Part shown: positions 1 through 52,758 of the stretch, one piece after another | Position numbering within the stretch: position 1 is the first letter of the stretch | How the letters are laid out: every line of letters starts with the position of its first letter | DNA from: a virus | Lineage: Duplodnaviria; Caudoviricetes | Direction: 5' to 3' (one strand) | Virus record (IMG/VR): IMGVR_UViG_3300049165_000014 | Location: 1 to 52,758 of that record | Length of the DNA: 52,758 nt | Translations under genes and position numbers: made by a program | Notes under the pieces: generated by a model | What the model saw: only the letters and a program-made list of their open reading frames with translations | Told to the model about the DNA's origin: nothing | The model's database searches: none

Positions 1-285
1 GGTATGCGTAGCTCCTGCCATACCCCCAGGGGGTACCTGACCTGCGGAAACGCAGCTACTAAGCCCGCCCTAACCTGCCCCTGCCTGCCCCTGCAAACCC
101 GCTCCCACCTGCGCAAACCCGCCTCTGCAGTACCCCCCTACCCCAGCGCAGCCCAGCTCGCGCAGCACACCCCCTGCTACCTGCACAAACCTGCAAAACC
201 CCAGCTCGCATACCCCCCTCTGCAGGCCGTCCCGTACAGGACGTTCCCGGAGCAGAACGTCTGCTAGCAAACAGTTGCGCAGCGC

Positions 286-390
286 AAGTATCCGGTACGG
301 AACTATCTGCTCCAGGACGATCCGCTGGCAGATCGTTTGGGATGGGATCGTCTGCTGCGGGACGATCTCGTTTGGGACGACCTCGCCAGG
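286..390. repeat. Degenerate 15-bp-period tandem array (7 units) near the likely genome end
   Basis: Units aagtatccggtacgg, aactatctgctccag, gacgatccgctggca, gatcgtttgggatgg, gatcgtctgctgcgg, gacgatctcgtttgg, gacgacctcgccagg. Confidence 0.55.
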
Positions 391-581
391 CAAGGAACCG
401 CCTGCACGCGTACGCGCGATCCTTGTACTTGATCTTGGGGCGTGTGGCGCGCGATTCAACCAGCTCGACCTTGGTCATGTCAAGGCTTTGTGGCCCTCGT
501 CACTCAAGATCTTTTGAGCCTATTTGATCAAGCCTTTGACCTGCGGAAACGATGATGATCATGGCTCTGACCTGCGGGTTT

Positions 582-596
582 GACCTGACTTGGGGC
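582..596 (+). promoter_or_regulatory. Operator/stoperator motif
   Basis: GACCTGACTTGGGGC; consensus RACYTKACTTRGGGC is repeated genome-wide. Confidence 0.8.
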
Positions 597-690
597 CGCA
601 TGGCAAGCTTCTCCCTGTCAGCAAGCGAGCCGGACGGAAGGGAGGTCGAGGATCATGACCAGGGGTCCCCCGAAAAAATCTTGAACCAAG

Positions 691-723
691 GACTTGACTT
701 GGGGCCACCGGCCCTGGTACCTT
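691..723 (+). promoter_or_regulatory. Putative sigma70-type promoter overlapped by an operator (691-705)
   Basis: TTGACT 694-699, 18-bp spacer, TG-N-TACCTT 715-723; operator GACTTGACTTGGGGC covers the -35. Confidence 0.55.
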
Positions 724-918
724 GGTGGCAGCTCGGGAAAGGGTCCCGGACCCCAGCCGCAACGGGCGGTATGGCTCCGGCCCTCGGTAGAGCACGCGTC
801 ACCGAGATACCTGGGTGGGTTACCCCACCTGCACTACCTACACAATTCGATACCGGCCCCATGGCAGGCTGCCCGGTTACGCGGGATGTGTTTGGCCAGT
901 GGTCTCAGACCAGCCGAT

Positions 919-950
919 GACTTGACTTGGGGCCGACCATCCGGTAGGGT
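919..950 (+). promoter_or_regulatory. Major early lytic promoter (Pleft-equivalent) with operator 919-933 over the -35
   Basis: TTGACT(922-927)-N17-TAGGGT(945-950) fits the SigA/HrdB consensus and lies upstream of the whole + strand arm. Confidence 0.8.
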
Positions 951-1034
951 GGTCACCAGCACCAAACCCCCCGGGGAACGGCTCGCAAAGCGAGACGGGA
1001 TCTTTGATCGCCTCCGGTTCCAGCACTGCGGGTG

Positions 1035-1052
1035 TGTTCTTTGACAACTGAA
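1035..1052 (+). promoter_or_regulatory. rrn-type boxA-like antitermination signal
   Basis: TGTTCTTTGACAACTGAA resembles rRNA leader boxA; preceded by hairpin CTCGC-AAA-GCGAG. Confidence 0.55.
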
Positions 1053-1059
1053 AACAAAC

Positions 1060-1330
1060 GATCCCGTAGGGGATGAGCTGTCAACCGCGCCCGAGGTCCC
1101 TTGGATTAGCGGCACCGCGAGTTGCAAAGCTCTGGGGAGAAGTCTGCATAGGCTTCGCTTGCACCCTAAACCGTCAGAACCCGAGGATCCGGGGAGACTT
1201 AGGTTGGCCCAATTGGGCGTACCCGAAGCACGGAAACCACAGCCATGGTGCGCAGTGTAAGGCATCGGCGTGACATGTCCGCCAAACGATCAATCGTGTG
1301 CTGGCAAGCCATGGCTAGTGGAAATAATCA
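1060..1330 (+). ncRNA. Candidate structured leader RNA or ncRNA
   Basis: About 270 nt with no RBS-supported ORF; dense stem-loops (ATCCC-GTAG-GGGAT, GAGTT-GCAA-AGCTC, GAAGTCT-GCAT-AGGCTTC, GGCGTGACATGTCCGCC). Confidence 0.4.
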
Positions 1331-1333
1331 GGC

Positions 1334-1393
1334 TTGATGCTTGAGTCTCAGGTCAGGTGTGTCTTCATACCTGACTTGGGGCTGAGGTTTCGA
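1334..1393 (+). repeat. Intergenic hairpin, family B (contains operator 1368-1382)
   Basis: 18-bp stem AGTCTCAGGTCAGGTGTG/CATACCTGACTTGGGGCT with G:U pairs, followed by GAGGTTTCGA. Confidence 0.85.
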
Positions 1394-1410
1394 ACCTACG
1401 GAGGAATGGC

Positions 1411-1662
1411 ATGGCTGAGGTGTGGCTTGAGATCGTGGACGAGGATGGCACCGCGAGTGTCCGGCGCGTGCCGGAGGCATCGCGCGAGGCAATCGACCTC
1501 GCGATCGGGCAGGCAAGGGATGACGCCCGGGTGATGGTGAGGGATGAGGAACTGTCCGCCGACGCGCGGATCGTGGTCGGCTCGCATGAGCCTCGGTGCA
1601 AGTGCTACGACGGTCTGATCCTGGACAAGTGGTGCAAGGTCCTGGACACGGCATCCATCTGA
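1411..1662 (+). CDS. Small early hypothetical protein
   Basis: GGAGG RBS; 83-aa ORF bounded by hairpin repeats. Confidence 0.8.
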   Translation: MAEVWLEIVDEDGTASVRRVPEASREAIDLAIGQARDDARVMVRDEELSADARIVVGSHEPRCKCYDGLILDKWCKVLDTASI

Positions 1663-1712
1663 GGATTGAGGGTTGGGCAGGTCTCGCACCTGCCCTTCAC
1701 CTGAGTCACCAG
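1659..1712 (+). repeat. Intergenic hairpin, family A
   Basis: GGGCAGGT-CTCGC-ACCTGCCC core flanked by TGAG elements. Confidence 0.85.
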
Positions 1713-1720
1713 ATGGAGGT

Positions 1721-1948
1721 ATGACAATGCACGTCACGGCTTACCGTGAGATGTCAACGCAGGCATTCGACCAGCTCCCTCGCTCGGCGAGGCTTGTCAC
1801 GCAGAAGTTCGGCGTGATCATGGAACTGAGGGATGGGACCACGTCTGCGATCGGGCTGTCGGTGTTCGACGATTTCGCCACGTTCGTGGAGGCATCGGAC
1901 CTGATGCCGAACGTGGTCAAGATGATCCCGGTCAAGCTCCACGACTGA
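1721..1948 (+). CDS. Small early hypothetical protein (start may be 1727)
   Basis: GGAGGT RBS before ATG ACA ATG. Confidence 0.8.
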   Translation: MTMHVTAYREMSTQAFDQLPRSARLVTQKFGVIMELRDGTTSAIGLSVFDDFATFVEASDLMPNVVKMIPVKLHD

Positions 1949-1998
1949 GGTTTCAGTATGGGGACAGGTCTCGCACCTGTCCTCGCCTGAGGTTTCAG
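1945..1998 (+). repeat. Intergenic hairpin, family A
   Basis: GGACAGGT-CTCGC-ACCTGTCC; CTGAGGTTTCAG on both flanks. Confidence 0.85.
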
Positions 1999-2014
1999 AC
2001 ATGGGAGGCAAGAC

Positions 2015-2203
2015 ATGCACGACATCACGGAGTACGCGATCGAGGTCAACGGAGACGTGATCGATGTCGCGTTCCGGGACAAGGACAAGGCTCGGGAGTA
2101 CCGGGAGGAATGGCTGGAGTACTGCGACGATCCCGAGAACACCACGGTGACGATCGTGCACCGTCGCGTGACTTACGGAAGCTGGTTCGGCACCACTCCC
2201 TGA
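2015..2203 (+). CDS. Small acidic early protein
   Basis: GGGAGG RBS; 62 aa. Confidence 0.8.
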   Translation: MHDITEYAIEVNGDVIDVAFRDKDKAREYREEWLEYCDDPENTTVTIVHRRVTYGSWFGTTP

Positions 2204-2256
2204 GTGATCAGCGGGTGGGCTCATCTCAAGGGATGAGCCTAGCCATGGCTACTCAA
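2200..2256 (+). repeat. Intergenic long hairpin (divergent member)
   Basis: GGGCTCATCT-CAAG-GGATGAGCCT core, basal TGAGTG/TACTCA. Confidence 0.7.
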
Positions 2257-2273
2257 CCACCGGAGGAATGATC

Positions 2274-2432
2274 ATGACCGACGCACACGCTGACGCTCGC
2301 AAGGTTCGGCGCGTCAAGGGCAGCGTCAAGGCATGGAACAAGCGGCCTCGCCTGGAGGCTGAGGTTCCGCCCCACCTGGGGCAGGACCAGCCGCGCCGTC
2401 GCCCGTCGTTCTACCCGTCTCGCTCGCGCTGA
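2274..2432 (+). CDS. 52-aa basic protein (below the ORF-track cutoff)
   Basis: GGAGG RBS; MTDAHADARKVRRVKGSVKAWNKRP...SRSR. Confidence 0.7.
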   Translation: MTDAHADARKVRRVKGSVKAWNKRPRLEAEVPPHLGQDQPRRRPSFYPSRSR

Positions 2433-2484
2433 GGGTTGAGTCTCAAGTCAGGACCAAAGACCTGACTTGGGGCTGAGACTTCAG
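2429..2484 (+). repeat. Intergenic hairpin, family B (operator 2459-2473)
   Basis: AGTCTCAAGTCAGG/CCTGACTTGGGGCT 14-bp stem; basal CTGA/TCAG. Confidence 0.85.
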
Positions 2485-2502
2485 ACGAGGAAGAGGTGTG
2501 AC

Positions 2503-2598
2503 ATGCACAAGGCATCGCGCAAGTCCAAGGTTTCGATGATCGTCCGGCGATCGTCCGGACAGATCGTGTTCATCCGCAGCCAGCACAAGGGAGCATGA
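2503..2598 (+). CDS. 31-aa basic microprotein
   Basis: GAGGTG RBS; MHKASRKSKVSMIVRRSSGQIVFIRSQHKGA. Confidence 0.6.
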   Translation: MHKASRKSKVSMIVRRSSGQIVFIRSQHKGA

Positions 2599-2601
2599 GA
2601 G

Positions 2602-2850
2602 GTGTGGCGGATTCTTTCCCTCGCAGCCGCGTTCTCGCTCGCTTTCACGGCGGTGTCAGAGGTGGCGCGCATCGAAGAGGATTCACCACTGTGGAACTGC
2701 CGCACCATGGGGAACGAGGTTTGCGGTACCCCCGATGGCTTCCTGATCTACTACAGGGATGGCAAGGCATGGTCGGTGAGTACCCCTATCAACGGCCGTC
2801 CCATGTGCGGGACGGACGCGCAGTGTGAGCAGTACGCAAGCTGGGGCTGA
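2602..2850 (+). CDS. Secreted or membrane small protein with 4 Cys
   Basis: Hydrophobic signal-like N-terminus; WNCRTMGNEVCG motif. Confidence 0.7.
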   Translation: MWRILSLAAAFSLAFTAVSEVARIEEDSPLWNCRTMGNEVCGTPDGFLIYYRDGKAWSVSTPINGRPMCGTDAQCEQYASWG

Positions 2851-2917
2851 GAGGACTGGCACGGGTGCACAGGCTTGGCCTGTGCACTCCTCTGTGTTCT
2901 CAGACTTGACTTAGGGC
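2847..2917 (+). repeat. Intergenic hairpin (2847-2903) plus adjacent operator 2903-2917
   Basis: GGGTGCACAGGC-TTG-GCCTGTGCACTC, basal CTGAGA/TCTCAG; then GACTTGACTTAGGGC. Confidence 0.75.
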
Positions 2918-2932
2918 AAGAGAGGAATCGAC

Positions 2933-3316
2933 ATGACTGCTCCCCACCTGTCCGCTGAGGCTCGGCTCATCCGTCTGTCGGATGCGCTGGACGTGCCGGA
3001 CGGAGGCTTCAGCATCGACCCCCGTACCGGCGGGGATGTGAGGGTTGGCTACGCCGTGGCCACCCACCCGGAGCGTGAGCGCCGGATCGGGGGGAAGGTT
3101 TCGCCCTCGGATATCCAGGCGTTCGTGTACGACAATGCTGACCTGCTCACGCAGGAAGGCAAGATCATCGGGGGATGGCGCGACCCGCAGTCGGGTGACG
3201 CGTTCCTCGACATCAGTGAGCAGGTGCACGACCGCGAGACAGCCTTGATCCTCGGTGGTCTGCACAACCAGCTCGCTGTGTGGGACTTCGCGCGTGGAGT
3301 TTCCATCTCCGTCTGA
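2933..3316 (+). CDS. Early hypothetical protein
   Basis: GAGG RBS; 127 aa; GGFSIDP...GGW...LDIS...QLAVWD pattern seen in phage proteins. Confidence 0.85.
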   Translation: MTAPHLSAEARLIRLSDALDVPDGGFSIDPRTGGDVRVGYAVATHPERERRIGGKVSPSDIQAFVYDNADLLTQEGKIIGGWRDPQSGDAFLDISEQVHDRETALILGGLHNQLAVWDFARGVSISV

Positions 3317-3368
3317 TGCATGAGTCTCAGGTCATGTCGCAAGACATGACTTGGGGCTGAGGTTTCAG
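3313..3368 (+). repeat. Intergenic hairpin, family B (operator variant 3343-3357)
   Basis: AGTCTCAGGTCATGTC-GCAA-GACATGACTTGGGGCT, 16-bp stem with a GNRA loop. Confidence 0.85.
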
Positions 3369-3381
3369 CCATGGAGGAATC

Positions 3382-3765
3382 ATGATCGTTGAAGACACGG
3401 CATTCGCCTACTCGTACGTGATCGACCCGCACAGGGTTGAGGTGCAGGTGGAATGGGTCGGGCCGGAGTACGACTACGAATTCGGGGGATGGCGGCAGGC
3501 GTACATGCTGCACATCCGGACAGAGGCATCGCACTACACGGACAACACGCTCCGATCTGGTGTCGGCCAGGACATCAACGTGCGGAAGGCATGGGCCTCG
3601 GCCGTGTCCTTCCTCGGTGCCTGTGATGAGGCATGGAACTACGGGGGAGAGGCATCGGAGAACCGGGATCTCTTCCCTCGGTGGGTGATGGAGATCGTAA
3701 GCGATCACATCGATGAGCTGGGCATGCACGCGTACGAGATGGAAGAGGGTTCGCTGATCGCTTGA
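3382..3765 (+). CDS. Early hypothetical protein
   Basis: GGAGG RBS; 127 aa. Confidence 0.85.
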   Translation: MIVEDTAFAYSYVIDPHRVEVQVEWVGPEYDYEFGGWRQAYMLHIRTEASHYTDNTLRSGVGQDINVRKAWASAVSFLGACDEAWNYGGEASENRDLFPRWVMEIVSDHIDELGMHAYEMEEGSLIA

Positions 3766-3808
3766 GGGTTGGGCAGGTCTCGTACCTGCCCTTCACCTGA
3801 GGTATCAG
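3754..3808 (+). repeat. Intergenic hairpin, family A
   Basis: GGGCAGGT-CTCGT-ACCTGCCC...CTGAGGTATCAG. Confidence 0.85.
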
Positions 3809-3819
3809 GGAGGAAAGCC

Positions 3820-4026
3820 ATGGACCAGGAGATCATCCGCAACCTGCCCGTGTACCGCTGGACATCACAGGGTGGCGGCCTGCCATGCGAAGGCATGAAG
3901 GTTCGCAATACCAAGACAGGACGGGAAGGTGTGATCGTCGCCGGTGCTCACTGCACATACAGCGTGGTAGTGGACTACGGAATCTACTGCGTGTACACGG
4001 ACACTGGCGAATTGGAGTGGGCCTAA
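3820..4026 (+). CDS. Small SH3/KOW-like hypothetical protein
   Basis: GGAGG RBS; GMKVRNTKTGREGVIV. Confidence 0.75.
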   Translation: MDQEIIRNLPVYRWTSQGGGLPCEGMKVRNTKTGREGVIVAGAHCTYSVVVDYGIYCVYTDTGELEWA

Positions 4027-4199
4027 TGGACTGTGCCGAGGTCTATCAGTACCGAGGACGCCTTGAACGGGCGAGGGATGCGCGGATCGGGAGGCTTGAC
4101 GATCCCGCCACTGTCCAGGCGTTCGACGACAGGTTCCGTGAGTTCGTAGACGCGAGGACAAAGCATCGGGAACAGACTGGGTGCACTGACTTTCACTGA
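4026..4199 (+). CDS. Small hypothetical protein
   Basis: TAATG stop/start coupling, GGAG RBS. Confidence 0.7.
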   Translation: MDCAEVYQYRGRLERARDARIGRLDDPATVQAFDDRFREFVDARTKHREQTGCTDFH

Positions 4200-4248
4200 C
4201 ATCTGAACGAAAGGCATGTCTCGTACATGCCTTGACTTGAGGTATCAG
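4196..4248 (+). repeat. Intergenic hairpin, family A
   Basis: AGGCATGT-CTCGT-ACATGCCT...TTGAGGTATCAG. Confidence 0.85.
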
Positions 4249-4265
4249 ACATTCGGAGGCATCGC

Positions 4266-4448
4266 ATGTACCAAGTCATGGTCAAGTGGAAGAACCTGCC
4301 GCGAGCACAAAGGCTCGGGCGTGGACGCACGGTCACGCGCAAGGCAGAGGCTCGGGACTTCCGTTGCATTCTCGCAGCGGAGAACGCAGCACGACGGGAG
4401 CTTTCGCTCTCCCGACACGTAGAGGAATGGAAGGTGGTCAAGGTATGA
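4266..4448 (+). CDS. Small basic hypothetical protein
   Basis: GGAGG RBS; 60 aa. Confidence 0.75.
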   Translation: MYQVMVKWKNLPRAQRLGRGRTVTRKAEARDFRCILAAENAARRELSLSRHVEEWKVVKV

Positions 4449-4705
4449 CGGCGCCTCGATTGGAAGAGTTGGTCCTTCTCTCCCTGGCATCAGTAGAGAA
4501 GGCCAACAATCAGATGGTCGTGAATCGTGGGAGCACGATCGACATGACCCGTCCTCTCAGTGAAAGGCTTGCCGCTCGGTCGGCAGATCTGGCAGAGGCA
4601 CAGGTGTACGCCACGCTGGCACAAGCGTTGGCCAATGACACACCCAAGACAGTGCACGTGTCAGGCGGAAGGCATCACCTCAACACGCACAACACCGGGT
4701 ACTGA
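4445..4705 (+). CDS. Hypothetical protein
   Basis: ATGA overlap with the upstream gene. Confidence 0.7.
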   Translation: MTAPRLEELVLLSLASVEKANNQMVVNRGSTIDMTRPLSERLAARSADLAEAQVYATLAQALANDTPKTVHVSGGRHHLNTHNTGY

Positions 4706-4762
4706 CTGGCATCTGAGGATTGGGCACGTCACGCACGTGTCCTTTCCCTGAGACATCAGTCA
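4702..4762 (+). repeat. Intergenic hairpin, family A
   Basis: GGGCACGT-CACGC-ACGTGTCC; basal TGACTG/CAGTCA. Confidence 0.85.
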
Positions 4763-4777
4763 ACCGAAAGGGAAGGC

Positions 4778-5062
4778 ATGGACAAGTTCTGGGAGACCGT
4801 TGACGCGCAGCTCGCCGAACTGCGCTCGGCCAAGTCTGCCGATGACGTGCTACGGATCCTGTCGCTTGAGCGCAACCCGTACGGGCCAGGCTCGGCGTCG
4901 GGCGACGGGTTCTTCGCCGGAGGTGACGGGGGCGAGATGCTGGAAGCCTTGGCCGATGCGGGCTGGTCGCTGGAATGGATCGAGGCGGACTACCACTGGC
5001 GAATGAGGGCACCCAACGGAGACAAGATCAAGTACGTGGAAGGGGACATCTACCGGGGCTGA
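4778..5062 (+). CDS. Hypothetical protein
   Basis: 94 aa ending YVEGDIYRG; RBS present. Confidence 0.85.
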   Translation: MDKFWETVDAQLAELRSAKSADDVLRILSLERNPYGPGSASGDGFFAGGDGGEMLEALADAGWSLEWIEADYHWRMRAPNGDKIKYVEGDIYRG

Positions 5063-5112
5063 AGCTTGAGGATTGGGCACGTCTCGCACGTGCCCTCTCC
5101 CTGAGGTTTCGG
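5059..5112 (+). repeat. Intergenic hairpin, family A
   Basis: GGGCACGT-CTCGC-ACGTGCCC...CTGAGGTTTCGG. Confidence 0.85.
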
Positions 5113-5126
5113 ATCGGAGGTGTGCA

Positions 5127-5714
5127 ATGGGAGAGGTTTCACTGTAGGTCCGGAACATCACTCGGATCTTCCGACTCACGACCGATGACGATCGCAAGGA
5201 AGGGCAGGCATGGTATCGAGAGGCTCGGGCTGTCGCCGATAGCCTTGACCCTGCCGACCCGTCTCGCGCTGCCGCTGTGCTGGCAGTGCTGTCCCCGATG
5301 ACATCGTGGCCGCGCAACGTGAGGCTTGCGCAGGATGCGTACACGGGCAGGAAGCTTGGCTGCCTCGGCCGCAATGCGGATAAGGCTCGGCGCATCCTGG
5401 CTGGGGAGGATCCCGACACCGTGGTATCTGGCCCAAAGGTTCGGGCGTTCTGGCTGACGATCGCCGACCCCATGAACCCTGAAGCTGTGGTCCTCGACCG
5501 CCACGCCGTGGCCATCGCTGCCAACAAGATCCTCGACGATCACACCAGGCAGCGCCTGATCACAGGCAAGAGGTACGAGGCAGCGTGCGAGTTGTACCGG
5601 CGGGCTGCGCGGATCATCTCGAAAGAGATGGGAGAGGAATGGTCGCCCGCCGAGGTGCAGGCTGCGACGTGGTGCTACTGGAGGCGTGAGCGTGCTCTTG
5701 CATTTCACCGATGA
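5127..5714 (+). pseudogene. Conserved phage protein (DUF7178-like) interrupted by an in-frame TAG at 5145-5147
   Basis: GGAGGTG RBS then MGEVSL*VRNITRIF...GQAWYREA...AVLSP..SWPRN...GPKVRAF...LDRHA...EVQAATW in one frame. Confidence 0.7.
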
Positions 5715-5727
5715 CCTTACTTGGGGC
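5713..5727 (+). promoter_or_regulatory. Stoperator motif
   Basis: GACCTTACTTGGGGC overlapping the stop codon. Confidence 0.8.
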
Positions 5728-5732
5728 AGACA

Positions 5733-5819
5733 ATGAGGATCGTTTCCTGGCTGATGCTGTTCCTCGGCTCGGCCGCTGTCGTCTTGGTACTGGGAACCAT
5801 TGCGGAATTGAGGGGATGA
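5733..5819 (+). CDS. 28-aa single-TM peptide
   Basis: MRIVSWLMLFLGSAAVVLVLGTIAELRG fills the gap between genes. Confidence 0.5.
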   Translation: MRIVSWLMLFLGSAAVVLVLGTIAELRG

Positions 5820-5824
5820 GAGGA

Positions 5825-6244
5825 ATGGGTTCGTTCTACCGGGTGTCTCACCTGACCCGCCGGTCCTACGGTGGCGACTACTTCGTGGGTCCGTACTCGG
5901 GACACCACACCTGGGAAGACGGCGACGATCAGTGCGCGGTCGACGACATGGGGTACCGGCACTCGGGAAGCGATGAGCACCCGTCGCCCTTCCGGGACGC
6001 TTTCGATAGGGATGACTGGCGTAACTGGGACAACTGGGTGTGCGGGTTCGACAGCGTTGATGCGCTGAACAATTGGTTCGCAGGTTGGTTCCCGGGACTG
6101 CGTAAGTGTGGGTTCATCGTGCGTGAGTACCGGGTGGATGCATCCGACATCGTGGTGGGCAAGCAAGCCTTGGCCATCGTCGATCGGTGCAACGTGCGGG
6201 CTGTGCGTCGGCACAAGATCACTGACCAGGGCGTGTTCCTTTGA
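5825..6244 (+). CDS. Hypothetical protein
   Basis: GAGAGG RBS; YRV...GPY...HPSP..D...CGF.S...L..WF pattern. Confidence 0.8.
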   Translation: MGSFYRVSHLTRRSYGGDYFVGPYSGHHTWEDGDDQCAVDDMGYRHSGSDEHPSPFRDAFDRDDWRNWDNWVCGFDSVDALNNWFAGWFPGLRKCGFIVREYRVDASDIVVGKQALAIVDRCNVRAVRRHKITDQGVFL

Positions 6245-6302
6245 TCGGAAAGGTTTAGTCATGGGCAGGCACGGTCTGCCTTTGGCTATGCAGGTTCGAT
6301 CA
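6242..6302 (+). repeat. Intergenic long hairpin, family C
   Basis: TGATCGGA...TTCGATCA basal stem; GGGCAGGC-ACG-GTCTGCCT apical stem. Confidence 0.75.
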
Positions 6303-6317
6303 GCAGAGAGGGAAGTC

Positions 6318-6683
6318 ATGGCGAACATCGAGCGTATTGAGCAGGTTCTCAGCCAGATCACGGAGGAGAACCTGGGCATGGGTGACTGGGCGCGGAAGGC
6401 ATCGTGCGGGACCACGATGTGCTTCGCGGGCCATGCTGCTGTCCTCGCTGGGGAGAGCATTGACTGGCGCCTGTCGGAGTTCCCCGACGATCACGGAGGG
6501 GACCAGTACTGGGCGGCGCGTGTGCAGTCCGGTCGGTTCATCGACGAGGTCGCGGAGGAATGGCTGGAGCTGACGCCCTGGCAGGCACACCAGATCTTCT
6601 ACGAAGTCATCATCGGGAACGACGTGAACGCGCTGCGCCGTCACGTGCACAAGGTAGTGAGCCAGCCCGATACCGACGACTGA
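6318..6683 (+). CDS. Hypothetical protein, CGTTMCFAGHA family (paralog 1)
   Basis: RBS present; strong similarity to 7238-7741. Confidence 0.85.
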   Translation: MANIERIEQVLSQITEENLGMGDWARKASCGTTMCFAGHAAVLAGESIDWRLSEFPDDHGGDQYWAARVQSGRFIDEVAEEWLELTPWQAHQIFYEVIIGNDVNALRRHVHKVVSQPDTDD

Positions 6684-6748
6684 TCGGAAGGCTTCGTTAG
6701 TCCGTGTCCATTGAGGGGTGGACACGGGCTTTCGTGGAAGTTCGATCA
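6681..6748 (+). repeat. Intergenic long hairpin, family C
   Basis: TGATCGGA...TTCGATCA basal stem; AGTCCGTGTCCAT/GTGGACACGGGCT apical stem. Confidence 0.75.
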
Positions 6749-6767
6749 ATCAACCGGAAGGAAAGCA

Positions 6768-7154
6768 ATGACTGTGCGGATCACCGATGAGCAGTTCACC
6801 GACGCGCTCAAGGCAGTGGTGCAGGAGCGAGGCAAGGACTTCAAGTACCCCCGTGGAACGGAGGGTTGGTCGGAGAAGTATGGGAACGGGACGTACAACA
6901 CGAACTGCCTGTACGTGAGGACCGACGTGGAGGAACCGGCCTGCTTGATCGGGGCCGCCCTGCACAAGGCAGGCGTGAGCCTTGAGGAGCTGCGGGCGCA
7001 GGAAGGGCAGTCCGCCTGGGCATTCGTCGAGACGTACGGCATCTCTGGGGACAAGGCCAACGCCGCTCAGTCGGCGCAGTACGTGCAGGACGACGGCAAG
7101 ACCTGGGGTGAGGCACTCGAAACGTTCCTCAACTACAAGCCGCTCTCAGTCTGA
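6768..7154 (+). CDS. Hypothetical protein
   Basis: GGAAGG RBS; CLY...PACLIG...QD.G.TWG motif. Confidence 0.85.
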   Translation: MTVRITDEQFTDALKAVVQERGKDFKYPRGTEGWSEKYGNGTYNTNCLYVRTDVEEPACLIGAALHKAGVSLEELRAQEGQSAWAFVETYGISGDKANAAQSAQYVQDDGKTWGEALETFLNYKPLSV

Positions 7155-7237
7155 GTCGACGGACACATGGGGATGGCCGATTCGAAAGGCTCGGCCTTCA
7201 CCCATGGTCAATCGACCGGTACCCAACAACGAGAGGT

Positions 7238-7741
7238 ATGACCATGACCAATCAGGTGCTCATCTCGCAGGTGCTCGACGCCATCACGGTGGAGAACCTG
7301 GACATGGGGAGCTGGGGCAAGGCCAAGGACCCGAAGGCTTCGTGCGGTACGACCATGTGCTTCGCCGGTCACGCGGCGGTGATCGCTGGGCACGAGCTGG
7401 AGTGGGAGGAGCGGCAGGGCTACGACTACGAGGGCAACCCGACCACCTACTACGTGGCGGACTACACCAAGGAGGGACGCCTGATCGAGACCGTGGCCAA
7501 GGACGAGCTGAACATCAGCAAGGACCAGGCCACGGCCATCTTCTTCGCGACCGGCCTGGGCAACAACGTCGAGAGGCTTCGCGAGCTGGTCACCGACGTG
7601 ACCGACAACCCTGAGTTCGTCGGCAGCCGGGAGCACGGCGAGAAGTACGGGCACCTGTACGAGAGCGCCTACTTCGACTTCGACTTCCCCGACTACCAGA
7701 GCGAGTGGGTGGACGACGAGGACTTCGACGACGAGGACTGA
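7238..7741 (+). CDS. Hypothetical protein, CGTTMCFAGHA family (paralog 2), acidic tail
   Basis: GAGAGG RBS; strong GC3 bias. Confidence 0.85.
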   Translation: MTMTNQVLISQVLDAITVENLDMGSWGKAKDPKASCGTTMCFAGHAAVIAGHELEWEERQGYDYEGNPTTYYVADYTKEGRLIETVAKDELNISKDQATAIFFATGLGNNVERLRELVTDVTDNPEFVGSREHGEKYGHLYESAYFDFDFPDYQSEWVDDEDFDDED

Positions 7742-7817
7742 TCGCTGGACTTCAGTCGTGGCCAATGCGAAAGCGTTGGCTATGGCTGTGGACCAACGAT
7801 TGGAGAGGCATGAGGGC

Positions 7818-7982
7818 ATGATCCACGTGATCATCGACGGCATCCAGTTCGCTGCCATCCTGTACCTGGGACGAGCCGCCACGTCGCATCATCGTACGAT
7901 CAGTGGCATCCTGCGGGTGGAGCAGATGATGTCCGACCAGCAGAAGGAGTTCATCAAGTGGCGGAGTGGTCAGAAGGGGTAA
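7818..7982 (+). CDS. Small membrane-associated protein
   Basis: Hydrophobic N-terminus; GAGGG RBS. Confidence 0.55.
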   Translation: MIHVIIDGIQFAAILYLGRAATSHHRTISGILRVEQMMSDQQKEFIKWRSGQKG

Positions 7983-7986
7983 TGCC

Positions 7987-8208
7987 ATGGCGCTAGTGGA
8001 CCTGACCCACGAGGAGATAGCCCTGTTGATCAGGGCAGCGGACAGGTACCACGAGTTCGCGAAGAGTCACGAACAGATCCGCACATTGGACAGTGCGGTG
8101 TCCAAGATGGTGGAGGCAGATCGGAGAGCCTTGAGCGGCTCGACACAGGAAGCGCAGCGCCGGGCGCACAAGCACAGGCTAAACAACCCTCCCCCGAGCG
8201 AGAGGTAA
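7987..8208 (+). CDS. Hypothetical protein
   Basis: RBS, tightly packed in the operon. Confidence 0.7.
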   Translation: MALVDLTHEEIALLIRAADRYHEFAKSHEQIRTLDSAVSKMVEADRRALSGSTQEAQRRAHKHRLNNPPPSER

Positions 8209-8211
8209 GAC

Positions 8212-8481
8212 ATGGCCGAGTGCATCCAACACGGTACGTGGAGTGACAACTACTGTGGTCCGGATTGCGAGCAACTGACCAAGCAGTGGAACGAGAGGCA
8301 AGGCATGGAAGAGACCGCACTCAAGTGGGTAGTGGTTGTGCAGGCCGAGGACGGCGAGGCACCACGGATCCATGGTCCGTTCGACTCCAACCTTGAGGCT
8401 CGGATCTACGAGGACCGGAAGATCGATGCCCCACCCGGGGCAAGGGCGTGGATCGTCCCGATCTACCCGCCTGAGGACTGA
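8212..8481 (+). CDS. Hypothetical protein
   Basis: GAGG RBS; 89 aa. Confidence 0.7.
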   Translation: MAECIQHGTWSDNYCGPDCEQLTKQWNERQGMEETALKWVVVVQAEDGEAPRIHGPFDSNLEARIYEDRKIDAPPGARAWIVPIYPPED

Positions 8482-8492
8482 GAGGTTTCACC

Positions 8493-8747
8493 ATGGGCCA
8501 ATACACGGCAGACCCGGACGCCAGTCCGTTCGATCGCAGCCTGATGACCCTCGCCCAGGTGCTCGACGACAACGGGCACGAGGAGGACGCAGAGATCGTG
8601 GGGTCCGCCGCAGCGGAGCTGCGGGAGTTCCAGAAGCTGCCGGGTGGCACCCCCACGGACGTGTACCGCGTATTGGAGATGGTCCAAGGCTCGGCTGCCA
8701 GCGTGATGGATGTGATCGGAAGGAACTTCCCACCCCCCAGCAACTGA
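8493..8747 (+). CDS. Hypothetical protein
   Basis: GAGAGG RBS; 84 aa. Confidence 0.75.
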   Translation: MGQYTADPDASPFDRSLMTLAQVLDDNGHEEDAEIVGSAAAELREFQKLPGGTPTDVYRVLEMVQGSAASVMDVIGRNFPPPSN

Positions 8748-8757
8748 AAGGCAAGGC

Positions 8758-9078
8758 ATGGCGAAGGCAGTGGTCATCCCCCCGGCGGGAGACGTGCTCG
8801 TGGTCGACTGGCCCGAGGGGGACGACGAGAGACTTCAGACCATGTACCACCACATCAAGGGGTACGTGGAGCTGGTGAACCTGCCGGAGGCAGGCATCCA
8901 CATGTGGGCTGACGAAGAGGGCTTGCTCAAGCCTGACCCGCAGCACAACCTGCGAGCTTCAGTACTGGCGCAGCGTCCCATCGTCGGGACGGTGGTGCTC
9001 ACCCCGTTCACGGAGGGACCCCGATCGCAGGGGTTCACCGAGGAAGAAGCCGAGAAGATCGGAAACCTGTTCGACTGA
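8758..9078 (+). CDS. DUF3846-like protein
   Basis: GYVELV...DEEGLLK...N.RA...IVGTVVL motif. Confidence 0.75.
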   Translation: MAKAVVIPPAGDVLVVDWPEGDDERLQTMYHHIKGYVELVNLPEAGIHMWADEEGLLKPDPQHNLRASVLAQRPIVGTVVLTPFTEGPRSQGFTEEEAEKIGNLFD

Positions 9079-9083
9079 GGTAC

Positions 9084-9145
9084 CGGGCACGCCGCACTGG
9101 TAGCGGCAGGGCTACGGCTCTCCAGGTTCGAGTCCTGGGTGTCCA
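9084..9145 (+). ncRNA. tRNA-like RNA lacking an anticodon loop
   Basis: Acceptor GGGCAC/GTGTCC, D-arm GCCGC-ACTGGTA-GCGGC, third arm AGGGC-TACG-GCTCT, T-arm CCAGG-TTCGAGT-CCTGG. Confidence 0.7.
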
Positions 9146-9184
9146 CTTCGAAAGCAATGACAACACAAACGGGAGGTAACGGAC

Positions 9185-9748
9185 ATGGCACGCGAGGTGA
9201 TCGTCCGCCTGGTCGATGACATTGACCCGAATGTCGAGGCTGACGAAACCGTTAGCTTTGGCATCGACGGGGAGAACTTCGAGATTGACCTCAGCAGTGA
9301 GCACGCGACTGCTCTCCGTGAGGCTCTCGCTACGTATGTGGCGCACGCCCGGCGGGCGAAGGTTTCGCGCCGCTCGTCGCACGGAAAGCCCTCGCCTCAG
9401 CAGGATCGGGAGCTGAACCAGAAGATCCGGGAGTGGGCACGCGAGCGAGGGGCGAAGGTCTCCGACCGAGGCCGTATCCCTCAGCCCATCGTGGACGCCT
9501 ACCACGGCCGTCCATCCAGCTTCGTCCCGACTCTCACCCCAGAGAACGAGGAGAAGGCTCGGGCTCGCGGCCTGGAGTTCGACTCGCCCAACAAGGAGCG
9601 GCTTGCTGAGAACCTGACCCAGGCTTCACAGGCACCAACGCTCACTGTCGTCCCCAGCCCGTTCGAGGTTCCCGCAGGTCAGGTCGAGGAGGCCAAGCCC
9701 AAGCGGGCCACTCGCAAGCGCGCAGGTCGTACGGCCAAGGCCGAATGA
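9185..9748 (+). CDS. lsr2: Lsr2-like DNA-bridging protein with a C-terminal extension
   Basis: LVDDID...ADETVSFGIDG..FEIDLS...IREWAR..G..VSDRGRIP. Confidence 0.92.
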   Translation: MAREVIVRLVDDIDPNVEADETVSFGIDGENFEIDLSSEHATALREALATYVAHARRAKVSRRSSHGKPSPQQDRELNQKIREWARERGAKVSDRGRIPQPIVDAYHGRPSSFVPTLTPENEEKARARGLEFDSPNKERLAENLTQASQAPTLTVVPSPFEVPAGQVEEAKPKRATRKRAGRTAKAE

Positions 9749-9891
9749 CAAGCTTGTAAGTTCGCTCCACGGGGGGGCGAGTGTTAACCAACGACAGTGA
9801 GCCATTTGGGGCACGCCGGTGTGGCGTGTATCACTGAAACGGGGCAACAAATGTCCTCGATGTCCATACGTGAGAGTGAGAGGTACCTACG

Positions 9892-10491
9892 ATGGCTGGC
9901 ATCCCACTGCCTCGCCTTGATCTTGATCGCGCGCTCCGGGTTAGATCAGCCCAGGAGGTGCGGCCGGTGGAGGAGCGGAAGGGTGGTCCTAAGGGGTCAG
10001 GCTTGACCCCGCAGGTCATCGAGGAAGAGAAGGCTCGGGGACTCAATCAGAATCAGATCGCTGCGAAGTACGGTGTGACTCGCCAAACGGTGAGCGGAAT
10101 GAAGAGGCTTCGTGGTCGTTTCTCAATGACTCCCCGTGAGCGGGTTCTGGCACAGTTTCCGTGGAAGATCCCGGCGAGGTTCAATGATGCCGAGATCAAT
10201 CGGAACATGAGGAACCACGCCGAGTATGTAGCCACCGGCGGCAAGGGTATGTCGGATCGCAAGCTCAAGAGGCTTGCCTCCTTCTACCGCAGGCTTGAGC
10301 GTGACAACCTGGTGGTTGAGTTCGATCCAGACATCGAGCCCAACGAGTTCTCCCAACTCGGAGGGTTCAGGCTGGTACCCCGAGAGGACTCGGATGGGGA
10401 TCTGATGATCCGAGTCAACGACTGCACGGTTCTAACCGATGAGGGGCGACGTTTCCTGTGGAGGATTCCCCAGCGTCGCCCTGAAGTCTAA
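9892..10491 (+). CDS. Immunity repressor (Cluster A / L5 gp71-like)
   Basis: N-terminal HTH (NQNQIAAKYGVTRQTVS); HAEYVATGGKGMS..KL.RL..FY...VEFDP...D.MIRVN..T.LT.EG. Confidence 0.9.
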   Translation: MAGIPLPRLDLDRALRVRSAQEVRPVEERKGGPKGSGLTPQVIEEEKARGLNQNQIAAKYGVTRQTVSGMKRLRGRFSMTPRERVLAQFPWKIPARFNDAEINRNMRNHAEYVATGGKGMSDRKLKRLASFYRRLERDNLVVEFDPDIEPNEFSQLGGFRLVPREDSDGDLMIRVNDCTVLTDEGRRFLWRIPQRRPEV

Positions 10492-10663
10492 ACCCGAGAG
10501 ACCTTACTAAGGGTCCCCGTCGGGTCGCGCGTCCATAGCCGATGGTCGCTACCCCGAAATGCGCAGAGGCTAGAGCCCAGCCAGTTGGCCACCTTCCCAC
10601 CACGCTCCCTTGGGTGGTGGCTGGGCTCTGCCCTGCCCAGAAGTAGAACGGACGCACGGCACT

Positions 10664-11005
10664 ATGCAGCACGCCACAGTTGGCGAACTTCGGGTGGTCG
10701 ACGAACCCCCCTACATGGTTTCTCGGGTGATCGACAATAGGGATGGCACCCTCTCTGCCGAGTCGACAGTAAGTCACATCGTCGAAGAGACCGACGACAT
10801 CTACCAGACCTGGGTCTCGTACTACACCCAGTTCTGCTTCACGATCAACACGAGAGAGGAGTTCGAGGACGAGTCGTGGATGTTCGGCGGAGGCATCCGC
10901 ATGACAGGCACGATCTACACGTCGTGCCCTGGTGAAGGCTTCGACCACAACTGCGTGGCGAGGAGGGCAACAGTCCCGATGAGGTTCGACTCAGGAAAGG
11001 TGTGA
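10664..11005 (+). CDS. Hypothetical protein
   Basis: ORF coupled to the downstream gene; start uncertain. Confidence 0.6.
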   Translation: MQHATVGELRVVDEPPYMVSRVIDNRDGTLSAESTVSHIVEETDDIYQTWVSYYTQFCFTINTREEFEDESWMFGGGIRMTGTIYTSCPGEGFDHNCVARRATVPMRFDSGKV

Positions 11006-11862
11006 TGGAGACAGAGGAACCAACGCAGGAGGAGTTCAAGTGGGACTGGAAGACCGGCCACCGCTCGGTCTCTCAGCTCAAGGAGTACAGCATCGAACAC
11101 GACGGATGCCCGTACCGATGGTACCTGCACAGGGTTGAACGCAAGTGGCAGAAGCCTGCTGCTTGGTCACCTCAAGGTACCGGCGTCCACAAGGTGGGCG
11201 AGGAGTACGAGCGGTCCGGCCGAACGCTCACGCTTGAGCAAGCCTTCGAGATCTTCGACGAGTCGTACATGGAGGAGATCAACAAGCTCACGGCCGAGAC
11301 ACCCAACTTCAAGATGTGGTTCCGCTCGGGTGGCTGGCGCCGCTCGGTTGAGGACGACATTGAGCGTCGTTGGGGTATCGGTTATGAGCAGGTCGAGAAG
11401 TACATCGACTATTACAAGGAGCGGCCGGAAGAGAAGGTCTTCGTTACGGAGGATGGGACGCTCGCTGTTGAGCTTCCGTTCCGTATCGACTTCGACGGCG
11501 TCGAGGTGATCGGGTACATTGACCAGGTTGTGTGGGACCCCATCGAGAAGCGATGGGTGGTCCGAGACATCAAGACTGGCAAGACGCCCGGCGATGAGAT
11601 GCAGCTCGCCGTGTACGGCGTGGTCATGGAAGAGGATCACGGGCTGGTCATCGACTACGGCGACTACTGGATGGCCGTGTCGGGAAAGCCTACGTTCCCG
11701 TATGACCTAACTGACTGGCCGAAGAGCCGGTTGTCCGATGAGTTCGGTGCTATGGATCAGGGGGTCAAGGAAGAGAGGTTCGACCCCAACCCCTCGCTTG
11801 ACCGGTGCAAGATGTGCTCGGTCAACTGGGCATGTGAGTTCAGGATGTCCGAAAACTTTTGA
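11002..11862 (+). CDS. Cas4-family / RecB-like PD-(D/E)XK exonuclease
   Basis: RSVSQL..Y...CPY; GYIDQV...DIKTG...QLAVY; C-terminal C..C.....C. Confidence 0.88.
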   Translation: MMETEEPTQEEFKWDWKTGHRSVSQLKEYSIEHDGCPYRWYLHRVERKWQKPAAWSPQGTGVHKVGEEYERSGRTLTLEQAFEIFDESYMEEINKLTAETPNFKMWFRSGGWRRSVEDDIERRWGIGYEQVEKYIDYYKERPEEKVFVTEDGTLAVELPFRIDFDGVEVIGYIDQVVWDPIEKRWVVRDIKTGKTPGDEMQLAVYGVVMEEDHGLVIDYGDYWMAVSGKPTFPYDLTDWPKSRLSDEFGAMDQGVKEERFDPNPSLDRCKMCSVNWACEFRMSENF

Positions 11863-11867
11863 GTTCG

Positions 11868-11912
11868 GACCTTACTTAGGGCGGGACCAAGGTGGTCCCG
11901 CTCTTTTCTTTT
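11868..11912 (+). terminator. Stoperator (11868-11882) fused to an intrinsic terminator
   Basis: GACCTTACTTAGGGC running into GCGGGACCA-AGG-TGGTCCCGC-TCTTTTCTTTT. Confidence 0.8.
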
Positions 11913-11925
11913 GAGAGGAATCAGC

Positions 11926-12453
11926 ATGAGCTTCGAGATCGGCAAGACGTTCAACGGCCGCGAGGTCGAGCAGGCCCCCGCCGGTGCGGTGGTGGTCGAC
12001 GAGCAGGGCAAGCCGCACGTGCGGGCTGAGAAGACTGCCTCGTTCGGCTACGTCTTCGAGGACCACTCCTCGGTACGAGGTGTGTTCACCCTGGTGTGGC
12101 TGCCTCAGTCGCTGGACCTGGCCGACCGGCGGTCCCTCGCACAGGAGCTGCTGCGTCAGCGGACCGATGACCCGACGCGGAAGCTGGACGACCACTTCGG
12201 AGTCAACAACTGGCTGCGTGCGGCTGACTGGGTGCTGGCGAACTTCGTGCCGAAGGCGTCGGTTCCCCTGCGGGAGGGAGACAAGTTCCGACTGATCACG
12301 AGCGGCCACCAGGACGCCCGCTACACCAACGCTGACATCGGCGACCAGGGCGTGCTGATCGGGGACCTGGACTCCGACGACGAGTACGAGGTCAAGTGGG
12401 ACGGGACCGGACTCACCCAGTACCTGCACAAGTCGCAGGTGGAGCGCGCCTGA
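11926..12453 (+). CDS. Hypothetical protein with an SH3/KOW-like C-terminal domain
   Basis: GAGAGG RBS; ORF. Confidence 0.8.
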   Translation: MSFEIGKTFNGREVEQAPAGAVVVDEQGKPHVRAEKTASFGYVFEDHSSVRGVFTLVWLPQSLDLADRRSLAQELLRQRTDDPTRKLDDHFGVNNWLRAADWVLANFVPKASVPLREGDKFRLITSGHQDARYTNADIGDQGVLIGDLDSDDEYEVKWDGTGLTQYLHKSQVERA

Positions 12454-12704
12454 TGGCTCGATGGCTGCACACGCTCGATGTCTCGGACATCTGGCGGGAC
12501 TTCGACAGCCTTGGGTTCGCGAAGGCTCGCGACGAGATCGTGAAGCGAGTCAAGGCAACGGACTTCTACGACGAGGAAGACATCGTCATCACTGACATCG
12601 TCGAGGACCTGGCTGCTGCCGAGGATTTGCACTCGTTCGACTTCGAGTGGAATTCCTTCTACGCCTTCGCGGATGCCAACCGAGTGTGGGTGAAGACCTT
12701 CTAA
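12453..12704 (+). CDS. Hypothetical protein
   Basis: TGATG coupling; ends YAFADANRVWVKTF. Confidence 0.8.
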   Translation: MARWLHTLDVSDIWRDFDSLGFAKARDEIVKRVKATDFYDEEDIVITDIVEDLAAAEDLHSFDFEWNSFYAFADANRVWVKTF

Positions 12705-12871
12705 TGGACTTCACTGAGGTGTTCGGGGGATACGGCATCAGTCAAGACACCGTGGATCGAGCACGGGCCGAGGCACTTCGGGAGGGATACAGCAAGGGAT
12801 ACCAGGAGGGATATCAGGACGGAAGGAATGACGGGTACAAGAAGGGGTACGAAGACGGGACAGACGAATGA
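12704..12871 (+). CDS. Small protein with GxxxG repeats
   Basis: TAATG coupling; EGYSKGYQEGYQDGRNDGYKKGYEDG. Confidence 0.7.
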   Translation: MDFTEVFGGYGISQDTVDRARAEALREGYSKGYQEGYQDGRNDGYKKGYEDGTDE

Positions 12872-12936
12872 GCTGGAAGAGAACCTTCGCACTCCTGTAC
12901 GTAGTGGCTCTCGTGCTCGTCCTGATGTACGCCTGA
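12868..12936 (+). CDS. 22-aa TM peptide
   Basis: ATGA overlap; MSWKRTFALLYVVALVLVLMYA. Confidence 0.5.
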   Translation: MSWKRTFALLYVVALVLVLMYA

Positions 12937-12946
12937 TTGGAGAGCA

Positions 12947-13057
12947 ATGAACTGTGACGCCGGGGATCCGAACTGCACCAACCACTGCAACCACTGCGGA
13001 TGTCACCACGGTAACCACACGCCCTGGTGCTCTCAGCGACCGAACACGAGGACGTAG
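12947..13057 (+). CDS. 36-aa Cys/His-rich microprotein
   Basis: GGAGAG RBS; MNCDAGDPNCTNHCNHCGCHHGNHTPWCSQRPNTRT. Confidence 0.65.
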   Translation: MNCDAGDPNCTNHCNHCGCHHGNHTPWCSQRPNTRT

Positions 13058-13064
13058 GAGGTAG

Positions 13065-13964
13065 ATGTACTCACTGGCACAGAGCAAGAGGATCCGAGGG
13101 GATAGCGGGGAGCCGCTGCCCGTCGTGTTCGAAGCCTTGGAGGCACGAGGTGTACGCCTGCTGCGTGGGCAGCTCGCTCTTGTAGCGGCTGGGCCGGGCA
13201 CCGGCAAGTCAGCCTTCGTGCTCTCGTACCTGTTGCAGGCCAAGGTTCCGACGCTGTACTTCAGCGCAGACTCTGATGCGTTCACGCAGTTGACCCGCTC
13301 TATCAGCATGCTGAAGGGCTGGCCACTGGAGAAGTCAGCGCATGCCGTGCTCGACGACGACATGGAAGCGGTGGATGCATCGCTCGCCGATGTCCCGATC
13401 CGCATGGTGTACGACGCAAGCCCCTCGCTGGACAGGATCCAGGAGGTGATGACCTCATGGTTCGAGGTCTATGAGGACTACCCCCACGTCGTGGTCATCG
13501 ACAACGTGACCAACGTGCGGAGTGGGTCGGCAGCAAACGATGACGATCCCTTCTCGGGACTGGAGTCGTTGATGGAGTACCTGCACGACATGGCACGCAA
13601 TACGCAGGCATGTGTGATCGGCCTGCACCATGTCACTGGTGGGTACAACGATGCCGACAAGCCCATCCCTTTGAGTGGGGTGAAGGGCCAGATCACTCGG
13701 GTTCCCGAGCTGGTGCTCACCTTGTTCAAGAAGTTCGACGCAATGTACAACATCACCAAGCTGTGTGTATCTGCGGTCAAGAACAGGGCGGGCAAGGCGG
13801 ATCCCTCGGGCAACACGTTCGCCGAGCTTGAGTTCATCGGCGATCAGATGACCATTCGGGATCTTCCTGATGACTACAAACCTGACTTCGGGCAAGTCGA
13901 GATCGACGACCCGTGGCAGGAAAGCGAAGACGACGATGATGAGGAGAACGATCTATGGCGGTGA
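13065..13964 (+). CDS. DnaB-like / RecA-fold helicase
   Basis: Walker A AGPGTGKS, Walker B VVVIDN, VKNR arginine finger. Confidence 0.88.
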   Translation: MYSLAQSKRIRGDSGEPLPVVFEALEARGVRLLRGQLALVAAGPGTGKSAFVLSYLLQAKVPTLYFSADSDAFTQLTRSISMLKGWPLEKSAHAVLDDDMEAVDASLADVPIRMVYDASPSLDRIQEVMTSWFEVYEDYPHVVVIDNVTNVRSGSAANDDDPFSGLESLMEYLHDMARNTQACVIGLHHVTGGYNDADKPIPLSGVKGQITRVPELVLTLFKKFDAMYNITKLCVSAVKNRAGKADPSGNTFAELEFIGDQMTIRDLPDDYKPDFGQVEIDDPWQESEDDDDEENDLWR

Positions 13965-14374
13965 ACGAAGGCGATCGGGTCCGGATCACCGACGCGTCGG
14001 AGACCGGCGAGGAGTACGGAGTGCAGGTCGGTGACACCGGCTTCATCGAGGTGATCGACTTCCTGTTCCCTGGTTCAGGGATCCTGGTCGTGCACTTCGA
14101 CGAGCGAGTCAACGAGCTGGGCGCACCTCTGCACCAGATGTTCAAGGAGAGCCAGGTCGAGGTCATCCCCCCGTCCACGCAGTACGTGGAGGGAGAGCTG
14201 GTCGAGCCCGGCACTCTCACTGACCCGGACATCCTGATCCGCATCGGGTCGGCGGCGCAGTTCGCCGAGGACATGGGGCAGGCGTACCTGGCCGACTGGC
14301 TGACTGGCCTGGGCGGCGCAGCCATGGTCAGCAAGGACATCCTGGCTGTCGTCCGCAAGCTGATCGAGGGCTGA
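13955..14374 (+). CDS. Hypothetical protein with an SH3/KOW-like N-terminal domain
   Basis: GGAG RBS; EGDRVRIT...GDTGFI. Confidence 0.75.
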   Translation: MAVNEGDRVRITDASETGEEYGVQVGDTGFIEVIDFLFPGSGILVVHFDERVNELGAPLHQMFKESQVEVIPPSTQYVEGELVEPGTLTDPDILIRIGSAAQFAEDMGQAYLADWLTGLGGAAMVSKDILAVVRKLIEG

Positions 14375-14625
14375 TGAATTTGACTGGCCTTCGAACGTCG
14401 ATTCACATCGATGCCACCGACATCGGCACGTGGATTCGAGCTGGGCAGCCCTATGACACCATCCGGGACATCACGGTAGACGCCCTCGCTGGGGGAGACC
14501 GAGTCTCCCGCGTGGACATCAGCACGGACGCTGCGCGGCAGCTTGGAGCTGCGCTGATCCGATTCGCGAATGAGACGGACAAGCGGGTGGACGAGTACGA
14601 GGCGACCATGGCGGAGGAGGGCTGA
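14374..14625 (+). CDS. Hypothetical protein
   Basis: TGATG coupling. Confidence 0.7.
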   Translation: MNLTGLRTSIHIDATDIGTWIRAGQPYDTIRDITVDALAGGDRVSRVDISTDAARQLGAALIRFANETDKRVDEYEATMAEEG

Positions 14626-14627
14626 GT

Positions 14628-14846
14628 ATGGCTCTCACCCTGCACTACACAGGCGATGTCACTGACGACATCGTCGGCAAGGTGCTCGGGCCGGACAGGC
14701 ACCGGGCGTACTACGAGGCAGTGGCTGCTGAGTTCGACTTCCAGAAGAACCAGAGCACGGTGACCCTGCGTCCGTTCGATACGAGTAGGCCGGTTCGCCG
14801 GACCGAGTTCGGAGAATACGTGGTAGACAATGGAGTACGTAGTTAA
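14628..14846 (+). CDS. Hypothetical protein
   Basis: GGAGG RBS. Confidence 0.75.
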   Translation: MALTLHYTGDVTDDIVGKVLGPDRHRAYYEAVAAEFDFQKNQSTVTLRPFDTSRPVRRTEFGEYVVDNGVRS

Positions 14847-14940
14847 CTTCTTCGCCTTCGTCGGCGCGTGGTTCACCTCGGCTCTGATCGTTGGTGCGAT
14901 CATTGCCAGGGTCAAGCGCAATGACAAGAAGGTCAACTAG
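14830..14940 (+). CDS. 36-aa membrane peptide
   Basis: MEYVVNFFAFVGAWFTSALIVGAIIARVKRNDKKVN. Confidence 0.5.
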   Translation: MEYVVNFFAFVGAWFTSALIVGAIIARVKRNDKKVN

Positions 14941-15364
14941 GAAAGTCTGTGTCGGGTGCGGAATCGTTCGGCGGGTAGCGAAATACCCTGGCCCTCGGTG
15001 TCGCACCTGTCATCGCGCAGTCACGAGCGCGCGGTCACTGGCACGAAAAGCTAAGCACGTAGAAGAGAACTACCAGATCACCGAAGAGCAGTACCAAGCG
15101 ATTCTCGCCTATCAGGGCGGGGTGTGCTACATCTGCGGCAAGAAGCCTGGGCGCAAGCGGTTGTCGGTTGACCACGATCACGCCTTGGCCAAGCTGCACG
15201 ACCACCCAGACGACAAGGGCTGTCCCCGCTGCATTCGGGGATTGCTGCACTCGAAGTGCAACTCCTTCCTTGGGTGGATCCGAGACGATCCCGAGGCCAT
15301 GGCCCGGGGTCGCCTGTATTTGATTGACCCTCCAGCACGTCATGTGCTGTTGGACCTGACTTAG
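14921..15364 (+). CDS. Endonuclease VII family (Holliday junction resolvase-like)
   Basis: Y.IT.EQY..IL..QGGVCYIC...LSVDHDH...IRGLL...CN..LG. Confidence 0.9.
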   Translation: MTRRSTRKVCVGCGIVRRVAKYPGPRCRTCHRAVTSARSLARKAKHVEENYQITEEQYQAILAYQGGVCYICGKKPGRKRLSVDHDHALAKLHDHPDDKGCPRCIRGLLHSKCNSFLGWIRDDPEAMARGRLYLIDPPARHVLLDLT

Positions 15365-15367
15365 GGC
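15353..15367 (+). promoter_or_regulatory. Stoperator motif
   Basis: GACCTGACTTAGGGC over the stop codon. Confidence 0.8.
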
Positions 15368-15380
15368 GAAGAGGAGAGCA

Positions 15381-15782
15381 ATGCCGAACAAGGAAGTCCT
15401 GACTCTCTGGGTCGAGGACCTTGAGACGACGGACGCGAAGCAGGGGACTGGGTTCCTGCACACCAAGGACGACGACGGGACCGAGCGGTTCTGCTGCCTC
15501 GGCCGCCTGGCGAAGCTGGCGGTGGACCACGGTGTGATCCCGCCTCCGATCGAGGGCAACAGCCTGTTCCGCTACGGCGCTCACGCGCAGGGCGAGGAGG
15601 GCTTCGACTCCGATCTGGTCCTGCCATGGGCCGTCCAGCAGTGGGCCGGTATCGAGTCCGACCCGGAGCTGATCGGGGACGGAATCGACGACCAGCCCAT
15701 GACTGCCTCGGGCCTGAACGACACATGGGGCTACTCGTTCCGGCGAATCGCGGAGGTGATCCGGGAGAAGTACGACCTCTGA
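15381..15782 (+). CDS. Hypothetical protein
   Basis: GAGGAG RBS; QG.G.L...FCCLG...LND...SF..IA..I. Confidence 0.85.
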   Translation: MPNKEVLTLWVEDLETTDAKQGTGFLHTKDDDGTERFCCLGRLAKLAVDHGVIPPPIEGNSLFRYGAHAQGEEGFDSDLVLPWAVQQWAGIESDPELIGDGIDDQPMTASGLNDTWGYSFRRIAEVIREKYDL

Positions 15783-15886
15783 TGGCGTACACCTGGGGCA
15801 CCGAGAGCAAGGAACCGCTGGACATCGAGACCATCCCCGAGAAGGTCGAACGCTGGATCAGCAAGGACGAGGAGGATGACGACTGA
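15782..15886 (+). CDS. 34-aa acidic peptide
   Basis: TGATG coupling; MAYTWGTESKEPLDIE. Confidence 0.55.
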   Translation: MAYTWGTESKEPLDIETIPEKVERWISKDEEDDD

Positions 15887-16283
15887 ACCCCTGATCGTCA
15901 CAGTCCTTCAGCACTACTTCCCTGATTGGGAGCAGCCTCGAACACGAGGTGATCGGGTGTCGTGTCTCTGTCCGTTCCATGGAGACACGCGCCCTTCTGC
16001 CTCGGTCGACTACAAGAACAACCGGTTCAAGTGCTTCTCCGGTTGTGAGGGAGGGAGTGCTTACGACATCATCATGAGAGAGGAGGGAATCAGCTATCCA
16101 GAAGCTCTCCGATTTGCAGAAGAGCTTTCTCCGGGAAGCAACGCTGCGATACAGCAGCAGTCTGCCAGGAAGTCCAGCCGACGAACATTTGGTCAGCAGG
16201 AACCTGACGGACAGGGACGGGGAGTGGAACCACACGGCTCCGTTCCATCTGGGATACGTGGACGATCCACTCCCTGGTCATGA
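15876..16283 (+). CDS. DNA primase zinc-binding (CHC2) part
   Basis: CPFHGDTRPSASV...FKCFSGC. Confidence 0.9.
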   Translation: MTTEPLIVTVLQHYFPDWEQPRTRGDRVSCLCPFHGDTRPSASVDYKNNRFKCFSGCEGGSAYDIIMREEGISYPEALRFAEELSPGSNAAIQQQSARKSSRRTFGQQEPDGQGRGVEPHGSVPSGIRGRSTPWS

Positions 16284-16764
16284 GTCATACCAGGGGATGA
16301 TGTCCATCCCGTACCTCCGGCCGACCACGGATGACGAGCTGTTCGTTGCGAGCATCCGATTCCGTTGCTTGGTCGAGGGGTGTGAGCATGAGTTCCACGG
16401 CAAGTACAACACCGTAGCGGGCGACCGCCCGAGGATGTTCAACACCAAGGCTTTGGTGGAGTCAGACGACATCATCGCAATCTGCGAGGGTGAGCTTGAC
16501 GCCATCACGGCGCAGGCGTGTGGCATCCCTGCGGTTGGCATTCCCGGTATTCAGCTCTGGAAGCGCGCGTTCCGCGAGCCATTCCTTGGGTACGAGAAGG
16601 TGTACATCCTGGCGGATGGGGATGATGCCGGACGACAACTCGCCACGGTACTCATGAAGGATCTCGGCGCCAATGGTGTTGTGGTCCCGATGCCTCACGG
16701 CGAGGACGTGAACTCGTTCGTCAAGAAGAACGGGCCGAAGGCCCTTCGAGAGAGGATCAATTGA
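16096..16764 (+). CDS. DNA primase TOPRIM part (ATC start at 16096 inferred; TTG 16114 is the alternative)
   Basis: ICEGELDA, ADGDDAG, EDVN TOPRIM motifs; AGGAGG RBS at 16081-16086. Confidence 0.85.
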   Translation: MQKLSDLQKSFLREATLRYSSSLPGSPADEHLVSRNLTDRDGEWNHTAPFHLGYVDDPLPGHESYQGMMSIPYLRPTTDDELFVASIRFRCLVEGCEHEFHGKYNTVAGDRPRMFNTKALVESDDIIAICEGELDAITAQACGIPAVGIPGIQLWKRAFREPFLGYEKVYILADGDDAGRQLATVLMKDLGANGVVVPMPHGEDVNSFVKKNGPKALRERIN

Positions 16765-16773
16765 TTGTACGCA

Positions 16774-17268
16774 ATGACTGCAGAGGACGGCCCGGACTAC
16801 AGCAAGGGTGACACCGTGCTGATCACGGCCGGACTCTACGCCGATGCGCTCGGCGAGGTCGTCGGATACGACGGCAACCACGACCTGTACTTCGTCAGGG
16901 TCGATGATGTCGGCACCATCCAGGCGCTGTTCCCCTCCATGCTTGATGACCTCGATGACGAGGACGACGAGGACGGGGACGAGGAGGACCAGGAGGAGGG
17001 CTACCCGATGCCCGACACTCCGATCCACGGCATGACCTCGGAGCAGCTCGCCGACTACGTCTCTGACTTCATCGTGGCGTGCACCACGCGCGTCAAGGGA
17101 GTGGGCGACGAGCAGTACAGCGAGGGCACTCACCAGAAGTTCGAGGCCATGGCCATCGATGAGCTGCTGGAGTGGGCCGAGGAGGAGGTGCAGGACCTGG
17201 CGGTGTACGCAGCGATGCTGCACATCCGCCTGCGGCGTGTTCGCCAGGCTCTCAAGCCGAATCTGTGA
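16774..17268 (+). CDS. Hypothetical protein (KOW-like N-terminus, helical C-terminal domain)
   Basis: RVKGVGDEQY....QKFE....EE..DL..YAAM pattern; start uncertain (16765 possible). Confidence 0.75.
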   Translation: MTAEDGPDYSKGDTVLITAGLYADALGEVVGYDGNHDLYFVRVDDVGTIQALFPSMLDDLDDEDDEDGDEEDQEEGYPMPDTPIHGMTSEQLADYVSDFIVACTTRVKGVGDEQYSEGTHQKFEAMAIDELLEWAEEEVQDLAVYAAMLHIRLRRVRQALKPNL

Positions 17269-17275
17269 AGGTGAT

Positions 17276-18040
17276 ATGAGCAAGCGTGTATTGATTCTGC
17301 CTGACATTCAGGCACCGCTTGAGGATAGGCGAGCAGTCGCCGCTGTCATTCGGTTCCTCGGGGAGTACCAGCCCGATGAGCTGGTGCAGATCGGTGACCT
17401 GGCTGACTTCCCCAAGCCATCACGGTGGAGCAAGGGGTCTGCTGCCGAGTTCGAGGGCAACATCTTCGAGGATGCCGAGTACATCAAGAAGAGGATCCTC
17501 GACCCCATCCGTGCGGTGTATGAGGGGCCGTTCAAGTTCATCGAGGGCAACCACGATGAGCGGCCTCGGGTTCACCTGGAGCAGTACGCTCCGGCGCTCT
17601 CAGGTACCAAGGCGTTCCACATCGACAACATGCTCGACTTCGCTGGGTATGGAATCGAGTGGGCACCTGACTTCTACGACTTCGCCCCCGGCTGGACCAT
17701 GACGCATGGCCACCGTGGCGGAATCAGGCTGACGCAGGAGGCGGGCAAGACCGCGCTCGGCGCAGCCCAGAAGTTCGGCAAGAGCGTCATCATGGGACAC
17801 ACTCACCGCCTCGGGGCACAGCCGAAGTCCTTCGGGTATGACGGCCGCGTCAAGACGCTGTGGGGCGTGGAGGTCGGCAACCTCATGAACATGCGGGCTG
17901 CCCAGTACCTCAAGGGTGGCTCCGCAAACTGGCAGCAGGGTTTCGTTCTGCTGACGGTCGACGGATCGTACGTCCAGCCGACGACGATCCCGATCATCAA
18001 CAGTCGATTCACCGTGGACGGCGTTACTTTTCGCCTTTGA
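17276..18040 (+). CDS. Metallophosphoesterase
   Basis: LPDIQ, IGDL.D, EGNHD, THGH, MGHTHR. Confidence 0.9.
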   Translation: MSKRVLILPDIQAPLEDRRAVAAVIRFLGEYQPDELVQIGDLADFPKPSRWSKGSAAEFEGNIFEDAEYIKKRILDPIRAVYEGPFKFIEGNHDERPRVHLEQYAPALSGTKAFHIDNMLDFAGYGIEWAPDFYDFAPGWTMTHGHRGGIRLTQEAGKTALGAAQKFGKSVIMGHTHRLGAQPKSFGYDGRVKTLWGVEVGNLMNMRAAQYLKGGSANWQQGFVLLTVDGSYVQPTTIPIINSRFTVDGVTFRL

Positions 18041-18072
18041 ACCTGACTTGGGGCCGGGTTAGACCGGCCCCG
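18040..18072 (+). promoter_or_regulatory. Stoperator (18040-18054) fused to a hairpin
   Basis: AACCTGACTTGGGGC; GGGGCCGG-GTTAGA-CCGGCCCC. Confidence 0.75.
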
Positions 18073-18089
18073 GTCGTAGCGAGAGGACT

Positions 18090-18710
18090 ATGGACAGCAC
18101 TACATACGAACTGCTCAAGCCCGATGTGGTGACAGCAGCAAAGACCACCGCTCGGCAGTGGCCGGGCACGATCGACGAGGAGGATGCCGAGCAGGAGATC
18201 TGGGCTCTGCTCATCGAGGCTCCGAAGTCCATCGATGTCCTGTCTCAGATGGAGCGCCCCAATCGGGTGTCCACCCTGACCCTGTATGGGCACCGCGTTG
18301 CGGCGCGCTACCGGGATGACTACGAGCTGTTCTCCGGCAACTATCTCTACAGCACGGACTACGTTCGTCGTCTTCTCGACGCTGACATTCTCGTGTTCTC
18401 CGGTGATCGGCCGGACAAGCTGACGTTCTCCGAGTGGGTGGACATCACCGAGGCATTCGCCAAGGTGCAGCAGAGGAACGCAGGGTATGCCGATCTGATC
18501 GCCCGTGTGTTCATTCAGGGCGAGAAGCTCCAGTCGGGAGCGGACAGGATGCAGCTCACCCGAGCTGTGGATTCCCTGACGAAGGAGATGAACCGAGTTC
18601 ACACCTCTCGGGTCCTGAACTACACCGAGGGACCCGGCACCCGGCGAGTCATGTCGAACACGCAGGCCGAGTACTACACGGCCGAGCAGACAGGGACGCA
18701 GGTGCGATGA
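18090..18710 (+). CDS. Sigma-factor-like DNA-binding protein
   Basis: QWPG.ID.EDAEQEIW..L.E...Y.YS...VR..L; same position before the RNR gene as in Cluster A. Confidence 0.65.
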   Translation: MDSTTYELLKPDVVTAAKTTARQWPGTIDEEDAEQEIWALLIEAPKSIDVLSQMERPNRVSTLTLYGHRVAARYRDDYELFSGNYLYSTDYVRRLLDADILVFSGDRPDKLTFSEWVDITEAFAKVQQRNAGYADLIARVFIQGEKLQSGADRMQLTRAVDSLTKEMNRVHTSRVLNYTEGPGTRRVMSNTQAEYYTAEQTGTQVR

Positions 18711-18883
18711 GGAACTACGGCCAGTGCATTGACCGACACCCGGAAGCGTCGCAGGAGTTCGACGAGTTCGGCGGTCAGATTGTCACACCTCGCGTGATGA
18801 ACACGTTCGACGAGATGTCGGACATCGAGGTCGAGGAGTGGGCTGCTGTCGGCAGTTCCGAGGAAGGAGTGAAGTTCGAATGA
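18707..18883 (+). CDS. Small hypothetical protein
   Basis: ATGA overlap. Confidence 0.65.
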   Translation: MRNYGQCIDRHPEASQEFDEFGGQIVTPRVMNTFDEMSDIEVEEWAAVGSSEEGVKFE

Positions 18884-19029
18884 ACTCTGTGTTCGATCTC
18901 GAAGAGCGGTACGTGGCACAGCTCGTGCCGGAAGCGTACCCGGGAGTTCCTCAGCCGGTTCTGAAGAACTGGTCTGACGAGGATCTCGAAGCGTACTGCG
19001 GAATCTACAACCGGAAGGAGATTGCGTGA
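18880..19029 (+). CDS. Small hypothetical protein
   Basis: ATGA overlap, GGAG RBS. Confidence 0.65.
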
Positions 19030-21140
19030 CTGAGGTTCCCTGGGGGCCAACCGGTGAGGTCGTCTACAAGCGGACGTACTCTCGCACCAAGCCGGACGGT
19101 TCCTCGGAAACCTGGCCCGAGACGGTAGAGCGGGTTGTCGATGGCAACCTCGCCCTTCGCCCGGATCATCTGCGACCGAACGAGCGTGAGGATCTGATCC
19201 GTCTGATGACGGAGTTCAAGATCCTGCCCGCTGGTCGGCACTTGTGGATGTCGGGGATCAAGGGACGGCAGTATTTGTTCAACTGCCACGTCGCGGGTTG
19301 GAATCCCGAGGACATCACGGACCACTTCACGTTCACATTCCTGCGCCTGGCCGAAGGCGGCGGCGTTGGTACGAACTATTCGAACCACCATCTCATGTGG
19401 TACGACAGTATCCGGGGATTCGGTGGCAATGGCTGGGACGATCCTGGCGTTGGCTACCAGGTGCACATCGTGTGCGACCCTTCGCACCCGGACTATGAGG
19501 CACTGAGGGAAGCCGGGCTGATCTCCACTGAGTACACGTCCAACTGGGCGGGTGCGTTCCAGGTGGAGGACACCAGGGAGGGCTGGGCTGCTGCCCTGGT
19601 CGACCTGATGCAGACCTACTACCGGCCTGCTCTGAACCAGCGCCGCGTCTTCGACGTGAGCAGGGTGCGCTGGAAGGGTGCTCGACTCCAGACCTCCGGC
19701 GGTCACGCGTCCGGCCCGCTGCCGCTGGCCGAGATGCTGCACAGCGTCGCCGGGGTCATGAACCTGCGCCTCGGGCAGAAGCTTGACGGCCTGGGCGCGA
19801 TGGAGATCGACCACGCTATCGCTTCGGCGGTGGTGGCCGGAGGCAACCGGCGGTCTGCACGCATGGCCATCATGCACTGGAAGGACCGGCAGATCTTCGA
19901 GTTCATCCAGAGCAAGCAGGACCCGTCGAAGAATTGGACTACCAACATCTCGGTAGAGGTGGATGACGAGTTCTTCGAGGCGGCCGACGCCTTCGAGGAC
20001 GTATACGTCTGGAAGTCTGATGAGCCCATCTACAGGATTGCGGCCAACCATGCTGCCTGCGTGCTTAAGGCGATTGCCGAGGGCATGCTGGAGAATGGGG
20101 AGCCGGGATTCTGGAACAGCTCGCTGTCGAATGACGGTGAGCCGAACCGGGTGATTGCCACCAATCCGTGCGGTGAGATCGCGCTGGAGCCCTGGGAGAA
20201 CTGCAACTTGGGCCACGTCAACTTGGCGGCATTCGTCGACAAGGAGACCGGCCAGGTTGACTACGAGGACATGAGGCTGGCCCACCAGCTCATCACTCGG
20301 TTCCTCATGCGGGCAACCTATGGTGATGTCCGGGACGAGAAGCAGGCAGAGGTGCTGGCTCGCAACCGGCGCATTGGGGTGGGTCACCTTGGCGTGGCTT
20401 CGTTCCTTGCGCTGACTGGGGTCAAGTACAGCGAGGCTCCCGAGGACTGGGGCTTCGCCCTGCTGCTGGAGCAGCTCGCCACTGAGGTGAGCCTGGAAAG
20501 CTCGAACTATGCACACGATCTCCGCGTGCCGGTTCCGGTGAAGACCAGGACGGTGGCGCCCACGGGCACCATCGCCAAGATGCCGGGCGTAAGTGAGGGT
20601 ATCCACCCGATCTTCGGCAAGTACTTCATCCGGCGCATTCGGTTCTCCGACAACAACCCTGCTGAGGTTGCAACTGTCGAGGAGTACCGGCGCAAGGGAT
20701 ACGGGGTCGAGCCGTGTCAGTACGCGGCGAACACCACGGTGGTTTCCCTGCCCACCAAGGACAGCCTGCTTGCTCAGGTTGAGAACCTTCGAGGGGAGCT
20801 GGGAGATGCCAACGAGATTGTTCAGGGTGCCTCTGATCTAACGCTGGAGGACATGCTCAAGTTCCAGCGGATGTACCAGACGCACTGGGCCGACAACGCC
20901 GTGAGCTACACGGTCAACCTCGATCCAGACCGTTACACGAATGCGGACCTGGAGAAGGCAATCCTGCACTTTGGTCCGGACATCAAGGGGGCCACAGTGT
21001 TCCCGGAGAAGTCCCGTCCGCAGTCGCCTTACGAGCGGATCTCTGAGGCGGACTACAAGTTGTACGAGCTGTGGCAGCAGGCATCCGTCGCCGATGGCGT
21101 GGATGAGAACTGCTCCAACGGCGCGTGCCCCATCAAGTAG
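19026..21140 (+). CDS. nrdJ: Class II (AdoCbl-dependent) ribonucleotide reductase
   Basis: [36 protein letters not shown]-terminal CSNGACPIK. Confidence 0.93.
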
Positions 21141-21151
21141 AGGAGAGAATA

Positions 21152-21403
21152 GTGAGTAACGACCTGACGCAGGCTGTATTCGAGTCCCTGTTCCCGAACA
21201 CCGACGTGATCGCCCGGCAGCTCACCAAGGACGAGGGCGCCATCGATCACGTGATTGTGTCCGCCCTGGAGAACCGAGTGGTTGTCACCCTCGGCCGGGA
21301 GGATTTCACGTTCAACCAGGTCGTCATCGAGATTCAGGACGGCAAGGCCGTGCTGGTCCACGAGGCAAACATCGACTTCCTGAAGGACATCCTGAATGGC
21401 TAA
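21152..21403 (+). CDS. Hypothetical protein
   Basis: GGAG RBS, GTG start. Confidence 0.75.
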   Translation: MSNDLTQAVFESLFPNTDVIARQLTKDEGAIDHVIVSALENRVVVTLGREDFTFNQVVIEIQDGKAVLVHEANIDFLKDILNG

Positions 21404-21935
21404 GGATCCATTCGCCGACGACTACACCCCCGACACCGACGACGTTCCGTTCGACACTGAGGAGACTGACGAGACCGTGACCGACGCTTTCGACACCGAC
21501 GAGAACGACGCCCCTGCCTACGACGGCTTCGGCGTGAGCCTCACCTTCAAGGGTGACGGCGCGTACTACTCCCCGTGGATCGTCCTCCGGGCGCCGAATG
21601 CGGCGGGTCTGCGTGACCTGCTCGACGACGACCTGAAGGAGCTGATCAAGGAGTCCACCACGATCGCGAAGGGTCACTACAAGCTGGCCCAGGAGATCGC
21701 CGGTGAGAAGCCTGCTCGCTCGGGCGGTGGCGGCAACGGCGGTGGAGGCGGTGGCAACTACAACCGCGCCCCGCAGGCTGCCAAGGAGCACCCGGACGGG
21801 AAGAAGGAGTTCTGCGAGCACGGCGAGATGGACTACAAGACCGGCGTCACCAAGTCCGGCAAGAACCAGGGCAAGGCGTGGCACGCGTTCGACTGCTCGA
21901 AGGGCGTCTGCGACCGCAAGTGGGACAACGGCTGA
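21396..21935 (+). CDS. Conserved Cluster A-like protein (acidic N-terminus, Gly linker, C-terminal Cys/His)
   Basis: LTFKG...Y.SPWIV...FCEHGEM.YKTG..K....W..F.C. Confidence 0.8.
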   Translation: MAKDPFADDYTPDTDDVPFDTEETDETVTDAFDTDENDAPAYDGFGVSLTFKGDGAYYSPWIVLRAPNAAGLRDLLDDDLKELIKESTTIAKGHYKLAQEIAGEKPARSGGGGNGGGGGGNYNRAPQAAKEHPDGKKEFCEHGEMDYKTGVTKSGKNQGKAWHAFDCSKGVCDRKWDNG

Positions 21936-21951
21936 TCTACTGCTGAAGTAG

Positions 21952-21990
21952 GACCTTACTTGGGGCGGGGCTTCGGCCCCGCTCCCTTTG
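21952..21990 (+). terminator. Stoperator (21952-21966) fused to a UUCG hairpin
   Basis: GACCTTACTTGGGGC; GGGGCGGGGC-TTCG-GCCCCGCTCC-CTTT. Confidence 0.7.
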
Positions 21991-22006
21991 GGGAGAGGAG
22001 AACCCA

Positions 22007-22732
22007 TTGCTGGTTGTGCCAGTGGCTACAACCCAGTTCAACTTCGACGCGGCGCGAGCCGCCACCGACTACACGCTTCAGCCCGGCGACCCGGCAACGC
22101 AGATGGATCTGCTCCCGGAGTTCGCGGGGCGAATGTGCTATCAGAGCTGGAACCGTCCGAATCCCAAGACGGCAGAGAACAAGGGATACCTGGAGAACAT
22201 CCTCAACCAGGGCCACTACAGCGTGCTTGAGCACGCATCTGTGACCTTCTATGTGGAGGGCGTCAGCCGGTCCTTGCTGACCGAGCTTGAGCGCCACCGA
22301 TTCATCAGCTTCTCGGTGATCTCACAGCGGTACGTACGAGTGGGAGCCAACGACCTGACGTACCACCCGACGATTGAGGACTTCGCGCATCACCAGATCC
22401 TCGGCGACGAGGAGGAGCTTACGGTCAGGGAGGAGTACGAGAACGCCTGGCAGGAGTCGGTCGCTGCGTACAAGCGACTGGCCAACACGCTGGAGCAGGT
22501 GGGCCTGCCTCGGAAGAAGGCGCTGGAGGCCGCACGTGAAGTGCTGCCGAATGCAACCGAGGTCAAGATGGTGGTCACCGGCAACCTTCGCGCCTGGCGC
22601 GATGTCATCCAGAAGCGATACAGCGAGGCTGCCGACGAGCAGATCCTGGAGTTCGCAGAGCAGGTGCTGCGTCACCTTCGGCGCCTGGCTCCCAGCTCGG
22701 TGCAGGACATCCCGGAGGAGCCATATGCCTGA
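22007..22732 (+). CDS. thyX: FAD-dependent thymidylate synthase
   Basis: EFAGRMCY.S, GHYSVLEH, ELERHR..SFS..SQRY, AR..LPN, N.R.WR. Confidence 0.93.
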   Translation: MLVVPVATTQFNFDAARAATDYTLQPGDPATQMDLLPEFAGRMCYQSWNRPNPKTAENKGYLENILNQGHYSVLEHASVTFYVEGVSRSLLTELERHRFISFSVISQRYVRVGANDLTYHPTIEDFAHHQILGDEEELTVREEYENAWQESVAAYKRLANTLEQVGLPRKKALEAAREVLPNATEVKMVVTGNLRAWRDVIQKRYSEAADEQILEFAEQVLRHLRRLAPSSVQDIPEEPYA

Positions 22733-23066
22733 CCCCCGGGAACCGAAGCTGCCCAAGTGGGCACAAGAGGAACTGCGCAACCTTCGAAACAAGCTGGAGA
22801 CGGAGAAGCGACGGGCTGATGAGGCCCGTATCGGGAACGGTGGTCCGGACTCGGACACGTTCATCGATCCATACGACGAGGTTCCCATTCGACTCGGTCG
22901 AGAGACCCGGATCAACTTCGTACTCGGAGACAAGTTCCAGGAGTACTTCGACGTTCAGATCAAGCGATACCACGGCGACGTGTACCTGGAGGTGCACGGC
23001 GGCACCGGCATGGTGATCACACCGCAGGTCTCCAACGTCATTCAGATTCGCACGGCAGAGAGGTAA
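22725..23066 (+). CDS. Hypothetical protein
   Basis: GGAGG RBS; DPREPKLPKWAQ. Confidence 0.8.
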   Translation: MPDPREPKLPKWAQEELRNLRNKLETEKRRADEARIGNGGPDSDTFIDPYDEVPIRLGRETRINFVLGDKFQEYFDVQIKRYHGDVYLEVHGGTGMVITPQVSNVIQIRTAER

Positions 23067-23068
23067 CT

Positions 23069-23236
23069 ATGACACTCGGACTTCTACTGACACTGGTTCT
23101 CGTCCTGCTCGACTACCTGGGGAAGGTGGAGCTGGCTTGGTACCAAATCCTGATCCCGGTCTTCATCGAGCTGGGGTTCTACGTCTTGTTCTGGATCCTG
23201 TTCCTGGCTGGCGCCATCGCGGCGGTGAGGAAGTGA
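23069..23236 (+). CDS. 55-aa two-TM membrane protein
   Basis: GAGG RBS; MTLGLLLTLVLVLLDYLGKVELAWYQILIP. Confidence 0.65.
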   Translation: MTLGLLLTLVLVLLDYLGKVELAWYQILIPVFIELGFYVLFWILFLAGAIAAVRK

Positions 23237-23541
23237 GCCTCAAGGACACGTCCCGAGAGGGACACCGCAAGGCCAGGAAGTCTGCTCCGACCGTCCGTGA
23301 CCGCCTGCTGGCGGCGTTCATCGTGGCAGGCTCGAACGGCCTGACGGACGAGGAGGCGGCCGAGGCCGCCGGTGTGCTGGACACCTGCTACTGGAAGCGG
23401 GCCAACGAGCTTCGCGAGAACCTCGACATCCGACCGACCGAGCGCACGCGCGTCGGCCGTAAGGGTGTGAAGCGAACCGTCTCCGTGGTGACCCACGCGG
23501 GCATCGTCCGCTCGCAGCTCGGCCACGAGGCCGCAACGTAA
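23233..23541 (+). CDS. Putative winged-HTH DNA-binding protein
   Basis: GLTDEEAAE......WKR..ELR...R.GR.G. Confidence 0.65.
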   Translation: MSLKDTSREGHRKARKSAPTVRDRLLAAFIVAGSNGLTDEEAAEAAGVLDTCYWKRANELRENLDIRPTERTRVGRKGVKRTVSVVTHAGIVRSQLGHEAAT

Positions 23542-23654
23542 GTAGGTGGGCGGGGCTGTCGTCATTGGCGTGCCGGACAGCCCCACCCGTGCGAACACTG
23601 ATTGGACCAGTACTCGCATGAGCAGGATACAGCACCCCCGATTGGGGGTGACTA

Positions 23655-23825
23655 ATGGGTAAGCACTCTTGGTTCAGCTCGGACATCGACGACAAGTCGA
23701 ATAAGCAACTGCTGGAAGAGCGGAAGCTGGTGATGGACCAGATCGCCAACGGTTCCACCGACCACGTCCGAGATACACAGCTTCTTGACAAGCTGGATGC
23801 CATTGAGGAAAAGCTTGGAAACTAA
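23655..23825 (+). CDS. 56-aa hypothetical protein
   Basis: GGGGTG RBS; MGKHSWFSSD...EEKLGN. Confidence 0.6.
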   Translation: MGKHSWFSSDIDDKSNKQLLEERKLVMDQIANGSTDHVRDTQLLDKLDAIEEKLGN

Positions 23826-23838
23826 CCTGACTTAGGGC
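23824..23838 (+). promoter_or_regulatory. Stoperator motif
   Basis: AACCTGACTTAGGGC between a stop codon and the polymerase RBS. Confidence 0.8.
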
Positions 23839-23850
23839 AAAGGAGGTGCG

Positions 23851-25668
23851 GTGAAGGAACACCGCTACGTGGTAGCTGGAGAGCAAGTCCGCATCAACGT
23901 CGTTGAGCGGGAGGAAGACCTCGAAGGCTTCCGTGACTTCGTGCGGGCGAACCTTCGCCGCCTGGCTGTGGACACGGAGGGCACGGGGCTGAACATGTAT
24001 GCCCCGTCCTTCCGGGTCAGGCTGATTCAGTTCGGCAACACGCGTGAAGCGTGGGTACTTCCCGTGGAGATAGGTGGGCAGATCCTGGCCGACGCCATCA
24101 AGGCTCTGCGGGTGGTCGACAAGTGGGTCCTGCAGAACGCACCGTGGGACCTTCAGGTATTTGACCGGGTGTTTGGTGTGAAGCTGGAGGAAATGTGGCC
24201 GAAGGTCACTGACACCCAGTTGCTCGCGAAGATCATTGACCCCCGGCCCGCCGAGAAGGGCGGGATCGGTGCATCCCTTGAGGACCTGACCAAGTTTTAC
24301 ATCTCAAAGGAACTGGCAGAGAACGTCAAGGGCCTGATGGGCCGGTTGGCCCGGGAGCACCGGACCACCAAGGAGAAGATCTTCGAGAAGATCGATCTGT
24401 TCCACCCGGACTTCACGCTGTACGCCGGGATGGATGCGATCCTCGCAGCGCGGCTGCTCGACAAGCAGCTCCGCAAGATCCCGAAGGCTTCCAAGCACCT
24501 GATCAAGTACGAACACAAGGTTGCTGAAGTCTGCTCGTACATGTCCCGCACGGGATTCCTCTTGGACGTTGAGTACTCGGAGAAGCTGTCTGCTCAGCTC
24601 TTGGCTGACCAGGAACGCTGGTCCGAGGTGGCTCTTGATTACGGAGTCGAGAACGTCAACTCCATCGACCAGGTTGCACAGGGCCTGCTGTCCATGGGCG
24701 TCAAGCTCAGGGAACGCACGGCCAATGGCAAGTTCAAGGTCGACAAGAAGATCCTGGAACCTCTGATCGAAGCAGAGAACCCGCTGGCTATCGCAGTCAA
24801 GGAGGCGAAGAAGGCAGGGAAGTGGAGGACCACCTGGGTTGACACCTTCCTGTCAACTCGGGATGAGAACGACCGGTGCCACGCATCGATCAACACGTTG
24901 CAGGCACGCACGGGGCGCATGTCCATCACCGGTATTCCGGCACAGACGCTCCCGTCTAGCGACTGGATGATCCGCCGGTGCTTCCTCGCGGACGAGGGGC
25001 ACCTGATCGGCTCGGTCGACTACATGGCGCAGGAGTTGCGTGTGTTAGCCGCATTGAGCGGCGACCCAACCATGACAGCAGCGTTCGCCAAGAACGCGGA
25101 CCTGCACCAGATGACCGCTGACTCTGCGGGCGTGAGCCGCAAGGTTGGCAAGACCACGAACTTCGCCTATGTCTACGGCTCCGGCGCTGGCAACATCGCC
25201 GAGCAGTGTGGCATTCCGGTTGAGGTGGCCAAGAAGGTAATCAAGGGCTTCGAGTCCACGTACCCGATGGTCAAGGCGTACTCGCAGCACCTGCAACAGG
25301 TTGCGCGCGAGCAGGGCTACATCACGACTGCCAATGGACGGATACTCCCGGTCGATCGCGACCGTCCCTATTCGGCCCTGAACTACATGATTCAGTCAAG
25401 CTCTCGTGATGTCACCTGCCGGGGGATCCTCAAGCTGCATGAGGCTGGGTTCACGCCGTACATCCGGCTGCCCATTCATGACGAGGTTCTCGCTTCTCTG
25501 CCTGCACAGAAGGCTGAGTGGGGCGCACTGGAGATTGCGAAGTACTTGGCCGAGGACATGGGCAAGGTCTGGATTGGGACCGAGCCCGAGGTTGGTCTCC
25601 GGTCGTGGGGTTCTTTGTACGTCAAGGAGGAGGACAAGGAGCGCCTCCTCGGAACCGTTGTGATTTGA
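23851..25668 (+). CDS. polA: DNA polymerase, family A (3'-5' exonuclease plus polymerase)
   Basis: VDTEGTGL, TGRMS, DYMAQELR, K..NF..VYG, IHDE. Confidence 0.95.
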   Translation: MKEHRYVVAGEQVRINVVEREEDLEGFRDFVRANLRRLAVDTEGTGLNMYAPSFRVRLIQFGNTREAWVLPVEIGGQILADAIKALRVVDKWVLQNAPWDLQVFDRVFGVKLEEMWPKVTDTQLLAKIIDPRPAEKGGIGASLEDLTKFYISKELAENVKGLMGRLAREHRTTKEKIFEKIDLFHPDFTLYAGMDAILAARLLDKQLRKIPKASKHLIKYEHKVAEVCSYMSRTGFLLDVEYSEKLSAQLLADQERWSEVALDYGVENVNSIDQVAQGLLSMGVKLRERTANGKFKVDKKILEPLIEAENPLAIAVKEAKKAGKWRTTWVDTFLSTRDENDRCHASINTLQARTGRMSITGIPAQTLPSSDWMIRRCFLADEGHLIGSVDYMAQELRVLAALSGDPTMTAAFAKNADLHQMTADSAGVSRKVGKTTNFAYVYGSGAGNIAEQCGIPVEVAKKVIKGFESTYPMVKAYSQHLQQVAREQGYITTANGRILPVDRDRPYSALNYMIQSSSRDVTCRGILKLHEAGFTPYIRLPIHDEVLASLPAQKAEWGALEIAKYLAEDMGKVWIGTEPEVGLRSWGSLYVKEEDKERLLGTVVI

Positions 25669-25676
25669 GAGGAAGC

Positions 25677-26180
25677 ATGTCTAAGTACGTTGAGGGCGAA
25701 GTGCTCGGAACCAACGAGGTTCAGGAGCTGCCCATTGGCTCGGTGGTCCGCGTGGCCAAGCCGGGCAACAGCAATGTCGTCGGCGAGTTCGTCCGAGTCC
25801 GGCGGGCGGACGGTACCTGGATCAAGGCAGAGGACGGACAGCCTGTCGCCTGGGGCACCACGTCCGTGTACATCGTGGTGTTTATCCCGCCGGTGCCTCT
25901 GGTCGAGGACCCGGTGATGAAGCTGGTGGCCGAGATCGAGCATCACATCACGCCTGCTGTGCGGGACGGATCCAACCCGCTGCCGAAGATCGCTGAGTTC
26001 ATCCTCACTGAGTTCGTCCGGAAGGGCGAGCAGCCGTCTGAGGTCATCGATGACGACGGGGATGTCTGGGTGCTGCGCGAGGACGGGCTCTACGACCCGC
26101 CGCAGGACGAGAGCCACCTCAGCCCGAAGAACGTGGACGAGATCCGCCGTGACTACGGCATCAAGAAGGTGATCGTGTGA
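25677..26180 (+). CDS. Hypothetical protein
   Basis: GAGAGG RBS. Confidence 0.8.
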   Translation: MSKYVEGEVLGTNEVQELPIGSVVRVAKPGNSNVVGEFVRVRRADGTWIKAEDGQPVAWGTTSVYIVVFIPPVPLVEDPVMKLVAEIEHHITPAVRDGSNPLPKIAEFILTEFVRKGEQPSEVIDDDGDVWVLREDGLYDPPQDESHLSPKNVDEIRRDYGIKKVIV

Positions 26181-26362
26181 AGTTCATCATCGAGGGAAAG
26201 TTCCGGATCGAATACGAGCCTGACCCTCAGCACTACCCAATCCCGGGCGATGTCGAGGACATGCTTCGAACGGACATTGAGAATGCGCGGGAGTATCCGC
26301 AGGAGATGTTCATTCTAGACGACGATGCGGAGTTCGAGGTTACTGGTCGGGTGGTCGAGTGA
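26177..26362 (+). CDS. Hypothetical protein
   Basis: GTGA overlap. Confidence 0.7.
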   Translation: MKFIIEGKFRIEYEPDPQHYPIPGDVEDMLRTDIENAREYPQEMFILDDDAEFEVTGRVVE

Positions 26363-26610
26363 AGCCGCTTACATACGCCACGCTCTTCGGCCTTGACGAC
26401 GAGGAGAGCCGAGTCGCCTTCGACAAGGTTGTCGACTGGGCTTACGACAACGACATCCAGCTCACCTACAAGGCTGTCAATGAGCGCAACAAGGCCGAGT
26501 ACTTGGTCGGTGACGTTGTCACCCTGAGGTACTTCGACTACGAGTCCGGCTCACCTCGCCGGGAGTTCGTTGGTCTCAAGAGCATCCTCGACTTCGTGGT
26601 GGCGCCATGA
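26359..26610 (+). CDS. Hypothetical protein
   Basis: GTGA overlap. Confidence 0.7.
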   Translation: MKPLTYATLFGLDDEESRVAFDKVVDWAYDNDIQLTYKAVNERNKAEYLVGDVVTLRYFDYESGSPRREFVGLKSILDFVVAP

Positions 26611-26711
26611 TCTCGGCCGGAGAAGTGGTCATCGAGGTCGCACAGATTGTTGCCATCCTGGGCCTAGCGTTCTTCGTCGCTGCCTTCAGGGGGCGCAATG
26701 GCCGCAAGTGA
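26607..26711 (+). CDS. 34-aa TM peptide
   Basis: ATGA overlap; MISAGEVVIEVAQIVAILGLAFFVAAFRGRNGRK. Confidence 0.5.
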   Translation: MISAGEVVIEVAQIVAILGLAFFVAAFRGRNGRK

Positions 26712-26886
26712 TTCGCTCGTCACTCTCAGGGTCGTGAGTCCGTGTGAACACGGGGTCGAGCACCACATCAAGGAGATCATCACTGGTGCGGAGTTCTCCG
26801 TGCCGGAGTGCAGGGATTCCCGGGGTCGACCTCGGTTCCACCAGGCGACCAAGGACAAGTATCCCAACACAGTTAGGCGGAGGTGA
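26698..26886 (+). CDS. Hypothetical protein
   Basis: ORF packed in the operon. Confidence 0.55.
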   Translation: MAASDSLVTLRVVSPCEHGVEHHIKEIITGAEFSVPECRDSRGRPRFHQATKDKYPNTVRRR

Positions 26887-26887
26887 A

Positions 26888-27088
26888 GTGAGCGCTATCG
26901 CGATCATGTCCATCCTGACCACAGTCCTGTTGATCCTGATCCTGGGCGTAGCTGCTCTGTTCCTGATCGCGTTCATCAAGCAGGAGTCGTGGATCAGGAA
27001 CTACCGGCCTGGTGATCCCCGTCCGCTGGACATGAACGGAAAGCCTATCGGGGAACTCCCGCAGGTCGAGGCTGATGTATCGACCTGA
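26888..27088 (+). CDS. Membrane protein
   Basis: GGAGG RBS; long hydrophobic stretch. Confidence 0.7.
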   Translation: MSAIAIMSILTTVLLILILGVAALFLIAFIKQESWIRNYRPGDPRPLDMNGKPIGELPQVEADVST

Positions 27089-27473
27089 TTGGGACCGGTA
27101 CTTCCTCGGTATTGCTGATGCGGTTGCTGCACGCGCTGATTGCGTGCGGCGCCGCGTCGGCGCTGTGGTTGTAAAGGACAGGAGAGTACGTGGAACTGGA
27201 TACAACGGGGCTCCAGCCGGGAAGCCAGGCTGCATCTCGTGCCCTCGCCGAATGGCACAAGTCCCTCCGGGCTCTAGCTACGACACTGGCCCAGGCGTTT
27301 GCGTCGCCATCCATGCCGAGGGAAACGCTCTATTGCACTGCGATCGAGAAGACCTCATCGGAGCCACCCTCTACATAACCACCAACCCGTGCGACGGGTG
27401 TCTGAAACTGATTGAAGCCAGCGGCATTGTCCGTGTCGTCTGGCCGGAGGGTGAGTTGCAGTTTGGCGGCTGA
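27075..27473 (+). CDS. dCMP deaminase
   Basis: RPDWDRYF, VGAVVV, TGYNG, HAE.N, PC..C. Confidence 0.92.
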   Translation: MYRPDWDRYFLGIADAVAARADCVRRRVGAVVVKDRRVRGTGYNGAPAGKPGCISCPRRMAQVPPGSSYDTGPGVCVAIHAEGNALLHCDREDLIGATLYITTNPCDGCLKLIEASGIVRVVWPEGELQFGG

Positions 27474-27592
27474 CAAGCGAGATGAGTGCGGCTGCCACAG
27501 GGAATGCATCGTGCTACCGCATGACTGCGATGTGCCCTGTGTGTGGCCCTCTTGTCTCACACCCGAAGAGGAACAACAACTGATACAGGAAC

Positions 27593-27856
27593 TTGAGGAG
27601 GAGTTTCTTGGAAGAACTGCCGAAGCACCATGAGATCAAGCGGGTCGTGCTGACTCCGAAGATCCCGGATCCGTCGATCACGCTGGAGTATTTCAACCCG
27701 CTGCACTGGGAGGACGGTCCGTCCAGGGACGACATCATCTTCCCTCGGGGACATTGGGAGATGGAGGTCGAGTCCGGACCCAACGAGAAGTACACCAAGC
27801 TCGTCGAGCTGGTCGGTGAGGACAAGGCCCTGGCCGTCTACGAGCTGATGTCATGA
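27593..27856 (+). CDS. Hypothetical protein
   Basis: ORF coupled to the next gene; start uncertain. Confidence 0.55.
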   Translation: MRRSFLEELPKHHEIKRVVLTPKIPDPSITLEYFNPLHWEDGPSRDDIIFPRGHWEMEVESGPNEKYTKLVELVGEDKALAVYELMS

Positions 27857-28194
27857 TCTTCACTGACTTCCTCGGTAACGAGATCAAGGTCGGCGACTTC
27901 GTGGTCTATGCCACGGTCTCCGGTCGTAGCCCGGTGCAGAAGTTCGCTGTCGTCGAGAAGATCGAGGCGATCCCCACTCGCAAGAACGTGGGCACCTACC
28001 GGGAACCAGTCTGGGAACCGGCGACCGCATACAAGGTGGGCGTGAAGGAACTGACCAATGGCCGGGGTTTCACCCGGTGGGACTCGTACTCCTACAAGGA
28101 CGGCGTGCGCGTCGGCAAGCCGGTCCGCACCACCTACCCCAACGTGCTCAACATCGTGAAGGCGGCGCTGCCGCCAGAAGAGGAGACCGAGTGA
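27853..28194 (+). CDS. SH3-like hypothetical protein
   Basis: DFLGNEIKVGDFVVYA. Confidence 0.8.
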   Translation: MIFTDFLGNEIKVGDFVVYATVSGRSPVQKFAVVEKIEAIPTRKNVGTYREPVWEPATAYKVGVKELTNGRGFTRWDSYSYKDGVRVGKPVRTTYPNVLNIVKAALPPEEETE

Positions 28195-28454
28195 ATAAGT
28201 CCATCAGGCTGGTTGTAACAGCCCTGGAGCTGACGTGGGTGAACGAACCGTTCTATGTCCTCCAGGAGATGGAGCGCAAGGCGTACGAACGCCTCGGGAC
28301 CATTCGTCAGGAGTCCGAGCTTCAGTGGTACATCGATGTGCCGCACTTCCTCCCCGGCAAGACCGAGTTCCAGAACATCCCTGGGCTGGTCGAGGAGTAC
28401 CCCAACGCTGTGTTCGTGGTGGAGGTGAAGGTCGAGGATGACGTTCGGGTCTGA
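28191..28454 (+). CDS. Hypothetical protein
   Basis: GTGA overlap, GGAG RBS. Confidence 0.7.
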   Translation: MNKSIRLVVTALELTWVNEPFYVLQEMERKAYERLGTIRQESELQWYIDVPHFLPGKTEFQNIPGLVEEYPNAVFVVEVKVEDDVRV

Positions 28455-28938
28455 TCACTTCGATGTCCGGCGCGTGGACGACAAGCGCTGGGCCACGATC
28501 AACGACCTGAGGTACTCGGGTAGGAGCCAGAACTTCCTGGTTCCCAGTGGGTTCATGACTGACTTCGCTACCGTCCCGCAGTTCTTGCTGTGGCTCATCC
28601 CGAGCACAGGGGCTTGGACCCTGGCAGCAGTGCTGCATGACTGGCTGATCGAGCGCGCGCTTCGAGCGGGGCTCGTGTCGGCACGGGACGTGGACGGCAT
28701 CTTCCGCCGGGTCCTGCGTGAACAGGGCGTGTCGTTCGTCAAGCGCTGGCTGATGTGGACCGGCGTCCGGTGGGGCGCCCTGTTCAACCGACGCCGCCGT
28801 GCAGGCTGGCTGCGGGATCTCCCGCTGGTCGTCATCTGGACGCTGCTGGCTCTGCCGGTAGTGCTGCCTGCCTCGGTAGGGATCGGGATCGGGTACGCCG
28901 TCTACGGGCTACTCAGGCTGCTGACGCTTCTCGCGTAG
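28438..28938 (+). CDS. DUF1353-like membrane-associated protein
   Basis: VPSGFMTDFATVP...AAVLHDWL...DGIFRR...GVRWG. Confidence 0.82.
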   Translation: MTFGSDHFDVRRVDDKRWATINDLRYSGRSQNFLVPSGFMTDFATVPQFLLWLIPSTGAWTLAAVLHDWLIERALRAGLVSARDVDGIFRRVLREQGVSFVKRWLMWTGVRWGALFNRRRRAGWLRDLPLVVIWTLLALPVVLPASVGIGIGYAVYGLLRLLTLLA

Positions 28939-29097
28939 CTGTTCGATCACCTGGTCGATGTCCCACCGGGCGTGACCTCCCTGGGTCACGATCGTGGGCG
29001 TGATCAACCCATCTGCCCGGTACCGCTGGATCGTCCGCATGTGGAGACCCAGGGCATCGGCCAGTTCACCCGTAGTCACCAAGCGCGGACGTGCCAT
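28909..29097 (-). CDS. xis: Excisionase / MerR-type HTH protein
   Basis: TTGELADALGL..RTIQRY...GLITP...T.GGHARW; lies near the integrase; TATGGT -10 six nt before ATG (leaderless). Confidence 0.75.
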   Translation of the reverse strand: MARPRLVTTGELADALGLHMRTIQRYRADGLITPTIVTQGGHARWDIDQVIEQLREKRQQPE

Positions 29098-29236
29098 GTG
29101 CTGACCATAAGCGCTGGTAGGGGGCCATGTCCTACACCCTGTGGCCTGTGCCTACCGTCACGGTCCGTAGATGACCAACACTCGATCTACGCTGATCGGT
29201 GTGGGCCTATGTCGTAGTTCGGGGTACTCTGCCTGC

Positions 29237-29590
29237 GTGACTGATCAGGGATCGGGGGCCTACTACGAAGCTCGGTTGCCGGACGGCTCTGTCGTGTCGG
29301 GCACCGCAGATGACGAAGAGCACGCCAAGGAGCTGATCCTGGCGATGCAGCAGTCGCGGTCGGGGGTGGTGCAGGTCTACACGTGCCAGCACTGCCCCCG
29401 AGGCGTCGCGTACGACGGCAACAGGAACCGCTGGTACCACGCACTAGCCACGGGCCGCCCGGTTGGGTGCCCTGGCCAGAGCACTACCGCCTTCCCTGCG
29501 CCTCCGAAGTCCAGAGACCGCCCACACAGGCGGGGCCTCTGGGCCAACGATGCGGGGCCACGTAACAACACCTGCGGCCCGGACGAATGA
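29237..29590 (+). CDS. Hypothetical protein, possibly leaderless
   Basis: TACTCT -10 at 29225-29230 just before GTG; CQHC motif. Confidence 0.55.
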   Translation: MTDQGSGAYYEARLPDGSVVSGTADDEEHAKELILAMQQSRSGVVQVYTCQHCPRGVAYDGNRNRWYHALATGRPVGCPGQSTTAFPAPPKSRDRPHRRGLWANDAGPRNNTCGPDE

Positions 29591-29621
29591 ACGTCCGGCT
29601 CCCCAACAGAAGAGGATCAAG

Positions 29622-30179
29622 TTGAACCAGCACTACGAGCGCCCGCAAGGCGGCCAGCACCACTACCGGCAGGCTCCTCCTCCCCCTCCTCCCCACTACA
29701 CGCCGCCTCCCACGGCGTACGGCCCTCCTCCTGAGCCCCCGAAGAAGAAGCGCACGGGGCTGAAGGTGTTCGGCGGGATCGTCGGTGGCCTGATCGTTCT
29801 GGGCGCCATCGGGAACGCCACCAATGGCAGCGCCCCTCAGCCCGCTACGACAGCGTCACTGCCCTCTTCGCCGTCAGCTCCTGCCGCACAGTCGCAGCAG
29901 CAGGCACCTGCGGTCGTCGAGGCTCAGGGTCCTGACTTCTCTCAGGGCATCCCGGACGGGCAGTACATCGTCGGGGACGAGGTTGCACCCGGACGGTACA
30001 AGTCTGCTGGAGCGCAGGCAGGCATCTTCGAGCTGTGCTCGATCAGCACCAAGAGGGCTGACGGTGGAGTGATCGACTGGAAGACAGGGAACAAGGGCGA
30101 CCAGGTCCTCATCACTGTGACCAAGGAAGCCGACACCATCGAGATCCACGGATGCGAGCCACTGCAGAAGGTGGGATGA
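29622..30179 (+). CDS. Pro-rich single-TM protein with an extracellular domain
   Basis: AGAGG RBS and TTG; poly-Pro, PKKKR, TM helix, DGQYIVGDEVAPGRYKS. Confidence 0.75.
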   Translation: MNQHYERPQGGQHHYRQAPPPPPPHYTPPPTAYGPPPEPPKKKRTGLKVFGGIVGGLIVLGAIGNATNGSAPQPATTASLPSSPSAPAAQSQQQAPAVVEAQGPDFSQGIPDGQYIVGDEVAPGRYKSAGAQAGIFELCSISTKRADGGVIDWKTGNKGDQVLITVTKEADTIEIHGCEPLQKVG

Positions 30180-30231
30180 GCGGCCACCGGGACCAACCAT
30201 ACTGGCCCCGGTGACCACGGAGAGACTACCG

Positions 30232-30277
30232 GCCCCTCGGCCTTGGGAGAAATCCCAGGGTCGGGGGGTCTTTTTTG
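30232..30277 (+). terminator. Intrinsic terminator between convergent genes
   Basis: CCCTCGGCCTTGGGA-GAAA-TCCCAGGGTCGGGGG followed by a T-run. Confidence 0.85.
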
Positions 30278-30282
30278 CGTTT

Positions 30283-31146
30283 CTAGAGCCTGTCTCCCAG
30301 CGCTGCCTTTCGGTGCGCTGCTTGTGCTCTCTCGTCTGCCGCGCTAGCGGCGTACCTGTTCAGCATCTCCCGAGACTCCCAACCCATCAGGCGCATCAGG
30401 TCGGTCTCTCCGTTGCCGTCGGCCAGCCACCGATGGGCGGCCGTGTGGCGGAGCTGGTGCGGATGGATCCTGCCAAGACCTGCCTGCTTTCCCCGGCGCT
30501 CCAGCATCTGGGCCAATCCTGACGTTGTGAGCCTGCCGTAGCGCGTTAGCCATAGGTCCGGCAGTCCTGACCACGGATGAGTCTTTCGCTCCCGCAGGTA
30601 CCGTCTCACGGCCTCCGCTGTCTTCGCTCCGATCGGAACGATCCTTGGGCGCCGATTCTTCCCCATCACCAGGACGGACAAGGTCCTCATATCCACGTCT
30701 TCGGGCTTCAGCCCGAGCAACTCCGAGGCCCTGAATCCGGTGTCGATGAACATCCGGACGATCGCCTGATCTCTCTTCGCTTCGAAGGTCCTTGCTGAGC
30801 AGGCAGCCAGCAACTTCTTCAGATCCTCGTCCGGGAGGACGGGCACTGGCACCTGCGGCACCTTCGGTGGCTTCAGCTTGTCGAAGGGGTTGGAGTCAAT
30901 GATCTCCTCTTCCTTGAGCCACTTGTAGAACTGCTGCCAGGATCGGTAGTGCTGGCTGACGTACGAGGCACTCACACGTGCCGACAGCTCGGCGAGGATC
31001 TTCTTCAGGTCCCGAGCAGAGGCATCCACCTTGGGCAGCTTGCTGGCTGCCTCGGTGTAGATCTTGATCGTCCTCGGGGACTTGTTCTCTGCCTGCAAGT
31101 GGATCTTCCAGTCAGCAACCGCTTCGCCCACTGAGAGGCTCGTCAT
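30283..31146 (-). CDS. int: Tyrosine integrase (short, XerC-like; alternative start 31167)
   Basis: DTGFRASEL, MGKNRR, HPHQLRHT, MGW, RY catalytic residues. Confidence 0.92.
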   Translation of the reverse strand: MTSLSVGEAVADWKIHLQAENKSPRTIKIYTEAASKLPKVDASARDLKKILAELSARVSASYVSQHYRSWQQFYKWLKEEEIIDSNPFDKLKPPKVPQVPVPVLPDEDLKKLLAACSARTFEAKRDQAIVRMFIDTGFRASELLGLKPEDVDMRTLSVLVMGKNRRPRIVPIGAKTAEAVRRYLRERKTHPWSGLPDLWLTRYGRLTTSGLAQMLERRGKQAGLGRIHPHQLRHTAAHRWLADGNGETDLMRLMGWESREMLNRYAASAADERAQAAHRKAALGDRL

Positions 31147-31184
31147 GGCACTGTTTCCCCAGGTCACAGAGCCAACCGGTGTGT

Positions 31185-31233
31185 ACCGCCTTGTAAGCGG
31201 TAGGTCGTCGGTTCGATCCCGACCATCGGCTCT
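31185..31233 (+). mobile_element. attP core: 3' half of tRNA-Thr(UGU)
   Basis: Anticodon arm ACCGC-CTTGTAA-GCGGT, AGGTC, T-arm GTCGG-TTCGATC-CCGAC, acceptor strand CATCGGC; adjacent to int. Confidence 0.85.
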
Positions 31234-31337
31234 GACCAGGGAATATACCCCCTGGAGGGGGTTGGATCAAGGTCCAACAGCAACCGCTTCGGCGGTCTGC
31301 AAGCCCCTGCGCGGCCCCGTCCGGTAGCTGCTCGGGG

Positions 31338-31361
31338 GCTCTACCACTGAGCTACACCGGC
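31338..31361 (-). other. Isolated tRNA 5' half (acceptor strand plus D-arm), inverted relative to the attP core
   Basis: Minus strand GCCGGTG-TA-GCTC-AGTGGTA-GAGC; GCCGGTG pairs with CATCGGC of the attP half. Confidence 0.8.
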
Positions 31362-31370
31362 CCTAGACGA

Positions 31371-31403
31371 CGAAAGGCCCCCCACCCACGAGGGGCAGGG
31401 GGC
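31371..31403 (-). terminator. Terminator of the late operon
   Basis: Minus strand GCCCCCTGCCC-loop-GGGTGGGGGGC-CTTTCG. Confidence 0.7.
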
Positions 31404-31415
31404 AGGTACGTCAGG

Positions 31416-31718
31416 TCACTCGCTAGCCTCAGGCAGCGGAACCAGGTAGCTGATGCCGGACACGACGAGCAGGGTGACAGCGGAGGCAAGCTCCGGGTCC
31501 AGCTCCGAGCCGAACAGCTTGACGGAGACAGCCGCAACAGCACCAGCAACGATGCCGCTCACGACCTTCCGGTTGGGAAGGTACTTCTTCACAGGCTCTC
31601 CTTCATCTTGAACTGCATCAAACGTGTGGGTGTCTTGAACACCCAGACCTGGCCGGAAGATCCCGTACAACGGGTCCTCCTTAGCCAGGCGGTCTACGAT
31701 TTCCTGAACGCTGGCCAT
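31416..31718 (-). CDS. Holin-like two-TM protein
   Basis: Two hydrophobic helices, PNRKV...YLVP; coupled to the lysin. Confidence 0.7.
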   Translation of the reverse strand: MASVQEIVDRLAKEDPLYGIFRPGLGVQDTHTFDAVQDEGEPVKKYLPNRKVVSGIVAGAVAAVSVKLFGSELDPELASAVTLLVVSGISYLVPLPEASE

Positions 31719-32425
31719 TAGATCCCCAGCTTGGCCCGAGTAGCCGGGCCGACAACTCCATCCGCAGCGAGTCCAGAGCGGCGCTGGAACTCCTTGACGA
31801 CCTTCTCGGTGGCGGGACCGAAGTCCCCATCCACAACGAGATTGGAGTACGAGGGGTAGACCCTGTTCAGGAACAACTGGAGGCGCTCAACCTCCGGGCC
31901 ACGAGAGCCCACCTTCAGAACAGCAGAAGTGGGAGGAGCACTGCTGCTATCGCCACGAAGACGGGCAGCCACCCTGGCAACGGCGGCTTGATCCTTGCAG
32001 ATCTCAAAGTGCATCTCATCCTTGGTGCCGCTGAAGTCACCTCCCCACTTCACGACGTTGTCCACCTCAACCAGGATCTTGCGGATCTCCTTGACCTGGA
32101 TGTAGGAGAACGTGTTCGCCTTCCCGTTCGGGTGGCGAGTAGCGTTGTAGTCGAATGCAGTCCCGGAACTGTGGCAGCTCAGGTTGTTGGCGTTCCTGTT
32201 CCGCCTGTAGCTGTATCCCCAGTCGTCGGCCTGGTGCCAGTCATCACGGACCACGGGCTCCACCCGCAGGTGGAGCTGAGTCGCCACGTACTCCAGAACC
32301 GTGTGCACATCTCCAGCTCGAACCCCGGGGGCAAAGCTCTCCCCGGCAACCACGAGCTTCTCAAGGCCGCCGAAGTCTGCGGCATTCTTACTGGCAAGCC
32401 AGCCGTTGTAGCTGTACTCAGCCAC
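31718..32425 (-). CDS. Endolysin: M15 peptidase plus peptidoglycan-binding domain
   Basis: SYNGW, LSCHSSGTAFDYN, WGGDF...DEMHFE; VDGDFGPATE..VKEFQRR.GL.ADGVVGPAT. Confidence 0.92.
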   Translation of the reverse strand: MAEYSYNGWLASKNAADFGGLEKLVVAGESFAPGVRAGDVHTVLEYVATQLHLRVEPVVRDDWHQADDWGYSYRRNRNANNLSCHSSGTAFDYNATRHPNGKANTFSYIQVKEIRKILVEVDNVVKWGGDFSGTKDEMHFEICKDQAAVARVAARLRGDSSSAPPTSAVLKVGSRGPEVERLQLFLNRVYPSYSNLVVDGDFGPATEKVVKEFQRRSGLAADGVVGPATRAKLGI

Positions 32426-32657
32426 CAGTAATCACCTTCACAATCCAACTAGAAAGTGCGCCGCCGAACAGGCTCAGCACTGCAACTCCGCCCGCGAACT
32501 TCCAGCGGGCCTGCTCAAGAACACGGATACGAACCTCGTGATCCTCCTTGCTCTTGGCAACGTCGCTGAGGATCGTCTTCAGCTCTGCAAACTGAGTTGC
32601 GATGTCAACCCTGAGGTTGGTCAGCGTGTCGGTAAGCTTGTCGACCTCACCGGCCAT
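32418..32657 (-). CDS. Coiled-coil plus C-terminal TM lysis-cassette protein
   Basis: DHEVRIRVLEQARW then a hydrophobic tail; GGAG RBS. Confidence 0.75.
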   Translation of the reverse strand: MAGEVDKLTDTLTNLRVDIATQFAELKTILSDVAKSKEDHEVRIRVLEQARWKFAGGVAVLSLFGGALSSWIVKVITGG

Positions 32658-32683
32658 TAGATCTCCTTGCAACATCATCTCCC

Positions 32684-34687
32684 TCAGTAACTCAGGAAGA
32701 AGCGAGTAGTGTCGAAGACGAAGCTGCCATCAGGCTGGATCAGCTCAACGAAACTGATGTAGTTCCGGACATCTCCAGTGCCGCCGTCTTGCACCTCGGA
32801 CTTGTTGTATGCCCCGACCTTGAAATACCAGCCCTCAAGATCAGCGAAGTCAGACACCCCGTACGAGAAGTTAGGCGTACTGGGCAGGCTCTCCGGACCA
32901 CCGGTGGTACCGAAGATGTCCACCGTGGAGTTCTGCACTCGGATTCGGAGCGTGACTTCCTGCGTCGGATCGGTCCCAGGCAAGTTGCCGACGCCGGACG
33001 ACCCACCGGCAAGGTTGTCCTTGAACACGCGGATCCGAGGCGTCACAGGATTACCGCCGGACTCCCACTCAGCAGCCAAATAGATCGACGGGTTAGCTCC
33101 AGCGTGGATCTGGAGAACGATCATCTCTTGTCGATCCGTGGACCTTGTCGGATCCGGACGCATGGTGACCGTGAGCTGATGAACCCCGGGATCGGTCAGA
33201 CTCCAGTCAGCCTCAACCCCGTTGAACATCTCCCGAAGCTCGGAGCGAGTACCTCCCGAACCGCTGGATGTCACACCTTGAACGGGCGCGATCATCACCA
33301 TCTCGTTGCTGGCGTTCAGGTAGAAGTGCTCATCCACGTACGTGGTGAGTGCTTCGCCCTCAACCTCGACGAGATCACCAGGCTGATTGGGATCCTCAGT
33401 GGGACCCTGCCACTTCCAGGTAGACAGGTCGAACACAGAACCCGGAGGGTCTGTAGGGGTAGGCTCCTCGAACGTGACGCCCGGAGTGACCTGAAGGTCA
33501 ATCCAGGAAGGCCGACTGAAGTCCGTATCACCGATCGCCAGATCAGGATCTGAAGTTCCACCGTAGTGAATCGTGCTGGTCCTGGCGGTGGTGCTGGTGT
33601 TGTCGGAGCGCCAGCCCAGGTGGACCAGGATTCGGTCACCTGCTTGGAACGGGATGTCGTTCGTGGTTCCCCGCTTCCAGATGTTGGAAGCATTTCCGCC
33701 GACCACCGGGATTTCATAGCTGCTAACCACGATGTTCACCGGGAGGGCACGGGAAGTACCCGTATCTCCCTGCATGACAGCGATCAGAACCCACGGGACG
33801 AAGTCCGCCTCAGAGTTCGACTCAAACCACGCAACGGTCAGGTCATAAATGTCCCGGATGACACCCGGCCCGGTTGCGGGGGCCGACAGCCAGGCTCGCT
33901 GAGATACCCAGTACGGCGCGTCGGCGCTGCTCTCCGATGCCTGGTGCGAGGTAGCAGGGCCAGCAGGCTCACCTGAAAGGCGAAGCAGAGTCTGGATCCC
34001 CGTGGTGTCGTCGACATCCCCGGTGGTGGTCCACCCGTTCTGGATGGGGCTGACCTCGTTGGCCAGGTAGAACCGCACCGTGTCGAGAACCGGCGCAGTG
34101 TCGAACGCCCAGTCGATAGCCGCTGCGAGCAGGGTCTCCAACGCAGCCGTCGCTGCGGTGCCTCCTGCGTTCGGCAGACGGATAGCTACACGACGAGCAG
34201 GGGCCGTTCCGGAGAACATCTGCCCACCGGTGTCATACGCGAAGTATGGAATCCTGGTGGGGGTCGAACCCGAAACAGCGGGGATGATTACGTCCGGACC
34301 CAGCTCCGAACTCAGGACACTGCTGATGGACTGGGCACTGGACCACAGGGTCTGATTTCCAGTCAGCCCGCCCGTGAGCGGGTGGCTTCCCTGCATGGTC
34401 CACTGAGTATCGGATACCGTGGTACCGCCAGTGTCGCTCATCCCGTAGTCGTCCCAAGGCCCGTTCTCCATCAGGATCACGGGCTTGGCAACGGACGCAT
34501 ACTTGGCAGCGAACGTAGCTGCCGCAGACGAGTCAGCAACTACGACGCCGTCATACGACCCGGCGTACTCGGGGTCATCGTCGACCAGAGGGATTACGGT
34601 GTGGCCCGCAGCAACAAGCGCCGAGTTGATTCGGTTGTCCATGTTGCTGTACGACGTGCTTGCGGTAACAAGTACGATGTTCGCCAT
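32684..34687 (-). CDS. Minor tail or receptor-binding protein with a C-terminal PL7 polysaccharide lyase domain
   Basis: FDLSTWKW, RSELREM, QIH, YFKVGAYN. Confidence 0.8.
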   Translation of the reverse strand: MANIVLVTASTSYSNMDNRINSALVAAGHTVIPLVDDDPEYAGSYDGVVVADSSAAATFAAKYASVAKPVILMENGPWDDYGMSDTGGTTVSDTQWTMQGSHPLTGGLTGNQTLWSSAQSISSVLSSELGPDVIIPAVSGSTPTRIPYFAYDTGGQMFSGTAPARRVAIRLPNAGGTAATAALETLLAAAIDWAFDTAPVLDTVRFYLANEVSPIQNGWTTTGDVDDTTGIQTLLRLSGEPAGPATSHQASESSADAPYWVSQRAWLSAPATGPGVIRDIYDLTVAWFESNSEADFVPWVLIAVMQGDTGTSRALPVNIVVSSYEIPVVGGNASNIWKRGTTNDIPFQAGDRILVHLGWRSDNTSTTARTSTIHYGGTSDPDLAIGDTDFSRPSWIDLQVTPGVTFEEPTPTDPPGSVFDLSTWKWQGPTEDPNQPGDLVEVEGEALTTYVDEHFYLNASNEMVMIAPVQGVTSSGSGGTRSELREMFNGVEADWSLTDPGVHQLTVTMRPDPTRSTDRQEMIVLQIHAGANPSIYLAAEWESGGNPVTPRIRVFKDNLAGGSSGVGNLPGTDPTQEVTLRIRVQNSTVDIFGTTGGPESLPSTPNFSYGVSDFADLEGWYFKVGAYNKSEVQDGGTGDVRNYISFVELIQPDGSFVFDTTRFFLSY

Positions 34688-35109
34688 TACTGCGTCACTC
34701 CAGCAGCTTCAACAACCCACACAGTGGGGAAGATCCCCGTCTCAGGCTGAAGCTTGCGGATTGCAACTCGAAGGTACTTGCCGCTCGGGACTGTGATCGC
34801 CTGAGCGATACCCTCCAGCCTTGCGAAGTCCGCATGCAGCGTTAGGATCCGGTCCGCTCCCGAGGCGTAGAACACGAGCTGGTGCACCTCGTGATTGGCA
34901 CCATTAGTAGGAACGTCCAGGGTGACATTCCCAGTCAGGGCAACGTCTGCCCCATCAAACACAGCCGCGTCATACGCAAGAGACCCTGTCGACAGGGTGT
35001 TGTACCCGATGTTCGGAGCATCCTGCTTAGCTTCAATCTCCGTGCGGACCGCATTGAACTCGTCGGCAATACGATCCGCCAGCAGATTCACATTGCCTGC
35101 GAGACTCAT
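34687..35109 (-). CDS. Minor tail / fibre protein
   Basis: N-terminus MSL....LA.RIA.EF..V shared with 35106-35651. Confidence 0.75.
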   Translation of the reverse strand: MSLAGNVNLLADRIADEFNAVRTEIEAKQDAPNIGYNTLSTGSLAYDAAVFDGADVALTGNVTLDVPTNGANHEVHQLVFYASGADRILTLHADFARLEGIAQAITVPSGKYLRVAIRKLQPETGIFPTVWVVEAAGVTQ

Positions 35110-35651
35110 GCCGACAGCCCCGCAACGAACGTGGCGACGAAGTCAGCGTTGTGGTCGCCCATGTCCGTACGAAGAGTGGAGACCTCCGTCGTGGAAGCAG
35201 CCGCGATGTTGGTTCGGGCGTTGCTCTGCTGCGTGGTGGTGAGGCCCTGAGCAGCCGTGTCCACCCGCACGCGGTTGCCCAGTGCGGTAGTCGTGGTGGC
35301 TGCGTAGTTGGCGTCGTCTCCGAGTGCAGCAGCCAGCTCGTCCAGGGTGTCCAACGTGCCTGGCGCAGAGGCGACCAGCTCAGCAACCTCTTCGGCAATC
35401 CGAGCCTCAGTCCGGGACGAGGAGTAGACCGACCCAGTGGAGACGGTCACGTCATCGATGGTGGCGCCGCCGCCAGCAGCACCCTCGGCAATCGCGTTGA
35501 CCTCGTTGATCGCAGCAACGATGTTGGCCTTGTTGGTAGTGTCAAGGCCCGACAGGTCGCCCTGGTTGTTCCCCGAGATCAGCGTCTTGACGGTCTTGAA
35601 CTCGGTTGCAATGCGCGTGGCGAGCGAAGTGATGTTGGACTGAAGGGACAT
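35106..35651 (-). CDS. Tail fibre-like protein
   Basis: L.T..K.NIVAAINEV; APGTLDTLDELAAALGDD; QQ.NARTNI. Confidence 0.8.
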   Translation of the reverse strand: MSLQSNITSLATRIATEFKTVKTLISGNNQGDLSGLDTTNKANIVAAINEVNAIAEGAAGGGATIDDVTVSTGSVYSSSRTEARIAEEVAELVASAPGTLDTLDELAAALGDDANYAATTTTALGNRVRVDTAAQGLTTTQQSNARTNIAAASTTEVSTLRTDMGDHNADFVATFVAGLSA

Positions 35652-35893
35652 TAGGCGAGTCCGTTCTCAAAGAGCACCGTCAGTGACGGGATGTCGTCAT
35701 ACGCAGGGTGCGGGCTTGTGTCGTTGACGTGCGTCGTCACTGACGCATCGATCATCTGCTGAACCTCCTCGGCGGGAACGCCGCCAGCCTGGAGGTTGGA
35801 GATGTCCGTGGTGTTCTGGTTGACCTGATCAATCAGAAGGTTCTGGTGCGAAGCACGAACACGCCCCCTGACCGGAACGTGTGGGATAGGCAT
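35651..35893 (-). CDS. Minor tail protein
   Basis: GGAGG RBS; HPAYDDIPSL...FENGL. Confidence 0.75.
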   Translation of the reverse strand: MPIPHVPVRGRVRASHQNLLIDQVNQNTTDISNLQAGGVPAEEVQQMIDASVTTHVNDTSPHPAYDDIPSLTVLFENGLA

Positions 35894-35912
35894 ACGGCCT
35901 CCTGTAGGCAGG

Positions 35913-35942
35913 CAAAGGCCGCCGCCCCGAAGGGCAGCGACC
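35913..35942 (-). terminator. UUCG hairpin terminator
   Basis: Minus strand GGTCGCTGCCC-TTCG-GGGCGGCGGCC-TTTG. Confidence 0.65.
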
Positions 35943-35950
35943 GTGCCGTG

Positions 35951-38900
35951 TTAGACGAGCGCTCCGAACTTCCCGCCTGTGGTCTGGAAATCCATCCACG
36001 GAGGAAGGTTCATGTCGGAGTCAGTGCGCTTCAGATCTCGAATCCCATCCCCACCGCAGTACATGGTGAAGGACCGAGGAGTAGTTACCGTGTTCGTTGC
36101 CTGGTATCCGACTTCCACGATCAGGCGGTCGCCTGCAAGGAAGTTGATTCCGCCAGGCACTGCCGTCTGCGAGATGTCTAGCTCCAGTTCCCAGCCTCCC
36201 GCAGCGGTCCCGATGGGATCCACCGCGATGAACGAGTAACCGGTACCTCGCACAGCAGCAGCACTGCCCTGAGACACCCACACACAGACCGCAATCTGCA
36301 TGCCACCGTTGGCGTGCGACTGGTATCCACCCAGTGCCATTCGGATCTTGCCCGACAGAGTGCCATCGGCCTCTGCGGGGTTCGACACGAACTGCCTGAT
36401 CAACCCCTCGTAGGGGTTGGTGGCTACCGTCTCGGTTGCCGTGACAGCCGTCGATACACCTTCCGGCATGGGAGCCAGGTGCCTCACATTCGTGAGAGCA
36501 GCCGCAGCGTCCACGTTCCACAGGGACAGTGCAGTCCCCGGAGTCCACGGACCGGTGTCGTTGGACAGGTACAGCCGGTGGTACGGGCCATCCGACGTGC
36601 CGCCGGTGAAGTCCGGCATGGTCGTGTCCGGGTAGCCCGAGTGCCAGGTGATGAACGAGCCCTTGACGATCTCGACCTGGAAGTACTGGCTTGCGTCCCC
36701 ATCTTCGGTGCTGGTGTTCGACTGGCTGTATGCGCCGAGCTTGAAGTAGCACCCGGTCGTGTCACCGTCGAGCCCCGACAACTTGGTGACGCCGTCGAGG
36801 TCGATTCCCAGGTTGCCGTTGTTGCACCAGATCCGGATGGTGTGGAACTCCATCGGATCGTAGTTGCCGATCAGCGTGTACTTCTGCTCCGTACCACCGC
36901 CAGGCGGTGAGTACCGAACGCTGAGGGTGAGGACCCCGCTCTTGACCTCCGTGAGAACACGGATCAGGTCCGAGCTGGCATCGTGAATCTGACCGACACA
37001 AACCCAGGGCTTGGTTTCAGTCAGGTGCGGAACACGGAACCGGTACTCCATGTAGTGGTTACCCGTGCCACCGTCCCACGACGCGTGCCCAGTCGAATCA
37101 TCGGAGCCATTGATCTTCAGCTCTCGAAGCTCAGATCGTGGGTACTGCGTGTTCTCCGAGGTACGCCCAGCATCGACGTTGACCTCGAAGATGACGTTGC
37201 CTACGTCGTTGAGGTAGAACCGATTGGGATCAGTGAAACCATTGAGGAGTTCGTCCCAGTGGTGGTCGACGTGGTTGGTTCCTCCGCCCTCCATACCAAG
37301 GCCGAGGTTGTACCAGTTACCACCGGATCGGGCGATGTGGAGTGCCTCGGCCGGATCCGCCGGGAGGCCACCGCCGCCCGTCGAGACGCTCGACGTGATG
37401 GTGATGGTGTCCGCCGCTGAGCCGTAGTCCGAGCTGAGCGAGAACTGGAGTACGTACGATCCTTCTGCTGTCGCGACGAAGTCGAATTCCGTGCCACTTA
37501 CGGTTTCTCCGATACGGTCAGGACCGTCGAGGATCTCCCAACCAACCGAAACGTTGGGAGCCCCGTAGTCCATGTACGTGGCCTGAAGCGTCCTGCGCTC
37601 ACCCAGACCCAGGCTGAGGTTGTCGCCTGCATCCACCACCGGCGGACGCCCAGCCGGGTTGATCATCTCGACCGTCAGGGTGTCCCGAAGACCGCCGTCC
37701 CTGCTGTAGGTCCGGTTGATCCCGAGGATCTGAAGGCGAACGTCGTTGCCCATTCCCTGCGGGTCGTAGATGGCGATCGTGTCCCCGAGCTGCAAGCGCG
37801 GGTCACCGGCAATCTCAATGGCGTCCGTGGTCGGCGTCGGCCGAGACGTACGCTGCACAAGCTGGGTGATTAGGGCAGAGCCCTCGACGGAGTCCTGATA
37901 CCAGTCACCCGACAGCTCCAGGTTGCGGGCGCCGTACTTCTCCATGGAGTCGTAGTCCCGAGCCCAGACCGTGTCGTTGGCGTCGTCGATGATCTGAGTC
38001 CCCGACAGCCGGAATGCCGGGCTGGAGTTGTCCTCCGAGGCGTTCGACAGTCCACTGGCCAGGCGAGCGTCAAGCTCGTACCCGTTCCAGATCCGGATGA
38101 TCAGCGCGCCGTCCGTGGTGAAGTACGCGTTGATGTCCACACCGCTGACGAACTCCGGGCGCTCTGCCCACTGATCGTCCTCAAGGAACTGGACGCAGTA
38201 CCCACCAACGACGTTGTCGTCCCAGTACGGGGCGAACGGGTTGCCCTCCTCGGACACGTACCGAGTCAGCTTGAACGGGAGCGGAGACTGAATGCCATCC
38301 GCAGCCCACACCTTGAAGTACCGAACCGTGCGTGCAGGCACGTAAAACTGCTGCACATCATCGGCCTCGAACACCGTGCGATGAATGACGGCACGCTTCT
38401 TGTTCGCGGCGATCGTGTACACATTCCGGACCGAGTCCAGGCTATTGGTGATCACCAGGTCTGATGCGTGATCCAGGGACAGACGGCGAACCGTCGTGCC
38501 CTGCTTCTGCTGGATGGTGTCCAAATTCCAGAACCTGAACACACCCTCTTCATCCCAGAACACAGCCCCCATCTCGGCTGCTGCGACTTCCGTGATGATG
38601 TCCCAAGCCTCTCGCGGCTCGGTGGATGGCATGCTCGTGAATCGGTTCTTGCCGATGTCCAAGTCAGCACGGTACTTTGGGGTACGCCACACCCGGTCCG
38701 TTTCGAACAGCGGGTCCCAAGCATCCCGAACGCCGTAGAACACATCGCTCAGGGACAGGGCCTGGCCGATCGTGATTCGGCCACCGATCTGGTCGTAGAA
38801 GCCCTCGTGTGCGTTGACGTACGCACCGGCGGGGACAATGCCGGTGTCCACACCGTTGATGGACATCCGCCAGGTGAAGCCCTCTTCGGGGTCCGGGTAG

Positions 38901-40123
38901 AGATCCCACACGCAGAAGATGTCGATGTGGTCGACACCAGTAGGCAGTGTCTGCCATGCGCCGGTCCTGACAACCAGGTCGAGATCCTCGAACTGGTCCT
39001 GCTGGAATCGAGTACGGATCCTTCCGTCCTCAACCTCCAGGTACAGGGAGAAGAAGTGCCCGAGTCGGACCTCCATGACCTGGTGCAGATCCACCGTTCG
39101 GTAGAGCTGACCATCGGGGCCATTGGTGTTGATCGTGAACCCGAGGTAGTGCGAGCTGTTCGGGCGCTGGTTGGTGTACCCGTCTACGTCGTCCGGATAC
39201 TCCAGGTCCCGGGTCTCCATCCAGTAGCGGATGACGCCCTGGTAGTTGGCAGGGGAGACGTACGGACCGCTCTCACGAATAGGAGTGCCCAGGCCAGAGA
39301 ACGCCAGCGGGCGTGGAGTCCCAGGCGGGGCGTCCGGATGAACCGGCCCGATCTGCTCGTACATGGGCGTGCCATCGGCCGGGAACGTCATGGCCGAGGG
39401 GTTGTCCAGCCATCCGATCGTGGGCAGGTAGGACCCATTCCCTGTCAGGAAGAACCCGAGTCCCTCGCCAGGCTTGGGCTCCTGCGGGATCATGTTCGCG
39501 AACTCTTCAGGCAGGAGAGGACGCTTAGGCGACGGGCCGACATCGCACAGCCGAAGCGCGTGGTCGATGACCCAATGAGAGCGGCAGAGCTGGGAGTCCA
39601 GCTCCCCGAAGTTGACGTGGATATCCGAGACCGCCCACGGCGGCAGCAGAATGGGCCGACGCAGCTTCTCGACTCGGTCGAGCGCGGTGATCTCAACGCT
39701 GTTGTCGGCACGGTGCGGGGTGACCGTCCGGATGTTGCCGACGAACTGCGGGTACCAGAACACCCCGACCGGGGTCTCAACCCCAATCCGGTAGGTGATC
39801 TCAGCGCCAACCATGTCCTTGCCGAAGAACGGCGACAGCGGGTTGTACGGGGAGAACACGCCCGTCAGGGGCATGTTGTTGTACTCGCCCCCCATGACGA
39901 GGCTCATCTCCGCAGCAGCGGCACCCTCGATCAGCAGGATCTCTGCCGGAGCGGTACCGCTAAGCTGGCGGTCAAGACTGATCTCATCGGCGAAGTCACC
40001 AAGGCTGGTCAGCTCGTGGTCGTATTCGCCATCCTGGTTCCAGTCAACGAGGATCTCGTGGAGAAACCTGCGCTCGGAGCTGGTGATTGCCGCTTCAGCG
40101 GCGGCGCCTCCGTGCTCCTGCAC
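35951..40123 (-). CDS. Large tail tip / hub protein with PKD-like and PL7 lyase domains
   Basis: 1390 aa; GDPRLQLGD; PVVDAG.N; YPRSELRE...VGQIHD...YFKLGAYSQSN. Confidence 0.85.
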   Translation of the reverse strand: MQEHGGAAAEAAITSSERRFLHEILVDWNQDGEYDHELTSLGDFADEISLDRQLSGTAPAEILLIEGAAAAEMSLVMGGEYNNMPLTGVFSPYNPLSPFFGKDMVGAEITYRIGVETPVGVFWYPQFVGNIRTVTPHRADNSVEITALDRVEKLRRPILLPPWAVSDIHVNFGELDSQLCRSHWVIDHALRLCDVGPSPKRPLLPEEFANMIPQEPKPGEGLGFFLTGNGSYLPTIGWLDNPSAMTFPADGTPMYEQIGPVHPDAPPGTPRPLAFSGLGTPIRESGPYVSPANYQGVIRYWMETRDLEYPDDVDGYTNQRPNSSHYLGFTINTNGPDGQLYRTVDLHQVMEVRLGHFFSLYLEVEDGRIRTRFQQDQFEDLDLVVRTGAWQTLPTGVDHIDIFCVWDLYPDPEEGFTWRMSINGVDTGIVPAGAYVNAHEGFYDQIGGRITIGQALSLSDVFYGVRDAWDPLFETDRVWRTPKYRADLDIGKNRFTSMPSTEPREAWDIITEVAAAEMGAVFWDEEGVFRFWNLDTIQQKQGTTVRRLSLDHASDLVITNSLDSVRNVYTIAANKKRAVIHRTVFEADDVQQFYVPARTVRYFKVWAADGIQSPLPFKLTRYVSEEGNPFAPYWDDNVVGGYCVQFLEDDQWAERPEFVSGVDINAYFTTDGALIIRIWNGYELDARLASGLSNASEDNSSPAFRLSGTQIIDDANDTVWARDYDSMEKYGARNLELSGDWYQDSVEGSALITQLVQRTSRPTPTTDAIEIAGDPRLQLGDTIAIYDPQGMGNDVRLQILGINRTYSRDGGLRDTLTVEMINPAGRPPVVDAGDNLSLGLGERRTLQATYMDYGAPNVSVGWEILDGPDRIGETVSGTEFDFVATAEGSYVLQFSLSSDYGSAADTITITSSVSTGGGGLPADPAEALHIARSGGNWYNLGLGMEGGGTNHVDHHWDELLNGFTDPNRFYLNDVGNVIFEVNVDAGRTSENTQYPRSELRELKINGSDDSTGHASWDGGTGNHYMEYRFRVPHLTETKPWVCVGQIHDASSDLIRVLTEVKSGVLTLSVRYSPPGGGTEQKYTLIGNYDPMEFHTIRIWCNNGNLGIDLDGVTKLSGLDGDTTGCYFKLGAYSQSNTSTEDGDASQYFQVEIVKGSFITWHSGYPDTTMPDFTGGTSDGPYHRLYLSNDTGPWTPGTALSLWNVDAAAALTNVRHLAPMPEGVSTAVTATETVATNPYEGLIRQFVSNPAEADGTLSGKIRMALGGYQSHANGGMQIAVCVWVSQGSAAAVRGTGYSFIAVDPIGTAAGGWELELDISQTAVPGGINFLAGDRLIVEVGYQATNTVTTPRSFTMYCGGDGIRDLKRTDSDMNLPPWMDFQTTGGKFGALV

Positions 40124-40975
40124 TTATGCCTCCAGTAGTGTCAATGTCGCATCCCTGAGAGGGAATCGAGGGGAAGGTGTTTCGATCTGGTCGATGAGCA
40201 CCTCAGGTGCAGCTCCACCAACCTCGAACTCAGTGGCAACAGCTCCCGCCTCAACCTGAGGGGCAGCCAGATATACGGTTGTGTTGGTCGAAGTCAGACC
40301 AATCGAGAACCGACAAGCCGCAGCACCTGCGGGCGGCGTGATATTGCTCAGCATGTGCATCGTCCACGTCGGCGTGATGTCGAACGCCGGAGAAACCGTG
40401 GGTGTAAGTGGCTGCTTGTCCTTGTCGAACCAGTCGAGCTGGATCGTGGCGCCCAGGTACGGGACGCCCTGAGGAGAACCGAGCCACACCGATGCCGTGA
40501 TCGCCTCACCCGGTAGGACCGGGATGAACTTGTCGTGGTCGAACCGAACGCGAGGCGCAATCTCAGTCCAGCCCGAGAACGCAATGCTGCGCCCCGGCAG
40601 GTCAATCGACGCCGGGTACGCAGATTCCATGACATGAGTGGATCCGGTAGGCAGGCGGACACCCGCCCGCTCGTACCGAGACACAAGGCCGCGAGTGGCC
40701 TGCAGAGACAGGCGATTCTTCTTGAGCGGGTTGATCAGCCAGTACGGACCCCAGATGACCCGGGAGTGCATGGCCTCCAGGAACCGGTACTCCGACTGCT
40801 CCAGGTACTTGAACTCGAACGTGTAATCGGCACGGTGCCCGGTTACGTCCATGGTTCGAGCGCCGCTCAGTCCCTGATGAATACCGCCGTACCGAACCTC
40901 ATTGATCGCGATGTCCGGTTCGGGACAGACGAGGGGCCGCAGGTCTCCCAACGGCCCCAAGTACCAAGTACTCAC
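40124..40975 (-). CDS. Minor tail (distal-tail-like) protein
   Basis: Directly follows the tape measure gene; QVEAGAVAT CBM-like insert. Confidence 0.8.
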   Translation of the reverse strand: MSTWYLGPLGDLRPLVCPEPDIAINEVRYGGIHQGLSGARTMDVTGHRADYTFEFKYLEQSEYRFLEAMHSRVIWGPYWLINPLKKNRLSLQATRGLVSRYERAGVRLPTGSTHVMESAYPASIDLPGRSIAFSGWTEIAPRVRFDHDKFIPVLPGEAITASVWLGSPQGVPYLGATIQLDWFDKDKQPLTPTVSPAFDITPTWTMHMLSNITPPAGAAACRFSIGLTSTNTTVYLAAPQVEAGAVATEFEVGGAAPEVLIDQIETPSPRFPLRDATLTLLEA

Positions 40976-43900
40976 CCTCGCCTATCCCTTCGTGTATTCG
41001 TCTTGTTGACCAGCTTGGCCACTCCGTTACCGTCGACCTTCAGAGTCGAACCAGTCAGGCCAGCAACCACCGCACTAGCGATTGCGCCCGAGTCCAGGCC
41101 GAAACCGTCCGCAGCGATCTGCGAGCGGATATCGCCGGACACACCAGTCGGCAACTGGGACAGGGTCTTGTCGAACCCAGCGGTCATGGTCACGTCGATC
41201 GGCTCTTCGAACGGAGTCGCGAGCTGATCTGCCATTCCCGAGACCAGAGTCTGAACCTCGCCGAAGCTATGCCTCAGCCCGTTGTACAGACCCTCCATGA
41301 TTGCCTTACCGGCAGGAACCAGAAGCCTGCGGTCCTTGGAGATCGGACCCTTGTTCTGCACGATCCAGTCAGCGATGCCGGTGACCCAGCCCTGCACCTG
41401 ATCCCAGAGCGCCTTCAGGCCATCCCAGAGACCCTGGATGATCGCCTTACCGGCTTCCCACAGCCAGGACCCTGCATTCGAGAAGAAGTCCGTGACCCAG
41501 TTGTAGATGCCGACGAAGATCTCACCGATGCCTGCGGCCAGCCCGACCAGGATTCCGATCAGGATGTTCACGATCCCGGTCAGGATCTGAACGATCCCGT
41601 CCCAGACTCGCTGCCAGTCGCCCGTCAGGAGTCCCATGAAGACGTTGACGATCCCCATGATCACGTCAAGGACACCCTGAATGATCGTGCGGATGAACGG
41701 CCAGACGAACTGGACGACACCGAGCACGAAGTTCATGGCACCAGCGACCACGCCAATCAGCGTCGCCGCGAACTGAGCCGCCACCGGAATGGTCTCGGTC
41801 AGAACTCCGATGATCTGCACCAGGAACGGAACCAGCAACCGAACCAGGTCGATCAGGATCGGTAGAACCGCCTGAACCAACTGCATGAACGGCGGTAGCA
41901 GTGCATTCAGAACCGTAATGAGCGCCTGGAAGATGACCATTGCGAGCTGCAACAGCGGCGGAATCAACGGCTGAATGATCTGCCACAGCATGGTGAAGAA
42001 GCTGACCAGTTGAGTGATCAGCGGCATGACCATGGCGATTGCCTGCGTCAGGAACGTCCCGATCATCTGGACCAGAACACCGAACATCTGGGTGATCACC
42101 GGCATAACCGGACCCAGAGCGCCAATCAGCGTCTCAACTAGCTGACCGAACAACTGTCCGATCTGCAGCAGAACCGGAGAGAGCTGCTGCATCATCGTGA
42201 CGAAGTGCGGACCAATGGTCTGGATCCACTGGGTGAATGCAGCGCCGACAACTTCGAGCGCGGGACCCAGGCCGACGGCCAGGCCCTGCACGATGAACGA
42301 GATCGCCAGGAACAGACCCTCAAGCAGCGGCATCAGGGAGAACAGGAGATCGAAGAATCCCTGGAACCCAGCGGCCATGCTCGGTCCGAGCCGAGCCATA
42401 GCGCCGACGCCGTATTCGACCAGCCTCAGCCAGTTGTCGAACAGAACCCCGACAACCTGGGCAAGTCCCTCGATGGCCTTCGCGAAGGTCCCATCACTGA
42501 CTAGCCTGCTAGCAAGTGTGGCCCAGTCAGCGCCGAACTTGTTGAGCAACCTTGAGAGAGTGCCGAACGAGGCCGCCCCGGCACTGGCCCACGTCATGAA
42601 TCCACCAACGGAGTTGGTGATGAACGGGGTGATCTCGCGGAAGAACGTGCCGATGTTCCCCAGCAGCCCCCGGAGCATCTCCAGTCCGCTCTGGGAGGTG
42701 AAGATTGCCGCCAGGCCCCGAGCCCAGCCGACCAGACCAGTCGCGATGCTGTTGATGCCCTGTTCGAGCACCGGGAAGATCGGACGCAGCGACTCGAAGA
42801 CGGGCCGCAAGCCCTTCTCGAACGTGGCCGAGACAGACGCCCTGAGCGCATCGAACTCAGGCTGAATGGACTTGGCAGCGGCCTTGATGCCGTCGATTCC
42901 GAGCGCGATGGCGGCGAAGCCACCTGCACCGGCGAGCAGCAGCGAGGGGAGCCCAGCCAGCAGACCCCCGACGAGGCCGAGGATGCCCGGCAGCAGGGCC
43001 AGGACCGCCACCACGATCTTGCCGGTACGGCTGAGCTGCATGAACCCGGAGATCGGGTTGATCAGACCCTTGCCCAGGTTGAACAGTCCCTTGGTGAGAC
43101 TGCCCGTGGTCCTGACCAGAGGACCCAAGACGCGGGAGTTCCTGGCGAAGCCAGCGAACGAAGAACCCAGGCGACCGAAGCTCCGGACTGAGTTGCCCAG
43201 TCCCCGACCCAGGCTGCGGACAGCAGCACCGGATCCGTCGAACGCGTTGCGCGCCCTCCGGCCGAACTCCAGGGCACCGTTGCCTAGTGCAACGAATCCC
43301 CGGTACAGCCGGTCCGTCTTGGTCCGGCGAACGATGGCGGGCATAGGGGACAGGTCCCGTACTGCCAGCGCCGTGGAGGTGCTCATCTCCCGGGCGCCAC
43401 GTGCGCCGTCACGGAACGACTTGGCAGCCGCCGCTGTGGCGGTACGCAGTCGATCCCAGGAAGACGCAACCCCGATCGAGTCCCGGTCCATTCGCCGGAT
43501 CTCGTTCTTGATGTCGCGGAACAGGTAGCGCAGCCCGTTGATGCGGGCCTGGAATCCAGAGATCCTCTCCAGGTTGCGGAGTAGATCCCTGTCGCCCATC
43601 GGGTTGGAGACCGCCGACCGGTCCACCGTGGGCGCGTAGTTCTGGAGCTTGTTCAGTTCGCGGTACTGGCGAACCATCTCGCGGATGTTCGCGGAGGACC
43701 GAGCAATACCCTGCCACGCCTGACGAATCCGGCTGGACTCCTTGGCTGCCTGAGCAGCCTGTCGAGTCGCCTCGCGGAACTCGTCTCCCGGGCGTACACC
43801 CCCGAAGTCGAAGCTGATCCCCGACACTGCATCGCGCAGCCGGTTACCCCAGCCTCCTGCATCACGCACAGAGTCCCGGAACTCACTGACCCGATCTCGC

Positions 43901-44445
43901 GAGTCGGTGAACAGGCGACCCATGTTCGCCCACACGTCCCGCAGGCTCCGAGACTGAGAAGCAGCGTTACGCAGGAACGGAGGGATCCGGCCAGCCGCAG
44001 AGCGGATGCCGTCGAAGTGGAACCGGGAGTCCCGAGCGTCACCCTCGAAGGGGCGCATGGCCTGGGCTGCACGCCTGAGGTTGGCGTACATCCGGTTGGT
44101 CATGACGGTCGTGGACAGGAGCAGGCGCTCGAAGTCCGTCAGGTCACTGAGGTCAATGTCGGGATCAAGGCTGCGGAGGAACAGTGCATCCCGGATCCTC
44201 TGGCTCACACCACGAAGACCACGGGTGTTCACGTCAACCGGGATCTCGACCCGGGTGGTTGCCTCAGCCGCGCGGGCTGCGGCCTGAATCCGTGAGACGA
44301 ACCCATCCAGGTTGGGAACGACCTTGACTTCCAGGACGACATCCCTCATCGCCCGGAGCTTGGCCTCCAGCTCTTCCCTGAACCCCGTCAGGTCCGGGAC
44401 GACACGGATACCAATCCGGCCGACGATCTGAGCGCCTGTCGCCAT
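40972..44445 (-). CDS. Tape measure protein
   Basis: 1157 aa; VGRIGIRVVPDL.GFR; amphipathic repeats; KGP...D..LL.PAG.AIM.GL. Confidence 0.92.
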   Translation of the reverse strand: MATGAQIVGRIGIRVVPDLTGFREELEAKLRAMRDVVLEVKVVPNLDGFVSRIQAAARAAEATTRVEIPVDVNTRGLRGVSQRIRDALFLRSLDPDIDLSDLTDFERLLLSTTVMTNRMYANLRRAAQAMRPFEGDARDSRFHFDGIRSAAGRIPPFLRNAASQSRSLRDVWANMGRLFTDSRDRVSEFRDSVRDAGGWGNRLRDAVSGISFDFGGVRPGDEFREATRQAAQAAKESSRIRQAWQGIARSSANIREMVRQYRELNKLQNYAPTVDRSAVSNPMGDRDLLRNLERISGFQARINGLRYLFRDIKNEIRRMDRDSIGVASSWDRLRTATAAAAKSFRDGARGAREMSTSTALAVRDLSPMPAIVRRTKTDRLYRGFVALGNGALEFGRRARNAFDGSGAAVRSLGRGLGNSVRSFGRLGSSFAGFARNSRVLGPLVRTTGSLTKGLFNLGKGLINPISGFMQLSRTGKIVVAVLALLPGILGLVGGLLAGLPSLLLAGAGGFAAIALGIDGIKAAAKSIQPEFDALRASVSATFEKGLRPVFESLRPIFPVLEQGINSIATGLVGWARGLAAIFTSQSGLEMLRGLLGNIGTFFREITPFITNSVGGFMTWASAGAASFGTLSRLLNKFGADWATLASRLVSDGTFAKAIEGLAQVVGVLFDNWLRLVEYGVGAMARLGPSMAAGFQGFFDLLFSLMPLLEGLFLAISFIVQGLAVGLGPALEVVGAAFTQWIQTIGPHFVTMMQQLSPVLLQIGQLFGQLVETLIGALGPVMPVITQMFGVLVQMIGTFLTQAIAMVMPLITQLVSFFTMLWQIIQPLIPPLLQLAMVIFQALITVLNALLPPFMQLVQAVLPILIDLVRLLVPFLVQIIGVLTETIPVAAQFAATLIGVVAGAMNFVLGVVQFVWPFIRTIIQGVLDVIMGIVNVFMGLLTGDWQRVWDGIVQILTGIVNILIGILVGLAAGIGEIFVGIYNWVTDFFSNAGSWLWEAGKAIIQGLWDGLKALWDQVQGWVTGIADWIVQNKGPISKDRRLLVPAGKAIMEGLYNGLRHSFGEVQTLVSGMADQLATPFEEPIDVTMTAGFDKTLSQLPTGVSGDIRSQIAADGFGLDSGAIASAVVAGLTGSTLKVDGNGVAKLVNKTNTRRDRRG

Positions 44446-44850
44446 CTACTGTGTCCTTCCCTTCCGCCACTCAGCTCGCGCCATGGCGGCGAACAGGCTG
44501 GTCTTCTTCTTCTGCTGCTTCTCGGGACGCTGCACAGGCTCAGGTGCCTTCGGCTTCTTCTTCGAGTTGGCAGCAACGAATGCGTACGTGTTCTCCCGAA
44601 CCGCATCGAGCAGGTTCGCGAGCATGTACAGTTCCTGGTTCCATCCTCGGAACTGGTCACCGCCACGCATGGCGGCTACAGTGGCGGATTCCAAGGGGAG
44701 TGCCCGGACGTAGCACAGAACGAGCCGGGGCGACAGCCCCGACCCATCCTTCATGATGTCGCGCAGATCGATCTGGTAGTACCGCTTCAGATCTGCTACA
44801 AGAAACTCGCCGTACTGATCAATCAGTTGGGCGAGTTCTCGGCTTCCCCC
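44446..44850 (-). CDS. Tail assembly chaperone, frameshifted part (T)
   Basis: -1 frame relative to 44823-45203. Confidence 0.85.
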   Translation of the reverse strand, partial: GGSRELAQLIDQYGEFLVADLKRYYQIDLRDIMKDGSGLSPRLVLCYVRALPLESATVAAMRGGDQFRGWNQELYMLANLLDAVRENTYAFVAANSKKKPKAPEPVQRPEKQQKKKTSLFAAMARAEWRKGRTQ

Positions 44851-45203
44851 GGCTGAGTCGCCTCCGTCCAAAGCTCAAGGATCTTCATCCCGAGCAGGAG
44901 GTCGCCGTTCACGGTGCGGACCAGCTTCTCACCCTTGCCGTCGCCGGTGACGTTGCGAAGAACGACCTCGACCGCAGTGGCCATGGCCTTCACGTCCTCG
45001 GCCGACTGATCCTCGTCCTCGCCATCCTCGCCCTTGTTCTCCTGGATCACGTCCAGGGCGGCGAGCACCTCGTCACGGTTGTTGCCGGGGATCCGCATCA
45101 GGTTCCGAAGAGTCAGCGTCTCGCCATCCAGCTCAAGCTGGAGGGGCGCGAACTCCTTGTCGAGAGCATCACGCAGGTCATCGAGGGAAAACAGATTGCT
45201 CAT
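44823..45203 (-). CDS. Tail assembly chaperone (G)
   Basis: MSNLFSLDDLR...TQPGEA; lies between the major tail and tape measure genes. Confidence 0.88.
   Translation of the reverse strand: MSNLFSLDDLRDALDKEFAPLQLELDGETLTLRNLMRIPGNNRDEVLAALDVIQENKGEDGEDEDQSAEDVKAMATAVEVVLRNVTGDGKGEKLVRTVNGDLLLGMKILELWTEATQPGEAENSPN
44844..44850 (-). other. Programmed -1 frameshift slippery site GGGGGAA
   Basis: CCG GGG GAA near the end of the G ORF; frame offset is -1. Confidence 0.8.
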
Positions 45204-45302
45204 GGTTGGCAGACCTTTTCTAAGTCAGTAGCAGCGGACCTAAGTTGGGAAGAGGGCGCAGGCGGTCCGCCAGGTAACCTGCGCCCCCAGTCGAGATGAT
45301 CT

Positions 45303-45317
45303 GCCCTAAGTCAGGTC
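45303..45317 (-). promoter_or_regulatory. Stoperator motif (minus strand)
   Basis: Reverse complement GACCTGACTTAGGGC just after the major tail gene. Confidence 0.8.
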
Positions 45318-45322
45318 TTGGA

Positions 45323-45937
45323 TCAGGGAACGGCCGTGGGGTTGATGCCCATGTCGAGGCTGATCCAGCGGTACAGCGGGTTCGAGCCGTCCTTGAGGAA
45401 GGTCGCCCGCAGCGGCAGCGCCGAGAACTCGTCGACAGCCAGCGTGACAGCACCCTCACGGAGGAGGCTGGCCTTCCGGGCGTAGAACCCGATGGCTGCG
45501 TCGCCGTCCACCATGACCATGCACAGGGACTTCTCCACACCAGCGGTAGGAGCCCCGGACACGATGAACTCACCCTCGACCGCACCGGCGGCGTTGGCCT
45601 GCCCGTAGTAGATCGACAGGGCCTGGTCGTCGAACTGATGCAGGTTGAAGGTCACGTAGTCCACGAGGGCCTCCGTGATGACCTGCTTCACAGCCTCGTT
45701 CTGCCAGGTCCCCCTGGTCTCGGCCTCCCCGCCGTCGAACCCGAACTCCGGCAGCTCCTCACGAGCGGTGTGGCCGATGTGGGACCAGCCGGTACCCAGC
45801 ACATCCGCAGCGTCCGGGTCGAAGCCCGGGTTGCGGAACGCCTGGATCAGAGCGGGCGTGGGAACCGAAGCGGTCCCAACCTCACCGATGTAGATGTAGC
45901 CCTTCGCAGCAGTGAAGATAGCGTCGTCGTTAAGCAC
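45323..45937 (-). CDS. Major tail protein
   Basis: LNDDAIFTAAKGY...GHT....PEFGFDGG...GTWQ...L.QFD. Confidence 0.92.
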   Translation of the reverse strand: MLNDDAIFTAAKGYIYIGEVGTASVPTPALIQAFRNPGFDPDAADVLGTGWSHIGHTAREELPEFGFDGGEAETRGTWQNEAVKQVITEALVDYVTFNLHQFDDQALSIYYGQANAAGAVEGEFIVSGAPTAGVEKSLCMVMVDGDAAIGFYARKASLLREGAVTLAVDEFSALPLRATFLKDGSNPLYRWISLDMGINPTAVP

Positions 45938-45952
45938 CTTAGGTCATACTCC

Positions 45953-46375
45953 TTAAGAACCTCGGCGCGGTCGGACGCCGAGCTGAATGAGCCCCTGGAT
46001 ACGCCAGGTGTCATCGAATGTGGAATCGAACTGCGTTGGACCCATCGTCTCGAAGAACGAATGGATGTACCCCTGCTCGGTCACCGTCTGGTGAGCCTGA
46101 GCTTCAACGAGCACATGACGTGCGTCCAAATACAGGTTCTCGGTAGCAACCAGACCATCCGCCGAGAACGCCGTCATCTCGATCACGGCTAGTTCCAGTC
46201 GGCGGGGGTCAGTTGAGATGCCACCGAGTCGGCGGACATTCAGCAAGGGGAACGTACGATGGTCCACATCCGGCACCCAGGTGGATACATGGAGTGTGGG
46301 GTACGCTTCAGCGAGTCCGGCACGGAGGAGCGGCAGAACGACCGCCTGTACCCGTGGCATTCTGCGATCAGCCAC
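45953..46375 (-). CDS. Tail terminator
   Basis: MPRVQAVVLPLLR...ETMGPTQF...TWRIQGLIQLGVRP. Confidence 0.85.
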   Translation of the reverse strand: MADRRMPRVQAVVLPLLRAGLAEAYPTLHVSTWVPDVDHRTFPLLNVRRLGGISTDPRRLELAVIEMTAFSADGLVATENLYLDARHVLVEAQAHQTVTEQGYIHSFFETMGPTQFDSTFDDTWRIQGLIQLGVRPRRGS

Positions 46376-46749
46376 TAGTCAAACCTCGTGTTGATGATCG
46401 CTCGGTGGAGGGGGAAGATCCCGTCCACCCACTCACCCGTGAAGTTGTGCACGTGACCGAACTCGATAGCCAGTGGGTTGCCTTCGGAGGTGGTCCCGTC
46501 AGCTCGGTCGTGCGGTTCGTCGACCAGCCAAACGACTGCGTCGATCTCCCCATACTGTCCGTGCTCGGACGGAACTACGTAGTCCACCTCGATGTGGGCG
46601 TTGCCCTCATCTCGGTGCCCCACCAGAACGGCCTCAGCATTCGCAGCCAGCTTGTCTGCTGACTTGTCGATGTGCCGCTTGACGCCAGGCTCGTTGGCCA
46701 CAGCTCCGTTGATGAAATCCTCGCGCTCCAGTCGGACGTTTCGCATCAC
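46375..46749 (-). CDS. Head-tail / neck protein
   Basis: LAIEFGH motif; synteny. Confidence 0.75.
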   Translation of the reverse strand: MMRNVRLEREDFINGAVANEPGVKRHIDKSADKLAANAEAVLVGHRDEGNAHIEVDYVVPSEHGQYGEIDAVVWLVDEPHDRADGTTSEGNPLAIEFGHVHNFTGEWVDGIFPLHRAIINTRFD

Positions 46750-47108
46750 GTCCTCCGGATCGTGTAGTCGTAGTGTGCGGTGCGTCGGGAGCCGTTGAAC
46801 TTCTGAGCGTCACCAATCACAGCCCAGCGGATTCCCTGCCATTCAATCTGAGCCTGAGATCCGATGATGCCGACCTCGCGCTGTGAAGCGCGGGTCAATC
46901 GCATTCGGTGAACGGTCTCCGTCTCGTACCCCTCGTTATCCTGCTCTGCCCTCCGGGCGGAAGTGCCGGACTGGGCACGGAGCTGGATCATTGCTCGGGC
47001 GGGGATTCCGACTGAAGACGGCCGGGTGATCCGGTTCCCGTCTTCGTCAGTGACAAGCTCCTCGTGGTAAACAACGATGTCCTCGTTGCCGCGATCAAGA
47101 AGACTCAT
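46746..47108 (-). CDS. Head-to-tail stopper
   Basis: MSLLD...DEDGN...QSGTSARRAEQDNEG...SRRTAH. Confidence 0.85.
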   Translation of the reverse strand: MSLLDRGNEDIVVYHEELVTDEDGNRITRPSSVGIPARAMIQLRAQSGTSARRAEQDNEGYETETVHRMRLTRASQREVGIIGSQAQIEWQGIRWAVIGDAQKFNGSRRTAHYDYTIRRT

Positions 47109-47562
47109 CGTCCCCCCACCACACAGCAGGGTGTTCGGGCGAGTGCCCGTAGAACGGCGGGTTGAAGCTGTACTGCGGATGCGCCTGCTGGTACGTGGGC
47201 AAGCAGATCCTGGGCGCAATCTGGAACGCTCCCCGGCGGACTCCGAGCATGCTCCACTCGTCGTCCAGAATCTCCAGCTTGCCTGAGGCAACCCTCGCGT
47301 CAATCGCGTAGGTGTAGTTGCCGTCAGTCTCAGTCTGGAAACCGTCCGGGTTACGGATCAGACGAAGGACGGCCTCAGCCTCGACGTACGCAACGTCGCC
47401 TTCATCGATCTCGCCGTCCAAGACCATGCCGTGTAGATCCGGGATACGCTGGCGAATCAGTCGCTCAGCATCCTCCAGTCGGATCCCCACGATCTGGGCC
47501 TCAGACTCATCGAGTTCACGGCCTAGCCGGAGCGCAACGTCGTTGGCAGTGGCGTAGGCCAT
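47095..47562 (-). CDS. Head-to-tail adaptor
   Basis: MAYATANDV...RIPDL...RNPDG..ETDGNYTY. Confidence 0.88.
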   Translation of the reverse strand: MAYATANDVALRLGRELDESEAQIVGIRLEDAERLIRQRIPDLHGMVLDGEIDEGDVAYVEAEAVLRLIRNPDGFQTETDGNYTYAIDARVASGKLEILDDEWSMLGVRRGAFQIAPRICLPTYQQAHPQYSFNPPFYGHSPEHPAVWWGDDESS

Positions 47563-47569
47563 GACTCCC

Positions 47570-47737
47570 TCACTTCTGTGTGTTGGTCCTTCGAGTGCGG
47601 CGAACCGGAGTGGGCTGCGGGGCAGGAGCCGGAGCAGCCTTAGCCGCATCCGGATCCCTGTAGCCCTGCGTCAAGAGGACGGCAGCCCGTTCATCGGACA
47701 CCTGGACGCGCACTCCGCTAGGGGAGAGCAGTCTCAT
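47570..47737 (-). CDS. 55-aa small head-tail region protein
   Basis: MRLLSPSGVRVQVSDERAAVLLTQGY...RRTRR. Confidence 0.65.
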   Translation of the reverse strand: MRLLSPSGVRVQVSDERAAVLLTQGYRDPDAAKAAPAPAPQPTPVRRTRRTNTQK

Positions 47738-47748
47738 GCAGTTTCCAA

Positions 47749-47946
47749 TCAGGCGTTCGCGTCGTCCACGAACGCCTTAGCCAGGGCCGGGTTCACGAAC
47801 ACTGCGACCACTCGCCCGCCAATAGGGACAGTGCCAGCGGTGGTGACGTTCGTGTCTACGATGGCGTAGTTGGATGTGGCGTACTGGCCTGACCCGGATT
47901 CCACAATGGTGAAGGGTGAGACCAGCTCCACGACCTGATACCTCAC
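47749..47946 (-). CDS. Small hypothetical virion protein
   Basis: GTG just after the capsid stop codon. Confidence 0.6.
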   Translation of the reverse strand: MRYQVVELVSPFTIVESGSGQYATSNYAIVDTNVTTAGTVPIGGRVVAVFVNPALAKAFVDDANA

Positions 47947-47948
47947 GA

Positions 47949-49049
47949 TCAGATGCCGTCGCCGGGGATCGCGTTGGTGTCGAGACGCATCGTCACGAAC
48001 GCGTTGGGGTCGTGAACCAGCCAACCGAAGGTGGCCTCGCAGAGGACGGCAACCTGGTTCGTGGAGAACAGGTCGATGTACTCGCCCGGAGTCCCGCTAG
48101 GCAGGGTCGCCTGGTCCGAGATGCGGAAGCTGATCTGGTCGGCGTAGCCGTAGGCGAGCTGCGAGAAGTCGCCACCGATCACTCGGACGTTGGTCTTCGC
48201 CGAGTTGTCGACCTTGCCGGTCACGATCTTGTGAGGCTGGGCGTTGATACCCAGGATCGAGCCGCCAACCGAACCGCTGAGGTTGATCTCAGAGCCGGTC
48301 GAAGGAACACCAGCCGGACGCCAGAGCGGGGTGCCGTCAGAGCGCCGCGCGGTGACGATGTCCGGGGTGATTTCCGGGGCGTAGGCCCAATAGTTCAGCT
48401 CGTAGTCCGTGTCCTCAGGCCCGTTGACCAGACGCCACGCCTCGATGAACTGGTCGATCGCGTCCGGGGTCTCGACCGCGCCCGTGGTCTCGTTGACGAC
48501 CCGCTGAGCCGCCAGGTTGAGGTCCACAATGTTGTCGGTCTCGGTGATGTAGCCGTTGGCCGCAATGCCCTGGAGCGGGGTGCCGCGAAGAGCGTCACGC
48601 CCGTACACGACCGCCAGGTCCGCAGCGCGGGCGATGGCCGCCGGAAGGTCGGTCGCGAGCTGCGACCAGAGACCCTGCGGGTTCACCAGCGCGAACTCCC
48701 GCGAGGCCGTGACGATCACGGCGAGCTTGATCGGCATGAACGACTTGCGCGACCCGTACTTGAAGCCGGTGATCGGCTTCTCGTGACCTTCACGCTGCTC
48801 GAACGTGGTACCCACACCGACCTGACCAGCGGCAGGCTTGTGCAGGTTGGGAACCGGAATCGTGGTCTGGCCGAGCGAGACGGGGACCTGCTGACCCAGG
48901 GTCATGAGGACCGACTCGGTCTTGGCCTTGGAGAAGATGTCCGCGACCAGCGTCTCCGGGAGGAGCTGCGAGTCACCGACGAGGGACATGCGCCCCTGGA
49001 CAGTTCCGTCCGTAGGAACGGTATTCGGAACGAGGTTCTCAGCTGCCAT
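47949..49049 (-). CDS. Major capsid protein (HK97 fold)
   Basis: PIKLAVIVTAS.EF; GGDFSQL.YG; LF.TNQVAVL.E..FGW. Confidence 0.93.
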   Translation of the reverse strand: MAAENLVPNTVPTDGTVQGRMSLVGDSQLLPETLVADIFSKAKTESVLMTLGQQVPVSLGQTTIPVPNLHKPAAGQVGVGTTFEQREGHEKPITGFKYGSRKSFMPIKLAVIVTASREFALVNPQGLWSQLATDLPAAIARAADLAVVYGRDALRGTPLQGIAANGYITETDNIVDLNLAAQRVVNETTGAVETPDAIDQFIEAWRLVNGPEDTDYELNYWAYAPEITPDIVTARRSDGTPLWRPAGVPSTGSEINLSGSVGGSILGINAQPHKIVTGKVDNSAKTNVRVIGGDFSQLAYGYADQISFRISDQATLPSGTPGEYIDLFSTNQVAVLCEATFGWLVHDPNAFVTMRLDTNAIPGDGI

Positions 49050-49070
49050 TACAGTTAGATCCTTAAGTGA

Positions 49071-49550
49071 TTAGATGCCCCGGAGTGCCTTCTGAATGAA
49101 GGCGGCACCCGGCGAAAGCCCGGCGCTCTGTCCATCTCCGCGACCCTGAGACGGGTCGGTGGCGTTCTGCTTGAACTGGCCCGAGGGGAAGGAAGCGAGC
49201 AGCGCAGCAGCGTCTGCCTTAAGCTCTTCCTCGGTGGAACCCTGAAGTCGCGGGATCAGTGCGCCAGGCACATTGGCCTCCATGGCCACCCGGTACTTGA
49301 GGAGTTCCTTCTCAGCCGCCTCGGCACGTGCCTCAGCCGCTGCCTTCTCGCCCGCCAGGGACTCGCTCTGCGACAGCGCAGTGGTGTGCGCCTCGGTGAC
49401 CTGACGAAGCTCGGTGCGGTACTTGGCCGCCTCGTTGTTCGCCTTAGTCAACTTCTCCCGAGCCCAGCTAGGAAGATTGTCGTCACCGGTATTGGCCGGG
49501 GGCGGCACAACCTGCTGGTTGTCTCCCGAGTCAGTGTTCTGATCGGACAT
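49071..49550 (-). CDS. Scaffolding protein
   Basis: LP.WAREKLTKAN.EAAKYR...LQGSTEEEL.ADA...DPSQG. Confidence 0.85.
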   Translation of the reverse strand: MSDQNTDSGDNQQVVPPPANTGDDNLPSWAREKLTKANNEAAKYRTELRQVTEAHTTALSQSESLAGEKAAAEARAEAAEKELLKYRVAMEANVPGALIPRLQGSTEEELKADAAALLASFPSGQFKQNATDPSQGRGDGQSAGLSPGAAFIQKALRGI

Positions 49551-49608
49551 ACCAATTGCCTCCAGGGCAGAAAGCACCCACCAGGGGTGCGTAGAATGTG
49601 GTGAAGAA

Positions 49609-50448
49609 TCAGGCAGCCAGAGGGGGCGATTCCTGATCGCCAGGCTGGCGCCTCTTAAGAAGTTCCCGGAGAGCCTGGAGCTTGGCCTTGCCCGACTTAC
49701 CTCGGGTTGCTTCGATCCACAGCCTCTCGGCTTCCAGGTACCTATCCCGACCTGGCCAATTGGCCCTGTCGAAGACTGGAACGACCTTGCAGTCGCAGTT
49801 CTCGTGCCACCGGGACATGAGGCCCATCAGGGCGCTGTCGTCACCGGTACGGTCGTATTCGTTCCAGATGTCCAGCGCGGTCTTTTCGTCCGCCTGGAGT
49901 CCTGCGTTCCTCGCTCCGTCCTCGCCTACATAGACGGGGCCACGGGAAATCAACATGGTGCAGAAGGCGCAGCTCTCACCGCCGCCTTCAACACGAGCCC
50001 AGCCAACGACCCTTGGATCCTTGCGCTGGTTGCCTCGACCCTCGACCGCATCGCGGATGGTGTTTCGACCGGCGTTCTCGGTCTCCTTCAACGCGATGTG
50101 AATGACCTTGGCCATCGACGATTCGCTGGCTCCAGCCGGAGCGAATGTCTCCCTGACCTCTTCCATGGCTTCGTACAGCCAGTCGGACTCGTAGTGGTCC
50201 GCCGTGTACACCGGCCACCGAGGTTCGCCGGGGAAGTGCTCCTGCCGCTGGGAGTCGTAGAACTCCCGAGCCAGCTCGGCCGTCTCCGTGCGGGCCTCCT
50301 GGACCCTGGTTAAGATGGCCGCCAGCAGTGCAATCCACCGGGACGGGTTGATGGCGATCAGTCGGAGGGGGTTGAGGAGTACCAGCAGCGACTGGAACAG
50401 GGCCAGGTTGATCTCCTGCTGCGCTTCTACGTACTCCTCGTACGTCAC
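49609..50448 (-). CDS. Capsid maturation protein (MuF/VG15-like)
   Basis: GWARV..G.ESCAFC.ML.SRGPVY...WH.NCDCKVVPVF. Confidence 0.85.
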   Translation of the reverse strand: MTYEEYVEAQQEINLALFQSLLVLLNPLRLIAINPSRWIALLAAILTRVQEARTETAELAREFYDSQRQEHFPGEPRWPVYTADHYESDWLYEAMEEVRETFAPAGASESSMAKVIHIALKETENAGRNTIRDAVEGRGNQRKDPRVVGWARVEGGGESCAFCTMLISRGPVYVGEDGARNAGLQADEKTALDIWNEYDRTGDDSALMGLMSRWHENCDCKVVPVFDRANWPGRDRYLEAERLWIEATRGKSGKAKLQALRELLKRRQPGDQESPPLAA

Positions 50449-51854
50449 TCAGCACCCGCCTGCACTAAGTCAGGTTCTTGGGCAGGCCGAGCCGTCTGGC
50501 TGGGCAGACCGGCGGTGTTGCCGCCGACCACCGAAGCCAGTGCGGCGGCATCAGCCACGGCCGCCTCAGCGTCCCACTCGCGCATCTGCTCGCGCTCTTC
50601 CGAGGAGTAGCCCAGATCGATCCGAGCCCGTTCCTTGGGGATGATGTGCGACGAGTACAGCTTCGTGGTGGCATCCGCCTTCGACGCGAACGTGGGAGTG
50701 CTCGGGTCACGCCACACGGTCTCCAGCCGGTGAATGTTCTCCGGGGGAGTGATGCCCATGACCTTGTAGCCCAGGCGCGCGGTGCGCTCCCACGAACCGC
50801 CGTAGGTCCTGTGCTTGCGCTCGCACTTCTTCACCAGACGAACCTCAGACGACTTGATCGCCTCCGCCGAGGCGGGGTTGTCCGACTGGAACGTCAGGTA
50901 CTGGGGAGGGAGTCCGGTGTAGCTCGCCACGTGCTTGGCGAGTTCCTGGAGCACGTCCACGAAGTTCCTCAGCTCAGCAGCGCTGAACTGGAACGCCTTA
51001 CCGGCCTCATTCTCCAGCGTGAGGATCCGAGCCAGGTACGCATCCAGAACCTCGGCACGCGTCCCGTTGGGGGCGATGGAGTCTGCGTCGATACCGAAGA
51101 GCACGCGCTGCGGGACGGCCATCAGCTCGGCCGCCGCCTGCATGTCCATCATGATCCGAGCAGCAGCGTCAGTGAAGCTCCGGATCTCCGGAGTGATCTC
51201 CGACTTGCCCTTGCGATCCGACAGCCGCTCACGGTTGACGAGCGGAACCACCGGCACAACGCCCAGGTTGTGTTCGACAGGCTGACCGTCCGGAACCCAC
51301 CGGCCGTTGGACCATCCGAAGAAGTGCGTGGAGTCAGGCAGGTACAACGTGGCCTTGTCGTCGGAAGGCGAGCCGTCCGCCTTGTACAGGCGCAGAGCGT
51401 GCCTCACCTTGCGGGTCCGAGGGTCCTCTTCGGCGATCATGTGCCGAGGGGACTCGACCCGGATGACCGGCACGTCAGGGTGCTCGACATCGTCGCCATC
51501 ACCAGGGTGCGCCACCGTGGTGTACGCACGTCCATGGATCATGGCTTCGAGGTGACCAAGACCGGACTCCTCGTCCAGGTCGTTGGCCTGCCACCAGTCG
51601 GAGATCTCCTCGATGGCCTCCGGGTTTGACCCGAGGCGGAAGCCCTCCACGTCCAGGCGCTCTTCGATGGCGTCCAGGTACAGCCGAGGCCATCCGATGG
51701 GCGTCTCCAGAGCCCGCATCTCCGGCGGGACGGCAATGCCGATCGCCTTGAGACGGTGCTCAGCCTCGTAGTAGCCGGACGACTCATCCATGTCGATCTG
51801 ATCAGTTGCCAGCTTGTTCGCCAGGTCAACGATGAGGTCGGTAAGTTCAGCCAC
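50445..51854 (-). CDS. Portal protein
   Basis: WWQANDLD; HNLGVVPVVP; G.SEI; QFSAAELRNF; SDNPASAEAI. Confidence 0.93.
   Translation of the reverse strand: MAELTDLIVDLANKLATDQIDMDESSGYYEAEHRLKAIGIAVPPEMRALETPIGWPRLYLDAIEERLDVEGFRLGSNPEAIEEISDWWQANDLDEESGLGHLEAMIHGRAYTTVAHPGDGDDVEHPDVPVIRVESPRHMIAEEDPRTRKVRHALRLYKADGSPSDDKATLYLPDSTHFFGWSNGRWVPDGQPVEHNLGVVPVVPLVNRERLSDRKGKSEITPEIRSFTDAAARIMMDMQAAAELMAVPQRVLFGIDADSIAPNGTRAEVLDAYLARILTLENEAGKAFQFSAAELRNFVDVLQELAKHVASYTGLPPQYLTFQSDNPASAEAIKSSEVRLVKKCERKHRTYGGSWERTARLGYKVMGITPPENIHRLETVWRDPSTPTFASKADATTKLYSSHIIPKERARIDLGYSSEEREQMREWDAEAAVADAAALASVVGGNTAGLPSQTARPAQEPDLVQAGAE
50462..50476 (-). promoter_or_regulatory. Stoperator variant within the portal 3' end
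   Basis: Reverse complement AACCTGACTTAGTGC, one mismatch to the consensus. Confidence 0.55.
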
Positions 51855-52758
51855 GCAGAACAGCTCCCTTCCTCGACCTGTTGCGTCGCGACATCAGTAC
51901 GTCCTGTCTTGCCGCGAACGCCAATACGGCACAGACAGCGGCATCGATCTTGCGAGGCGAATCCTTGCTCGCCTTGCGAATTGAGATAGCGTCATACGAA
52001 GTCGGGTTGCGGTGTGCGTTCAGAACGTGCTGACGCAGTACGCGGTCCCCGTTGTGGACAAGCCCGCCTTCCAGTACGGCATCTAGGAACTTCTCGCAGT
52101 CCAGTGCGAACTGCTTCGTCTGTCCCCGCATGTCGAACGCAACCGGCTTGTTGGCCGTGGCGTTGACGATGTACTTCTTGCCGTAGGTACGCGACCACTT
52201 GTCGACGTAGCTCTCGAACTCCTTCACGTCCGCGCGGAACGCGACGACATTGAACCGGGAGTGTGCCCAGTCCACCATGGCGTCTACGTCCTCGCGAGGA
52301 ACCTCGCCGTCCTTGTATCGCTCCGGGTTCCAGACCTTGAGCGTGAACAGCGCGCCGTCGTCGACACGGCAGGCAACCAGTGCCGCCCAGTCGTCCGACT
52401 TGGCCCCATCGAATCCGAGGGTGATCTTGTCCCCCGCAGCCAGCGGAGCCAGCTCGGGATCGTGCCGGGCATCCCACTCGGTGGGTGCGATCCATGCATC
52501 CTCAGACGCATTGACCTGGTTCAAGAACTTGCGACGCGATTCCGTCACGGGGTTCTTGATGTTCAGGATGGACGCGATAATTACGTCCAGGTCCAACCAC
52601 ACCGAGTCGCCGCGAGCGACAAACAGGCCGTCACGGAGCGCCTTGATTCCCGCCTCGAATCCCTCCGGGTCATCGTCTGGGGACGGGATCTCGGAAACCG
52701 GGGTATCGGCAGGCGCCTCGATGGAGTCGTACAGGAACCCTGTATCGATGGCCTGGCC
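51847..52758 (-). CDS. terL: Terminase large subunit (partial; start lies beyond the window)
   Basis: Frame open to the window end; LYDSIEAP, RRKFLNQ, LGFDG...D, KIDAAV. Confidence 0.93.
   Translation of the reverse strand, partial: GQAIDTGFLYDSIEAPADTPVSEIPSPDDDPEGFEAGIKALRDGLFVARGDSVWLDLDVIIASILNIKNPVTESRRKFLNQVNASEDAWIAPTEWDARHDPELAPLAAGDKITLGFDGAKSDDWAALVACRVDDGALFTLKVWNPERYKDGEVPREDVDAMVDWAHSRFNVVAFRADVKEFESYVDKWSRTYGKKYIVNATANKPVAFDMRGQTKQFALDCEKFLDAVLEGGLVHNGDRVLRQHVLNAHRNPTSYDAISIRKASKDSPRKIDAAVCAVLAFAARQDVLMSRRNRSRKGAVLRG

What the first reader, a model, noticed from the sequence alone, without database searches (positions are those of the whole stretch)
1334..5112. Array of covarying hairpin repeats that packages early genes into cassettes
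Seen: 11 spacers (1334, 1659, 1945, 2200, 2429, 2847, 3313, 3754, 4196, 4702, 5059) are each a 55-60-nt irregular hairpin. Nearly all begin at the upstream TGA stop and end just before the next RBS, so each unit holds 1-2 small unrelated ORFs. Most share the frame YTGA..YTGAG-[apical stem]-CTGAGGTWTCAG. Six family A copies keep the loop C(T/A)CG(C/T) while the stem covaries: GGCAgGT/ACcTGCC, GGCAtGT/ACaTGCC, GGCAcGT/ACgTG(C/T)C and GGaCAGGT/ACCTGtCC. G:U pairs work only on the + strand, and no copy has a U-tract. Inference: selection acts on a folded + strand structure. Options: (a) RNase III-type sites cutting the early polycistron into separately stabilised mRNAs, as in the T7 early region; (b) binding sites for a phage RNA-binding or antitermination protein; (c) attC-like or homology junctions for exchanging host-takeover genes as cassettes.
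Basis: partly seen in the sequence, partly recalled or inferred. Interest (0 to 1): 0.88.

Follow-up and report, generated by a model that had tools for sequence, protein, structure and literature searches.

The report
Stop-to-RBS RNA hairpins in phage early operon
A soil phage related to mycobacteriophage L5 fills almost every gap between its first ~20 early genes with a long messenger-RNA hairpin, some of which also carry the phage repressor's DNA binding site; the layout mirrors the RNase III cutting sites of phage T7 but its function is untested.

Summary
All 11 listed gaps fold into single 53-62 nt hairpins (z -4.0 to -7.8), and four more of the same build follow at 6241, 6681, 7151 and 7739. 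All 15 start 0-4 nt before a TGA (for 14, the upstream gene's stop) and end 6-29 nt before the next start codon. Pairing is specific to the + (mRNA) strand: 55 G:U pairs against 7 A·C juxtapositions.

The window is a temperate L5/Cluster-A-type actinophage in flipped orientation, so this is its Pleft-type early operon. The 3' arm of the three family B hairpins is a separate known kind of element. It is a 16-nt asymmetric motif (RGACCTGACTTRGGGC) with 16 strong and 1 weak sites, all co-oriented with transcription. That fits the stoperator of the gp71-like repressor encoded at 9892-10491.

The best reading is intercistronic mRNA processing or stability hairpins, like T7 early RNase III sites. 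The attC reading fails. No close relative exists in any collection searched. The same architecture with unrelated sequence occurs in Rhodococcus Cluster CA phages and in Cluster M phage Rey. Verdict: a new variant of a known but functionally unexplained kind.

The parts
1333..1393 (+). Hairpin B1334 (family B). It closes the non-coding leader, and its 3' arm holds stoperator-like site 1367-1384.
   Evidence: 26 bp, -38.3 kcal/mol, z -7.8; reverse complement -15.8. Site.
1659..1712 (+). Hairpin A1659 (family A)
   Evidence: 19 bp, -29.9, z -4.0. CM R1 78.1 bits.
1945..1998 (+). Hairpin A1945 (family A), flanked on both sides by CTGAGGTTTCAG
   Evidence: 23 bp, 6 G:U, z -4.9. Flanking boxes.
2200..2257 (+). 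Hairpin C2200 (unrelated apical stem, same architecture)
   Evidence: 22 bp, -31.4, z -5.9.
2429..2484 (+). Hairpin B2429 (family B). Its 3' arm holds stoperator-like site 2458-2475.
2847..2903 (+). Hairpin D2847 (unrelated apical stem). It has a T-rich tail and is followed at once by stoperator-like site 2902-2919.
3313..3368 (+). Hairpin B3313 (family B). Its 3' arm holds stoperator-like site 3342-3359.
3754..3808 (+). Hairpin A3754 (family A). Its 5' base lies in the last codons of gene 3382-3765.
4196..4248 (+). Hairpin A4196 (family A, the most diverged copy)
   Evidence: -20.4, z -4.1.
4702..4763 (+). Hairpin A4702 (family A)
5059..5112 (+). Hairpin A5059 (family A)
6241..6303 (+). Hairpin E6241 (not in the finding). 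It runs from stop codon to RBS.
   Evidence: -33.3 against -16.7 on the other strand, z -4.6, 6 G:U. Position.
6681..6748 (+). Hairpin E6681 (not in the finding). Its lower stem resembles that of E6241.
   Evidence: -40.7 against -24.4, z -5.8. Position.
7151..7219 (+). Hairpin F7151 (not in the finding). It is the only one with no strand bias.
   Evidence: -42.9 on both strands, z -4.1.
7738..7803 (+). Hairpin G7739 (not in the finding)
   Evidence: -43.9 against -24.0, z -7.0, 7 G:U.
581..598 (+). Stoperator/operator-like site in the non-coding leader region
690..723 (+). Operator-like site overlapping a promoter-like TTGACT(694-699)-18 nt-TACCTT(718-723)
   Evidence: for the site. The hexamers are read from the sequence and were not listed by the E. 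coli-type scan.
918..950 (+). Operator-like site overlapping a promoter-like TTGACT(922-927)-17 nt-TAGGGT(945-950). This is the candidate Pleft equivalent.
   Evidence: The hexamers are read.
5712..5729 (+). Stoperator-like site that starts at the stop codon of gene 5127-5714, with no hairpin
9892..10491 (+). Immunity repressor gene (L5 gp71 family), the presumed binder of the 16-nt motif
   Evidence: 1129 phage records matched, and the top hits are 48.6-52.1% identical and annotated as immunity or transcriptional repressor. Weak HTH.
11867..11884 (+). Stoperator-like site 5 nt after the Cas4-type exonuclease gene. Further + strand sites lie at 13878, 15352, 18039, 21951 and 23823, with a weak one at 10499.
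45301..45318 (-). Stoperator-like site on the - strand within the - strand late genes. A second lies at 50460-50477.

Best explanation
The window is a temperate actinophage of the L5 / Cluster A-CA supercluster, presented in flipped orientation. Positions 1-1400 are its non-coding end with Pleft-type promoter(s). Positions 1.4-7.8 kb are the first part of the early operon, which is transcribed by the host RNA polymerase.

In that stretch, 15 of the gaps between small genes are each filled by one long irregular hairpin that forms in the mRNA. The hairpin's 5' base contains the upstream stop codon, and its 3' base ends just before the next Shine-Dalgarno sequence.

I read these as intercistronic RNA elements that set the fate of the polycistronic early transcript. 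They would act as double-strand-specific (RNase III-type) cleavage sites, as barriers to exonucleases, or as both. Each one- or two-gene segment would then become a separately stabilised, separately translated message, as in the T7 early region.

A second layer works on the DNA. Three hairpins carry the asymmetric 16-nt binding site of the gp71-like repressor (a stoperator) in their 3' arm, and one carries it just behind. The 5' arm pairs with that site through G:U wobbles, so no inverted second site is created on the DNA.

Shown: the structures, their strand specificity, their placement, the motif statistics and the repressor homology. Inferred: cleavage or stabilisation, repressor binding and promoter activity. 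The confidence given (0.5) is for the processing or stabilisation mechanism; that the elements act as RNA structure at all I hold at about 0.85.
For: Structure:
- 15 of 15 elements fold with z -4.0 to -7.8.
- The + strand is more stable in 14 of 15, with one tie.
- 55 of 343 pairs are G:U, against 7 A·C juxtapositions in symmetric internal loops. The binomial p is 6e-6 after correcting for base composition.
- On the 9 A+B copies aligned by the covariance model, 95.3% of cells pair, against 86.5 +/- 1.7 in shuffles (0 of 500 reach the observed value). Seven pairs have changes on both sides (5 of 500 shuffles reach this). Slid controls pair at 26-48%.
- At least five unrelated apical sequences share the same architecture.

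Placement:
- The first paired base lies -4 to 0 nt from the stop-codon T, and the last lies 6-29 nt before the start codon, in 15 of 15.
- Beyond 7.8 kb the genes are tightly packed and no further copy is found.

Phage type:
- The DNA polymerase is about 60% identical to Cluster A phages.
- L5 gp53 and gp49 families, ThyX, RNR and a tyrosine integrase are present.
- A repressor homologue is present.

Motif:
- 14 matches against 1.3 expected.
- The PWM finds 16 strong sites and 1 weak site, and all 17 are co-oriented with local transcription.

T7 comparison:
- The five early intergenic gaps of T7 fold into 21-26 bp structures that favour the sense strand, with 4-6 G:U each. The 0.4/0.5 gap hairpin starts at the stop codon.
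- That these gaps are the RNase III sites is recalled from memory. It is not annotated in the record fetched.

Termination:
- Only 1 of the 15 has a T-rich tail.
- The title and abstract start of PMC3993855, seen in the listing, state that mycobacterial RNA polymerase needs a U-tract at intrinsic terminators.
Against: - There are no expression data of any kind, so cleavage, transcript ends and stability are untested.
- The host is unknown, so the presence of RNase III rests on general knowledge of Actinobacteria.
- The copies are paralogues within one genome, and the alignment was fitted to the model, so the covariation statistics are inflated.
- Symmetric changes in near-perfect palindromes can arise by templated (quasipalindrome) mutation without selection.
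- F7151 shows no strand bias.
- Many coding-region windows of this GC-rich genome reach similar raw energies. The case therefore rests on placement, z-scores and G:U asymmetry, not on energy alone.
- L5 and Gordonia phage Nedarya, which have the same regulatory system, have tight gaps with essentially no such hairpins. The hairpins are therefore not required by the stoperator system.
Confidence: 0.5

Rival explanations
1. The hairpins are weak, U-tract-less terminators or pause sites. They would lower transcription stepwise along the early operon, or be overridden by a phage antitermination factor, giving temporal order.
For: They are GC-rich stems in the transcript of every gap. D2847 has a T-rich tail. 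In L5-type phages, transcript levels fall by more than 90% after the leader RNA without a canonical terminator (passage of PMC5712189). B1334 sits at exactly that place.
Against: 14 of 15 lack a T-run. PMC3993855 (title and abstract start, listing) reports that mycobacterial RNA polymerase requires a U-tract. Fifteen successive terminators would nearly silence the distal early genes and everything downstream in the same operon.
Confidence: 0.15
2. The hairpins are binding sites on the RNA for a phage or host protein, such as a translational repressor, a chaperone or an antiterminator. That protein would co-regulate the early cistrons.
For: Families A and B keep a common lower-stem frame, and family A keeps a 5-nt loop C(T/A)CG(C/T) while a stem pair covaries. 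The hairpins end 0-10 nt before the Shine-Dalgarno sequence, where a bound protein could affect initiation.
Against: Six of the 15 hairpins have unrelated apical stems and loops, so no single sequence-specific binder fits all. The family A loop varies at 2 of 5 positions, so it is no better conserved than the stem. No RNA-binding domain was seen in the ORFs scanned, though most ORFs have no annotation.
Confidence: 0.1
3. The repeats act mainly on the DNA, as homology or recombination junctions. These would let small host-takeover genes be gained, lost or swapped as cassettes, and the RNA fold would be secondary.
For: Dispersed direct repeats of 47 nt at 77-91% identity exist. The ORFs between them are unrelated, with 1 paralogous pair among 24, and they have homologues in distant phage clusters. 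PMC5712189 (passage) reports deletions by recombination between stoperators. PMC7953290 (passage) reports gene insertions in Cluster M that come with a copy of the CR3 repeat. In RGL3 versus PhailMary, one gene-content breakpoint falls within about 5 nt of the edge of a hairpin gap.
Against: None of the 15 has attC-type end boxes (the box consensus is recalled from memory). No integron-type integrase was found. G:U-rich stems are poor DNA palindromes. Adjacent hairpins are not more alike than distant ones (permutation p 0.29). Breakpoints at gene boundaries are the rule in phage mosaicism whether or not repeats are present. No relative of this phage exists to test it directly.
Confidence: 0.1
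4. The hairpins are passive packaging of untranslated intercistronic RNA. By keeping the gaps double-stranded they would hide them from Rho loading and single-strand endonucleases (RNase E), and insulate each ribosome binding site from its upstream context, with no cleavage.
For: Each hairpin consumes essentially the whole gap from stop codon to the Shine-Dalgarno region. The architecture is kept across unrelated sequences.
Against: This does not explain why 55-90 nt gaps exist at all, when the rest of the operon and L5 itself use overlapping or 0-50 nt junctions. It overlaps with the best explanation and is hard to separate from it without experiments.
Confidence: 0.1

Closest known systems
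RNase III processing sites of the phage T7 early region (R0.3, R0.5, R1, R1.1, R1.3; names and cleavage recalled from Dunn and Studier, not from a call)
   Same: Both are a family of about 50-65 nt irregular hairpins with about 20-26 bp, placed between small early genes that the host polymerase transcribes from promoters at the genome end. Both favour the sense strand and are rich in G:U. At least one T7 site starts at the upstream stop codon and ends before the next RBS.
   Different: There is no sequence similarity. There are 15 sites rather than 5. The host is an actinobacterium of unknown identity. Cleavage is not shown. Some copies double as repressor sites on the DNA.
[quoted passage not shown]
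   Same: Both are 13-16 nt asymmetric motifs in many copies, oriented with transcription, intergenic or at gene ends, with one or two copies overlapping the -35 of the early promoter. A gp71-family repressor gene lies in the syntenic place (passages of PMC5712189, PMC6550527, PMC5721134 and PMC13313380).
   Different: The consensus RGACCTGACTTRGGGC differs from those quoted for L5 (GGTGGMTGTCAAG) and Cluster CA (TGTCTATTGTCAAG). The motif explains only 4 of the 15 hairpin gaps. The papers read do not mention hairpins around stoperators ('hairpin' occurs 0 times in PMC5712189, PMC6550527 and PMC13313380).
Stem-loops with conserved repeats CR3/CR4 between right-end genes of Cluster M mycobacteriophages
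   Same: In phage Rey, 7 of 7 gaps folded contain a strong hairpin, and at least 4 of these start at the stop codon. The sense strand is more stable in 6 of 7. A repeat containing an RBS follows in 6 of 7. PMC7953290 (passage) mentions stem-loops upstream of CR3/CR4 and gene insertions that bring a CR3 copy. Window ORF 3382-3765 has its only phage homologue in that very region of Rey.
   Different: The sequences are unrelated, with no R1 match. Rey has a conserved RBS-linked repeat that the window lacks. The window has stoperators that Cluster M is not reported to have. The primary Cluster M paper (PMC3958112) is not held, so its account was not read.
SAS / ESAS of Cluster K mycobacteriophages
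   Same: Both are imperfect inverted repeats (17 bp arms, 4-13 bp spacer) just upstream of translation starts of a subset of non-structural genes, paired with a 13-nt asymmetric motif. Their function is unknown, and a role in translation was suggested (PMC3203893, abstract and passages).
   Different: ESAS are shorter and tied to a motif that contains the RBS. Here the asymmetric motif is promoter/operator-like and the hairpins are anchored on the stop codon.
Integron attC sites
   Same: Both are imperfect hairpins that follow each small promoterless ORF in an array, and only one strand folds.
   Different: None of the 15 has the end boxes. No integron integrase is present. The folding strand is the mRNA strand. 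The hairpin is tied to the stop codon and RBS rather than to a recombination point.

Membership tests
Cluster A/CA-type stoperator system | gp71-family immunity repressor encoded in the early arm next to a Cas4-type exonuclease | tested here: met
   tblastn of 9892-10491 matched 1129 phage records. The top hits are 48.6-52.1% identical and annotated as immunity or transcriptional repressor. A PD-(D/E)XK exonuclease lies at 11002-11862. The gene order matches PhailMary, Idleandcovert, L5 and Nedarya.
Cluster A/CA-type stoperator system | Many copies of a 13-16 nt asymmetric motif | tested here: met
   14 matches with up to 1 mismatch against 1.3 expected, and 0 of 100 shuffles reach 14. The PWM finds 16 strong sites and 1 weak site. 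13 of these built the PWM.
Cluster A/CA-type stoperator system | One orientation relative to transcription; intergenic or at gene termini | tested here: met
   17 of 17 are co-oriented with local genes. By my reading of the contexts, 15 of 17 are non-coding or overlap a stop codon. The sites at 13878 and 50460 lie inside 3' ends of genes.
Cluster A/CA-type stoperator system | A site overlapping the -35 of the early lytic promoter | tested here: inconclusive
   TTGACT-17/18 nt-TAGGGT/TACCTT at 922-950 and 694-723 overlap two sites (sequence). The promoter scan did not list them, and promoter activity is not shown.
Cluster A/CA-type stoperator system | Repressor binds the sites and blocks elongation | not testable with these tools
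   Needs a gel shift and a reporter assay.
RNase III processing sites (T7 early type) | Intercistronic irregular hairpin of about two helical turns in a host-transcribed early polycistron | tested here: met
   19-32 bp with internal loops in 15 of 15. The T7 gaps folded for comparison have 21-26 bp.
RNase III processing sites (T7 early type) | Structure specific to the transcript strand | tested here: met
   14 of 15 are more stable on the + strand. 55 G:U pairs against 7 A·C juxtapositions.
RNase III processing sites (T7 early type) | Cleavage by RNase III that yields discrete mRNAs | not testable with these tools
   No RNA run is listed for this sequence. Needs end mapping in wild type versus rnc mutant, or in vitro cleavage.
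Integron attC | Conserved end boxes (5' RYYYAAC ... GTTRRRY 3'; consensus recalled from memory) | tested here: not met
   0 of 15 have the two boxes at their ends.
Integron attC | Adjacent integron integrase | tested here: not met
   The only integrase seen is a phage-type tyrosine integrase at 30283-31167, next to a tRNA-like attP region and 22 kb away. An IntI-specific model was not run.
Intrinsic terminators | GC-rich stem followed by a U-tract | tested here: not met
   Only D2847 among the 15 is flagged. The 6 terminator-like sites found in 1-11000 equal the shuffle mean of 5.7.
Any Rfam family | Match to a curated covariance model | tested here: not met
   At gathering threshold, only a tRNA-like hit at 31175-31231. 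With E up to 5 on 1-11000, only a chance-level snoRNA hit.

The most novel reading that the evidence does not exclude
The hairpin is a portable three-in-one 'expression adaptor' for incoming genes. One 55-65 nt module would do three jobs. It would give the mRNA a processing or insulation site. In its B form, it would put the gene under lysogenic silencing through an embedded stoperator whose partner arm uses G:U wobbles, so that no inverted site appears on the DNA. And it would offer dispersed homology through which small host-takeover genes are captured and shuffled between phage clusters. If so, the unexplained stem-loop and repeat arrays of Cluster K, M and CA phages would be versions of the same device.
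Probability: 0.12. Interest if true: 0.8.

Novelty: new variant of a known kind. Interest (0 to 1): 0.5.

Why it matters
Small repeats and stem-loops between the early or right-arm genes of actinophages (stoperators, SAS/ESAS, CR1-4) have been catalogued for more than a decade, and for most of them no function has been shown. This phage gives a clean case. It has fifteen hairpins from several sequence families with strict stop-to-RBS placement and a strong G:U signature, which points to the mRNA as the level of action. Its layout closely parallels the T7 RNase III sites. It also shows a DNA operator and an RNA stem sharing the same bases. If cleavage or stabilisation is confirmed, it would explain how L5-type phages tune many tiny early genes from a single promoter. 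It would also supply natural insulator parts for high-GC hosts.

Tried and rejected
Relatives:
- Megablast and blastn of 1000-6000 against the phage collection found nothing.
- Exact-pattern scans of IMG/VR for the family A apex and the family B arm gave only single hits per contig. Two of them (L015, L004) carry one similar apical hairpin but no array.
- Protein-seeded scans found nothing closer than 61% (DNA polymerase) or 52% (repressor). The queries were gp5148, DNA polymerase, exonuclease and repressor.
- L093, a metagenomic contig with a 49% identical repressor, was only listed for ORFs and not analysed further.

Expression: no RNA holder is listed for the stretch. The only run listed may be the source of the DNA.

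Raw-energy scan: 64-nt windows at or below -28 kcal/mol are common on both strands of this GC-rich genome, so raw energy was dropped as a criterion.

Local duplication: adjacent hairpins are not more alike than distant ones (p 0.29). The identity measure used there is crude.

Other scans:
- R1 finds nothing in the right arms of L5, Nedarya, Idleandcovert, PhailMary, RGL3 or Rey.
- The attC boxes are absent.
- A MITE or REP-like reading was rejected because true terminal inverted repeats would fold equally on both strands.
- A CRISPR-like reading was rejected because the 'spacers' are 190-450 nt coding genes.

Tools and papers:
- The primary Cluster M paper (PMC3958112) is not held.
- Supplements of the papers read were not opened, and their figures of stoperator and repeat maps may bear on whether hairpins were noticed before.
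- 'Not described' rests on searches, and on the term counts.

Full report
WHAT THE WINDOW IS. The window is a whole virus record of 52,758 nt. Genes run on the + strand from about 1.4 to 30.2 kb and on the - strand from 30.3 kb to the right end.

The - strand block encodes portal, capsid, a VG15-type protein, long tail proteins and part of a large terminase. The + strand block encodes DNA polymerase I, ribonucleotide reductase, ThyX, the L5 gp49 and gp53 families, endonuclease VII, a DnaB-like protein, a Cas4-type exonuclease and Lsr2. A tyrosine integrase lies at 30283-31167, next to a tRNA-like match at 31175-31231.

The polymerase is about 60% identical to those of Cluster A mycobacteriophages and Gordonia phage Nedarya. 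ORF 9892-10491 is 48.6-52.1% identical to annotated immunity repressors of Cluster A and Cluster CA phages. The local order of exonuclease, small gene, repressor, a run of small genes and a 1.2-1.4 kb non-coding end is the same as in PhailMary, Idleandcovert, L5 and Nedarya. The window is therefore an L5-type temperate phage drawn in reverse, and the finding lies in its Pleft-type early operon.

No close relative exists in any collection I could search.

THE OBSERVATION. Each of the 11 listed gaps folds into one long irregular hairpin of 53-62 nt and 19-26 bp. Z-scores against dinucleotide shuffles are -4.0 to -7.8. In all 11 the + strand folds better than its complement.

The six family A copies are the only matches in the window to the apical pattern (6 against 0.14 expected). 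A covariance model built from them finds them plus the three family B copies at 25-31 bits over the full model length, and nothing else in the window on the + strand.

On the nine aligned copies, 95.3% of cells pair, against 86.5 +/- 1.7 in shuffles. Seven pairs change on both sides. Slid controls pair at 26-48%. The copies are paralogues and the alignment was fitted to the model, so these numbers flatter the structure.

THE ARRAY IS LONGER. Reading on, the gaps at 6241, 6681, 7151 and 7739 hold hairpins of the same build, with z -4.1 to -7.0. For all 15 elements, the first paired base lies 0-4 nt before the T of a TGA codon. That codon is the upstream stop in 14 of them; the first element follows the leader. 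The last paired base lies 6-29 nt before the next start codon, which is just ahead of the Shine-Dalgarno sequence.

The order of sequence families is B, A, A, C, B, D, B, A, A, A, A, E, E, F, G. At least five unrelated apical sequences therefore share one architecture. After 7.8 kb the genes overlap or are a few bases apart.

The ORFs between the hairpins are unrelated to each other, apart from one paralogous pair at 6318 and 7244. Five of the ten ORFs scanned match PHROG families, all of unknown function.

WHICH STRAND, WHICH MOLECULE. The 15 predicted stems contain 343 pairs, of which 55 are G:U. Only 7 A·C juxtapositions occur in symmetric internal loops, and these are what would be G:U pairs on the other strand. 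Allowing for base composition, p is 6e-6. The + strand is more stable in 14 of 15, and F7151 is a tie.

Together with the anchoring on stop codon and RBS, this points to the transcript. A cruciform, a transposon-like inverted repeat or a palindromic protein site would not show it. Only D2847 has a T-rich tail.

THE SECOND LAYER. The 3' arm of family B is not private to the hairpins. TGACTTGGGGC with up to one mismatch occurs 14 times against 1.3 expected, 13 times on the + strand among + strand genes and once on the - strand among - strand genes. A matrix built from 13 sites finds 16 strong sites and one weak site, with consensus RGACCTGACTTRGGGC, and every one points with local transcription.

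By my reading of their contexts, 15 of the 17 are non-coding or overlap a stop codon. Two of them carry TTGACT followed after 17-18 nt by TAGGGT or TACCTT in the non-coding end (sequence).

This is the published description of Cluster A and CA stoperators and operators: asymmetric, 13-14 bp, intergenic, one orientation, one over the Pleft -35, and bound by the gp71-type repressor (passages). I therefore read the motif as this phage's stoperator. Binding itself is inferred.

In family B the 5' arm pairs with the motif through three G:U wobbles. The matrix finds no inverted site there, so the RNA can pair without creating a second, wrongly oriented operator on the DNA.

The motif accounts for 4 of the 15 gaps (three inside a stem, one just behind D2847). 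It also occurs without a long hairpin, for example at 5712. L5 and Nedarya, which use the same regulatory system, have tight gaps and almost no hairpins. The hairpins are therefore a separate feature.

THE SAME ARCHITECTURE ELSEWHERE. In Rhodococcus phages RGL3 and PhailMary (Cluster CA), several 70-100 nt early gaps fold into hairpins that begin at CTGA. Four of the six RGL3 gaps that I folded contain the published stoperator core. In three of those, and in one PhailMary gap, the core sits in the 5' arm or loop of a shared hairpin frame.

In Cluster M phage Rey, 7 of 7 right-end gaps hold a strong hairpin. At least four begin at the stop codon, six favour the sense strand, and six are followed by a conserved repeat containing an RBS. 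A genome note on Cluster M mentions stem-loops upstream of the CR3/CR4 repeats and gene insertions that arrive with a CR3 copy. Cluster K phages have imperfect 17-bp inverted repeats upstream of a 13-nt start-associated motif, with function unknown.

None of these shares sequence with the window's families. The papers on stoperators that I could read do not mention hairpins.

HOW IT MOST LIKELY WORKS. I folded the five early intergenic gaps of T7, which I recall as its RNase III sites; they are not annotated in the record. They gave 21-26 bp structures that favour the sense strand, with 4-6 G:U each. The 0.4/0.5 gap hairpin starts at the stop codon and ends before the next RBS. The window's elements have the same size, the same placement, the same family-like repetition and the same setting: small early genes read by the host polymerase from the genome end.

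I therefore favour intercistronic processing or stability elements. They would be cut by a double-strand-specific nuclease or would act as exonuclease barriers, so that each one- or two-gene segment has its own lifetime and an RBS free of upstream context. B1334 would likewise close the long leader. In L5-type phages that leader is an abundant, stable non-coding RNA whose 3' end is unexplained (passage).

Confidence that the elements act as RNA structure is high, about 0.85. Confidence in processing or stabilisation specifically is about 0.5. The rivals are hairpin-only attenuation, a protein-binding RNA site, passive shielding of untranslated RNA, and DNA-level recombination junctions.

THE CASSETTE IDEA. 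The attC reading fails its membership test (0 of 15 end boxes, no integron integrase). Adjacent hairpins are not more alike than distant ones. Even so, dispersed 47-nt repeats at 77-91% identity are obvious substrates for recombination. Three further points bear on this:
- Deletions between stoperators are reported in D29 relatives.
- Cluster M insertions carry a repeat copy.
- One RGL3/PhailMary gene-content breakpoint lies within about 5 nt of a hairpin gap.

Gene-boundary breakpoints are usual in phages, and no relative of this phage is available, so this stays open as a side effect rather than the main function.

VERDICT. The feature is real, statistically solid and more extensive than reported. 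It combines a known DNA element (stoperators) with an RNA hairpin array of a kind that has been seen in other actinophage clusters but never explained. No experiment or expression data bear on it.

Noticed in passing
window 5127-5714 (TAG at 5145-5147): The gene after the last family A hairpin has a good RBS and an ATG at 5127, but an in-frame TAG at codon 7. The frame downstream matches phrog_3842 from profile position 19 (E 1.3e-40), and there is no ATG/GTG/TTG in frame until 5277. This could be a nonsense mutation, an assembly error or read-through.
   Followed up: partly
window 9076-9150: The gap between the DUF3846 gene and the Lsr2 gene folds as a tRNA-like cloverleaf. It has an acceptor-like stem, a D-like arm, a 5-bp arm with a 4-nt loop in place of an anticodon arm, and a T arm with GGTTCGAGTCC. 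ARAGORN and Rfam (E up to 5) do not call it, and its energy z-score is 0.0. It may be a degraded tRNA gene or an RNase P-type processing signal.
   Followed up: partly
window 31175-31231: A tRNA match (34.8 bits, gathering score 29) lies directly beside the tyrosine integrase gene, and ARAGORN finds no tRNA. It is probably the attP core that copies the 3' part of a host tRNA gene.
   Followed up: no
window 950-1333: A non-coding leader of about 400-650 nt lies between the promoter-like sites and the first gene and carries four stoperator-like sites. It is in the same position as the abundant, stable, toxic non-coding RNA reported downstream of Pleft in L5, D29 and StarStuff (PMC5712189).
   Followed up: no
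window 51847-52758: The large terminase gene runs off the right end of the record, with only its nuclease domain present. The record is therefore cut on that side despite the 100% completeness estimate.
   Followed up: no
window 6318-6683 and 7244-7741: These are two paralogous early genes (44% identity over 124 aa), each preceded and followed by a hairpin. The hairpins of the two copies are not alike.
   Followed up: partly
window 18039-18085, 21951-21990: At two later stoperator-like sites, the G-rich 3' end of the motif forms the 5' arm of a short GC hairpin (GGGGCCGG...CCGGCCCC and GGGGCGGGGC...GCCCCGC). The motif is thus partly base-paired in the RNA there too.
   Followed up: no
window 30179-30280 and 27105-27168: These are the strongest 64-nt hairpins of the genome. 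The first reaches -40.8 on + and -43.0 on -, between the convergent + operon and the integrase gene, and is probably a two-way terminator. The second reaches -41.3 on +.
   Followed up: no
L088 (phage Rey) 5378-5460 versus window 2847-2903: The lower stems of one Rey hairpin and of D2847 are nearly the same words (CTGAGAG ... TGTTCTCAG), although the apical parts differ. Window ORF 3382-3765 has its only phage homologue in the same Rey region. This could be chance or shared ancestry of the modules.
   Followed up: no
L015 (960-1025) and L004 (254-285): Two unrelated IMG/VR contigs each carry one hairpin with the same apex as family A (GGCACGTCTCGCACGTGCC) just after a TGA. The L015 copy scores 43.7 bits with R1. 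There is a single copy per genome, not an array.
   Followed up: partly

Follow-up and report, generated by a model that had tools for sequence, protein, structure and literature searches.

Putative stoperators within a family of predicted intercistronic hairpins in the early operon of an L5-like phage

Stoperators are an unusual way of silencing a prophage. We know of no study of how such short gaps between genes accommodate them along with other signals, and, to our knowledge, almost nothing is known about the post-transcriptional organization of actinophage early operons. The closest described systems are those of the Cluster A phages (e.g. L5 with its repressor gp71, Bxb1 and TipsytheTRex) and of the Cluster CA phages of Rhodococcus. 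In the published passages that describe them, stoperators are asymmetric sites of 13-15 bp, present in many copies that are co-oriented with transcription and lie mostly between genes or at gene ends. At the genome end some copies share bases with a promoter-like site. A half-site of the CTTGAC type is common to them. Repressors of this family bind the asymmetric site as monomers, and reversed sites are reported not to repress, according to passages of PMC9283540.

The window analysed here, a stretch of 52,758 nucleotides, is by its gene order the complete temperate genome of an L5-like soil phage of the L5/Cluster A type; the gene order of L5 is reproduced in its reverse complement. All coordinates below are on the plus strand unless stated otherwise. 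The immunity repressor gene, at 9892..10491, encodes a protein of 199 amino acids with an HTH domain and a stoperator domain. This protein matches phrog_357 (E 5.6e-54) and is ~50% identical to 1129 phage records annotated as immunity repressors, of which 876 cover at least 80% of the query. It also matches the solved Cluster A immunity repressor, PDB 7R6R (E 1.5e-32), across both DNA-binding domains, residues 33-194 of the query aligning with residues 34-194 of the chain. By homology, then, the product is a repressor of the L5 gp71/TipsytheTRex type, in which the HTH is N-terminal and the stoperator domain C-terminal.

An initial annotation of this DNA had assigned a motif to the repressor encoded at 9892-10491, as its operator and as a roadblock site in DNA. 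On its sequence properties the motif is well supported as a stoperator, the putative binding site of that protein. It is asymmetric, spans 15 bp and has the consensus GACCTGACTTGGGGC. With a matrix trained on 15 sites and a strong-site threshold of at least 16 bits, 16 strong sites were found where 0.05 were expected (20 shuffles, maximum 1); their scores range from 19 to 26 bits, the lowest being 19.1, and one weak additional site lies at 10500. The flanking AC at positions -3/-2 is invariant in 15/15 sites, though it was outside the search pattern. All 16 strong sites are co-oriented with transcription, 14 on the plus strand (0.6-24 kb) and two on the minus strand, in the minus-strand arm. 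Judged from ORF coordinates, 14 occupy non-coding DNA or the junction of two genes. Of the other two, one falls inside the portal gene, within 32 nt of its end, and one, at 13879, lies 71-85 nt inside a coding region. De novo counts of 11-mers recover the operator in seven related loci, with the CTTGAC half in common and a 7-nt half that differs each time, and these operators agree with the L5 and Cluster CA consensus sequences given in the published passages. The variable half found here, TTGGGGC, differs from those of all seven relatives examined. Many copies, a single orientation, placement between genes or at gene ends and a probable overlap with a promoter are the marks by which we class the motif as a stoperator. 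The roadblock of the initial annotation thus has homology and site statistics (copy number, orientation, intergenic placement and the half-site) behind it, and from these we infer the binding and blocking themselves.

The promoter overlap concerns the copies at 691 and 919, which probably lie on an early promoter. At 919..949 an operator copy located by the site matrix overlaps a promoter-like site (TTGACT, 17 nt, TAGGGT), which would be the counterpart of L5 Pleft; two more copies, at 582 and 691, precede it. The site is absent from the output of a sigma-70 scan, and a sigma-70 promoter role is possible for the copies at 691 and 919. The idea that the intergenic copies are ordinary sigma-70 promoters was rejected: a start codon stands 15 nt past the copy at 2903-2917, and there is no -10-like hexamer at the three hairpin-borne copies described below. 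The stoperator at 2903..2917 is itself free-standing, 14 nt past a 12-bp terminator-like hairpin at 2863-2889, so that the two lie side by side, unfused. A second repeated motif occurs elsewhere, in five exact copies.

Three strong sites are placed differently. As first annotated, the operators at 1368, 2459 and 3343 form the 3' strand of stems of 14-18 bp, and an ungapped-helix search and RNAfold agree on this. The first of these spacers (B1, 1330..1397) is a compound hairpin that closes the untranslated leader of ~450 nt, before the first gene (ATG at 1411). Its long stem (1344-1361 / 1366-1383) has 18 bp, four of them G:U, and a loop of 4 nt, and its predicted energy is -42.4 kcal/mol for the sense strand (z -7.78) and -17.3 for the antisense strand. 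The stoperator in its 3' arm, 1368..1382, scores 23.4 and carries at position -4 a T that is unique among the sites. The second spacer (B2, 2427..2486) lies between genes 2274-2432 and 2503-2598, and its basal CTGA contains the upstream stop codon. Here the stem (2439-2452 / 2461-2474) has 14 bp with two G:U pairs and a loop of 8 nt, and folds at -33.8 kcal/mol (z -5.29; antisense -21.5); its stoperator, 2459..2473, has the consensus sequence (score 26.0) and, apart from the first two bases, which are part of the loop, belongs to the 3' arm. The third (B3, 3311..3370), between genes 2933-3316 and 3382-3765, has a stem of 16 bp (3323-3338 / 3343-3358) with three G:U pairs and the loop GCAA, and folds at -33.2 kcal/mol (z -4.95; antisense -24.3). 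Its 3' arm is the stoperator 3343..3357 (score 23.4), in which the A at position -1, unique among the sites, finds its partner in a corresponding change of the 5' arm. None of the three stems has a mismatch, and 0/200 shuffles fold as well as the native sequences.

Two further statements of the initial annotation about these stems proved correct. The 5' arms do not form a second operator: on the reverse strand, the 15-mers that fit the site matrix best score 3.2, 8.4 and 5.8 bits, against 19-26 for the strong sites, and they deviate where all 15 training sites have the same base. And at 3343 the change from CCTG to CATG in the operator is compensated by a change from CAGG to CATG in the 5' arm. 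A competing pairing of the 5' arm with a downstream CTGAGG/TGAGACT, noticed by eye, was discarded; minimum-energy and centroid folds use the operator pairing instead. The three spacers are paralogues, two of them being 77% identical over 66 nt, so their shared G:U positions count as few independent events.

The hairpin belongs to a repeated intercistronic cassette and not to stoperators as such. Nine cassettes, 63-91% identical, were found: the three operator-bearing spacers (family B) and six that are operator-free (family A). The latter lie at 1655..1728, 1941..2017, 3750..3822, 4192..4268, 4702..4780 and 5055..5128, each comprising stop codon, hairpin and ribosome-binding site, and a covariance model (R1) built from these six alone scores them at 87.1, 66.6, 75.7, 67.0, 76.2 and 80.1 bits, respectively. 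The best operator score in the first is -9.6. The cassette at 4192..4268 has a 3' flank like a degenerate operator (best score 7.3, at 4229), and by sequence it looks intermediate between the two families. R1 finds all three B spacers over 74/74 model positions (B3 at 3309-3386, E 4.4e-7; B1 at 1330-1413, E 6.1e-7; B2 at 2425-2505, E 7.3e-6), and no other plus-strand match with E < 0.1 in 52.8 kb. Reverse-strand matches of up to 26.9 bits occur at the same cassette loci, as expected for near-palindromes, and R1 by itself therefore does not establish the strand.

The cassettes are placed with precision. Each starts at the upstream stop codon and stops short of the next ribosome-binding site, the TCAG of its 3' base ending 3-15 nt ahead of that site. 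In 8/9 the stop codon is inside the CTGA or TTGA of the 5' base; B1 is without an upstream gene. The small ORFs on either side carry Shine-Dalgarno motifs, and their GC content at third positions is 0.74-0.85. Stop-to-start hairpin spacers of this kind, in three sequence families, would number at least 14 from 1.3 to 7.8 kb. It is because they are located in this repeated spacer, found between most early genes, that three operator copies form one strand of a predicted mRNA hairpin.

The pairing is conserved across the family. In an alignment of the nine copies, 95.3% of 170 cells are paired, and in 7/19 pairs both partners have changed. Covariation scores 0.363; shuffles give 0.201 (0/500 reach 0.363), and sliding the partners gives no more than 0.104. 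The alignment was fitted to the model structure, and six of its nine rows had trained R1. The copies are, moreover, paralogues within one metagenomic genome, and their shared ancestry inflates the covariation counts. The signal also favours one strand. In B1-B3 the fold of the sense strand is stronger than that of the antisense strand by 9-25 kcal/mol, against a background difference of -1.2 to -1.7 kcal/mol; a difference of -20 kcal/mol or below is reached by 0/9318 70-nt windows outside the cassette region, and B1 stands at -25.3. The sliding 70-nt scan served only as this background, since it is too noisy in a GC-rich genome to define hairpins alone. In the stems of the nine-copy alignment, 21 cells are of the G:U type and two of the A.C type. 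Strand asymmetry, compensated changes and a covarying family of nine thus argue for the RNA-level structure of the initial annotation, and we propose that the hairpin is selected in the sense RNA. They do not bear out a single element built for two purposes.

The reading that we consider probable is of a hairpin cassette acting at the RNA level, three of whose nine copies also hold a DNA-level roadblock site of an L5-type stoperator system. The analysis itself provides a family of sites, a homology for the repressor, a predicted fold that covaries and favours one strand, and the homology between A and B spacers; repressor binding, the roadblock and the hairpin function are what we infer from these. 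In a stronger reading, the joining of operator to hairpin would be adaptive as such, and the 5' arm would have been tuned with G:U pairs so as to keep the stem yet avoid a reverse operator. The nine non-Watson-Crick pairs in the three long stems are indeed all G:U; wobbles stand opposite operator positions 7 and 9 in 3/3 copies and opposite position 4 in 2/3, positions that are invariant in 15/15 sites; and the reverse-strand scores fall accordingly. Reversed sites are also absent among the 16 strong sites here and the 22 of L5. However, G:U pairs are just as typical of the six operator-free cassettes (13 cells), so the motive of avoiding an operator is unneeded and was not upheld; a reversed site is, in passages of PMC9283540, reported as inactive, not harmful; and the wobble positions, common to three paralogues, may be a single inherited state. 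Nor are the two elements regularly joined. The hairpin occurs without the operator in 6/9 cassettes and the operator without the hairpin at 13/16 sites, hairpin 2863-2889 and operator 2903-2917 merely adjoin in one spacer, and the operator forms the 3' arm of a sense-strand hairpin at 3/16 strong sites here against 0/96 sites in the seven related loci, all 96 being without it. Both layers of the element first described are supported, but not their purpose-built fusion, which we regard as unlikely. The joint form of this reading, in which stop-to-start spacers would clamp the stop codon beside the next ribosome-binding site, with a roadblock written into three of the 3' strands and the 5' strand G:U-tuned against an operator on the other strand, is likewise doubtful.

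Could the hairpins instead be terminators or attenuators, which stop or pause RNA polymerase between early genes, with the operator as a second stop? The stems are strong, GC-rich and directly after stop codons, and operators meet terminator-like hairpins elsewhere: the operators at 11868 and 18040 contribute their last five bases to the 5' arm of such a hairpin, and at 21952 one starts right after the operator. Against this, the stem is followed by a U tract in none of the nine cassettes (the sequences there read GAGG...), and the one plus-strand terminator that a scan of 1-6000 reports is 2863-2889, with none of the cassettes among its results. Nine full stops within 4 kb of one operon would, besides, silence the genes downstream. 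We give this explanation little credence.

Recombination modules or selfish repeats are a second option: cassettes that spread or shuffle small early genes, as PeSLs of T4-like phages are proposed to do, the hairpin having no RNA function of its own. Nine similar copies between small ORFs, 7/10 of which are without a PHROG family, fit this picture, as do stoperator-to-stoperator deletions reported in L5 relatives (in passages of PMC5712189) and PeSL-mediated shuffling (described in PMC4122927). It leaves unexplained, however, the compensated pairing, the confinement of wobbles to the sense strand and the exact stop-codon-to-ribosome-binding-site placement of every copy, and no cassette copy was found in any other genome searched; we judge it improbable. 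A DNA-level palindrome, whose arms bind a dimeric protein or two repressors while the RNA fold is incidental, is highly improbable: the two arms come close to being inverted repeats, family A shows conservation in its 5-nt loop (CTCGC, CTCGT or CACGC), which would also fit a protein reading the element, possibly as DNA, and the five copies of the second motif suggest further DNA-binding factors, but a duplex-DNA site should be strand-symmetric, and the excess of G.T-type over A.C-type cells and the large sense-over-antisense energy gap count against it, as do stems that covary (with three pair types at one position of the family A alignment) and keep no fixed half-site, and a repressor family that binds its asymmetric site as a monomer (passages of PMC9283540).

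To return to the cassette that carries a roadblock site in some of its copies, its mechanism might run as follows. A repressor monomer would bind the asymmetric 15-bp site, shut the early promoter at the genome end and block elongating RNA polymerase at ~13 further co-oriented stoperators. The promoter-proximal part of the early operon (1.3-5.2 kb, with other sequence families to 7.8 kb) would use the repeated intercistronic hairpin cassette, and in three of nine cassettes the 3' arm would have taken on the operator sequence, the 5' arm following, partly by way of G:U pairs. In the lysogen the operator would be read as duplex DNA by the repressor and, the 3' arm being untranscribed, no hairpin would form there; in lytic growth the same 15 nt would be read as one strand of an mRNA hairpin. 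As to the job of the hairpin, our guess is a protective 3' stem-loop for the upstream cistron, or a processing site in the polycistronic early RNA. With no U tract after the stems and no match in an Rfam 15 search of 1-7000 (both strands, up to E = 1), this role is a guess among several.

On the G:U-tuned reading, the genome would hold a natural overlapping code, in which lysogens use one 15-nt word as duplex DNA and lytic growth uses it as RNA structure. A stoperator would here share its bases with an RNA hairpin that is apparently under selection. The wobble pairs provide a genetic handle: changing an operator G that is paired to U into A would kill the operator and keep the stem, and changes in the 5' arm can break the stem and leave the operator intact. 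Nearly every early spacer is a stop-to-ribosome-binding-site hairpin, which points to a systematic post-transcriptional organization of the early operon and may matter more than the overlap with stoperators.

Relatives of the cassettes were sought in several collections. Megablast and blastn, with 1-8000 and 1-4000 as queries, found nothing in 50,697 phage records; the exact B-hairpin pattern had 0 matches in viral contigs, and the operator with its flank 0 in metagenome contigs. The family A core pattern hit six loci in viral contigs, all of them unrelated coding DNA without the flanks, and these were set aside. R1 had 0 matches up to E = 1 in the seven related loci (145,694 bases). The repressor protein, for its part, has five relatives in viral contigs (49-52% identity), one in genome contigs (metagenome-assembled, 51%) and none in metagenome contigs. 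Among sequencing runs, a single soil-metagenome DNA run contains the stretch and may be the source of the window; no RNA run is listed for it. A stoperator inside a hairpin is not mentioned in passages of PMC6550527, PMC9283540, PMC5712189, PMC13313380 and PMC3203893, and the words hairpin and stem-loop are absent from PMC6550527 and PMC9283540. A literature search on mycobacteriophage intergenic stem-loops and RNase III returned only unrelated papers.

Among known systems, the Cluster A and CA stoperators are the nearest to the DNA-level signal, their repressor being homologous across both DNA-binding domains. For the hairpins, the ESAS elements of Cluster K come to mind: as described in passages of PMC3203893, these are imperfect inverted repeats of ~17 bp with a spacer of 4-13 bp, located just upstream of non-structural gene starts, and like the cassettes they have a single orientation and no known function. 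The arm sequences differ, however, the cassettes begin at the upstream stop codon and three of them carry a repressor site; and the 13-bp SAS motif is absent from the window, which has one match with two mismatches where 1.45 are expected. The PeSL cassettes of T4-like phages are also short, composite stem-loop repeats between small, variable early genes (PMC4122927; cf. PMC2839356), and both they and the present cassettes could be recombination points. A PeSL combines a terminator with an early promoter, whereas the cassettes here are without a T tail and without an internal promoter-like site, the only matches of a sigma-70-type scan of 1-6000 being 1301-1328 and 1794-1821, neither of them inside a cassette. 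The DNA-level signal in these cassettes, unlike that of PeSLs, is a repressor site. More distant parallels exist in enterobacteria, where REP hairpins (REP/BIME) are both protectors of mRNA 3' ends and protein-bound DNA sites, and in T7, whose early RNA is cut by RNase III at long, imperfect intercistronic hairpins. To REP/BIME and the T7 sites the cassettes have no sequence relation; the resemblance is one of idea only and, in the case of REP/BIME, the idea is the same: one repeat, read in both DNA and RNA.

In three spacers between the small early genes, B1 (1330..1397), B2 (2427..2486) and B3 (3311..3370), the operator, a 15-nt putative binding site (stoperator) for the repressor encoded at 9892-10491, doubles as the 3' arm of a hairpin. 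Helix searches and folding agree on this arrangement. The stems are ungapped and free of mismatches: 18 bp with four G:U pairs in B1 (operator at 1368), 14 bp with two in B2 (2459), and 16 bp with three in B3 (3343). Whole elements, short outer helices included, comprise 22-26 pairs. The sense strands of B1, B2 and B3 fold at -42.4, -33.8 and -33.2 kcal/mol (z = -7.78, -5.29 and -4.95; 0/200 shuffles as good in each case), and the antisense strands at -17.3, -21.5 and -24.3 kcal/mol. In the genome background, the sense strand is the more stable by only 1.2-1.7 kcal/mol, and a sense-antisense gap of 20 kcal/mol is reached by none of 9318 70-nt windows elsewhere in the genome; the gap in B1 is 25. 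The 5' arms pair through G:U and create no second operator on the other strand. Their reverse complements score 3.2, 8.4 and 5.8 bits on the site matrix (1368, 2459 and 3343, respectively), and mismatch the operator at positions 4, 7 and 9, which do not vary among real sites. At 3343, the operator change CCTG to CATG is offset by a change in the 5' arm, and so is the T in position -4 of the site at 1368 (G.U there versus C-G in the 3343 copy). The loops have nothing in common. Because the stems, the G:U pairs, the lack of a second operator in the 5' arm and the compensation all hold, the initial annotation, which had described these features from the sequence alone, was accurate.

The virus record is complete (52,758 bp; G+C 61.5%), and its gene order is that of L5, reverse-complemented. 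Plus-strand genes from ~1.4 to 30 kb include those for the repressor, a RecB-like exonuclease, a DnaB-like helicase, ribonucleotide reductase and DNA polymerase A; minus-strand genes from 30.3 kb to the end include those for integrase, lysin, tail proteins and portal, the last 52-57% identical to portals of Mycobacterium phages, L5 among them. The first 8 kb of the window have no DNA-level match among phage records, and among sequencing runs only one, of soil-metagenome DNA, contains the stretch. Between the converging arms, adjoining the integrase gene, a strong hairpin with a T run (30200-30285; -44.4 kcal/mol) looks like a terminator closing the plus-strand arm. The left end (1-400) carries C-rich direct repeats (family D12), and repeated GGGACGATC-like units form a strong hairpin at 315-400 (-41.5 versus -30.9 kcal/mol).

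A 199-aa protein is encoded at 9892-10491. It matches phrog_357, ‘transcriptional repressor’ (E = 5.6e-54), and, at ~50% identity, 1129 phage records annotated as immunity repressor, from Mycobacterium Cluster A, Rhodococcus and Gordonia phages. Its match to the TipsytheTRex immunity repressor (PDB 7R6R; E = 1.5e-32) spans residues 33-194, and takes in the HTH as well as the stoperator domain. The motif first noticed was lengthened to 15 nt, with consensus GACCTGACTTGGGGC; AC at -3/-2, although outside the search pattern, is invariant in 15 of 15 sites. In a matrix scan, 16 sites reached 16 bits or more where 0.05 were expected, the lowest scoring 19.1 bits; a further, weak site lies at 10500. 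All 16 strong sites are oriented with transcription. The non-coding left end holds three operator copies, of which two contain TTGACT at the position of a -35 element; in the copy at 919, TTGACT is followed, 17 nt on, by TAGGGT, and we infer a promoter there. De novo 11-mer counts recovered the operators in L5 and in six further related loci: all have CTTGAC, followed by a 7-nt half that differs from locus to locus; these agree with the consensus sequences published for L5 and Cluster CA phages. Together, the site statistics, the repressor homology and this pattern in relatives identify the motif, at the level of sequence, as a stoperator whose specificity half is new. Repressors of the Cluster A type are described as monomers acting on asymmetric sites, and reversed stoperator sites as giving no repression (PMC9283540). 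All four of the defining features examined are present, and site and repressor belong, by homology, to the Cluster A stoperator system, the binding itself being predicted. The stoperator at 5713 (5712-5736) shares bases with the TGA that ends the upstream gene, and its GGGG run, 6-7 nt ahead of the following ATG, occupies the expected place of a ribosome-binding site. A different sequence, TGACCTGCGG, occurs in five exact copies, three in the non-coding left end (38-47, 537-546 and 568-577, plus strand) and two, on the opposite strand, to either side of where the repressor gene starts (9672-9681 and 10009-10018); a search tolerating one mismatch gave 13 matches versus 7.0 expected. It may be a second regulatory site.

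Long hairpins occur in all 11 spacers of the small early genes between 1.3 and 5.2 kb, the sense strand being the more stable by 2.7-23.9 kcal/mol. In eight of nine cassettes, a CTGA or TTGA forming part of the 5' base includes the stop codon of the preceding gene; the exception, B1, is preceded by none. From the end of the 3' base (TCAG) it is 3-15 nt to a Shine-Dalgarno motif, with the start codon beyond, and the flanking ORFs have a third-position GC of 0.74-0.85. A covariance model trained solely on the six operator-free spacers (family A: 1655..1728, 1941..2017, 3750..3822, 4192..4268, 4702..4780 and 5055..5128) matches the three operator-bearing ones (family B) at full length (E = 4.4e-7, 6.1e-7 and 7.3e-6), with no further plus-strand match below E = 0.1 in the window. 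The operator ACCTGACTTGGGGC falls in the same columns as ACCTGCCCTTCACC of family A, and the two kinds of cassette are positionally homologous. The hairpin covaries and is biased to the sense strand. In the nine-copy alignment, whose rows are paralogues, six of which trained the model, and which was fitted to the structure, 95.3% of 170 cells are paired, both sides have changed in seven of 19 pairs, and the covariation score is 0.363, versus 0.201 in shuffles (0/500) and at most 0.104 with slid partners. G:U-type cells number 21, versus two of A.C type. All cassette and hairpin evidence comes from one genome. One family A copy, at 4192-4268, looks like an intermediate form linking the two families: its 3' flank, GCCTTGACTTGAGGT, resembles the operator (7.3 bits), and could be a decayed or nascent stoperator. 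A third family, of other sequence and the same design, lies at 6230-6320, 6675-6775 and 7730-7815 (sense/antisense -39.7/-19.9, -42.2/-29.8 and -41.6/-23.3 kcal/mol). Its stems are long and wobble-rich, with a base (TGATCG...CGATCA) that holds the stop codon and is followed by a ribosome-binding site; the matrix scan found no operator-like site of at least 8 bits in these spacers.

The hairpin is not characteristic of stoperators. Of 14 sites in the window that differ from the seed at no more than one position, only three (1368, 2459 and 3343) have an upstream pairing partner, as do none of 96 stoperator sites in seven related loci (L5, 22; four Rhodococcus-phage-like loci, three of them close mutual kin, 13, 14, 14 and 10; a metagenomic locus, 12; Idleandcovert, 11). 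No printed statement of stoperators within hairpins was found in the stoperator papers searched. A second kind of operator-hairpin contact occurs at operon boundaries: at 11868-11905 and 18040-18075, a stoperator reaches, with its last five bases, into the 5' arm of a hairpin that resembles a terminator, the former with a T-rich tail behind it, and at 21952-21990 a hairpin starts immediately 3' of a stoperator.

The record carries a family of stoperator-type sites together with its own putative repressor gene. In a lysogen, repressor bound to the duplex operator would halt polymerase ahead of the 3' arm, so that no hairpin would form; without repressor, the spacer would be transcribed and would then fold. 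Since the hairpin would arise only when repressor is absent, the DNA and RNA readings would be separated in time, and need not interact. Intercistronic hairpins in the early RNAs of other phages have protective or processing roles, and our preferred reading is that the cassette gives each cistron a 3' stem-loop for protection or processing. The next candidate is translational coupling or insulation, because in the stem the stop codon comes to lie next to the ribosome-binding site that follows it. The initial annotation had gone further, proposing a dual DNA/RNA code; of this, the stoperator family and the sense-biased hairpin are supported. In its strong form, wobble would have been chosen so as to avoid a reverse operator. 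This is possible but not needed, because wobble is just as frequent in the operator-free cassettes, and in one spacer hairpin and operator simply lie side by side (2863-2889 and 2903-2917).

B1 sits at the 3' end of a ~450-nt untranslated leader (960-1410) that runs from the promoter-like site at 919-949 to the first gene. In L5, an abundant non-coding RNA arises from Pleft, its 3' end unexplained in the account cited (PMC5712189), and B1 could mark the end of a counterpart of that RNA. Immediately upstream of B1, at 1301-1328, is a sigma-70-like match (CTGGCA, 16 nt, AATAAT; 9/12); two such matches were found in 1-6000 versus 1.3 expected, and this one may therefore be due to chance.

Among known elements, the cassette was rejected as a terminator, the terminator scan finding no T tail after the cassette stems, and as a member of an Rfam family, no cassette having a match. 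It was rejected, too, as a Cluster K SAS/ESAS element and as a PeSL; it is similar to the ESAS of Cluster K in form, and to PeSLs in placement.

What the first reader, a model, noticed from the sequence alone, without database searches (positions are those of the whole stretch)
9084..9145. Compact anticodon-less tRNA mimic upstream of lsr2
Seen: a four-way junction of about 62 nt with a D-loop containing TGG, a canonical T-loop TTCGAGT and a 6-bp acceptor stem closed by a C-A mismatch. The anticodon arm is a 5-bp stem capped by a UACG (UNCG) tetraloop, and there is no CCA. Inference: it cannot decode but keeps the D/T elbow recognised by RNase P/Z. It may be a processing signal releasing the lsr2 mRNA, a mascRNA- or Y-RNA-like small RNA, or a decoy for tRNA-directed defence enzymes.
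Basis: partly seen in the sequence, partly recalled or inferred. Interest (0 to 1): 0.72.

Follow-up and report, generated by a model that had tools for sequence, protein, structure and literature searches.

The report
Anticodon-less tRNA-like element before lsr2
A 62-base RNA fold shaped like a shrunken transfer RNA sits between two genes of a soil phage, and it resembles small tRNA-like elements that lie between genes, many per genome, in other phages of actinobacteria and that probably mark where host tRNA-trimming enzymes cut the phage messages.

Summary
Bases 9085-9144 (+) fold into a gap-free four-way junction. It has a 6-bp acceptor, a 5-bp D arm with loop ACUGGUA, a 5-bp stem capped by UACG, and a 5-bp T arm with loop UUCGAGU. 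A loose cloverleaf descriptor finds this one site in the window and none in 1500 shuffles. ARAGORN and Rfam call nothing here.

No syntenic relative exists in any collection searched, so covariation of this element itself cannot be tested.

Following its T arm led to a family absent from Rfam 15 and from my paper searches. It is a 42-nt mini tRNA-like element with a 5-bp acceptor, a D-loop-like bulge, a 6-bp T arm and an invariant C after the discriminator. Six actinophage genomes carry 6-12 same-strand copies each. In the two genomes checked against annotation, 19 of 20 copies lie wholly in gaps between genes. Covariation is strong. One Mycobacterium phage also carries a 49-nt form built like the window's element.

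Best reading (0.45): a tRNA-derived, non-decoding intercistronic element cut by host tRNA-end enzymes, freeing the lsr2 message. Cleavage is inferred, not shown. Rivals: decaying tRNA, alanine-accepting mini-tRNA or decoy, uncleaved leader structure.

The parts
8758..9078 (+). Upstream gene, DUF3846 protein (106 aa); its stop codon TGA is at 9076-9078
   Evidence: ORF listed. Pfam PF12957 at E 2.3e-12.
9084..9146 (+). Whole tRNA-like element: -1 base C9084, the cloverleaf 9085-9144, discriminator-like A9145 and C9146
   Evidence: Sequence and fold. The descriptor gives 1 hit in the window and 0 in 1500 shuffles. Model R2, built without this sequence, hits 9084-9145 at 30.9 bits.
9085..9090 (+). 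Acceptor stem, 5' strand GGGCAC. It pairs with 9139-9144 (GUGUCC); the third pair is G.U.
   Evidence: The register is the same as in the R2 alignment.
9091..9107 (+). D arm: 5-bp stem GCCGC/GCGGC with 7-nt loop ACUGGUA
   Evidence: The loop matches 6 of the first 7 bases of the ACUGGCA variant of the mini-family bulge.
9108..9121 (+). Arm in place of the anticodon arm: 5-bp stem AGGGC/GCUCU (one G.U pair) capped by tetraloop UACG
9122..9138 (+). T arm: CCAGG UUCGAGU CCUGG
   Evidence: The identical 17-mer occurs in several actinophage tRNAs and tRNA-like elements.
9139..9144 (+). Acceptor stem, 3' strand GUGUCC
9147..9184 (+). 38-nt A/C-rich leader of lsr2 with Shine-Dalgarno GGGAGG at 9171-9176
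   Evidence: No promoter-like or terminator-like site in 8400-9900.
9185..9748 (+). lsr2 gene (187 aa)
   Evidence: Pfam Lsr2 dimerisation domain at E 1e-24 and Lsr2 DNA-binding domain at E 5.5e-16.

Best explanation
The element is a real, tRNA-derived RNA structure that no longer decodes. It is transcribed as part of the + strand polycistronic message, between the DUF3846 gene and lsr2.

It keeps the parts of a tRNA that end-processing enzymes read:
- an acceptor/T-arm helix of 11 stacked pairs
- a canonical T loop
- a D loop with GG
- an A-C tail.

It has lost what decoding needs. The anticodon loop is reduced to a UACG tetraloop and the variable loop is gone.

The proposed mechanism is inferred, not shown. 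Host RNase P would cut 5' of G9085. A 3' tRNA-end activity (RNase Z, or RNase E plus exonucleases) would cut at or just after A9145/C9146. This would release the upstream message, a tRNA-like RNA of about 60 nt, and an lsr2 mRNA that starts with a short unstructured leader and a strong ribosome-binding site.

It would then be a single-copy, four-armed member of a wider class of actinophage intercistronic tRNA-like elements. That class works like the t-elements of plant mitochondria.
For: Shown by computation for the window's element:
- The cloverleaf is the dominant fold, and all 21 pairs are standard pairs, two of them G.U.
- This combination of features is absent from 1500 shuffles.
- It lies 6 nt after a stop codon and 38 nt before the lsr2 start. 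Both flanking genes are on the same strand, and no promoter-like or terminator-like site lies within 8400-9900.
- A model built only from six Microbacterium phage elements (R2) picks 9084-9145 as the sole strong hit in the window: 30.9 bits against 15.5 for the next hit.

Shown for look-alike elements:
- The 42-nt mini tRNA-like element has 12, 6, 8, 9, 11 and 9 same-strand copies in phages Papyrus, MrMiyagi, phiScoe3, Sitrop, phiScoe55 and Amela.
- Across 42 distinct copies, 451 of 451 helix cells pair. 131 cells carry changes on both sides, and no shuffle of 500 reaches this.
- A bulge base pairs with a T-loop base in 34 of 40 copies, using four pair types.
- In Sitrop, 9 of 9 copies lie in gaps between same-strand genes, 6-60 nt after the stop and 32-55 nt before the next start.
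- In Papyrus, 10 of the 11 copies in the stretch examined lie wholly in such gaps. One overlaps an annotated start by 11 nt.

Shared between the window's element and that family:
- the T loop UUCGAGU
- 11 stacked pairs (6+5 in the window, 5+6 in the family)
- the A-C tail
- the D-loop-like ACUGG
- the same placement after a stop codon.

MrMiyagi, which carries mini copies, also has a 49-nt form at 39822-39870. It has a 6-bp acceptor, a small D hairpin, a 5-bp T arm and an A-C tail, and it starts 8 nt after a stop codon.

The Microbacterium cluster EA elements also covary in acceptor and third-arm stems. Meanwhile their 3:70 pair, their encoded CCA and their loop vary. This points to selection for shape rather than for amino-acid identity.
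Against: - No cleavage, RNA end or small RNA has been seen for this or any related element.
- No RNA run holds the window (see Tried and rejected).
- The window's element has no relative in the same genomic position, so its own helices cannot be tested for covariation.
- Its membership in the 42-nt family is weak by score. R3 gives 28.7 bits, but an identical T arm alone gives 21.3. R3 also aligns only 9109-9146.
- R2 scores ordinary tRNAs at 23-39.5 bits, so its hit says 'tRNA-like' and not 'this family'.
- The window has one copy where the other phages have arrays.
- Its many other tightly packed genes do without such an element.
- An 11-bp rather than 12-bp acceptor/T helix is not the canonical RNase P substrate.
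- Same-strand intergenic placement is also where ordinary phage tRNA genes sit.
Confidence: 0.45

Rival explanations
1. A decaying tRNA gene, probably a former tRNA-Ala, that is on its way out and has no function of its own.
For: - No relatives were found, so conservation cannot be shown.
- Phage tRNA arrays do hold degenerate tRNAs. Several hits of the compact-spacing pattern lie inside such arrays.
- The acceptor and D arm look like those of a tRNA-Ala-derived element in Microbacterium phages.
Against: - Neutral decay should break stems. Here all 21 pairs are intact, and only loops and linkers are trimmed: the anticodon loop went to a stable C(UACG)G tetraloop, the variable loop to 0 nt and the 8-9 linker to 0-1 nt.
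- Elements of similar build in other actinophages are plainly under selection for structure.
Confidence: 0.2
2. A trans-acting mini-tRNA. After processing and CCA addition, the roughly 60-nt RNA is charged with alanine, or binds alanyl-tRNA synthetase or another enzyme that reads the acceptor end. It would serve as an amino-acid donor, a sponge, or a decoy for defence enzymes that attack tRNA acceptor ends.
For: - With A9145 as discriminator, the stem reads G1-C72, G2-C71, G3.U70, A73.
- From recalled textbook knowledge, G3.U70 with A73 is the anticodon-independent identity set of alanyl-tRNA synthetase, and it also works on minihelices. I did not check this in a paper here.
- Some look-alikes share the G.U third pair and A73: Golden, Koji, Pherbot and Neferthena and phiScoe55.
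Against: - The third pair is not conserved in the look-alikes. It is A-U in Casey, Nucci and MillyPhilly and G-C in Kauala. Across the 42-nt family it is G-C in 26, C-G in 12 and G.U in only 2 of 40.
- The stem has 6 pairs, not 7, and no CCA is encoded.
- A G.U at one given pair plus an A at one position is a small coincidence.
- Anticodon nucleases could not be decoyed by an RNA without an anticodon loop.
Confidence: 0.13
3. An uncleaved structural module of the lsr2 5' leader. A compact, very stable fold stays on the mRNA. It insulates lsr2 translation from the upstream gene, or protects the message from 5'-end-dependent decay, without any use of tRNA enzymes.
For: - The fold is stable, at 0.82 of the ensemble.
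- It is followed by an unstructured A/C-rich leader and a strong ribosome-binding site. The same holds for the Microbacterium, Gordonia and mini-family elements.
Against: It does not explain why a plain hairpin would not do. The T-loop sequence, the GG-containing loop, the G1-C72 pair (40 of 40) and the C after the discriminator (42 of 42) are kept across the mini family.
Confidence: 0.15
4. A chance fold in G+C-rich intergenic DNA.
For: The energy z-score is only -2.65, and 5 of 200 shuffles fold as well. The 131-nt context is not unusually stable.
Against: - None of 1500 shuffles has the feature combination.
- The exact T-arm motif occurs only here in the window.
- An independent model finds the site.
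Confidence: 0.03

Closest known systems
Plant mitochondrial t-elements (tRNA-like acceptor/T-arm structures that give mRNA 5' and 3' ends through RNase P and RNase Z). Paper PMC1920247: only the search listing and the start of the abstract were seen.
   Same: A non-decoding tRNA-like fold placed between coding regions of a polycistronic transcript. The acceptor and T arm are kept and the anticodon domain is dispensable. The proposed use is as a cutting mark for tRNA-end enzymes.
   Different: This is a phage of actinobacteria, not an organelle. Cleavage is not shown here. The window's element keeps a D arm and a third arm. There is no sequence relationship.
mascRNA / MEN-beta tRNA-like small RNA (Rfam RF01684). 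Its biology is recalled, not read here.
   Same: A compact cloverleaf of about 60 nt with a short third arm and no encoded CCA, at the junction of a longer transcript. It is the best Rfam match to the site.
   Different: It scores 15.4 bits against a gathering score of 42.5 (E 1.9), so the window's element is not a member. mascRNA is a vertebrate nuclear RNA.
42-nt mini tRNA-like elements of actinophages Papyrus, MrMiyagi, phiScoe3, Sitrop, phiScoe55 and Amela. The family is defined here (A3, A4, R3). It was not found in Rfam 15 or in my paper searches.
   Same: - T loop UUCGAGU
- 11 stacked acceptor+T pairs
- G1-C72 and the A-C tail
- D-loop-like ACUGG
- it begins a few nt after a stop codon and ends 30-55 nt before the next start
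- actinophage early-gene region.
   Different: The family has an 11-nt bulge where the window has two hairpins. Its helices are 5+6 pairs, not 6+5. It has 6-12 copies per genome against one here. The R3 score of 28.7 bits is only about 7 bits above a bare T arm.
MrMiyagi 39822-39870, a 49-nt element
   Same: A 6-bp acceptor, a small D hairpin with a UGG loop, a 5-bp T arm, an A-C tail, 8 nt after a stop codon, followed by a leader and a ribosome-binding site. This is the nearest build to the window's element.
   Different: It has a shorter D stem (3 bp) and 6 nt instead of a 14-nt third arm. R1 scores it at only 27.3 bits. It is a single example.
Microbacterium cluster EA phage element between a hypothetical gene and DNA polymerase I. 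It is annotated tRNA-Phe(AAA), tRNA-Ala, or not at all.
   Same: - 26 of 27 bases identical over the T arm plus 3' acceptor strand
- same -1 C, GGGC start, G.U third pair and A-C tail in Golden
- same parse of D-stem 3' strand, position 26 and third-arm start
- followed by an A/C-rich leader and a ribosome-binding site.
   Different: It is 80 nt long, with a 7-bp acceptor, a 15-nt loop on the third arm and a 3-nt variable region. The hosts and flanking genes differ. R2 does not separate it from ordinary tRNAs.
Canonical tRNA, and the tRNA-like domain of tmRNA
   Same: T arm, D loop with GG, acceptor stem. With A9145 as discriminator, it carries the alanine-type G3.U70/A73 that tmRNA also carries (recalled).
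   Different: It has no 7-nt anticodon loop, no variable loop and a 6-bp acceptor. ARAGORN and Rfam call neither a tRNA nor a tmRNA here.

Membership tests
tRNA (Rfam RF00005 / ARAGORN) | Recognised by standard tRNA finders | tested here: not met
   ARAGORN finds 0 genes in the window. There is no RF00005 match at the site at gathering score or at E up to 10. The only clan match is tRNA-Sec at 13.2 bits.
tRNA (Rfam RF00005 / ARAGORN) | 7-nt anticodon loop and a variable region | tested here: not met
   The loop is 4 nt (UACG). There are 0 nt between the third arm and the T arm.
tRNA (Rfam RF00005 / ARAGORN) | T arm with loop UUCRANY, and GG in the D loop | tested here: met
   CCAGG UUCGAGU CCUGG, and loop ACUGGUA.
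mascRNA-menRNA (RF01684) | Reaches the family's gathering score | tested here: not met
   15.4 bits against 42.5, E 1.9.
YrlA / bacterial Y RNA, and tmRNA | Match to the Rfam models or an ARAGORN tmRNA call | tested here: not met
   No such match at E up to 10 in 8950-9300 or in the whole window. ARAGORN finds no tmRNA. I did not look for an Ro60 (rsr) gene.
Actinophage 42-nt mini tRNA-like family (model R3, defined here) | 5-bp acceptor, 11-nt bulge, 6-bp T stem | tested here: not met
   The window has a 6-bp acceptor, two hairpins (31 nt) and a 5-bp T stem.
Actinophage 42-nt mini tRNA-like family (model R3, defined here) | Score clearly above what a T arm alone gives | tested here: inconclusive
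   28.7 bits for 9109-9146 against 21.3 bits for a bare identical T arm. Accepted copies score 28-67 bits.
Actinophage 42-nt mini tRNA-like family (model R3, defined here) | G1-C72, discriminator A followed by C, 11 stacked pairs | tested here: met
   The window has G9085-C9144, A9145, C9146 and 6+5 pairs. In the family, G-C is seen in 40 of 40 and the final C in 42 of 42 rows.
Actinophage 42-nt mini tRNA-like family (model R3, defined here) | Lies in a same-strand intercistronic gap just after a stop codon | tested here: met
   In the window it lies 6 nt after TGA and 38 nt before ATG. Sitrop 9 of 9; Papyrus 10 of 11 wholly in gaps.
Actinophage 42-nt mini tRNA-like family (model R3, defined here) | Several copies per genome | tested here: not met
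   There is one hit in the window; the next best scores 13.2 bits.
Alanine-accepting tRNA-like RNA | G3.U70 with A73 (identity set recalled from the literature) | tested here: met
   G9087.U9142 is the third pair if A9145 is the discriminator. R2 uses the same register. If C9084/A9145 counts as pair 1-72, the G.U is at 4:69 and the feature is not met.
Alanine-accepting tRNA-like RNA | 3' CCA end and charging by AlaRS | not testable with these tools
   CCA is not encoded: A-C-U-U follows the stem. Charging needs a bench assay.
t-element-like processing signal | Cut by RNase P at the 5' border and by a 3' tRNA-end enzyme | not testable with these tools
   No RNA data could be examined.
Microbacterium cluster EA tRNA-like element (model R2) | Specific match to the family model | tested here: inconclusive
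   R2 gives 30.9 bits, E 2.6e-6, and is the only strong hit in the window. Ordinary phage tRNAs score 23-39.5 bits with R2.

The most novel reading that the evidence does not exclude
Phages of actinobacteria (Mycobacterium, Streptomyces and the unknown host of this soil phage) punctuate their early polycistronic messages with miniature tRNA look-alikes.

Each is an acceptor/T-arm helix of 11 pairs with a D-loop mimic that docks on the T loop. Host RNase P, 3' tRNA-end enzymes and perhaps the CCA-adding enzyme would dice the transcript into single-gene mRNAs. This would be a viral counterpart of the mitochondrial tRNA punctuation model.

The window's element would be the most tRNA-like member. 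It still carries the alanine identity pair G3.U70 and A73, so its released 60-nt product might even be charged.
Probability: 0.35. Interest if true: 0.85.

Novelty: new variant of a known kind. Interest (0 to 1): 0.72.

Why it matters
If these elements are cut by tRNA-end enzymes, this would reveal an unrecognised layer of gene expression control in actinobacteriophages. Defined mRNA units would be made from long operons by borrowed host tRNA machinery.

The practical consequences are several:
- It would explain a set of wrong or missing tRNA annotations. These include the 'tRNA-Phe(AAA)' calls in Microbacterium phages and a 'tRNA-Arg' that overlaps a coding sequence in Sitrop.
- It would give a compact, portable RNA part for splitting operons in Mycobacterium and Streptomyces engineering.
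- It offers a well-covarying small RNA family with a tertiary pair for structural study.

For this phage it suggests that lsr2, a nucleoid-silencer homologue, is expressed from its own processed message. The question is directly testable by end-mapping RNA-seq in laboratory phage-host pairs.

Tried and rejected
**Searches for relatives of the region, all blank or too distant**
- blastn of 8700-9800 against phage records found nothing.
- tblastn of the DUF3846 protein found 1 record at 35% identity.
- The viral contigs protein scan with DUF3846 gave 1 locus at 29% identity. The scan with Lsr2 gave none.
- The word-indexed search of 5.8 billion proteins returned only the protein itself, among 5 candidates.
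- The DUF3846 protein was searched in 401 genomes of the order of a Mycobacterium genome. It matched 1 of 401, at E 1.2e-4.

**Pattern scans for the same architecture**
- An exact 42-mer in viral contigs gave 0 hits.
- Loops fixed with stems free gave 0 hits in viral contigs.
- D loop plus T loop at compact spacing gave 17 stretches in viral contigs. I read all 17 and 9 of them with longer flanks. They are degenerate tRNAs in arrays, Ser-type tRNAs or other odd tRNA-likes, none of this build.
- In genome contigs the pattern gave 47 stretches. All were folded. A group of about a dozen shares one sequence, which I read by eye as coding. L021 lies in what I read by eye as coding sequence and L045 is an odd long tRNA-like. 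None has this build.
- In metagenome contigs the pattern gave 119 stretches, of which only 80 were handed over as loci. R1 scored at most 24.5 bits on them. The other 39 were not seen.

**Other checks that led nowhere**
- Six other lsr2 phage loci, out of 460 records, were tested for a link to lsr2. R1 scored at most 15.7 bits and R2 at most 11.6.
- R3 found no copies at E up to 0.001 in KatherineG, Golden, MillyPhilly or Tourach.
- The Gordonia (26 records) and Papyrus-type (14 records) blast sets are almost identical within each group. They added no covariation by themselves.
- Sequencing runs: one DNA run, possibly the source of the window, holds the stretch, and no RNA holder is listed. 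Laying its contigs showed only the source contig over the element, and no variant. This says nothing about expression.

**Literature.** Seven searches were answered. Passages were read in PMC7302621, PMC10732093 and PMC10690425. I found no description of intercistronic mini tRNA-like arrays in actinophages. PMC10690425 reports 10,006 candidate viral RNA structures, including tRNA-like ones. Its supplementary tables, which I could not open, may list this family.

**Considered and rejected**
- Intrinsic terminator: no U tract.
- attP remnant: the real attP-like tRNA piece is at 31175-31231.
- Minus-strand RNA: the G.U pairs become A.C mismatches, and R1 gives 40.9 bits against 97.8.
Full report
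**What the window is.** It is a complete-looking IMG/VR virus record of 52,758 bases with 61.5% G+C. Small genes run on the + strand up to about 30 kb. A tyrosine integrase lies at 30283-31167 (-), next to an attP-like tRNA fragment, and structural genes run on the - strand. Its portal protein is 57% identical to those of Mycobacterium abscessus prophages and 52-57% identical to other mycobacteriophage portals, including L5. It is therefore a temperate phage of an actinobacterium. One soil metagenome run holds it.

**The observation.** The finding sits in a 106-nt gap. Upstream is a DUF3846 gene (8758-9078) and downstream is lsr2 (9185-9748). Both are on the + strand and both are confirmed by Pfam.
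- a 6-bp acceptor (9085-9090 with 9139-9144, third pair G.U)
- a 5-bp D arm with loop ACUGGUA
- a 5-bp stem with a C(UACG)G tetraloop
- a T arm CCAGG-UUCGAGU-CCUGG
- no linker bases in the minimum-energy fold, and no CCA.

RNAfold returns this cloverleaf as both minimum-energy and centroid structure, at -32.8 kcal/mol and 0.82 of the ensemble. The z-score is -2.65, and 5 of 200 shuffles fold as well.

Energy alone is thus modest evidence. The combination of features is much rarer. A loose cloverleaf descriptor finds one site in the window and none in 1500 dinucleotide-preserving shuffles. The descriptor was written after the fact. The exact T-arm motif occurs only here in the window. No promoter-like or terminator-like site lies in 8400-9900. 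The element is therefore most simply part of the operon's transcript.

**What it is not.** ARAGORN finds no tRNA or tmRNA. Rfam has nothing at gathering score at the site. With relaxed thresholds, only mascRNA-menRNA (15.4 bits against 42.5) and tRNA-Sec (13.2 against 47) appear. It is not a member of any curated RNA family.

**The search for relatives.** The flanking genes are nearly unique. The DUF3846 protein has no relative in the word-indexed search of 5.8 billion proteins other than itself. No related locus turned up in the phage records, IMG/VR or 401 sampled genomes. Pattern scans for the same architecture in IMG/VR, in the species genomes and in metagenome contigs also gave nothing of this build. 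Of the 119 metagenome matches, I saw 80. Covariation of this element itself therefore cannot be tested, and that is the main weakness of any claim about it.

**The Microbacterium look-alike.** A blastn of the 72-nt region against phage records gave short matches. The best was 26 of 27 bases over the T arm and 3' acceptor strand. It lies in Microbacterium phage Golden and its kin, on an element annotated 'tRNA-Phe(AAA)' between a hypothetical gene and DNA polymerase I. I fetched eight representatives of these Microbacterium phages, which the cited paper discusses as cluster EA. They show an 80-nt tRNA-like element with a 15-nt loop on the third arm. In Neferthena it is a 68-nt form with a 2-bp anticodon stem and a UGC loop.
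- Acceptor and third-arm stems covary: 95% of cells pair and 8 of 21 pairs change on both sides.
- The 3:70 pair is G.U, G-C or A-U, and CCA is encoded in only some.
- Each element is followed by an A/C-rich leader and a ribosome-binding site.

Model R2, built from six of these without the window, picks 9084-9145 as the only strong hit in the window, at 30.9 bits against 15.5 for the next. It aligns all four arms in the register where A9145 is the discriminator. However, R2 scores ordinary phage tRNAs at 23-39.5 bits. The hit therefore shows tRNA-likeness and sequence nearness, not family membership.

**The mini tRNA-like family.** Other unannotated T-arm matches led further. Mycobacterium phages Papyrus and MrMiyagi and Streptomyces phages phiScoe3, Sitrop and phiScoe55 carry a 42-nt element. 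It has a 5-bp acceptor, an 11-nt bulge that starts like a D loop (for example ACUGGCA), a 6-bp T stem, the loop UUCGAGU, then A-C.
- Five copies already pair in 55 of 55 cells, with 8 of 11 pairs changed on both sides.
- Model R3 finds 12, 6, 8, 9 and 11 same-strand copies in those five records, and 9 in Amela. It finds none in KatherineG, Golden, MillyPhilly or Tourach.
- Over 42 distinct copies, 451 of 451 helix cells pair. 131 cells carry double changes, and no shuffle of 500 reaches this.
- A bulge base pairs with the last T-loop base in 34 of 40 copies, as A-U, G-C, C-G or U-A. The bulge therefore docks on the T loop like a D loop.
- G1-C72 and the C after the discriminator never vary.

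Rfam 15 has no match to these elements. My seven answered paper searches found no description of them. The large catalogue in PMC10690425 may include them in supplements that I could not open.

**Where the copies lie.**
- In Sitrop, 9 of 9 copies lie in gaps between same-strand genes, 6-60 nt after the stop and 32-55 nt before the next start. One copy is annotated as a 'tRNA-Arg' that overlaps a coding sequence.
- In Papyrus, 10 of the 11 copies in 38000-46100 lie wholly in such gaps, mostly 6-15 nt after the stop. One overlaps an annotated start by 11 nt. I did not place the twelfth copy.

**How the window's element relates to the family.** It shares these features:
- the T loop
- the A-C tail and G1-C72
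- a total of 11 stacked pairs (6+5 against 5+6)
- a D loop that matches 6 of the first 7 bases of the ACUGGCA variant of the bulge
- the placement, 6 nt after a stop and 38 nt before a start.

phiScoe55 matches 46 nt of it at 80%. MrMiyagi, which carries mini copies, also has a 49-nt element at 39822-39870. That element has a 6-bp acceptor, a 3-bp D hairpin, a 5-bp T arm and an A-C tail, 8 nt after a stop codon. This is an intermediate build. Against membership, R3 gives only 28.7 bits, about 7 above a bare T arm, and it aligns only the 3' part. The window has a single copy. I therefore treat it as a probable distant, four-armed relative, not as a member of the 42-nt family.

**Mechanism.** Three things are shown: a tRNA-shaped, strand-specific fold; its rarity by chance; and the existence and selection of similar intercistronic elements elsewhere. 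The rest is inferred. The kept parts (acceptor/T helix, T loop, D-loop mimic, G1, discriminator plus C) are what RNase P, RNase Z and the CCA-adding enzyme read, according to recalled textbook knowledge. The parts needed for decoding are gone. The most economical reading is a processing mark that separates the lsr2 message from the upstream one, as t-elements do in plant mitochondria (PMC1920247, listing only). I put this at 0.45.

A side observation is that, with A9145 as discriminator, the stem reads G1-C72, G2-C71, G3.U70, A73. This is the alanine identity set (recalled). The look-alikes do not conserve that pair, so I give the charged mini-tRNA or decoy reading 0.13. A decaying tRNA gets 0.2, an uncleaved leader structure 0.15 and chance 0.03.

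**Verdict.** The tie to lsr2 is not general: none of 6 other lsr2 loci has such an element. The by-product of the work is a strongly covarying, multi-copy, apparently undescribed mini tRNA-like family in actinophages. That family is the more striking result, and it makes the question testable in laboratory phage-host pairs.

Noticed in passing
window 31175-31231 (+), beside 30283-31167 (-): Rfam tRNA match (34.8 bits) that lacks the D arm. It is the 3' part of a tRNA-Thr(UGU)-like gene, right next to the tyrosine integrase, so it is most likely the attP core.
   Followed up: partly
window 31340-31365 (-): A 26-nt stretch that reads like the 5' half of a tRNA (acceptor plus D arm) with no matching 3' half. 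The fold of 31255-31368 (-) is unremarkable, z -0.32.
   Followed up: partly
window 30390-30479 (-): A c-di-GMP-II-GAG riboswitch model scores 30.2 bits, below the gathering score of 40, inside the integrase reading frame. Probably chance.
   Followed up: no
Phage records NC_022053.1, MT776806.1, OQ672747.1, NC_054676.1, OQ672751.1, NC_028904.1 (loci L212-L245): Arrays of 6-12 same-strand 42-nt mini tRNA-like elements in gaps between small genes. They show full pairing, heavy covariation and a bulge-to-T-loop tertiary pair. They are not in Rfam 15.
   Followed up: yes
L232 (Sitrop NC_054676.1 41493-41575): The annotated 'tRNA-Arg' overlaps the end of a coding sequence, and it shares its 41493 end with the mini element at 41493-41534. 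It is likely a mis-call.
   Followed up: partly
L187, L194, L195, L196 (Microbacterium phages Golden, Casey, Koji, Pherbot): Annotated 'tRNA-Phe(AAA)' features are 80-nt tRNA-like elements with a 15-nt loop. ARAGORN reads an AAA anticodon in the three of these scanned (Golden, Casey, Pherbot). Related phages leave the same element unannotated or call it tRNA-Ala.
   Followed up: partly
L204 (Gordonia phage KatherineG NC_030695.1, about 47130-47225): An unannotated tRNA-like element (paired acceptor, T arm with loop UUCGAGA) between a hypothetical gene and a SprT-like gene. It is nearly identical in 26 Gordonia phage records. ARAGORN calls nothing there.
   Followed up: partly
L013 9756-9822 (-), L016, L068 253-308, L123 (three copies about 555 nt apart): Other compact tRNA-like sequences with very short third arms, in IMG/VR and metagenome contigs of various G+C content. 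They are unrelated in sequence to the window's element.
   Followed up: no
L045 309-400 (-): ARAGORN reports a 92-nt 'tRNA-???' with a 2-base anticodon in a Solirubrobacteraceae genome bin. By eye the acceptor helix looks unusually long.
   Followed up: no
window 9185-9748: This Lsr2 is 187 aa. The two Pfam domains end at residue 107, leaving an 80-residue tail with no domain match. Most phage Lsr2 matches cover only residues 1-107.
   Followed up: no

What the first reader, a model, noticed from the sequence alone, without database searches (positions are those of the whole stretch)
31168..31361. Split tRNA-Thr at attP: 3' half on + strand, matching 5' half inverted about 105 bp downstream
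Seen: 31185-31231 is the anticodon-to-acceptor half of tRNA-Thr(UGU). On the - strand, 31361-31338 is a canonical 5' half whose acceptor strand GCCGGTG pairs 7/7 (one G:U) with CATCGGC. Three small hairpins lie between them. Established: attP sites usually carry only the 3' part of the target tRNA. Inference: after integration, read-through from the rebuilt host tRNA would include 24 nt antisense to its own 5' half. That could form a duplex that blocks or processes antisense transcription into the lysis genes, or tune tRNA maturation. It could instead be an inversion relic or a second recombination site.
Basis: partly seen in the sequence, partly recalled or inferred. Interest (0 to 1): 0.72.

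Follow-up and report, generated by a model that had tools for sequence, protein, structure and literature searches.

The report
Phage attachment site holding split tRNA-Thr
A soil phage of Pseudonocardia-like bacteria carries, next to its integrase gene, the back half of its host's threonine tRNA gene as its docking site and, about 106 bases further on and flipped over, an exact copy of the front half, which looks like an inherited leftover of a once-whole tRNA gene rather than a proven new device.

Summary
Observation confirmed. 31184-31231(+) is positions 26-73 of a tRNA-Thr(UGU) gene. 31361-31338(-) is positions 1-24/25 of the same gene. Against the Pseudonocardia ailaonensis tRNA-Thr(TGT) gene the matches are 46/48 and 24/24.

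The 3' part is the attP core of a 287-aa tyrosine integrase (30283-31146, -) with no room for an arm-binding domain. Its relatives nearly always sit beside tRNA genes and recombine around the anticodon loop.

The inverted 5' half is not a family feature. It is missing from 47 other viral upstream regions and from all other tRNAs checked. It does recur, 21/24, at the same place in a decayed element in the P. ailaonensis tRNA-Thr gene, while the spacer between has diverged to 56% identity.

Reversing 31184-31337 in silico gives a canonical 73-nt tRNA-Thr, 143 nt upstream of int, which is the usual family spacing.

Best reading: an inherited remnant of a complete tRNA-Thr copy, split by a local rearrangement. 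A function is possible but untested. Candidates are an accessory recombination site, an attL-specific inverted repeat, or an antisense tRNA trailer. New variant of a known kind; moderate interest.

The parts
30283..31146 (-). Tyrosine integrase gene, 287 aa from the ATG at 31146 (a GTG at 31167 is also open)
   Evidence: Pfam Phage_integrase 7.2e-29 and N-terminal SAM-like domain at 22.3 bits, below the cut-off of 27. PHROG integrase 3.5e-49. 862 homologues; the best is 67% identical and the rest are at most 55-57%.
31113..31126 (+). Copy 1 of a 14-nt direct repeat (CAGCAACCGCTTCG), inside the 5' end of the int ORF. Nine of its bases equal host tRNA positions 22-30.
   Evidence: the repeat finder family D1, 100% identical copies 165 nt apart. 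Exact match to tRNA positions 22-30.
31158..31167 (-). Left copy of the arm motif CTGACCWGGG (reads GTGACCTGGG on the - strand)
   Evidence: Motif scan. The same motif lies just upstream of int in L102/L103.
31175..31183 (+). Phage-side arm next to the core (ACCGGTGTG). It resembles tRNA positions 1-9 and pairs 6/7 with 31224-30, which makes Rfam read a D-arm-less tRNA.
   Evidence: Pairing of this quality arises by chance at 0.09. Identity of CCGGTGT within 14 nt arises at 0.0013. A 12/16-similar arm without the tRNA-like match lies beside a tRNA-Thr 3' part on Pseudonocardia plasmids, so this is more likely an arm feature than a tRNA remnant.
31184..31231 (+). attP core region: positions 26-73 of tRNA-Thr(UGU). 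The anticodon stem-loop 31185-31201 is the presumed crossover site.
   Evidence: A 40-nt exact block with the P. ailaonensis gene (31185-31224). Crossover position inferred from the repeats bounding integrated relatives.
31230..31241 (+). Right copy of the arm motif (CTCTGACCAGGG), overlapping the end of the tRNA part. Identical 12/12 in the P. ailaonensis arm.
31242..31270 (-). Sigma-70-like promoter pointing through the core towards int (-35 TTGATC, 17 nt, -10 TATATT)
   Evidence: Consensus scan: 1 site found against 0.1 expected in shuffles. Function not shown.
31278..31291 (+). Copy 2 of the 14-nt direct repeat. It lies in a hairpin (stem 31283-87/31292-96) whose stem has the sequence of the anticodon stem but whose loop is 4 nt.
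31338..31361 (-). Inverted copy of tRNA-Thr(UGU) positions 1-24/25 (acceptor strand and D arm)
   Evidence: 24/24 to Pseudonocardiaceae tRNA-Thr(TGT) genes. HMM E 7e-4. Homologous copy 21/24 at L186:896-919.
31377..31403 (-). G+C-rich hairpin (11-bp stem) after the holin gene: terminator-like end of the lysis genes
   Evidence: Fold. The strict terminator scan found none because the T run is short.
31416..32425 (-). Holin-like (31416-31718) and endolysin (31718-32425) genes, on the same strand as int
   Evidence: PHROG holin 3.9e-5 and endolysin 4.5e-44. Pfam Peptidase_M15_4 and PG_binding_1.

Best explanation
Shown:
- The window is a temperate actinophage genome.
- 31184-31231 is the 3' part of a Pseudonocardia-type tRNA-Thr(UGU) gene. 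It lies 37 bp from, and antisense to, the start of a small tyrosine integrase gene.

Inferred from relatives:
- The integrase exchanges strands in the anticodon loop.
- The host's 5' half is thereby joined to the phage's 3' part and the tRNA is rebuilt at attL.
- int, cut off from a promoter-like site in the other arm, ends up at attR.

The inverted 5' half at 31361-31338 is a genuine copy of the 5' half of the same host gene. The integrase family does not need it. It is best read as the best-kept piece of a complete tRNA-Thr copy that an ancestor carried between its lysis genes and int, on their strand. A local rearrangement split that copy. The simplest version is an inversion of 31184-31337. 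An inverted duplicate that later decayed is the alternative.

The arrangement is old enough to be shared with a decayed element in P. ailaonensis. The piece has been kept better than the DNA around it. That could come from repeated correction against the host gene 154 bp away in lysogens, or from a modest accessory role. No function is shown.
For: attP reading:
- Integrase domains.
- 68 of 80 genomic relatives have a whole tRNA within 400 nt upstream of int.
- Integrated copies are bounded by direct repeats of tRNA positions about 28-75 in L030, L063, L093 and L096. In L025 the repeat is positions 1-22.
- 27 of 48 viral upstream regions carry a 3' part.
- The target gene exists: P. ailaonensis tRNA-Thr(TGT) matches 24/24 and 46/48, and that gene is occupied by an element bounded by a repeat of the 3' part.

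Remnant reading:
- In-silico reversal of 31184-31337 makes ARAGORN call a 73-nt tRNA-Thr(tgt) on the int strand.
- Its 3' end would lie 143 nt from the int ATG. The family range is 90-474, median 133, n=27.
- The family does not need the copy. It is absent at E<=1 from the other 47 viral upstream regions.
- Across 107 tRNAs in the loci, the best inverted match within 400 nt downstream is 17/24 or less, except for the P. ailaonensis gene.
- Across 16 further Pseudonocardiaceae tRNA-Thr(tgt) rows (L187-L221, several loci covering the same gene) the best inverted match is 12-14/24.

Inheritance:
- The P. ailaonensis arm has the copy at 21/24 at the homologous place, plus the 12/12 motif.
- The spacer is 63/112 identical, barely above shuffles at p 0.04.
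- 21/24 exceeds the spacer rate with binomial P 0.001.

Precedent: related actinophage integrases with attP inverted relative to the genome are described for Omega and Gaia (PMC10865867, section 10 read).
Against: - A neutral relic should have decayed like the spacer, yet it is 24/24 here and 21/24 in the relative. That points to constraint or homogenisation.
- The breakpoints of the proposed inversion carry no inverted repeat and do not lie where the integrase should cut. The only flanking inverted repeat is 7 bp (31176-82 / 31353-59), and flipping there does not restore a tRNA. No mechanism for the inversion is known.
- The fit of the two boundaries at position 25|26 could be coincidence, roughly 0.06 by my own estimate.
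- L102/L103 carry a 3' part (tRNA-Lys) in the same reversed orientation with no 5' half. Reversed orientation therefore arises without splitting a whole tRNA.
- In P. ailaonensis the spacer holds, on the strand of the inverted copy, a 14/16 match to tRNA positions 35-50 (p 0.008). This fits a decayed inverted whole copy better than a simple inversion.
- Only two lineages are available.
Confidence: 0.5

Rival explanations
1. The inverted 5' half is a working accessory part of the recombination site. It is a copy of the host site's flank kept in the phage arm. Alone, or with the nearby pseudo-core hairpin (31283-96) and the 14-nt repeats, it would bind integrase or a directionality factor. After integration it forms a perfect 24-bp inverted repeat with the host's own 5' half that exists only at attL. 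A simple integrase without arm sites could use that to tell attL from attP.
For: - It is conserved far above the spacer (21/24 against 56%, P 0.001).
- The arm holds other conserved islands. One is the 12/12 motif. Another is a core-type half-site at the homologous place in both arms.
- A 14-nt direct repeat matching the host's side of the core flanks the core on both sides.
- The integrase is too short (287 aa) to hold an arm-binding domain. In the published classification most phage integrases have one: 27 phages with simple recombinases against 410 with the domain (PMC8138268, passages read).
Against: - It is absent from every other attP of the family examined, including L102/L103 with the same geometry, so the enzyme family works without it.
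- The copy holds only the far part of the host-side half-site, not the anticodon stem.
- No binding data exist.
- My test for extra half-sites in other family attPs was uninformative, 0 of 5 usable.
Confidence: 0.2
2. RNA-level role. In the lysogen, transcripts that run on from the rebuilt tRNA carry 24 nt antisense to its own 5' half. The duplex is cut or stalls transcription, which limits antisense transcription into the lysis genes. Alternatively, the released trailer acts as an antisense RNA against tRNA 5' halves.
For: - The natural P. ailaonensis attL sequence folds with the 5' half paired to the antisense copy (minimum energy -114.3 kcal/mol, z -6.2).
- The copy lies between the tRNA and the convergent lysis genes.
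- No T-rich terminator follows the tRNA part.
Against: - The fold result follows from any inverted repeat.
- No transcript data are available; the only run found is DNA kept as contigs.
- A tRNA folds and is processed as it is made, so invasion by a downstream antisense stretch is not expected to be efficient (established knowledge of tRNA maturation; inference).
- Other family members with convergent arrangements lack such a copy.
Confidence: 0.1
3. The segment is a reversible DNA switch. Flipping 31184-31337 in the phage, or the segment between the two 5' halves in a lysogen, alternately assembles and breaks a complete tRNA-Thr gene and reverses the attachment core relative to the genome.
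For: - Reversal gives a perfect tRNA.
- In a lysogen the 3' part would be flanked by 24-bp perfect inverted repeats.
- Integrase-driven inversions between tRNA-related sequences are reported for archaeal plasmid integrases (PMC5495485, search listing only).
Against: - There are no inverted recombination sites at the breakpoints.
- No invertase gene was looked for or seen next to the segment.
- The laid contigs show one orientation and no joints, though contigs drop rare variants.
- In P. ailaonensis the arrangement is fixed in the same orientation.
Confidence: 0.05
4. Chance resemblance or assembly artefact.
For: - The 24-mer is a common tRNA 5' end.
- The assembly graph branches in the tRNA part.
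Against: - A 24/24 match to the very gene whose 3' part lies 106 bp away, with 7/7 acceptor pairing, is not chance.
- Both junctions of the segment lie inside single contigs of a second assembly.
- The same arrangement occurs in an isolate genome.
Confidence: 0.02

Closest known systems
attP sites of tyrosine integrases that target tRNA genes at the anticodon loop (Reiter et al. 1989; Williams 2002, both seen only as reference-list entries; the Islander principle, PMC4383910, passages read)
   Same: An integrase gene lies beside a tRNA segment that runs from the anticodon stem to the 3' end. Integration rebuilds the gene and leaves a displaced fragment as a direct repeat. This is seen in relatives and at the P. 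ailaonensis gene.
   Different: An extra copy of the other half of the same tRNA lies in the opposite orientation in the phage arm. Island-finding pipelines discard opposite-orientation fragments as false positives (PMC4383910). The 3' part is also antisense to int, a minority layout in this family (2 of 48 other viral regions, which are identical to each other in the region read).
Simple, arm-less phage tyrosine integrases such as Brujita Int (Lunt & Hatfull 2016, known to me only through PMC8138268, passages read)
   Same: A small recombinase with only core-binding and catalytic domains that drives phage integration.
   Different: Membership of the IntBrujita subgroup was not tested. Here attP lies in an intergenic region at a tRNA-derived core. 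From recall, not from a call, Brujita-type systems place attP inside the repressor gene.
tRNA-dependent lysogeny (Guerrero-Bustamante & Hatfull 2024, PMC10865867; abstract and section 10 read)
   Same: An actinophage with a tyrosine integrase, attB in a tRNA gene, and tRNA sequence of the same isotype carried by the phage. Related phages differ in attP orientation.
   Different: In that system the common core is about 10 bp, the host tRNA is not rebuilt, and the phage carries an intact cognate tRNA. Here a 40-nt exact block would rebuild the tRNA and the phage has no intact tRNA. The split copy could be what remains of such a phage tRNA, but that is speculation.
Split tRNA genes of Nanoarchaeum equitans (recalled; no paper read)
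   Same: The two halves of one tRNA are encoded apart.
   Different: There the halves carry complementary extensions and are joined as RNA by the archaeal splicing machinery. Here the extensions share only a 5-nt complement (P 0.8 against shuffles), and the break is at position 25|26, not after the anticodon.

Membership tests
tRNA-targeting attP of a tyrosine integrase (anticodon-loop type) | Adjacent tyrosine recombinase gene | tested here: met
   Pfam PF00589 7.2e-29 and PHROG integrase. The gene starts 37 bp from the tRNA part.
tRNA-targeting attP of a tyrosine integrase (anticodon-loop type) | attP holds a block identical to a host tRNA gene from the anticodon stem to the 3' end | tested here: met
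   46/48 with a 40-nt exact block against P. ailaonensis tRNA-Thr(TGT). The exact 42-mer is in none of the species genomes scanned, so the true host gene is not in hand.
tRNA-targeting attP of a tyrosine integrase (anticodon-loop type) | Integrated relatives are bounded by a whole tRNA and a direct repeat of the part carried by the element | tested here: met
   L030, L063, L093 and L096 (3' part) and L025 (5' part). The P. ailaonensis element is bounded in the same way but has no integrase.
tRNA-targeting attP of a tyrosine integrase (anticodon-loop type) | This phage integrates at that site | not testable with these tools
   No lysogen junctions of this phage were available. Contigs break in the tRNA part.
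Simple (arm-less) tyrosine integrase | Core-binding and catalytic domains only; no N-terminal arm-binding domain | tested here: inconclusive
   287 aa. The catalytic domain spans residues 103-270. The SAM-like core-binding domain scores 22.3 bits, below the cut-off of 27. Homologues carry PF13495/PF02899. No structure was predicted.
Functional tRNA gene | Complete cloverleaf with D arm on one strand | tested here: not met
   ARAGORN finds 0 genes in the window. Rfam aligns the + strand only by skipping the whole D arm.
Split tRNA gene (Nanoarchaeum type) | Complementary extensions on the two half-transcripts | tested here: not met
   The longest complement is 5 nt; P 0.8 against shuffles.
tRNA-dependent lysogeny | Short core that fails to rebuild the host tRNA, plus an intact phage tRNA of the same isotype | tested here: not met
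   40-nt exact block. No intact tRNA in the 52.8-kb genome.
Site-specific invertible DNA switch | Inverted recombination sites at both ends of the segment | tested here: not met
   There is no inverted repeat at 31183|31184 and 31337|31338. The only flanking repeat is 7 bp, and it is offset.
Site-specific invertible DNA switch | Both orientations present in a population | tested here: inconclusive
   Only contigs of one run could be laid. They show one orientation and no joints.

The most novel reading that the evidence does not exclude
The phage keeps an inverted copy of the front half of its target tRNA so that integration creates a perfect 24-bp inverted repeat around the tRNA's back half and the int promoter, at attL only. 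This repeat would serve as a built-in marker or flip point. It could give an arm-less, otherwise directionless integrase a way to tell the integrated state from the free state. It could also let the segment flip, moving the tRNA's 3' part between a host-driven and a phage-driven 5' half.
Probability: 0.07. Interest if true: 0.8.

Novelty: new variant of a known kind. Interest (0 to 1): 0.42.

Why it matters
If the inverted half is only a fossil, it still has value. It is a clear record of a phage that once carried a whole copy of its target tRNA at attP and lost it through a small rearrangement. That links ordinary tRNA-rebuilding attP sites to phages that carry their own cognate tRNA. It also warns that island and prophage finders which discard opposite-orientation tRNA fragments can miss real, inherited structure.

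If the copy is kept for a reason, it would show how an integrase without arm sites gains accessory DNA signals by copying part of its host target. That bears on the open question of how simple integrases control direction.

The surrounding analysis also gives practical results:
- a likely host group (Pseudonocardiaceae);
- a compact attP (about 31154-31249) with a small integrase that could be tried as an integration tool for these hard-to-engineer actinomycetes.

Tried and rejected
**Searches for relatives**
- Close relatives of the phage: blastn of the site and of 8 kb around it against GenBank phages gave only tRNA T-arm hits or short weak gene matches.
- The integrase alone found no viral relative.
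- Relatives of the endolysin (best 62%) show no integrase or tRNA part nearby.
- The arrangement itself, as two short motifs with a gap in two versions, gave 0 hits in metagenome contigs and 0 in viral contigs.
- The P. ailaonensis arm has no match in GenBank phages.

**Readings tested and dropped**
- Decayed remainder of a tRNA behind the inverted 5' half: not significant in the window (p 0.145 and 0.545). Modest in P. ailaonensis (p 0.008 on the copy's strand).
- The D-arm-less tRNA reading of 31175-31231: rejected as a gene. The acceptor-like pairing has a chance rate of 0.09, and the same arm occurs without the tRNA-like match on Pseudonocardia plasmids.
- Split-tRNA pairing: rejected.
- Extra core half-sites in the arms of other family attPs: only 5 usable cases, 0 with a hit, so uninformative.

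**Sequencing runs and literature**
- One DNA run was found, kept as contigs and probably the source sample. It shows no joints, and no contig spans the tRNA part. It says nothing on expression or on rare orientations.
- Four searches found no paper describing an inverted copy of the other tRNA half in an attP. Subscription journals are mostly not held, and supplements were closed and not seen. Supplementary attP alignments of PMC10865867 could bear on this.
- Williams 2002 (PMC100330) is not held.

**Unpublished genomes**
G128, G067, G134, G043 and G009 are part of the tally of 122 of 201. One of the 16 rows (L193) is from G067. No other claim rests on them.

Full report
**What is there**

The window is a whole virus record of 52,758 bp, linear and rated complete. 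On the - strand lie a tail-region gene, a small membrane protein, an endolysin (31718-32425), a holin-like gene (31416-31718), a G+C-rich hairpin (31377-31403) and then, after 230 bp, a 287-aa tyrosine integrase (31146-30283). The finding lies in the gap between the hairpin and int.

On the + strand, 31184-31231 reads as positions 26-73 of a tRNA with anticodon TGT:
- Rfam's tRNA model scores it 34.8 bits, against a gathering score of 29.
- An HMM built from 206 tRNAs of the fetched loci matches positions 28-73 at E 2.3e-7.

On the - strand, 31361-31338 matches HMM positions 2-26 at E 7e-4. ARAGORN finds no complete tRNA anywhere in the window.

**Are the two halves from one gene?**

The 24-mer by itself is a common tRNA start. 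In 17 viral contigs with an exact copy it begins Thr(tgt) 7 times, Thr(cgt) 2, Trp 4 and Met 3, and once no tRNA.

The decisive evidence came from genomes reached through integrase relatives:
- The tRNA-Thr(TGT) gene of Pseudonocardia ailaonensis has a 5' half identical 24/24 to the inverted element. Its positions 26-73 match the + strand part 46/48, with a 40-nt exact block.
- The same gene sequence is in at least four more of 201 sampled genomes of that family.
- The two window halves pair 7/7 in the acceptor stem.

Both halves therefore derive from a Pseudonocardia-type tRNA-Thr(UGU) gene, and the host is probably in or near that family. The exact 42-mer of the phage's 3' part occurs in none of the species genomes scanned. 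The differences lie in the acceptor strand.

**The integrase family and its sites**

The integrase has 862 detectable homologues. The best is 67% identical and the rest are at most 55-57%, mostly from Actinomycetota and Chloroflexota.

Genomic loci (80 examined):
- 44 have a whole tRNA within 400 nt upstream of int on the same strand.
- 24 have one on the opposite strand with its 5' end facing int.
- 12 have none.
- Where the other end of the element was inside the locus, same-strand cases repeat tRNA positions about 28-75 a few kb downstream. One opposite-strand case (L025) repeats positions 1-22.

Viral loci (48 with at least 300 nt upstream of int):
- 27 carry only a 3' part on the int strand.
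- 6 carry a whole tRNA.
- 5 carry only a 5' part (positions 1 to 40-45) on the opposite strand.
- 2 carry a 3' part on the opposite strand. These are L102 and L103, identical in the region read, with tRNA-Lys.
- 8 carry nothing.

The family therefore crosses over around the anticodon loop and can carry either half of the target. The window belongs to the rare layout with the 3' part antisense to int. Inverted attP among related actinophage integrases has been described (PMC10865867, section 10).

A 10-nt motif, CTGACCWGGG, flanks the tRNA part as an inverted pair in the window (31158-67 and 31232-41). It occurs in 18 of 44 family upstream regions, against 0.2 expected per region.

**How special is the inverted 5' half?**

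- Among the 48 viral upstream regions plus the window, only the window has a 5'-half match on the strand opposite to its 3' part.
- For 107 tRNAs in the fetched loci, the best inverted match of a gene's own first 24 nt within 400 nt downstream is 17/24 or less. The single exception is the P. ailaonensis tRNA-Thr gene at 21/24, counted twice because two loci cover it.
- Sixteen further tRNA-Thr(tgt) rows from Pseudonocardiaceae loci (L187-L221, several loci covering the same gene) give 12-14/24.

The P. ailaonensis case is informative. The gene is occupied by an 8.5-kb element bounded by a repeat of the 3' part. The element has no integrase. It holds a Rep_1 protein, a transposase-like HTH protein and unrelated enzymes, and it shares no protein with the window. 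Its tRNA-side arm, however, aligns with the window's:
- the 12-nt motif after the tRNA is identical;
- a core-like half-site lies at the matching place;
- the inverted 5' half lies 119 nt from the tRNA end, compared with 106 in the window.

The spacer is only 63/112 identical, barely better than shuffles (p 0.04). The inverted half is 21/24, which exceeds the spacer rate with P 0.001. The arrangement is thus inherited, old, and better kept than its surroundings.

**Origin**

Reversing 31184-31337 in silico joins the 5' half directly to position 26. ARAGORN then calls a 73-nt tRNA-Thr(tgt) on the strand of the lysis genes and int. Its 3' end would be 143 nt from the int ATG, within the family range of 90-474, median 133. 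This suggests an ancestor with a whole tRNA-Thr between lysis genes and int that doubled as attP and was later split by a 154-bp inversion.

Points against a simple inversion:
- There is no inverted repeat at the breakpoints, and they are not where the integrase should cut.
- The 7-bp inverted repeat at 31176-82 / 31353-59 is offset.
- The reversed layout exists in L102/L103 without any 5' half.
- The P. ailaonensis spacer holds a 14/16 match to tRNA positions 35-50 on the strand of the inverted copy (p 0.008). This would fit an inverted whole copy that decayed.

With two sequences I cannot decide between these two routes. Both say that the element is what is left of a whole tRNA copy.

The acceptor-like stretch 31175-81 makes Rfam see a D-arm-less tRNA, but it is probably an arm feature:
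- pairing of that quality has a chance rate of 0.09;
- a 12/16-similar arm lies beside a variant tRNA-Thr 3' part on two Pseudonocardia plasmids without matching the tRNA's 5' end.

**Function**

Nothing tested here shows one. The conservation argues for constraint, or for repeated correction against the host gene, which in a lysogen lies 154 bp away in inverted orientation.

Candidate roles:
- An accessory binding site for an integrase that has no arm-binding domain. Supporting context is a 14-nt direct repeat on both sides of the core that matches the host side of the core.
- An attL-specific 24-bp inverted repeat.
That duplex forms in the fold of the natural attL read-through sequence, but any inverted repeat would do the same.

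A sigma-70-like promoter in the arm points through the core to int. Integration would separate it from int, a known kind of control, but this is a consensus match only.

**Assembly check**

Contigs of the one public run that holds the sequence, probably the source sample, cover int to 31214 and from 31195 to at least 32000 (the end of the stretch laid) without differences. Both ends of the 31184-31337 segment therefore lie inside single contigs. The graph breaks in the tRNA part, which is shared with other organisms. This is not independent of the original data.

**Verdict**

The site is a tRNA-Thr(UGU) attP of a small tyrosine integrase, in a minority orientation. It carries an inherited inverted copy of the other half of the target gene. 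That copy is most simply a remnant of a rearranged whole tRNA copy (confidence 0.5). A real accessory role is the main rival (0.2). I rate it a new variant of a known kind, of moderate interest.

Noticed in passing
L113, L115/L116, L170, L176 (viral); L025 and 23 other genome loci among L019-L098: The same integrase family also uses attP sites that carry the 5' part of a tRNA (positions 1 to about 40-45), antisense to int. In 24 of 80 genomic loci a whole tRNA has its 5' end facing int. In L025 positions 1-22 are repeated 3.3 kb away. These elements would supply the front of the gene, and presumably its promoter.
   Followed up: partly
window 31158-31167 (-) and 31232-31241 (+); L102, L105, L123, L137 and others: A motif CTGACCWGGG flanks the tRNA part as an inverted pair. 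It is found in 18 of 44 family upstream regions against 0.2 expected per region. It also follows many Pseudonocardiaceae tRNA-Thr genes. It is likely a protein-binding site of the arms.
   Followed up: partly
window 31113-31126 and 31278-31291: A perfect 14-nt direct repeat lies on both sides of the core, one copy inside the int reading frame. It contains the host tRNA's positions 22-30. On the - strand, 31135-31128 also matches tRNA positions 11-18. The start of int may therefore be built over an old tRNA-derived fragment.
   Followed up: no
window 31242-31270 (-): The only sigma-70-like promoter match in 900 bp points through the attachment core into int. Integration would cut it off from int and aim it at the rebuilt tRNA in antisense.
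   Followed up: no
L186 (P. ailaonensis, G001:C5:145500-155500): An 8.5-kb integrase-less mosaic sits in tRNA-Thr(TGT). It holds a Rep_1 replication protein, an HTH_21 transposase-like protein, a radical SAM enzyme, an endonuclease/exonuclease/phosphatase-family protein and a beta-flower protein. Only its tRNA-side 190 bp resembles the window.
   Followed up: partly
L302 (Pseudonocardia sp. EC080619-01 plasmid pBCI1-2, 248335-248392) and the sister plasmid H72: A 3' part of a variant tRNA-Thr(TGT) with no 5' half lies on 850-875-kb plasmids. It has a phage-like arm and the CTGACC motif, and sits 140 bp upstream of a primase/polymerase gene. This is probably an attachment site or scar of another element.
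   Followed up: no
L017 943-966 (-): The same 24-mer is followed by an anticodon stem and a CGT loop and then by unrelated sequence, and no tRNA is called. This is probably a 5'-part attachment site or junction for tRNA-Thr(CGU).
   Followed up: no
window 1 and 31188-31232: A second assembly's contig starts exactly at window base 1 and stops inside the tRNA part. Short pieces of the tRNA part have depth 113-144 and the bin sum reaches 552, against 20-27 for the phage. Loose ends there show a host-type 5' half and several other contexts. The sample thus holds the target tRNA and other elements using it.
   Followed up: no
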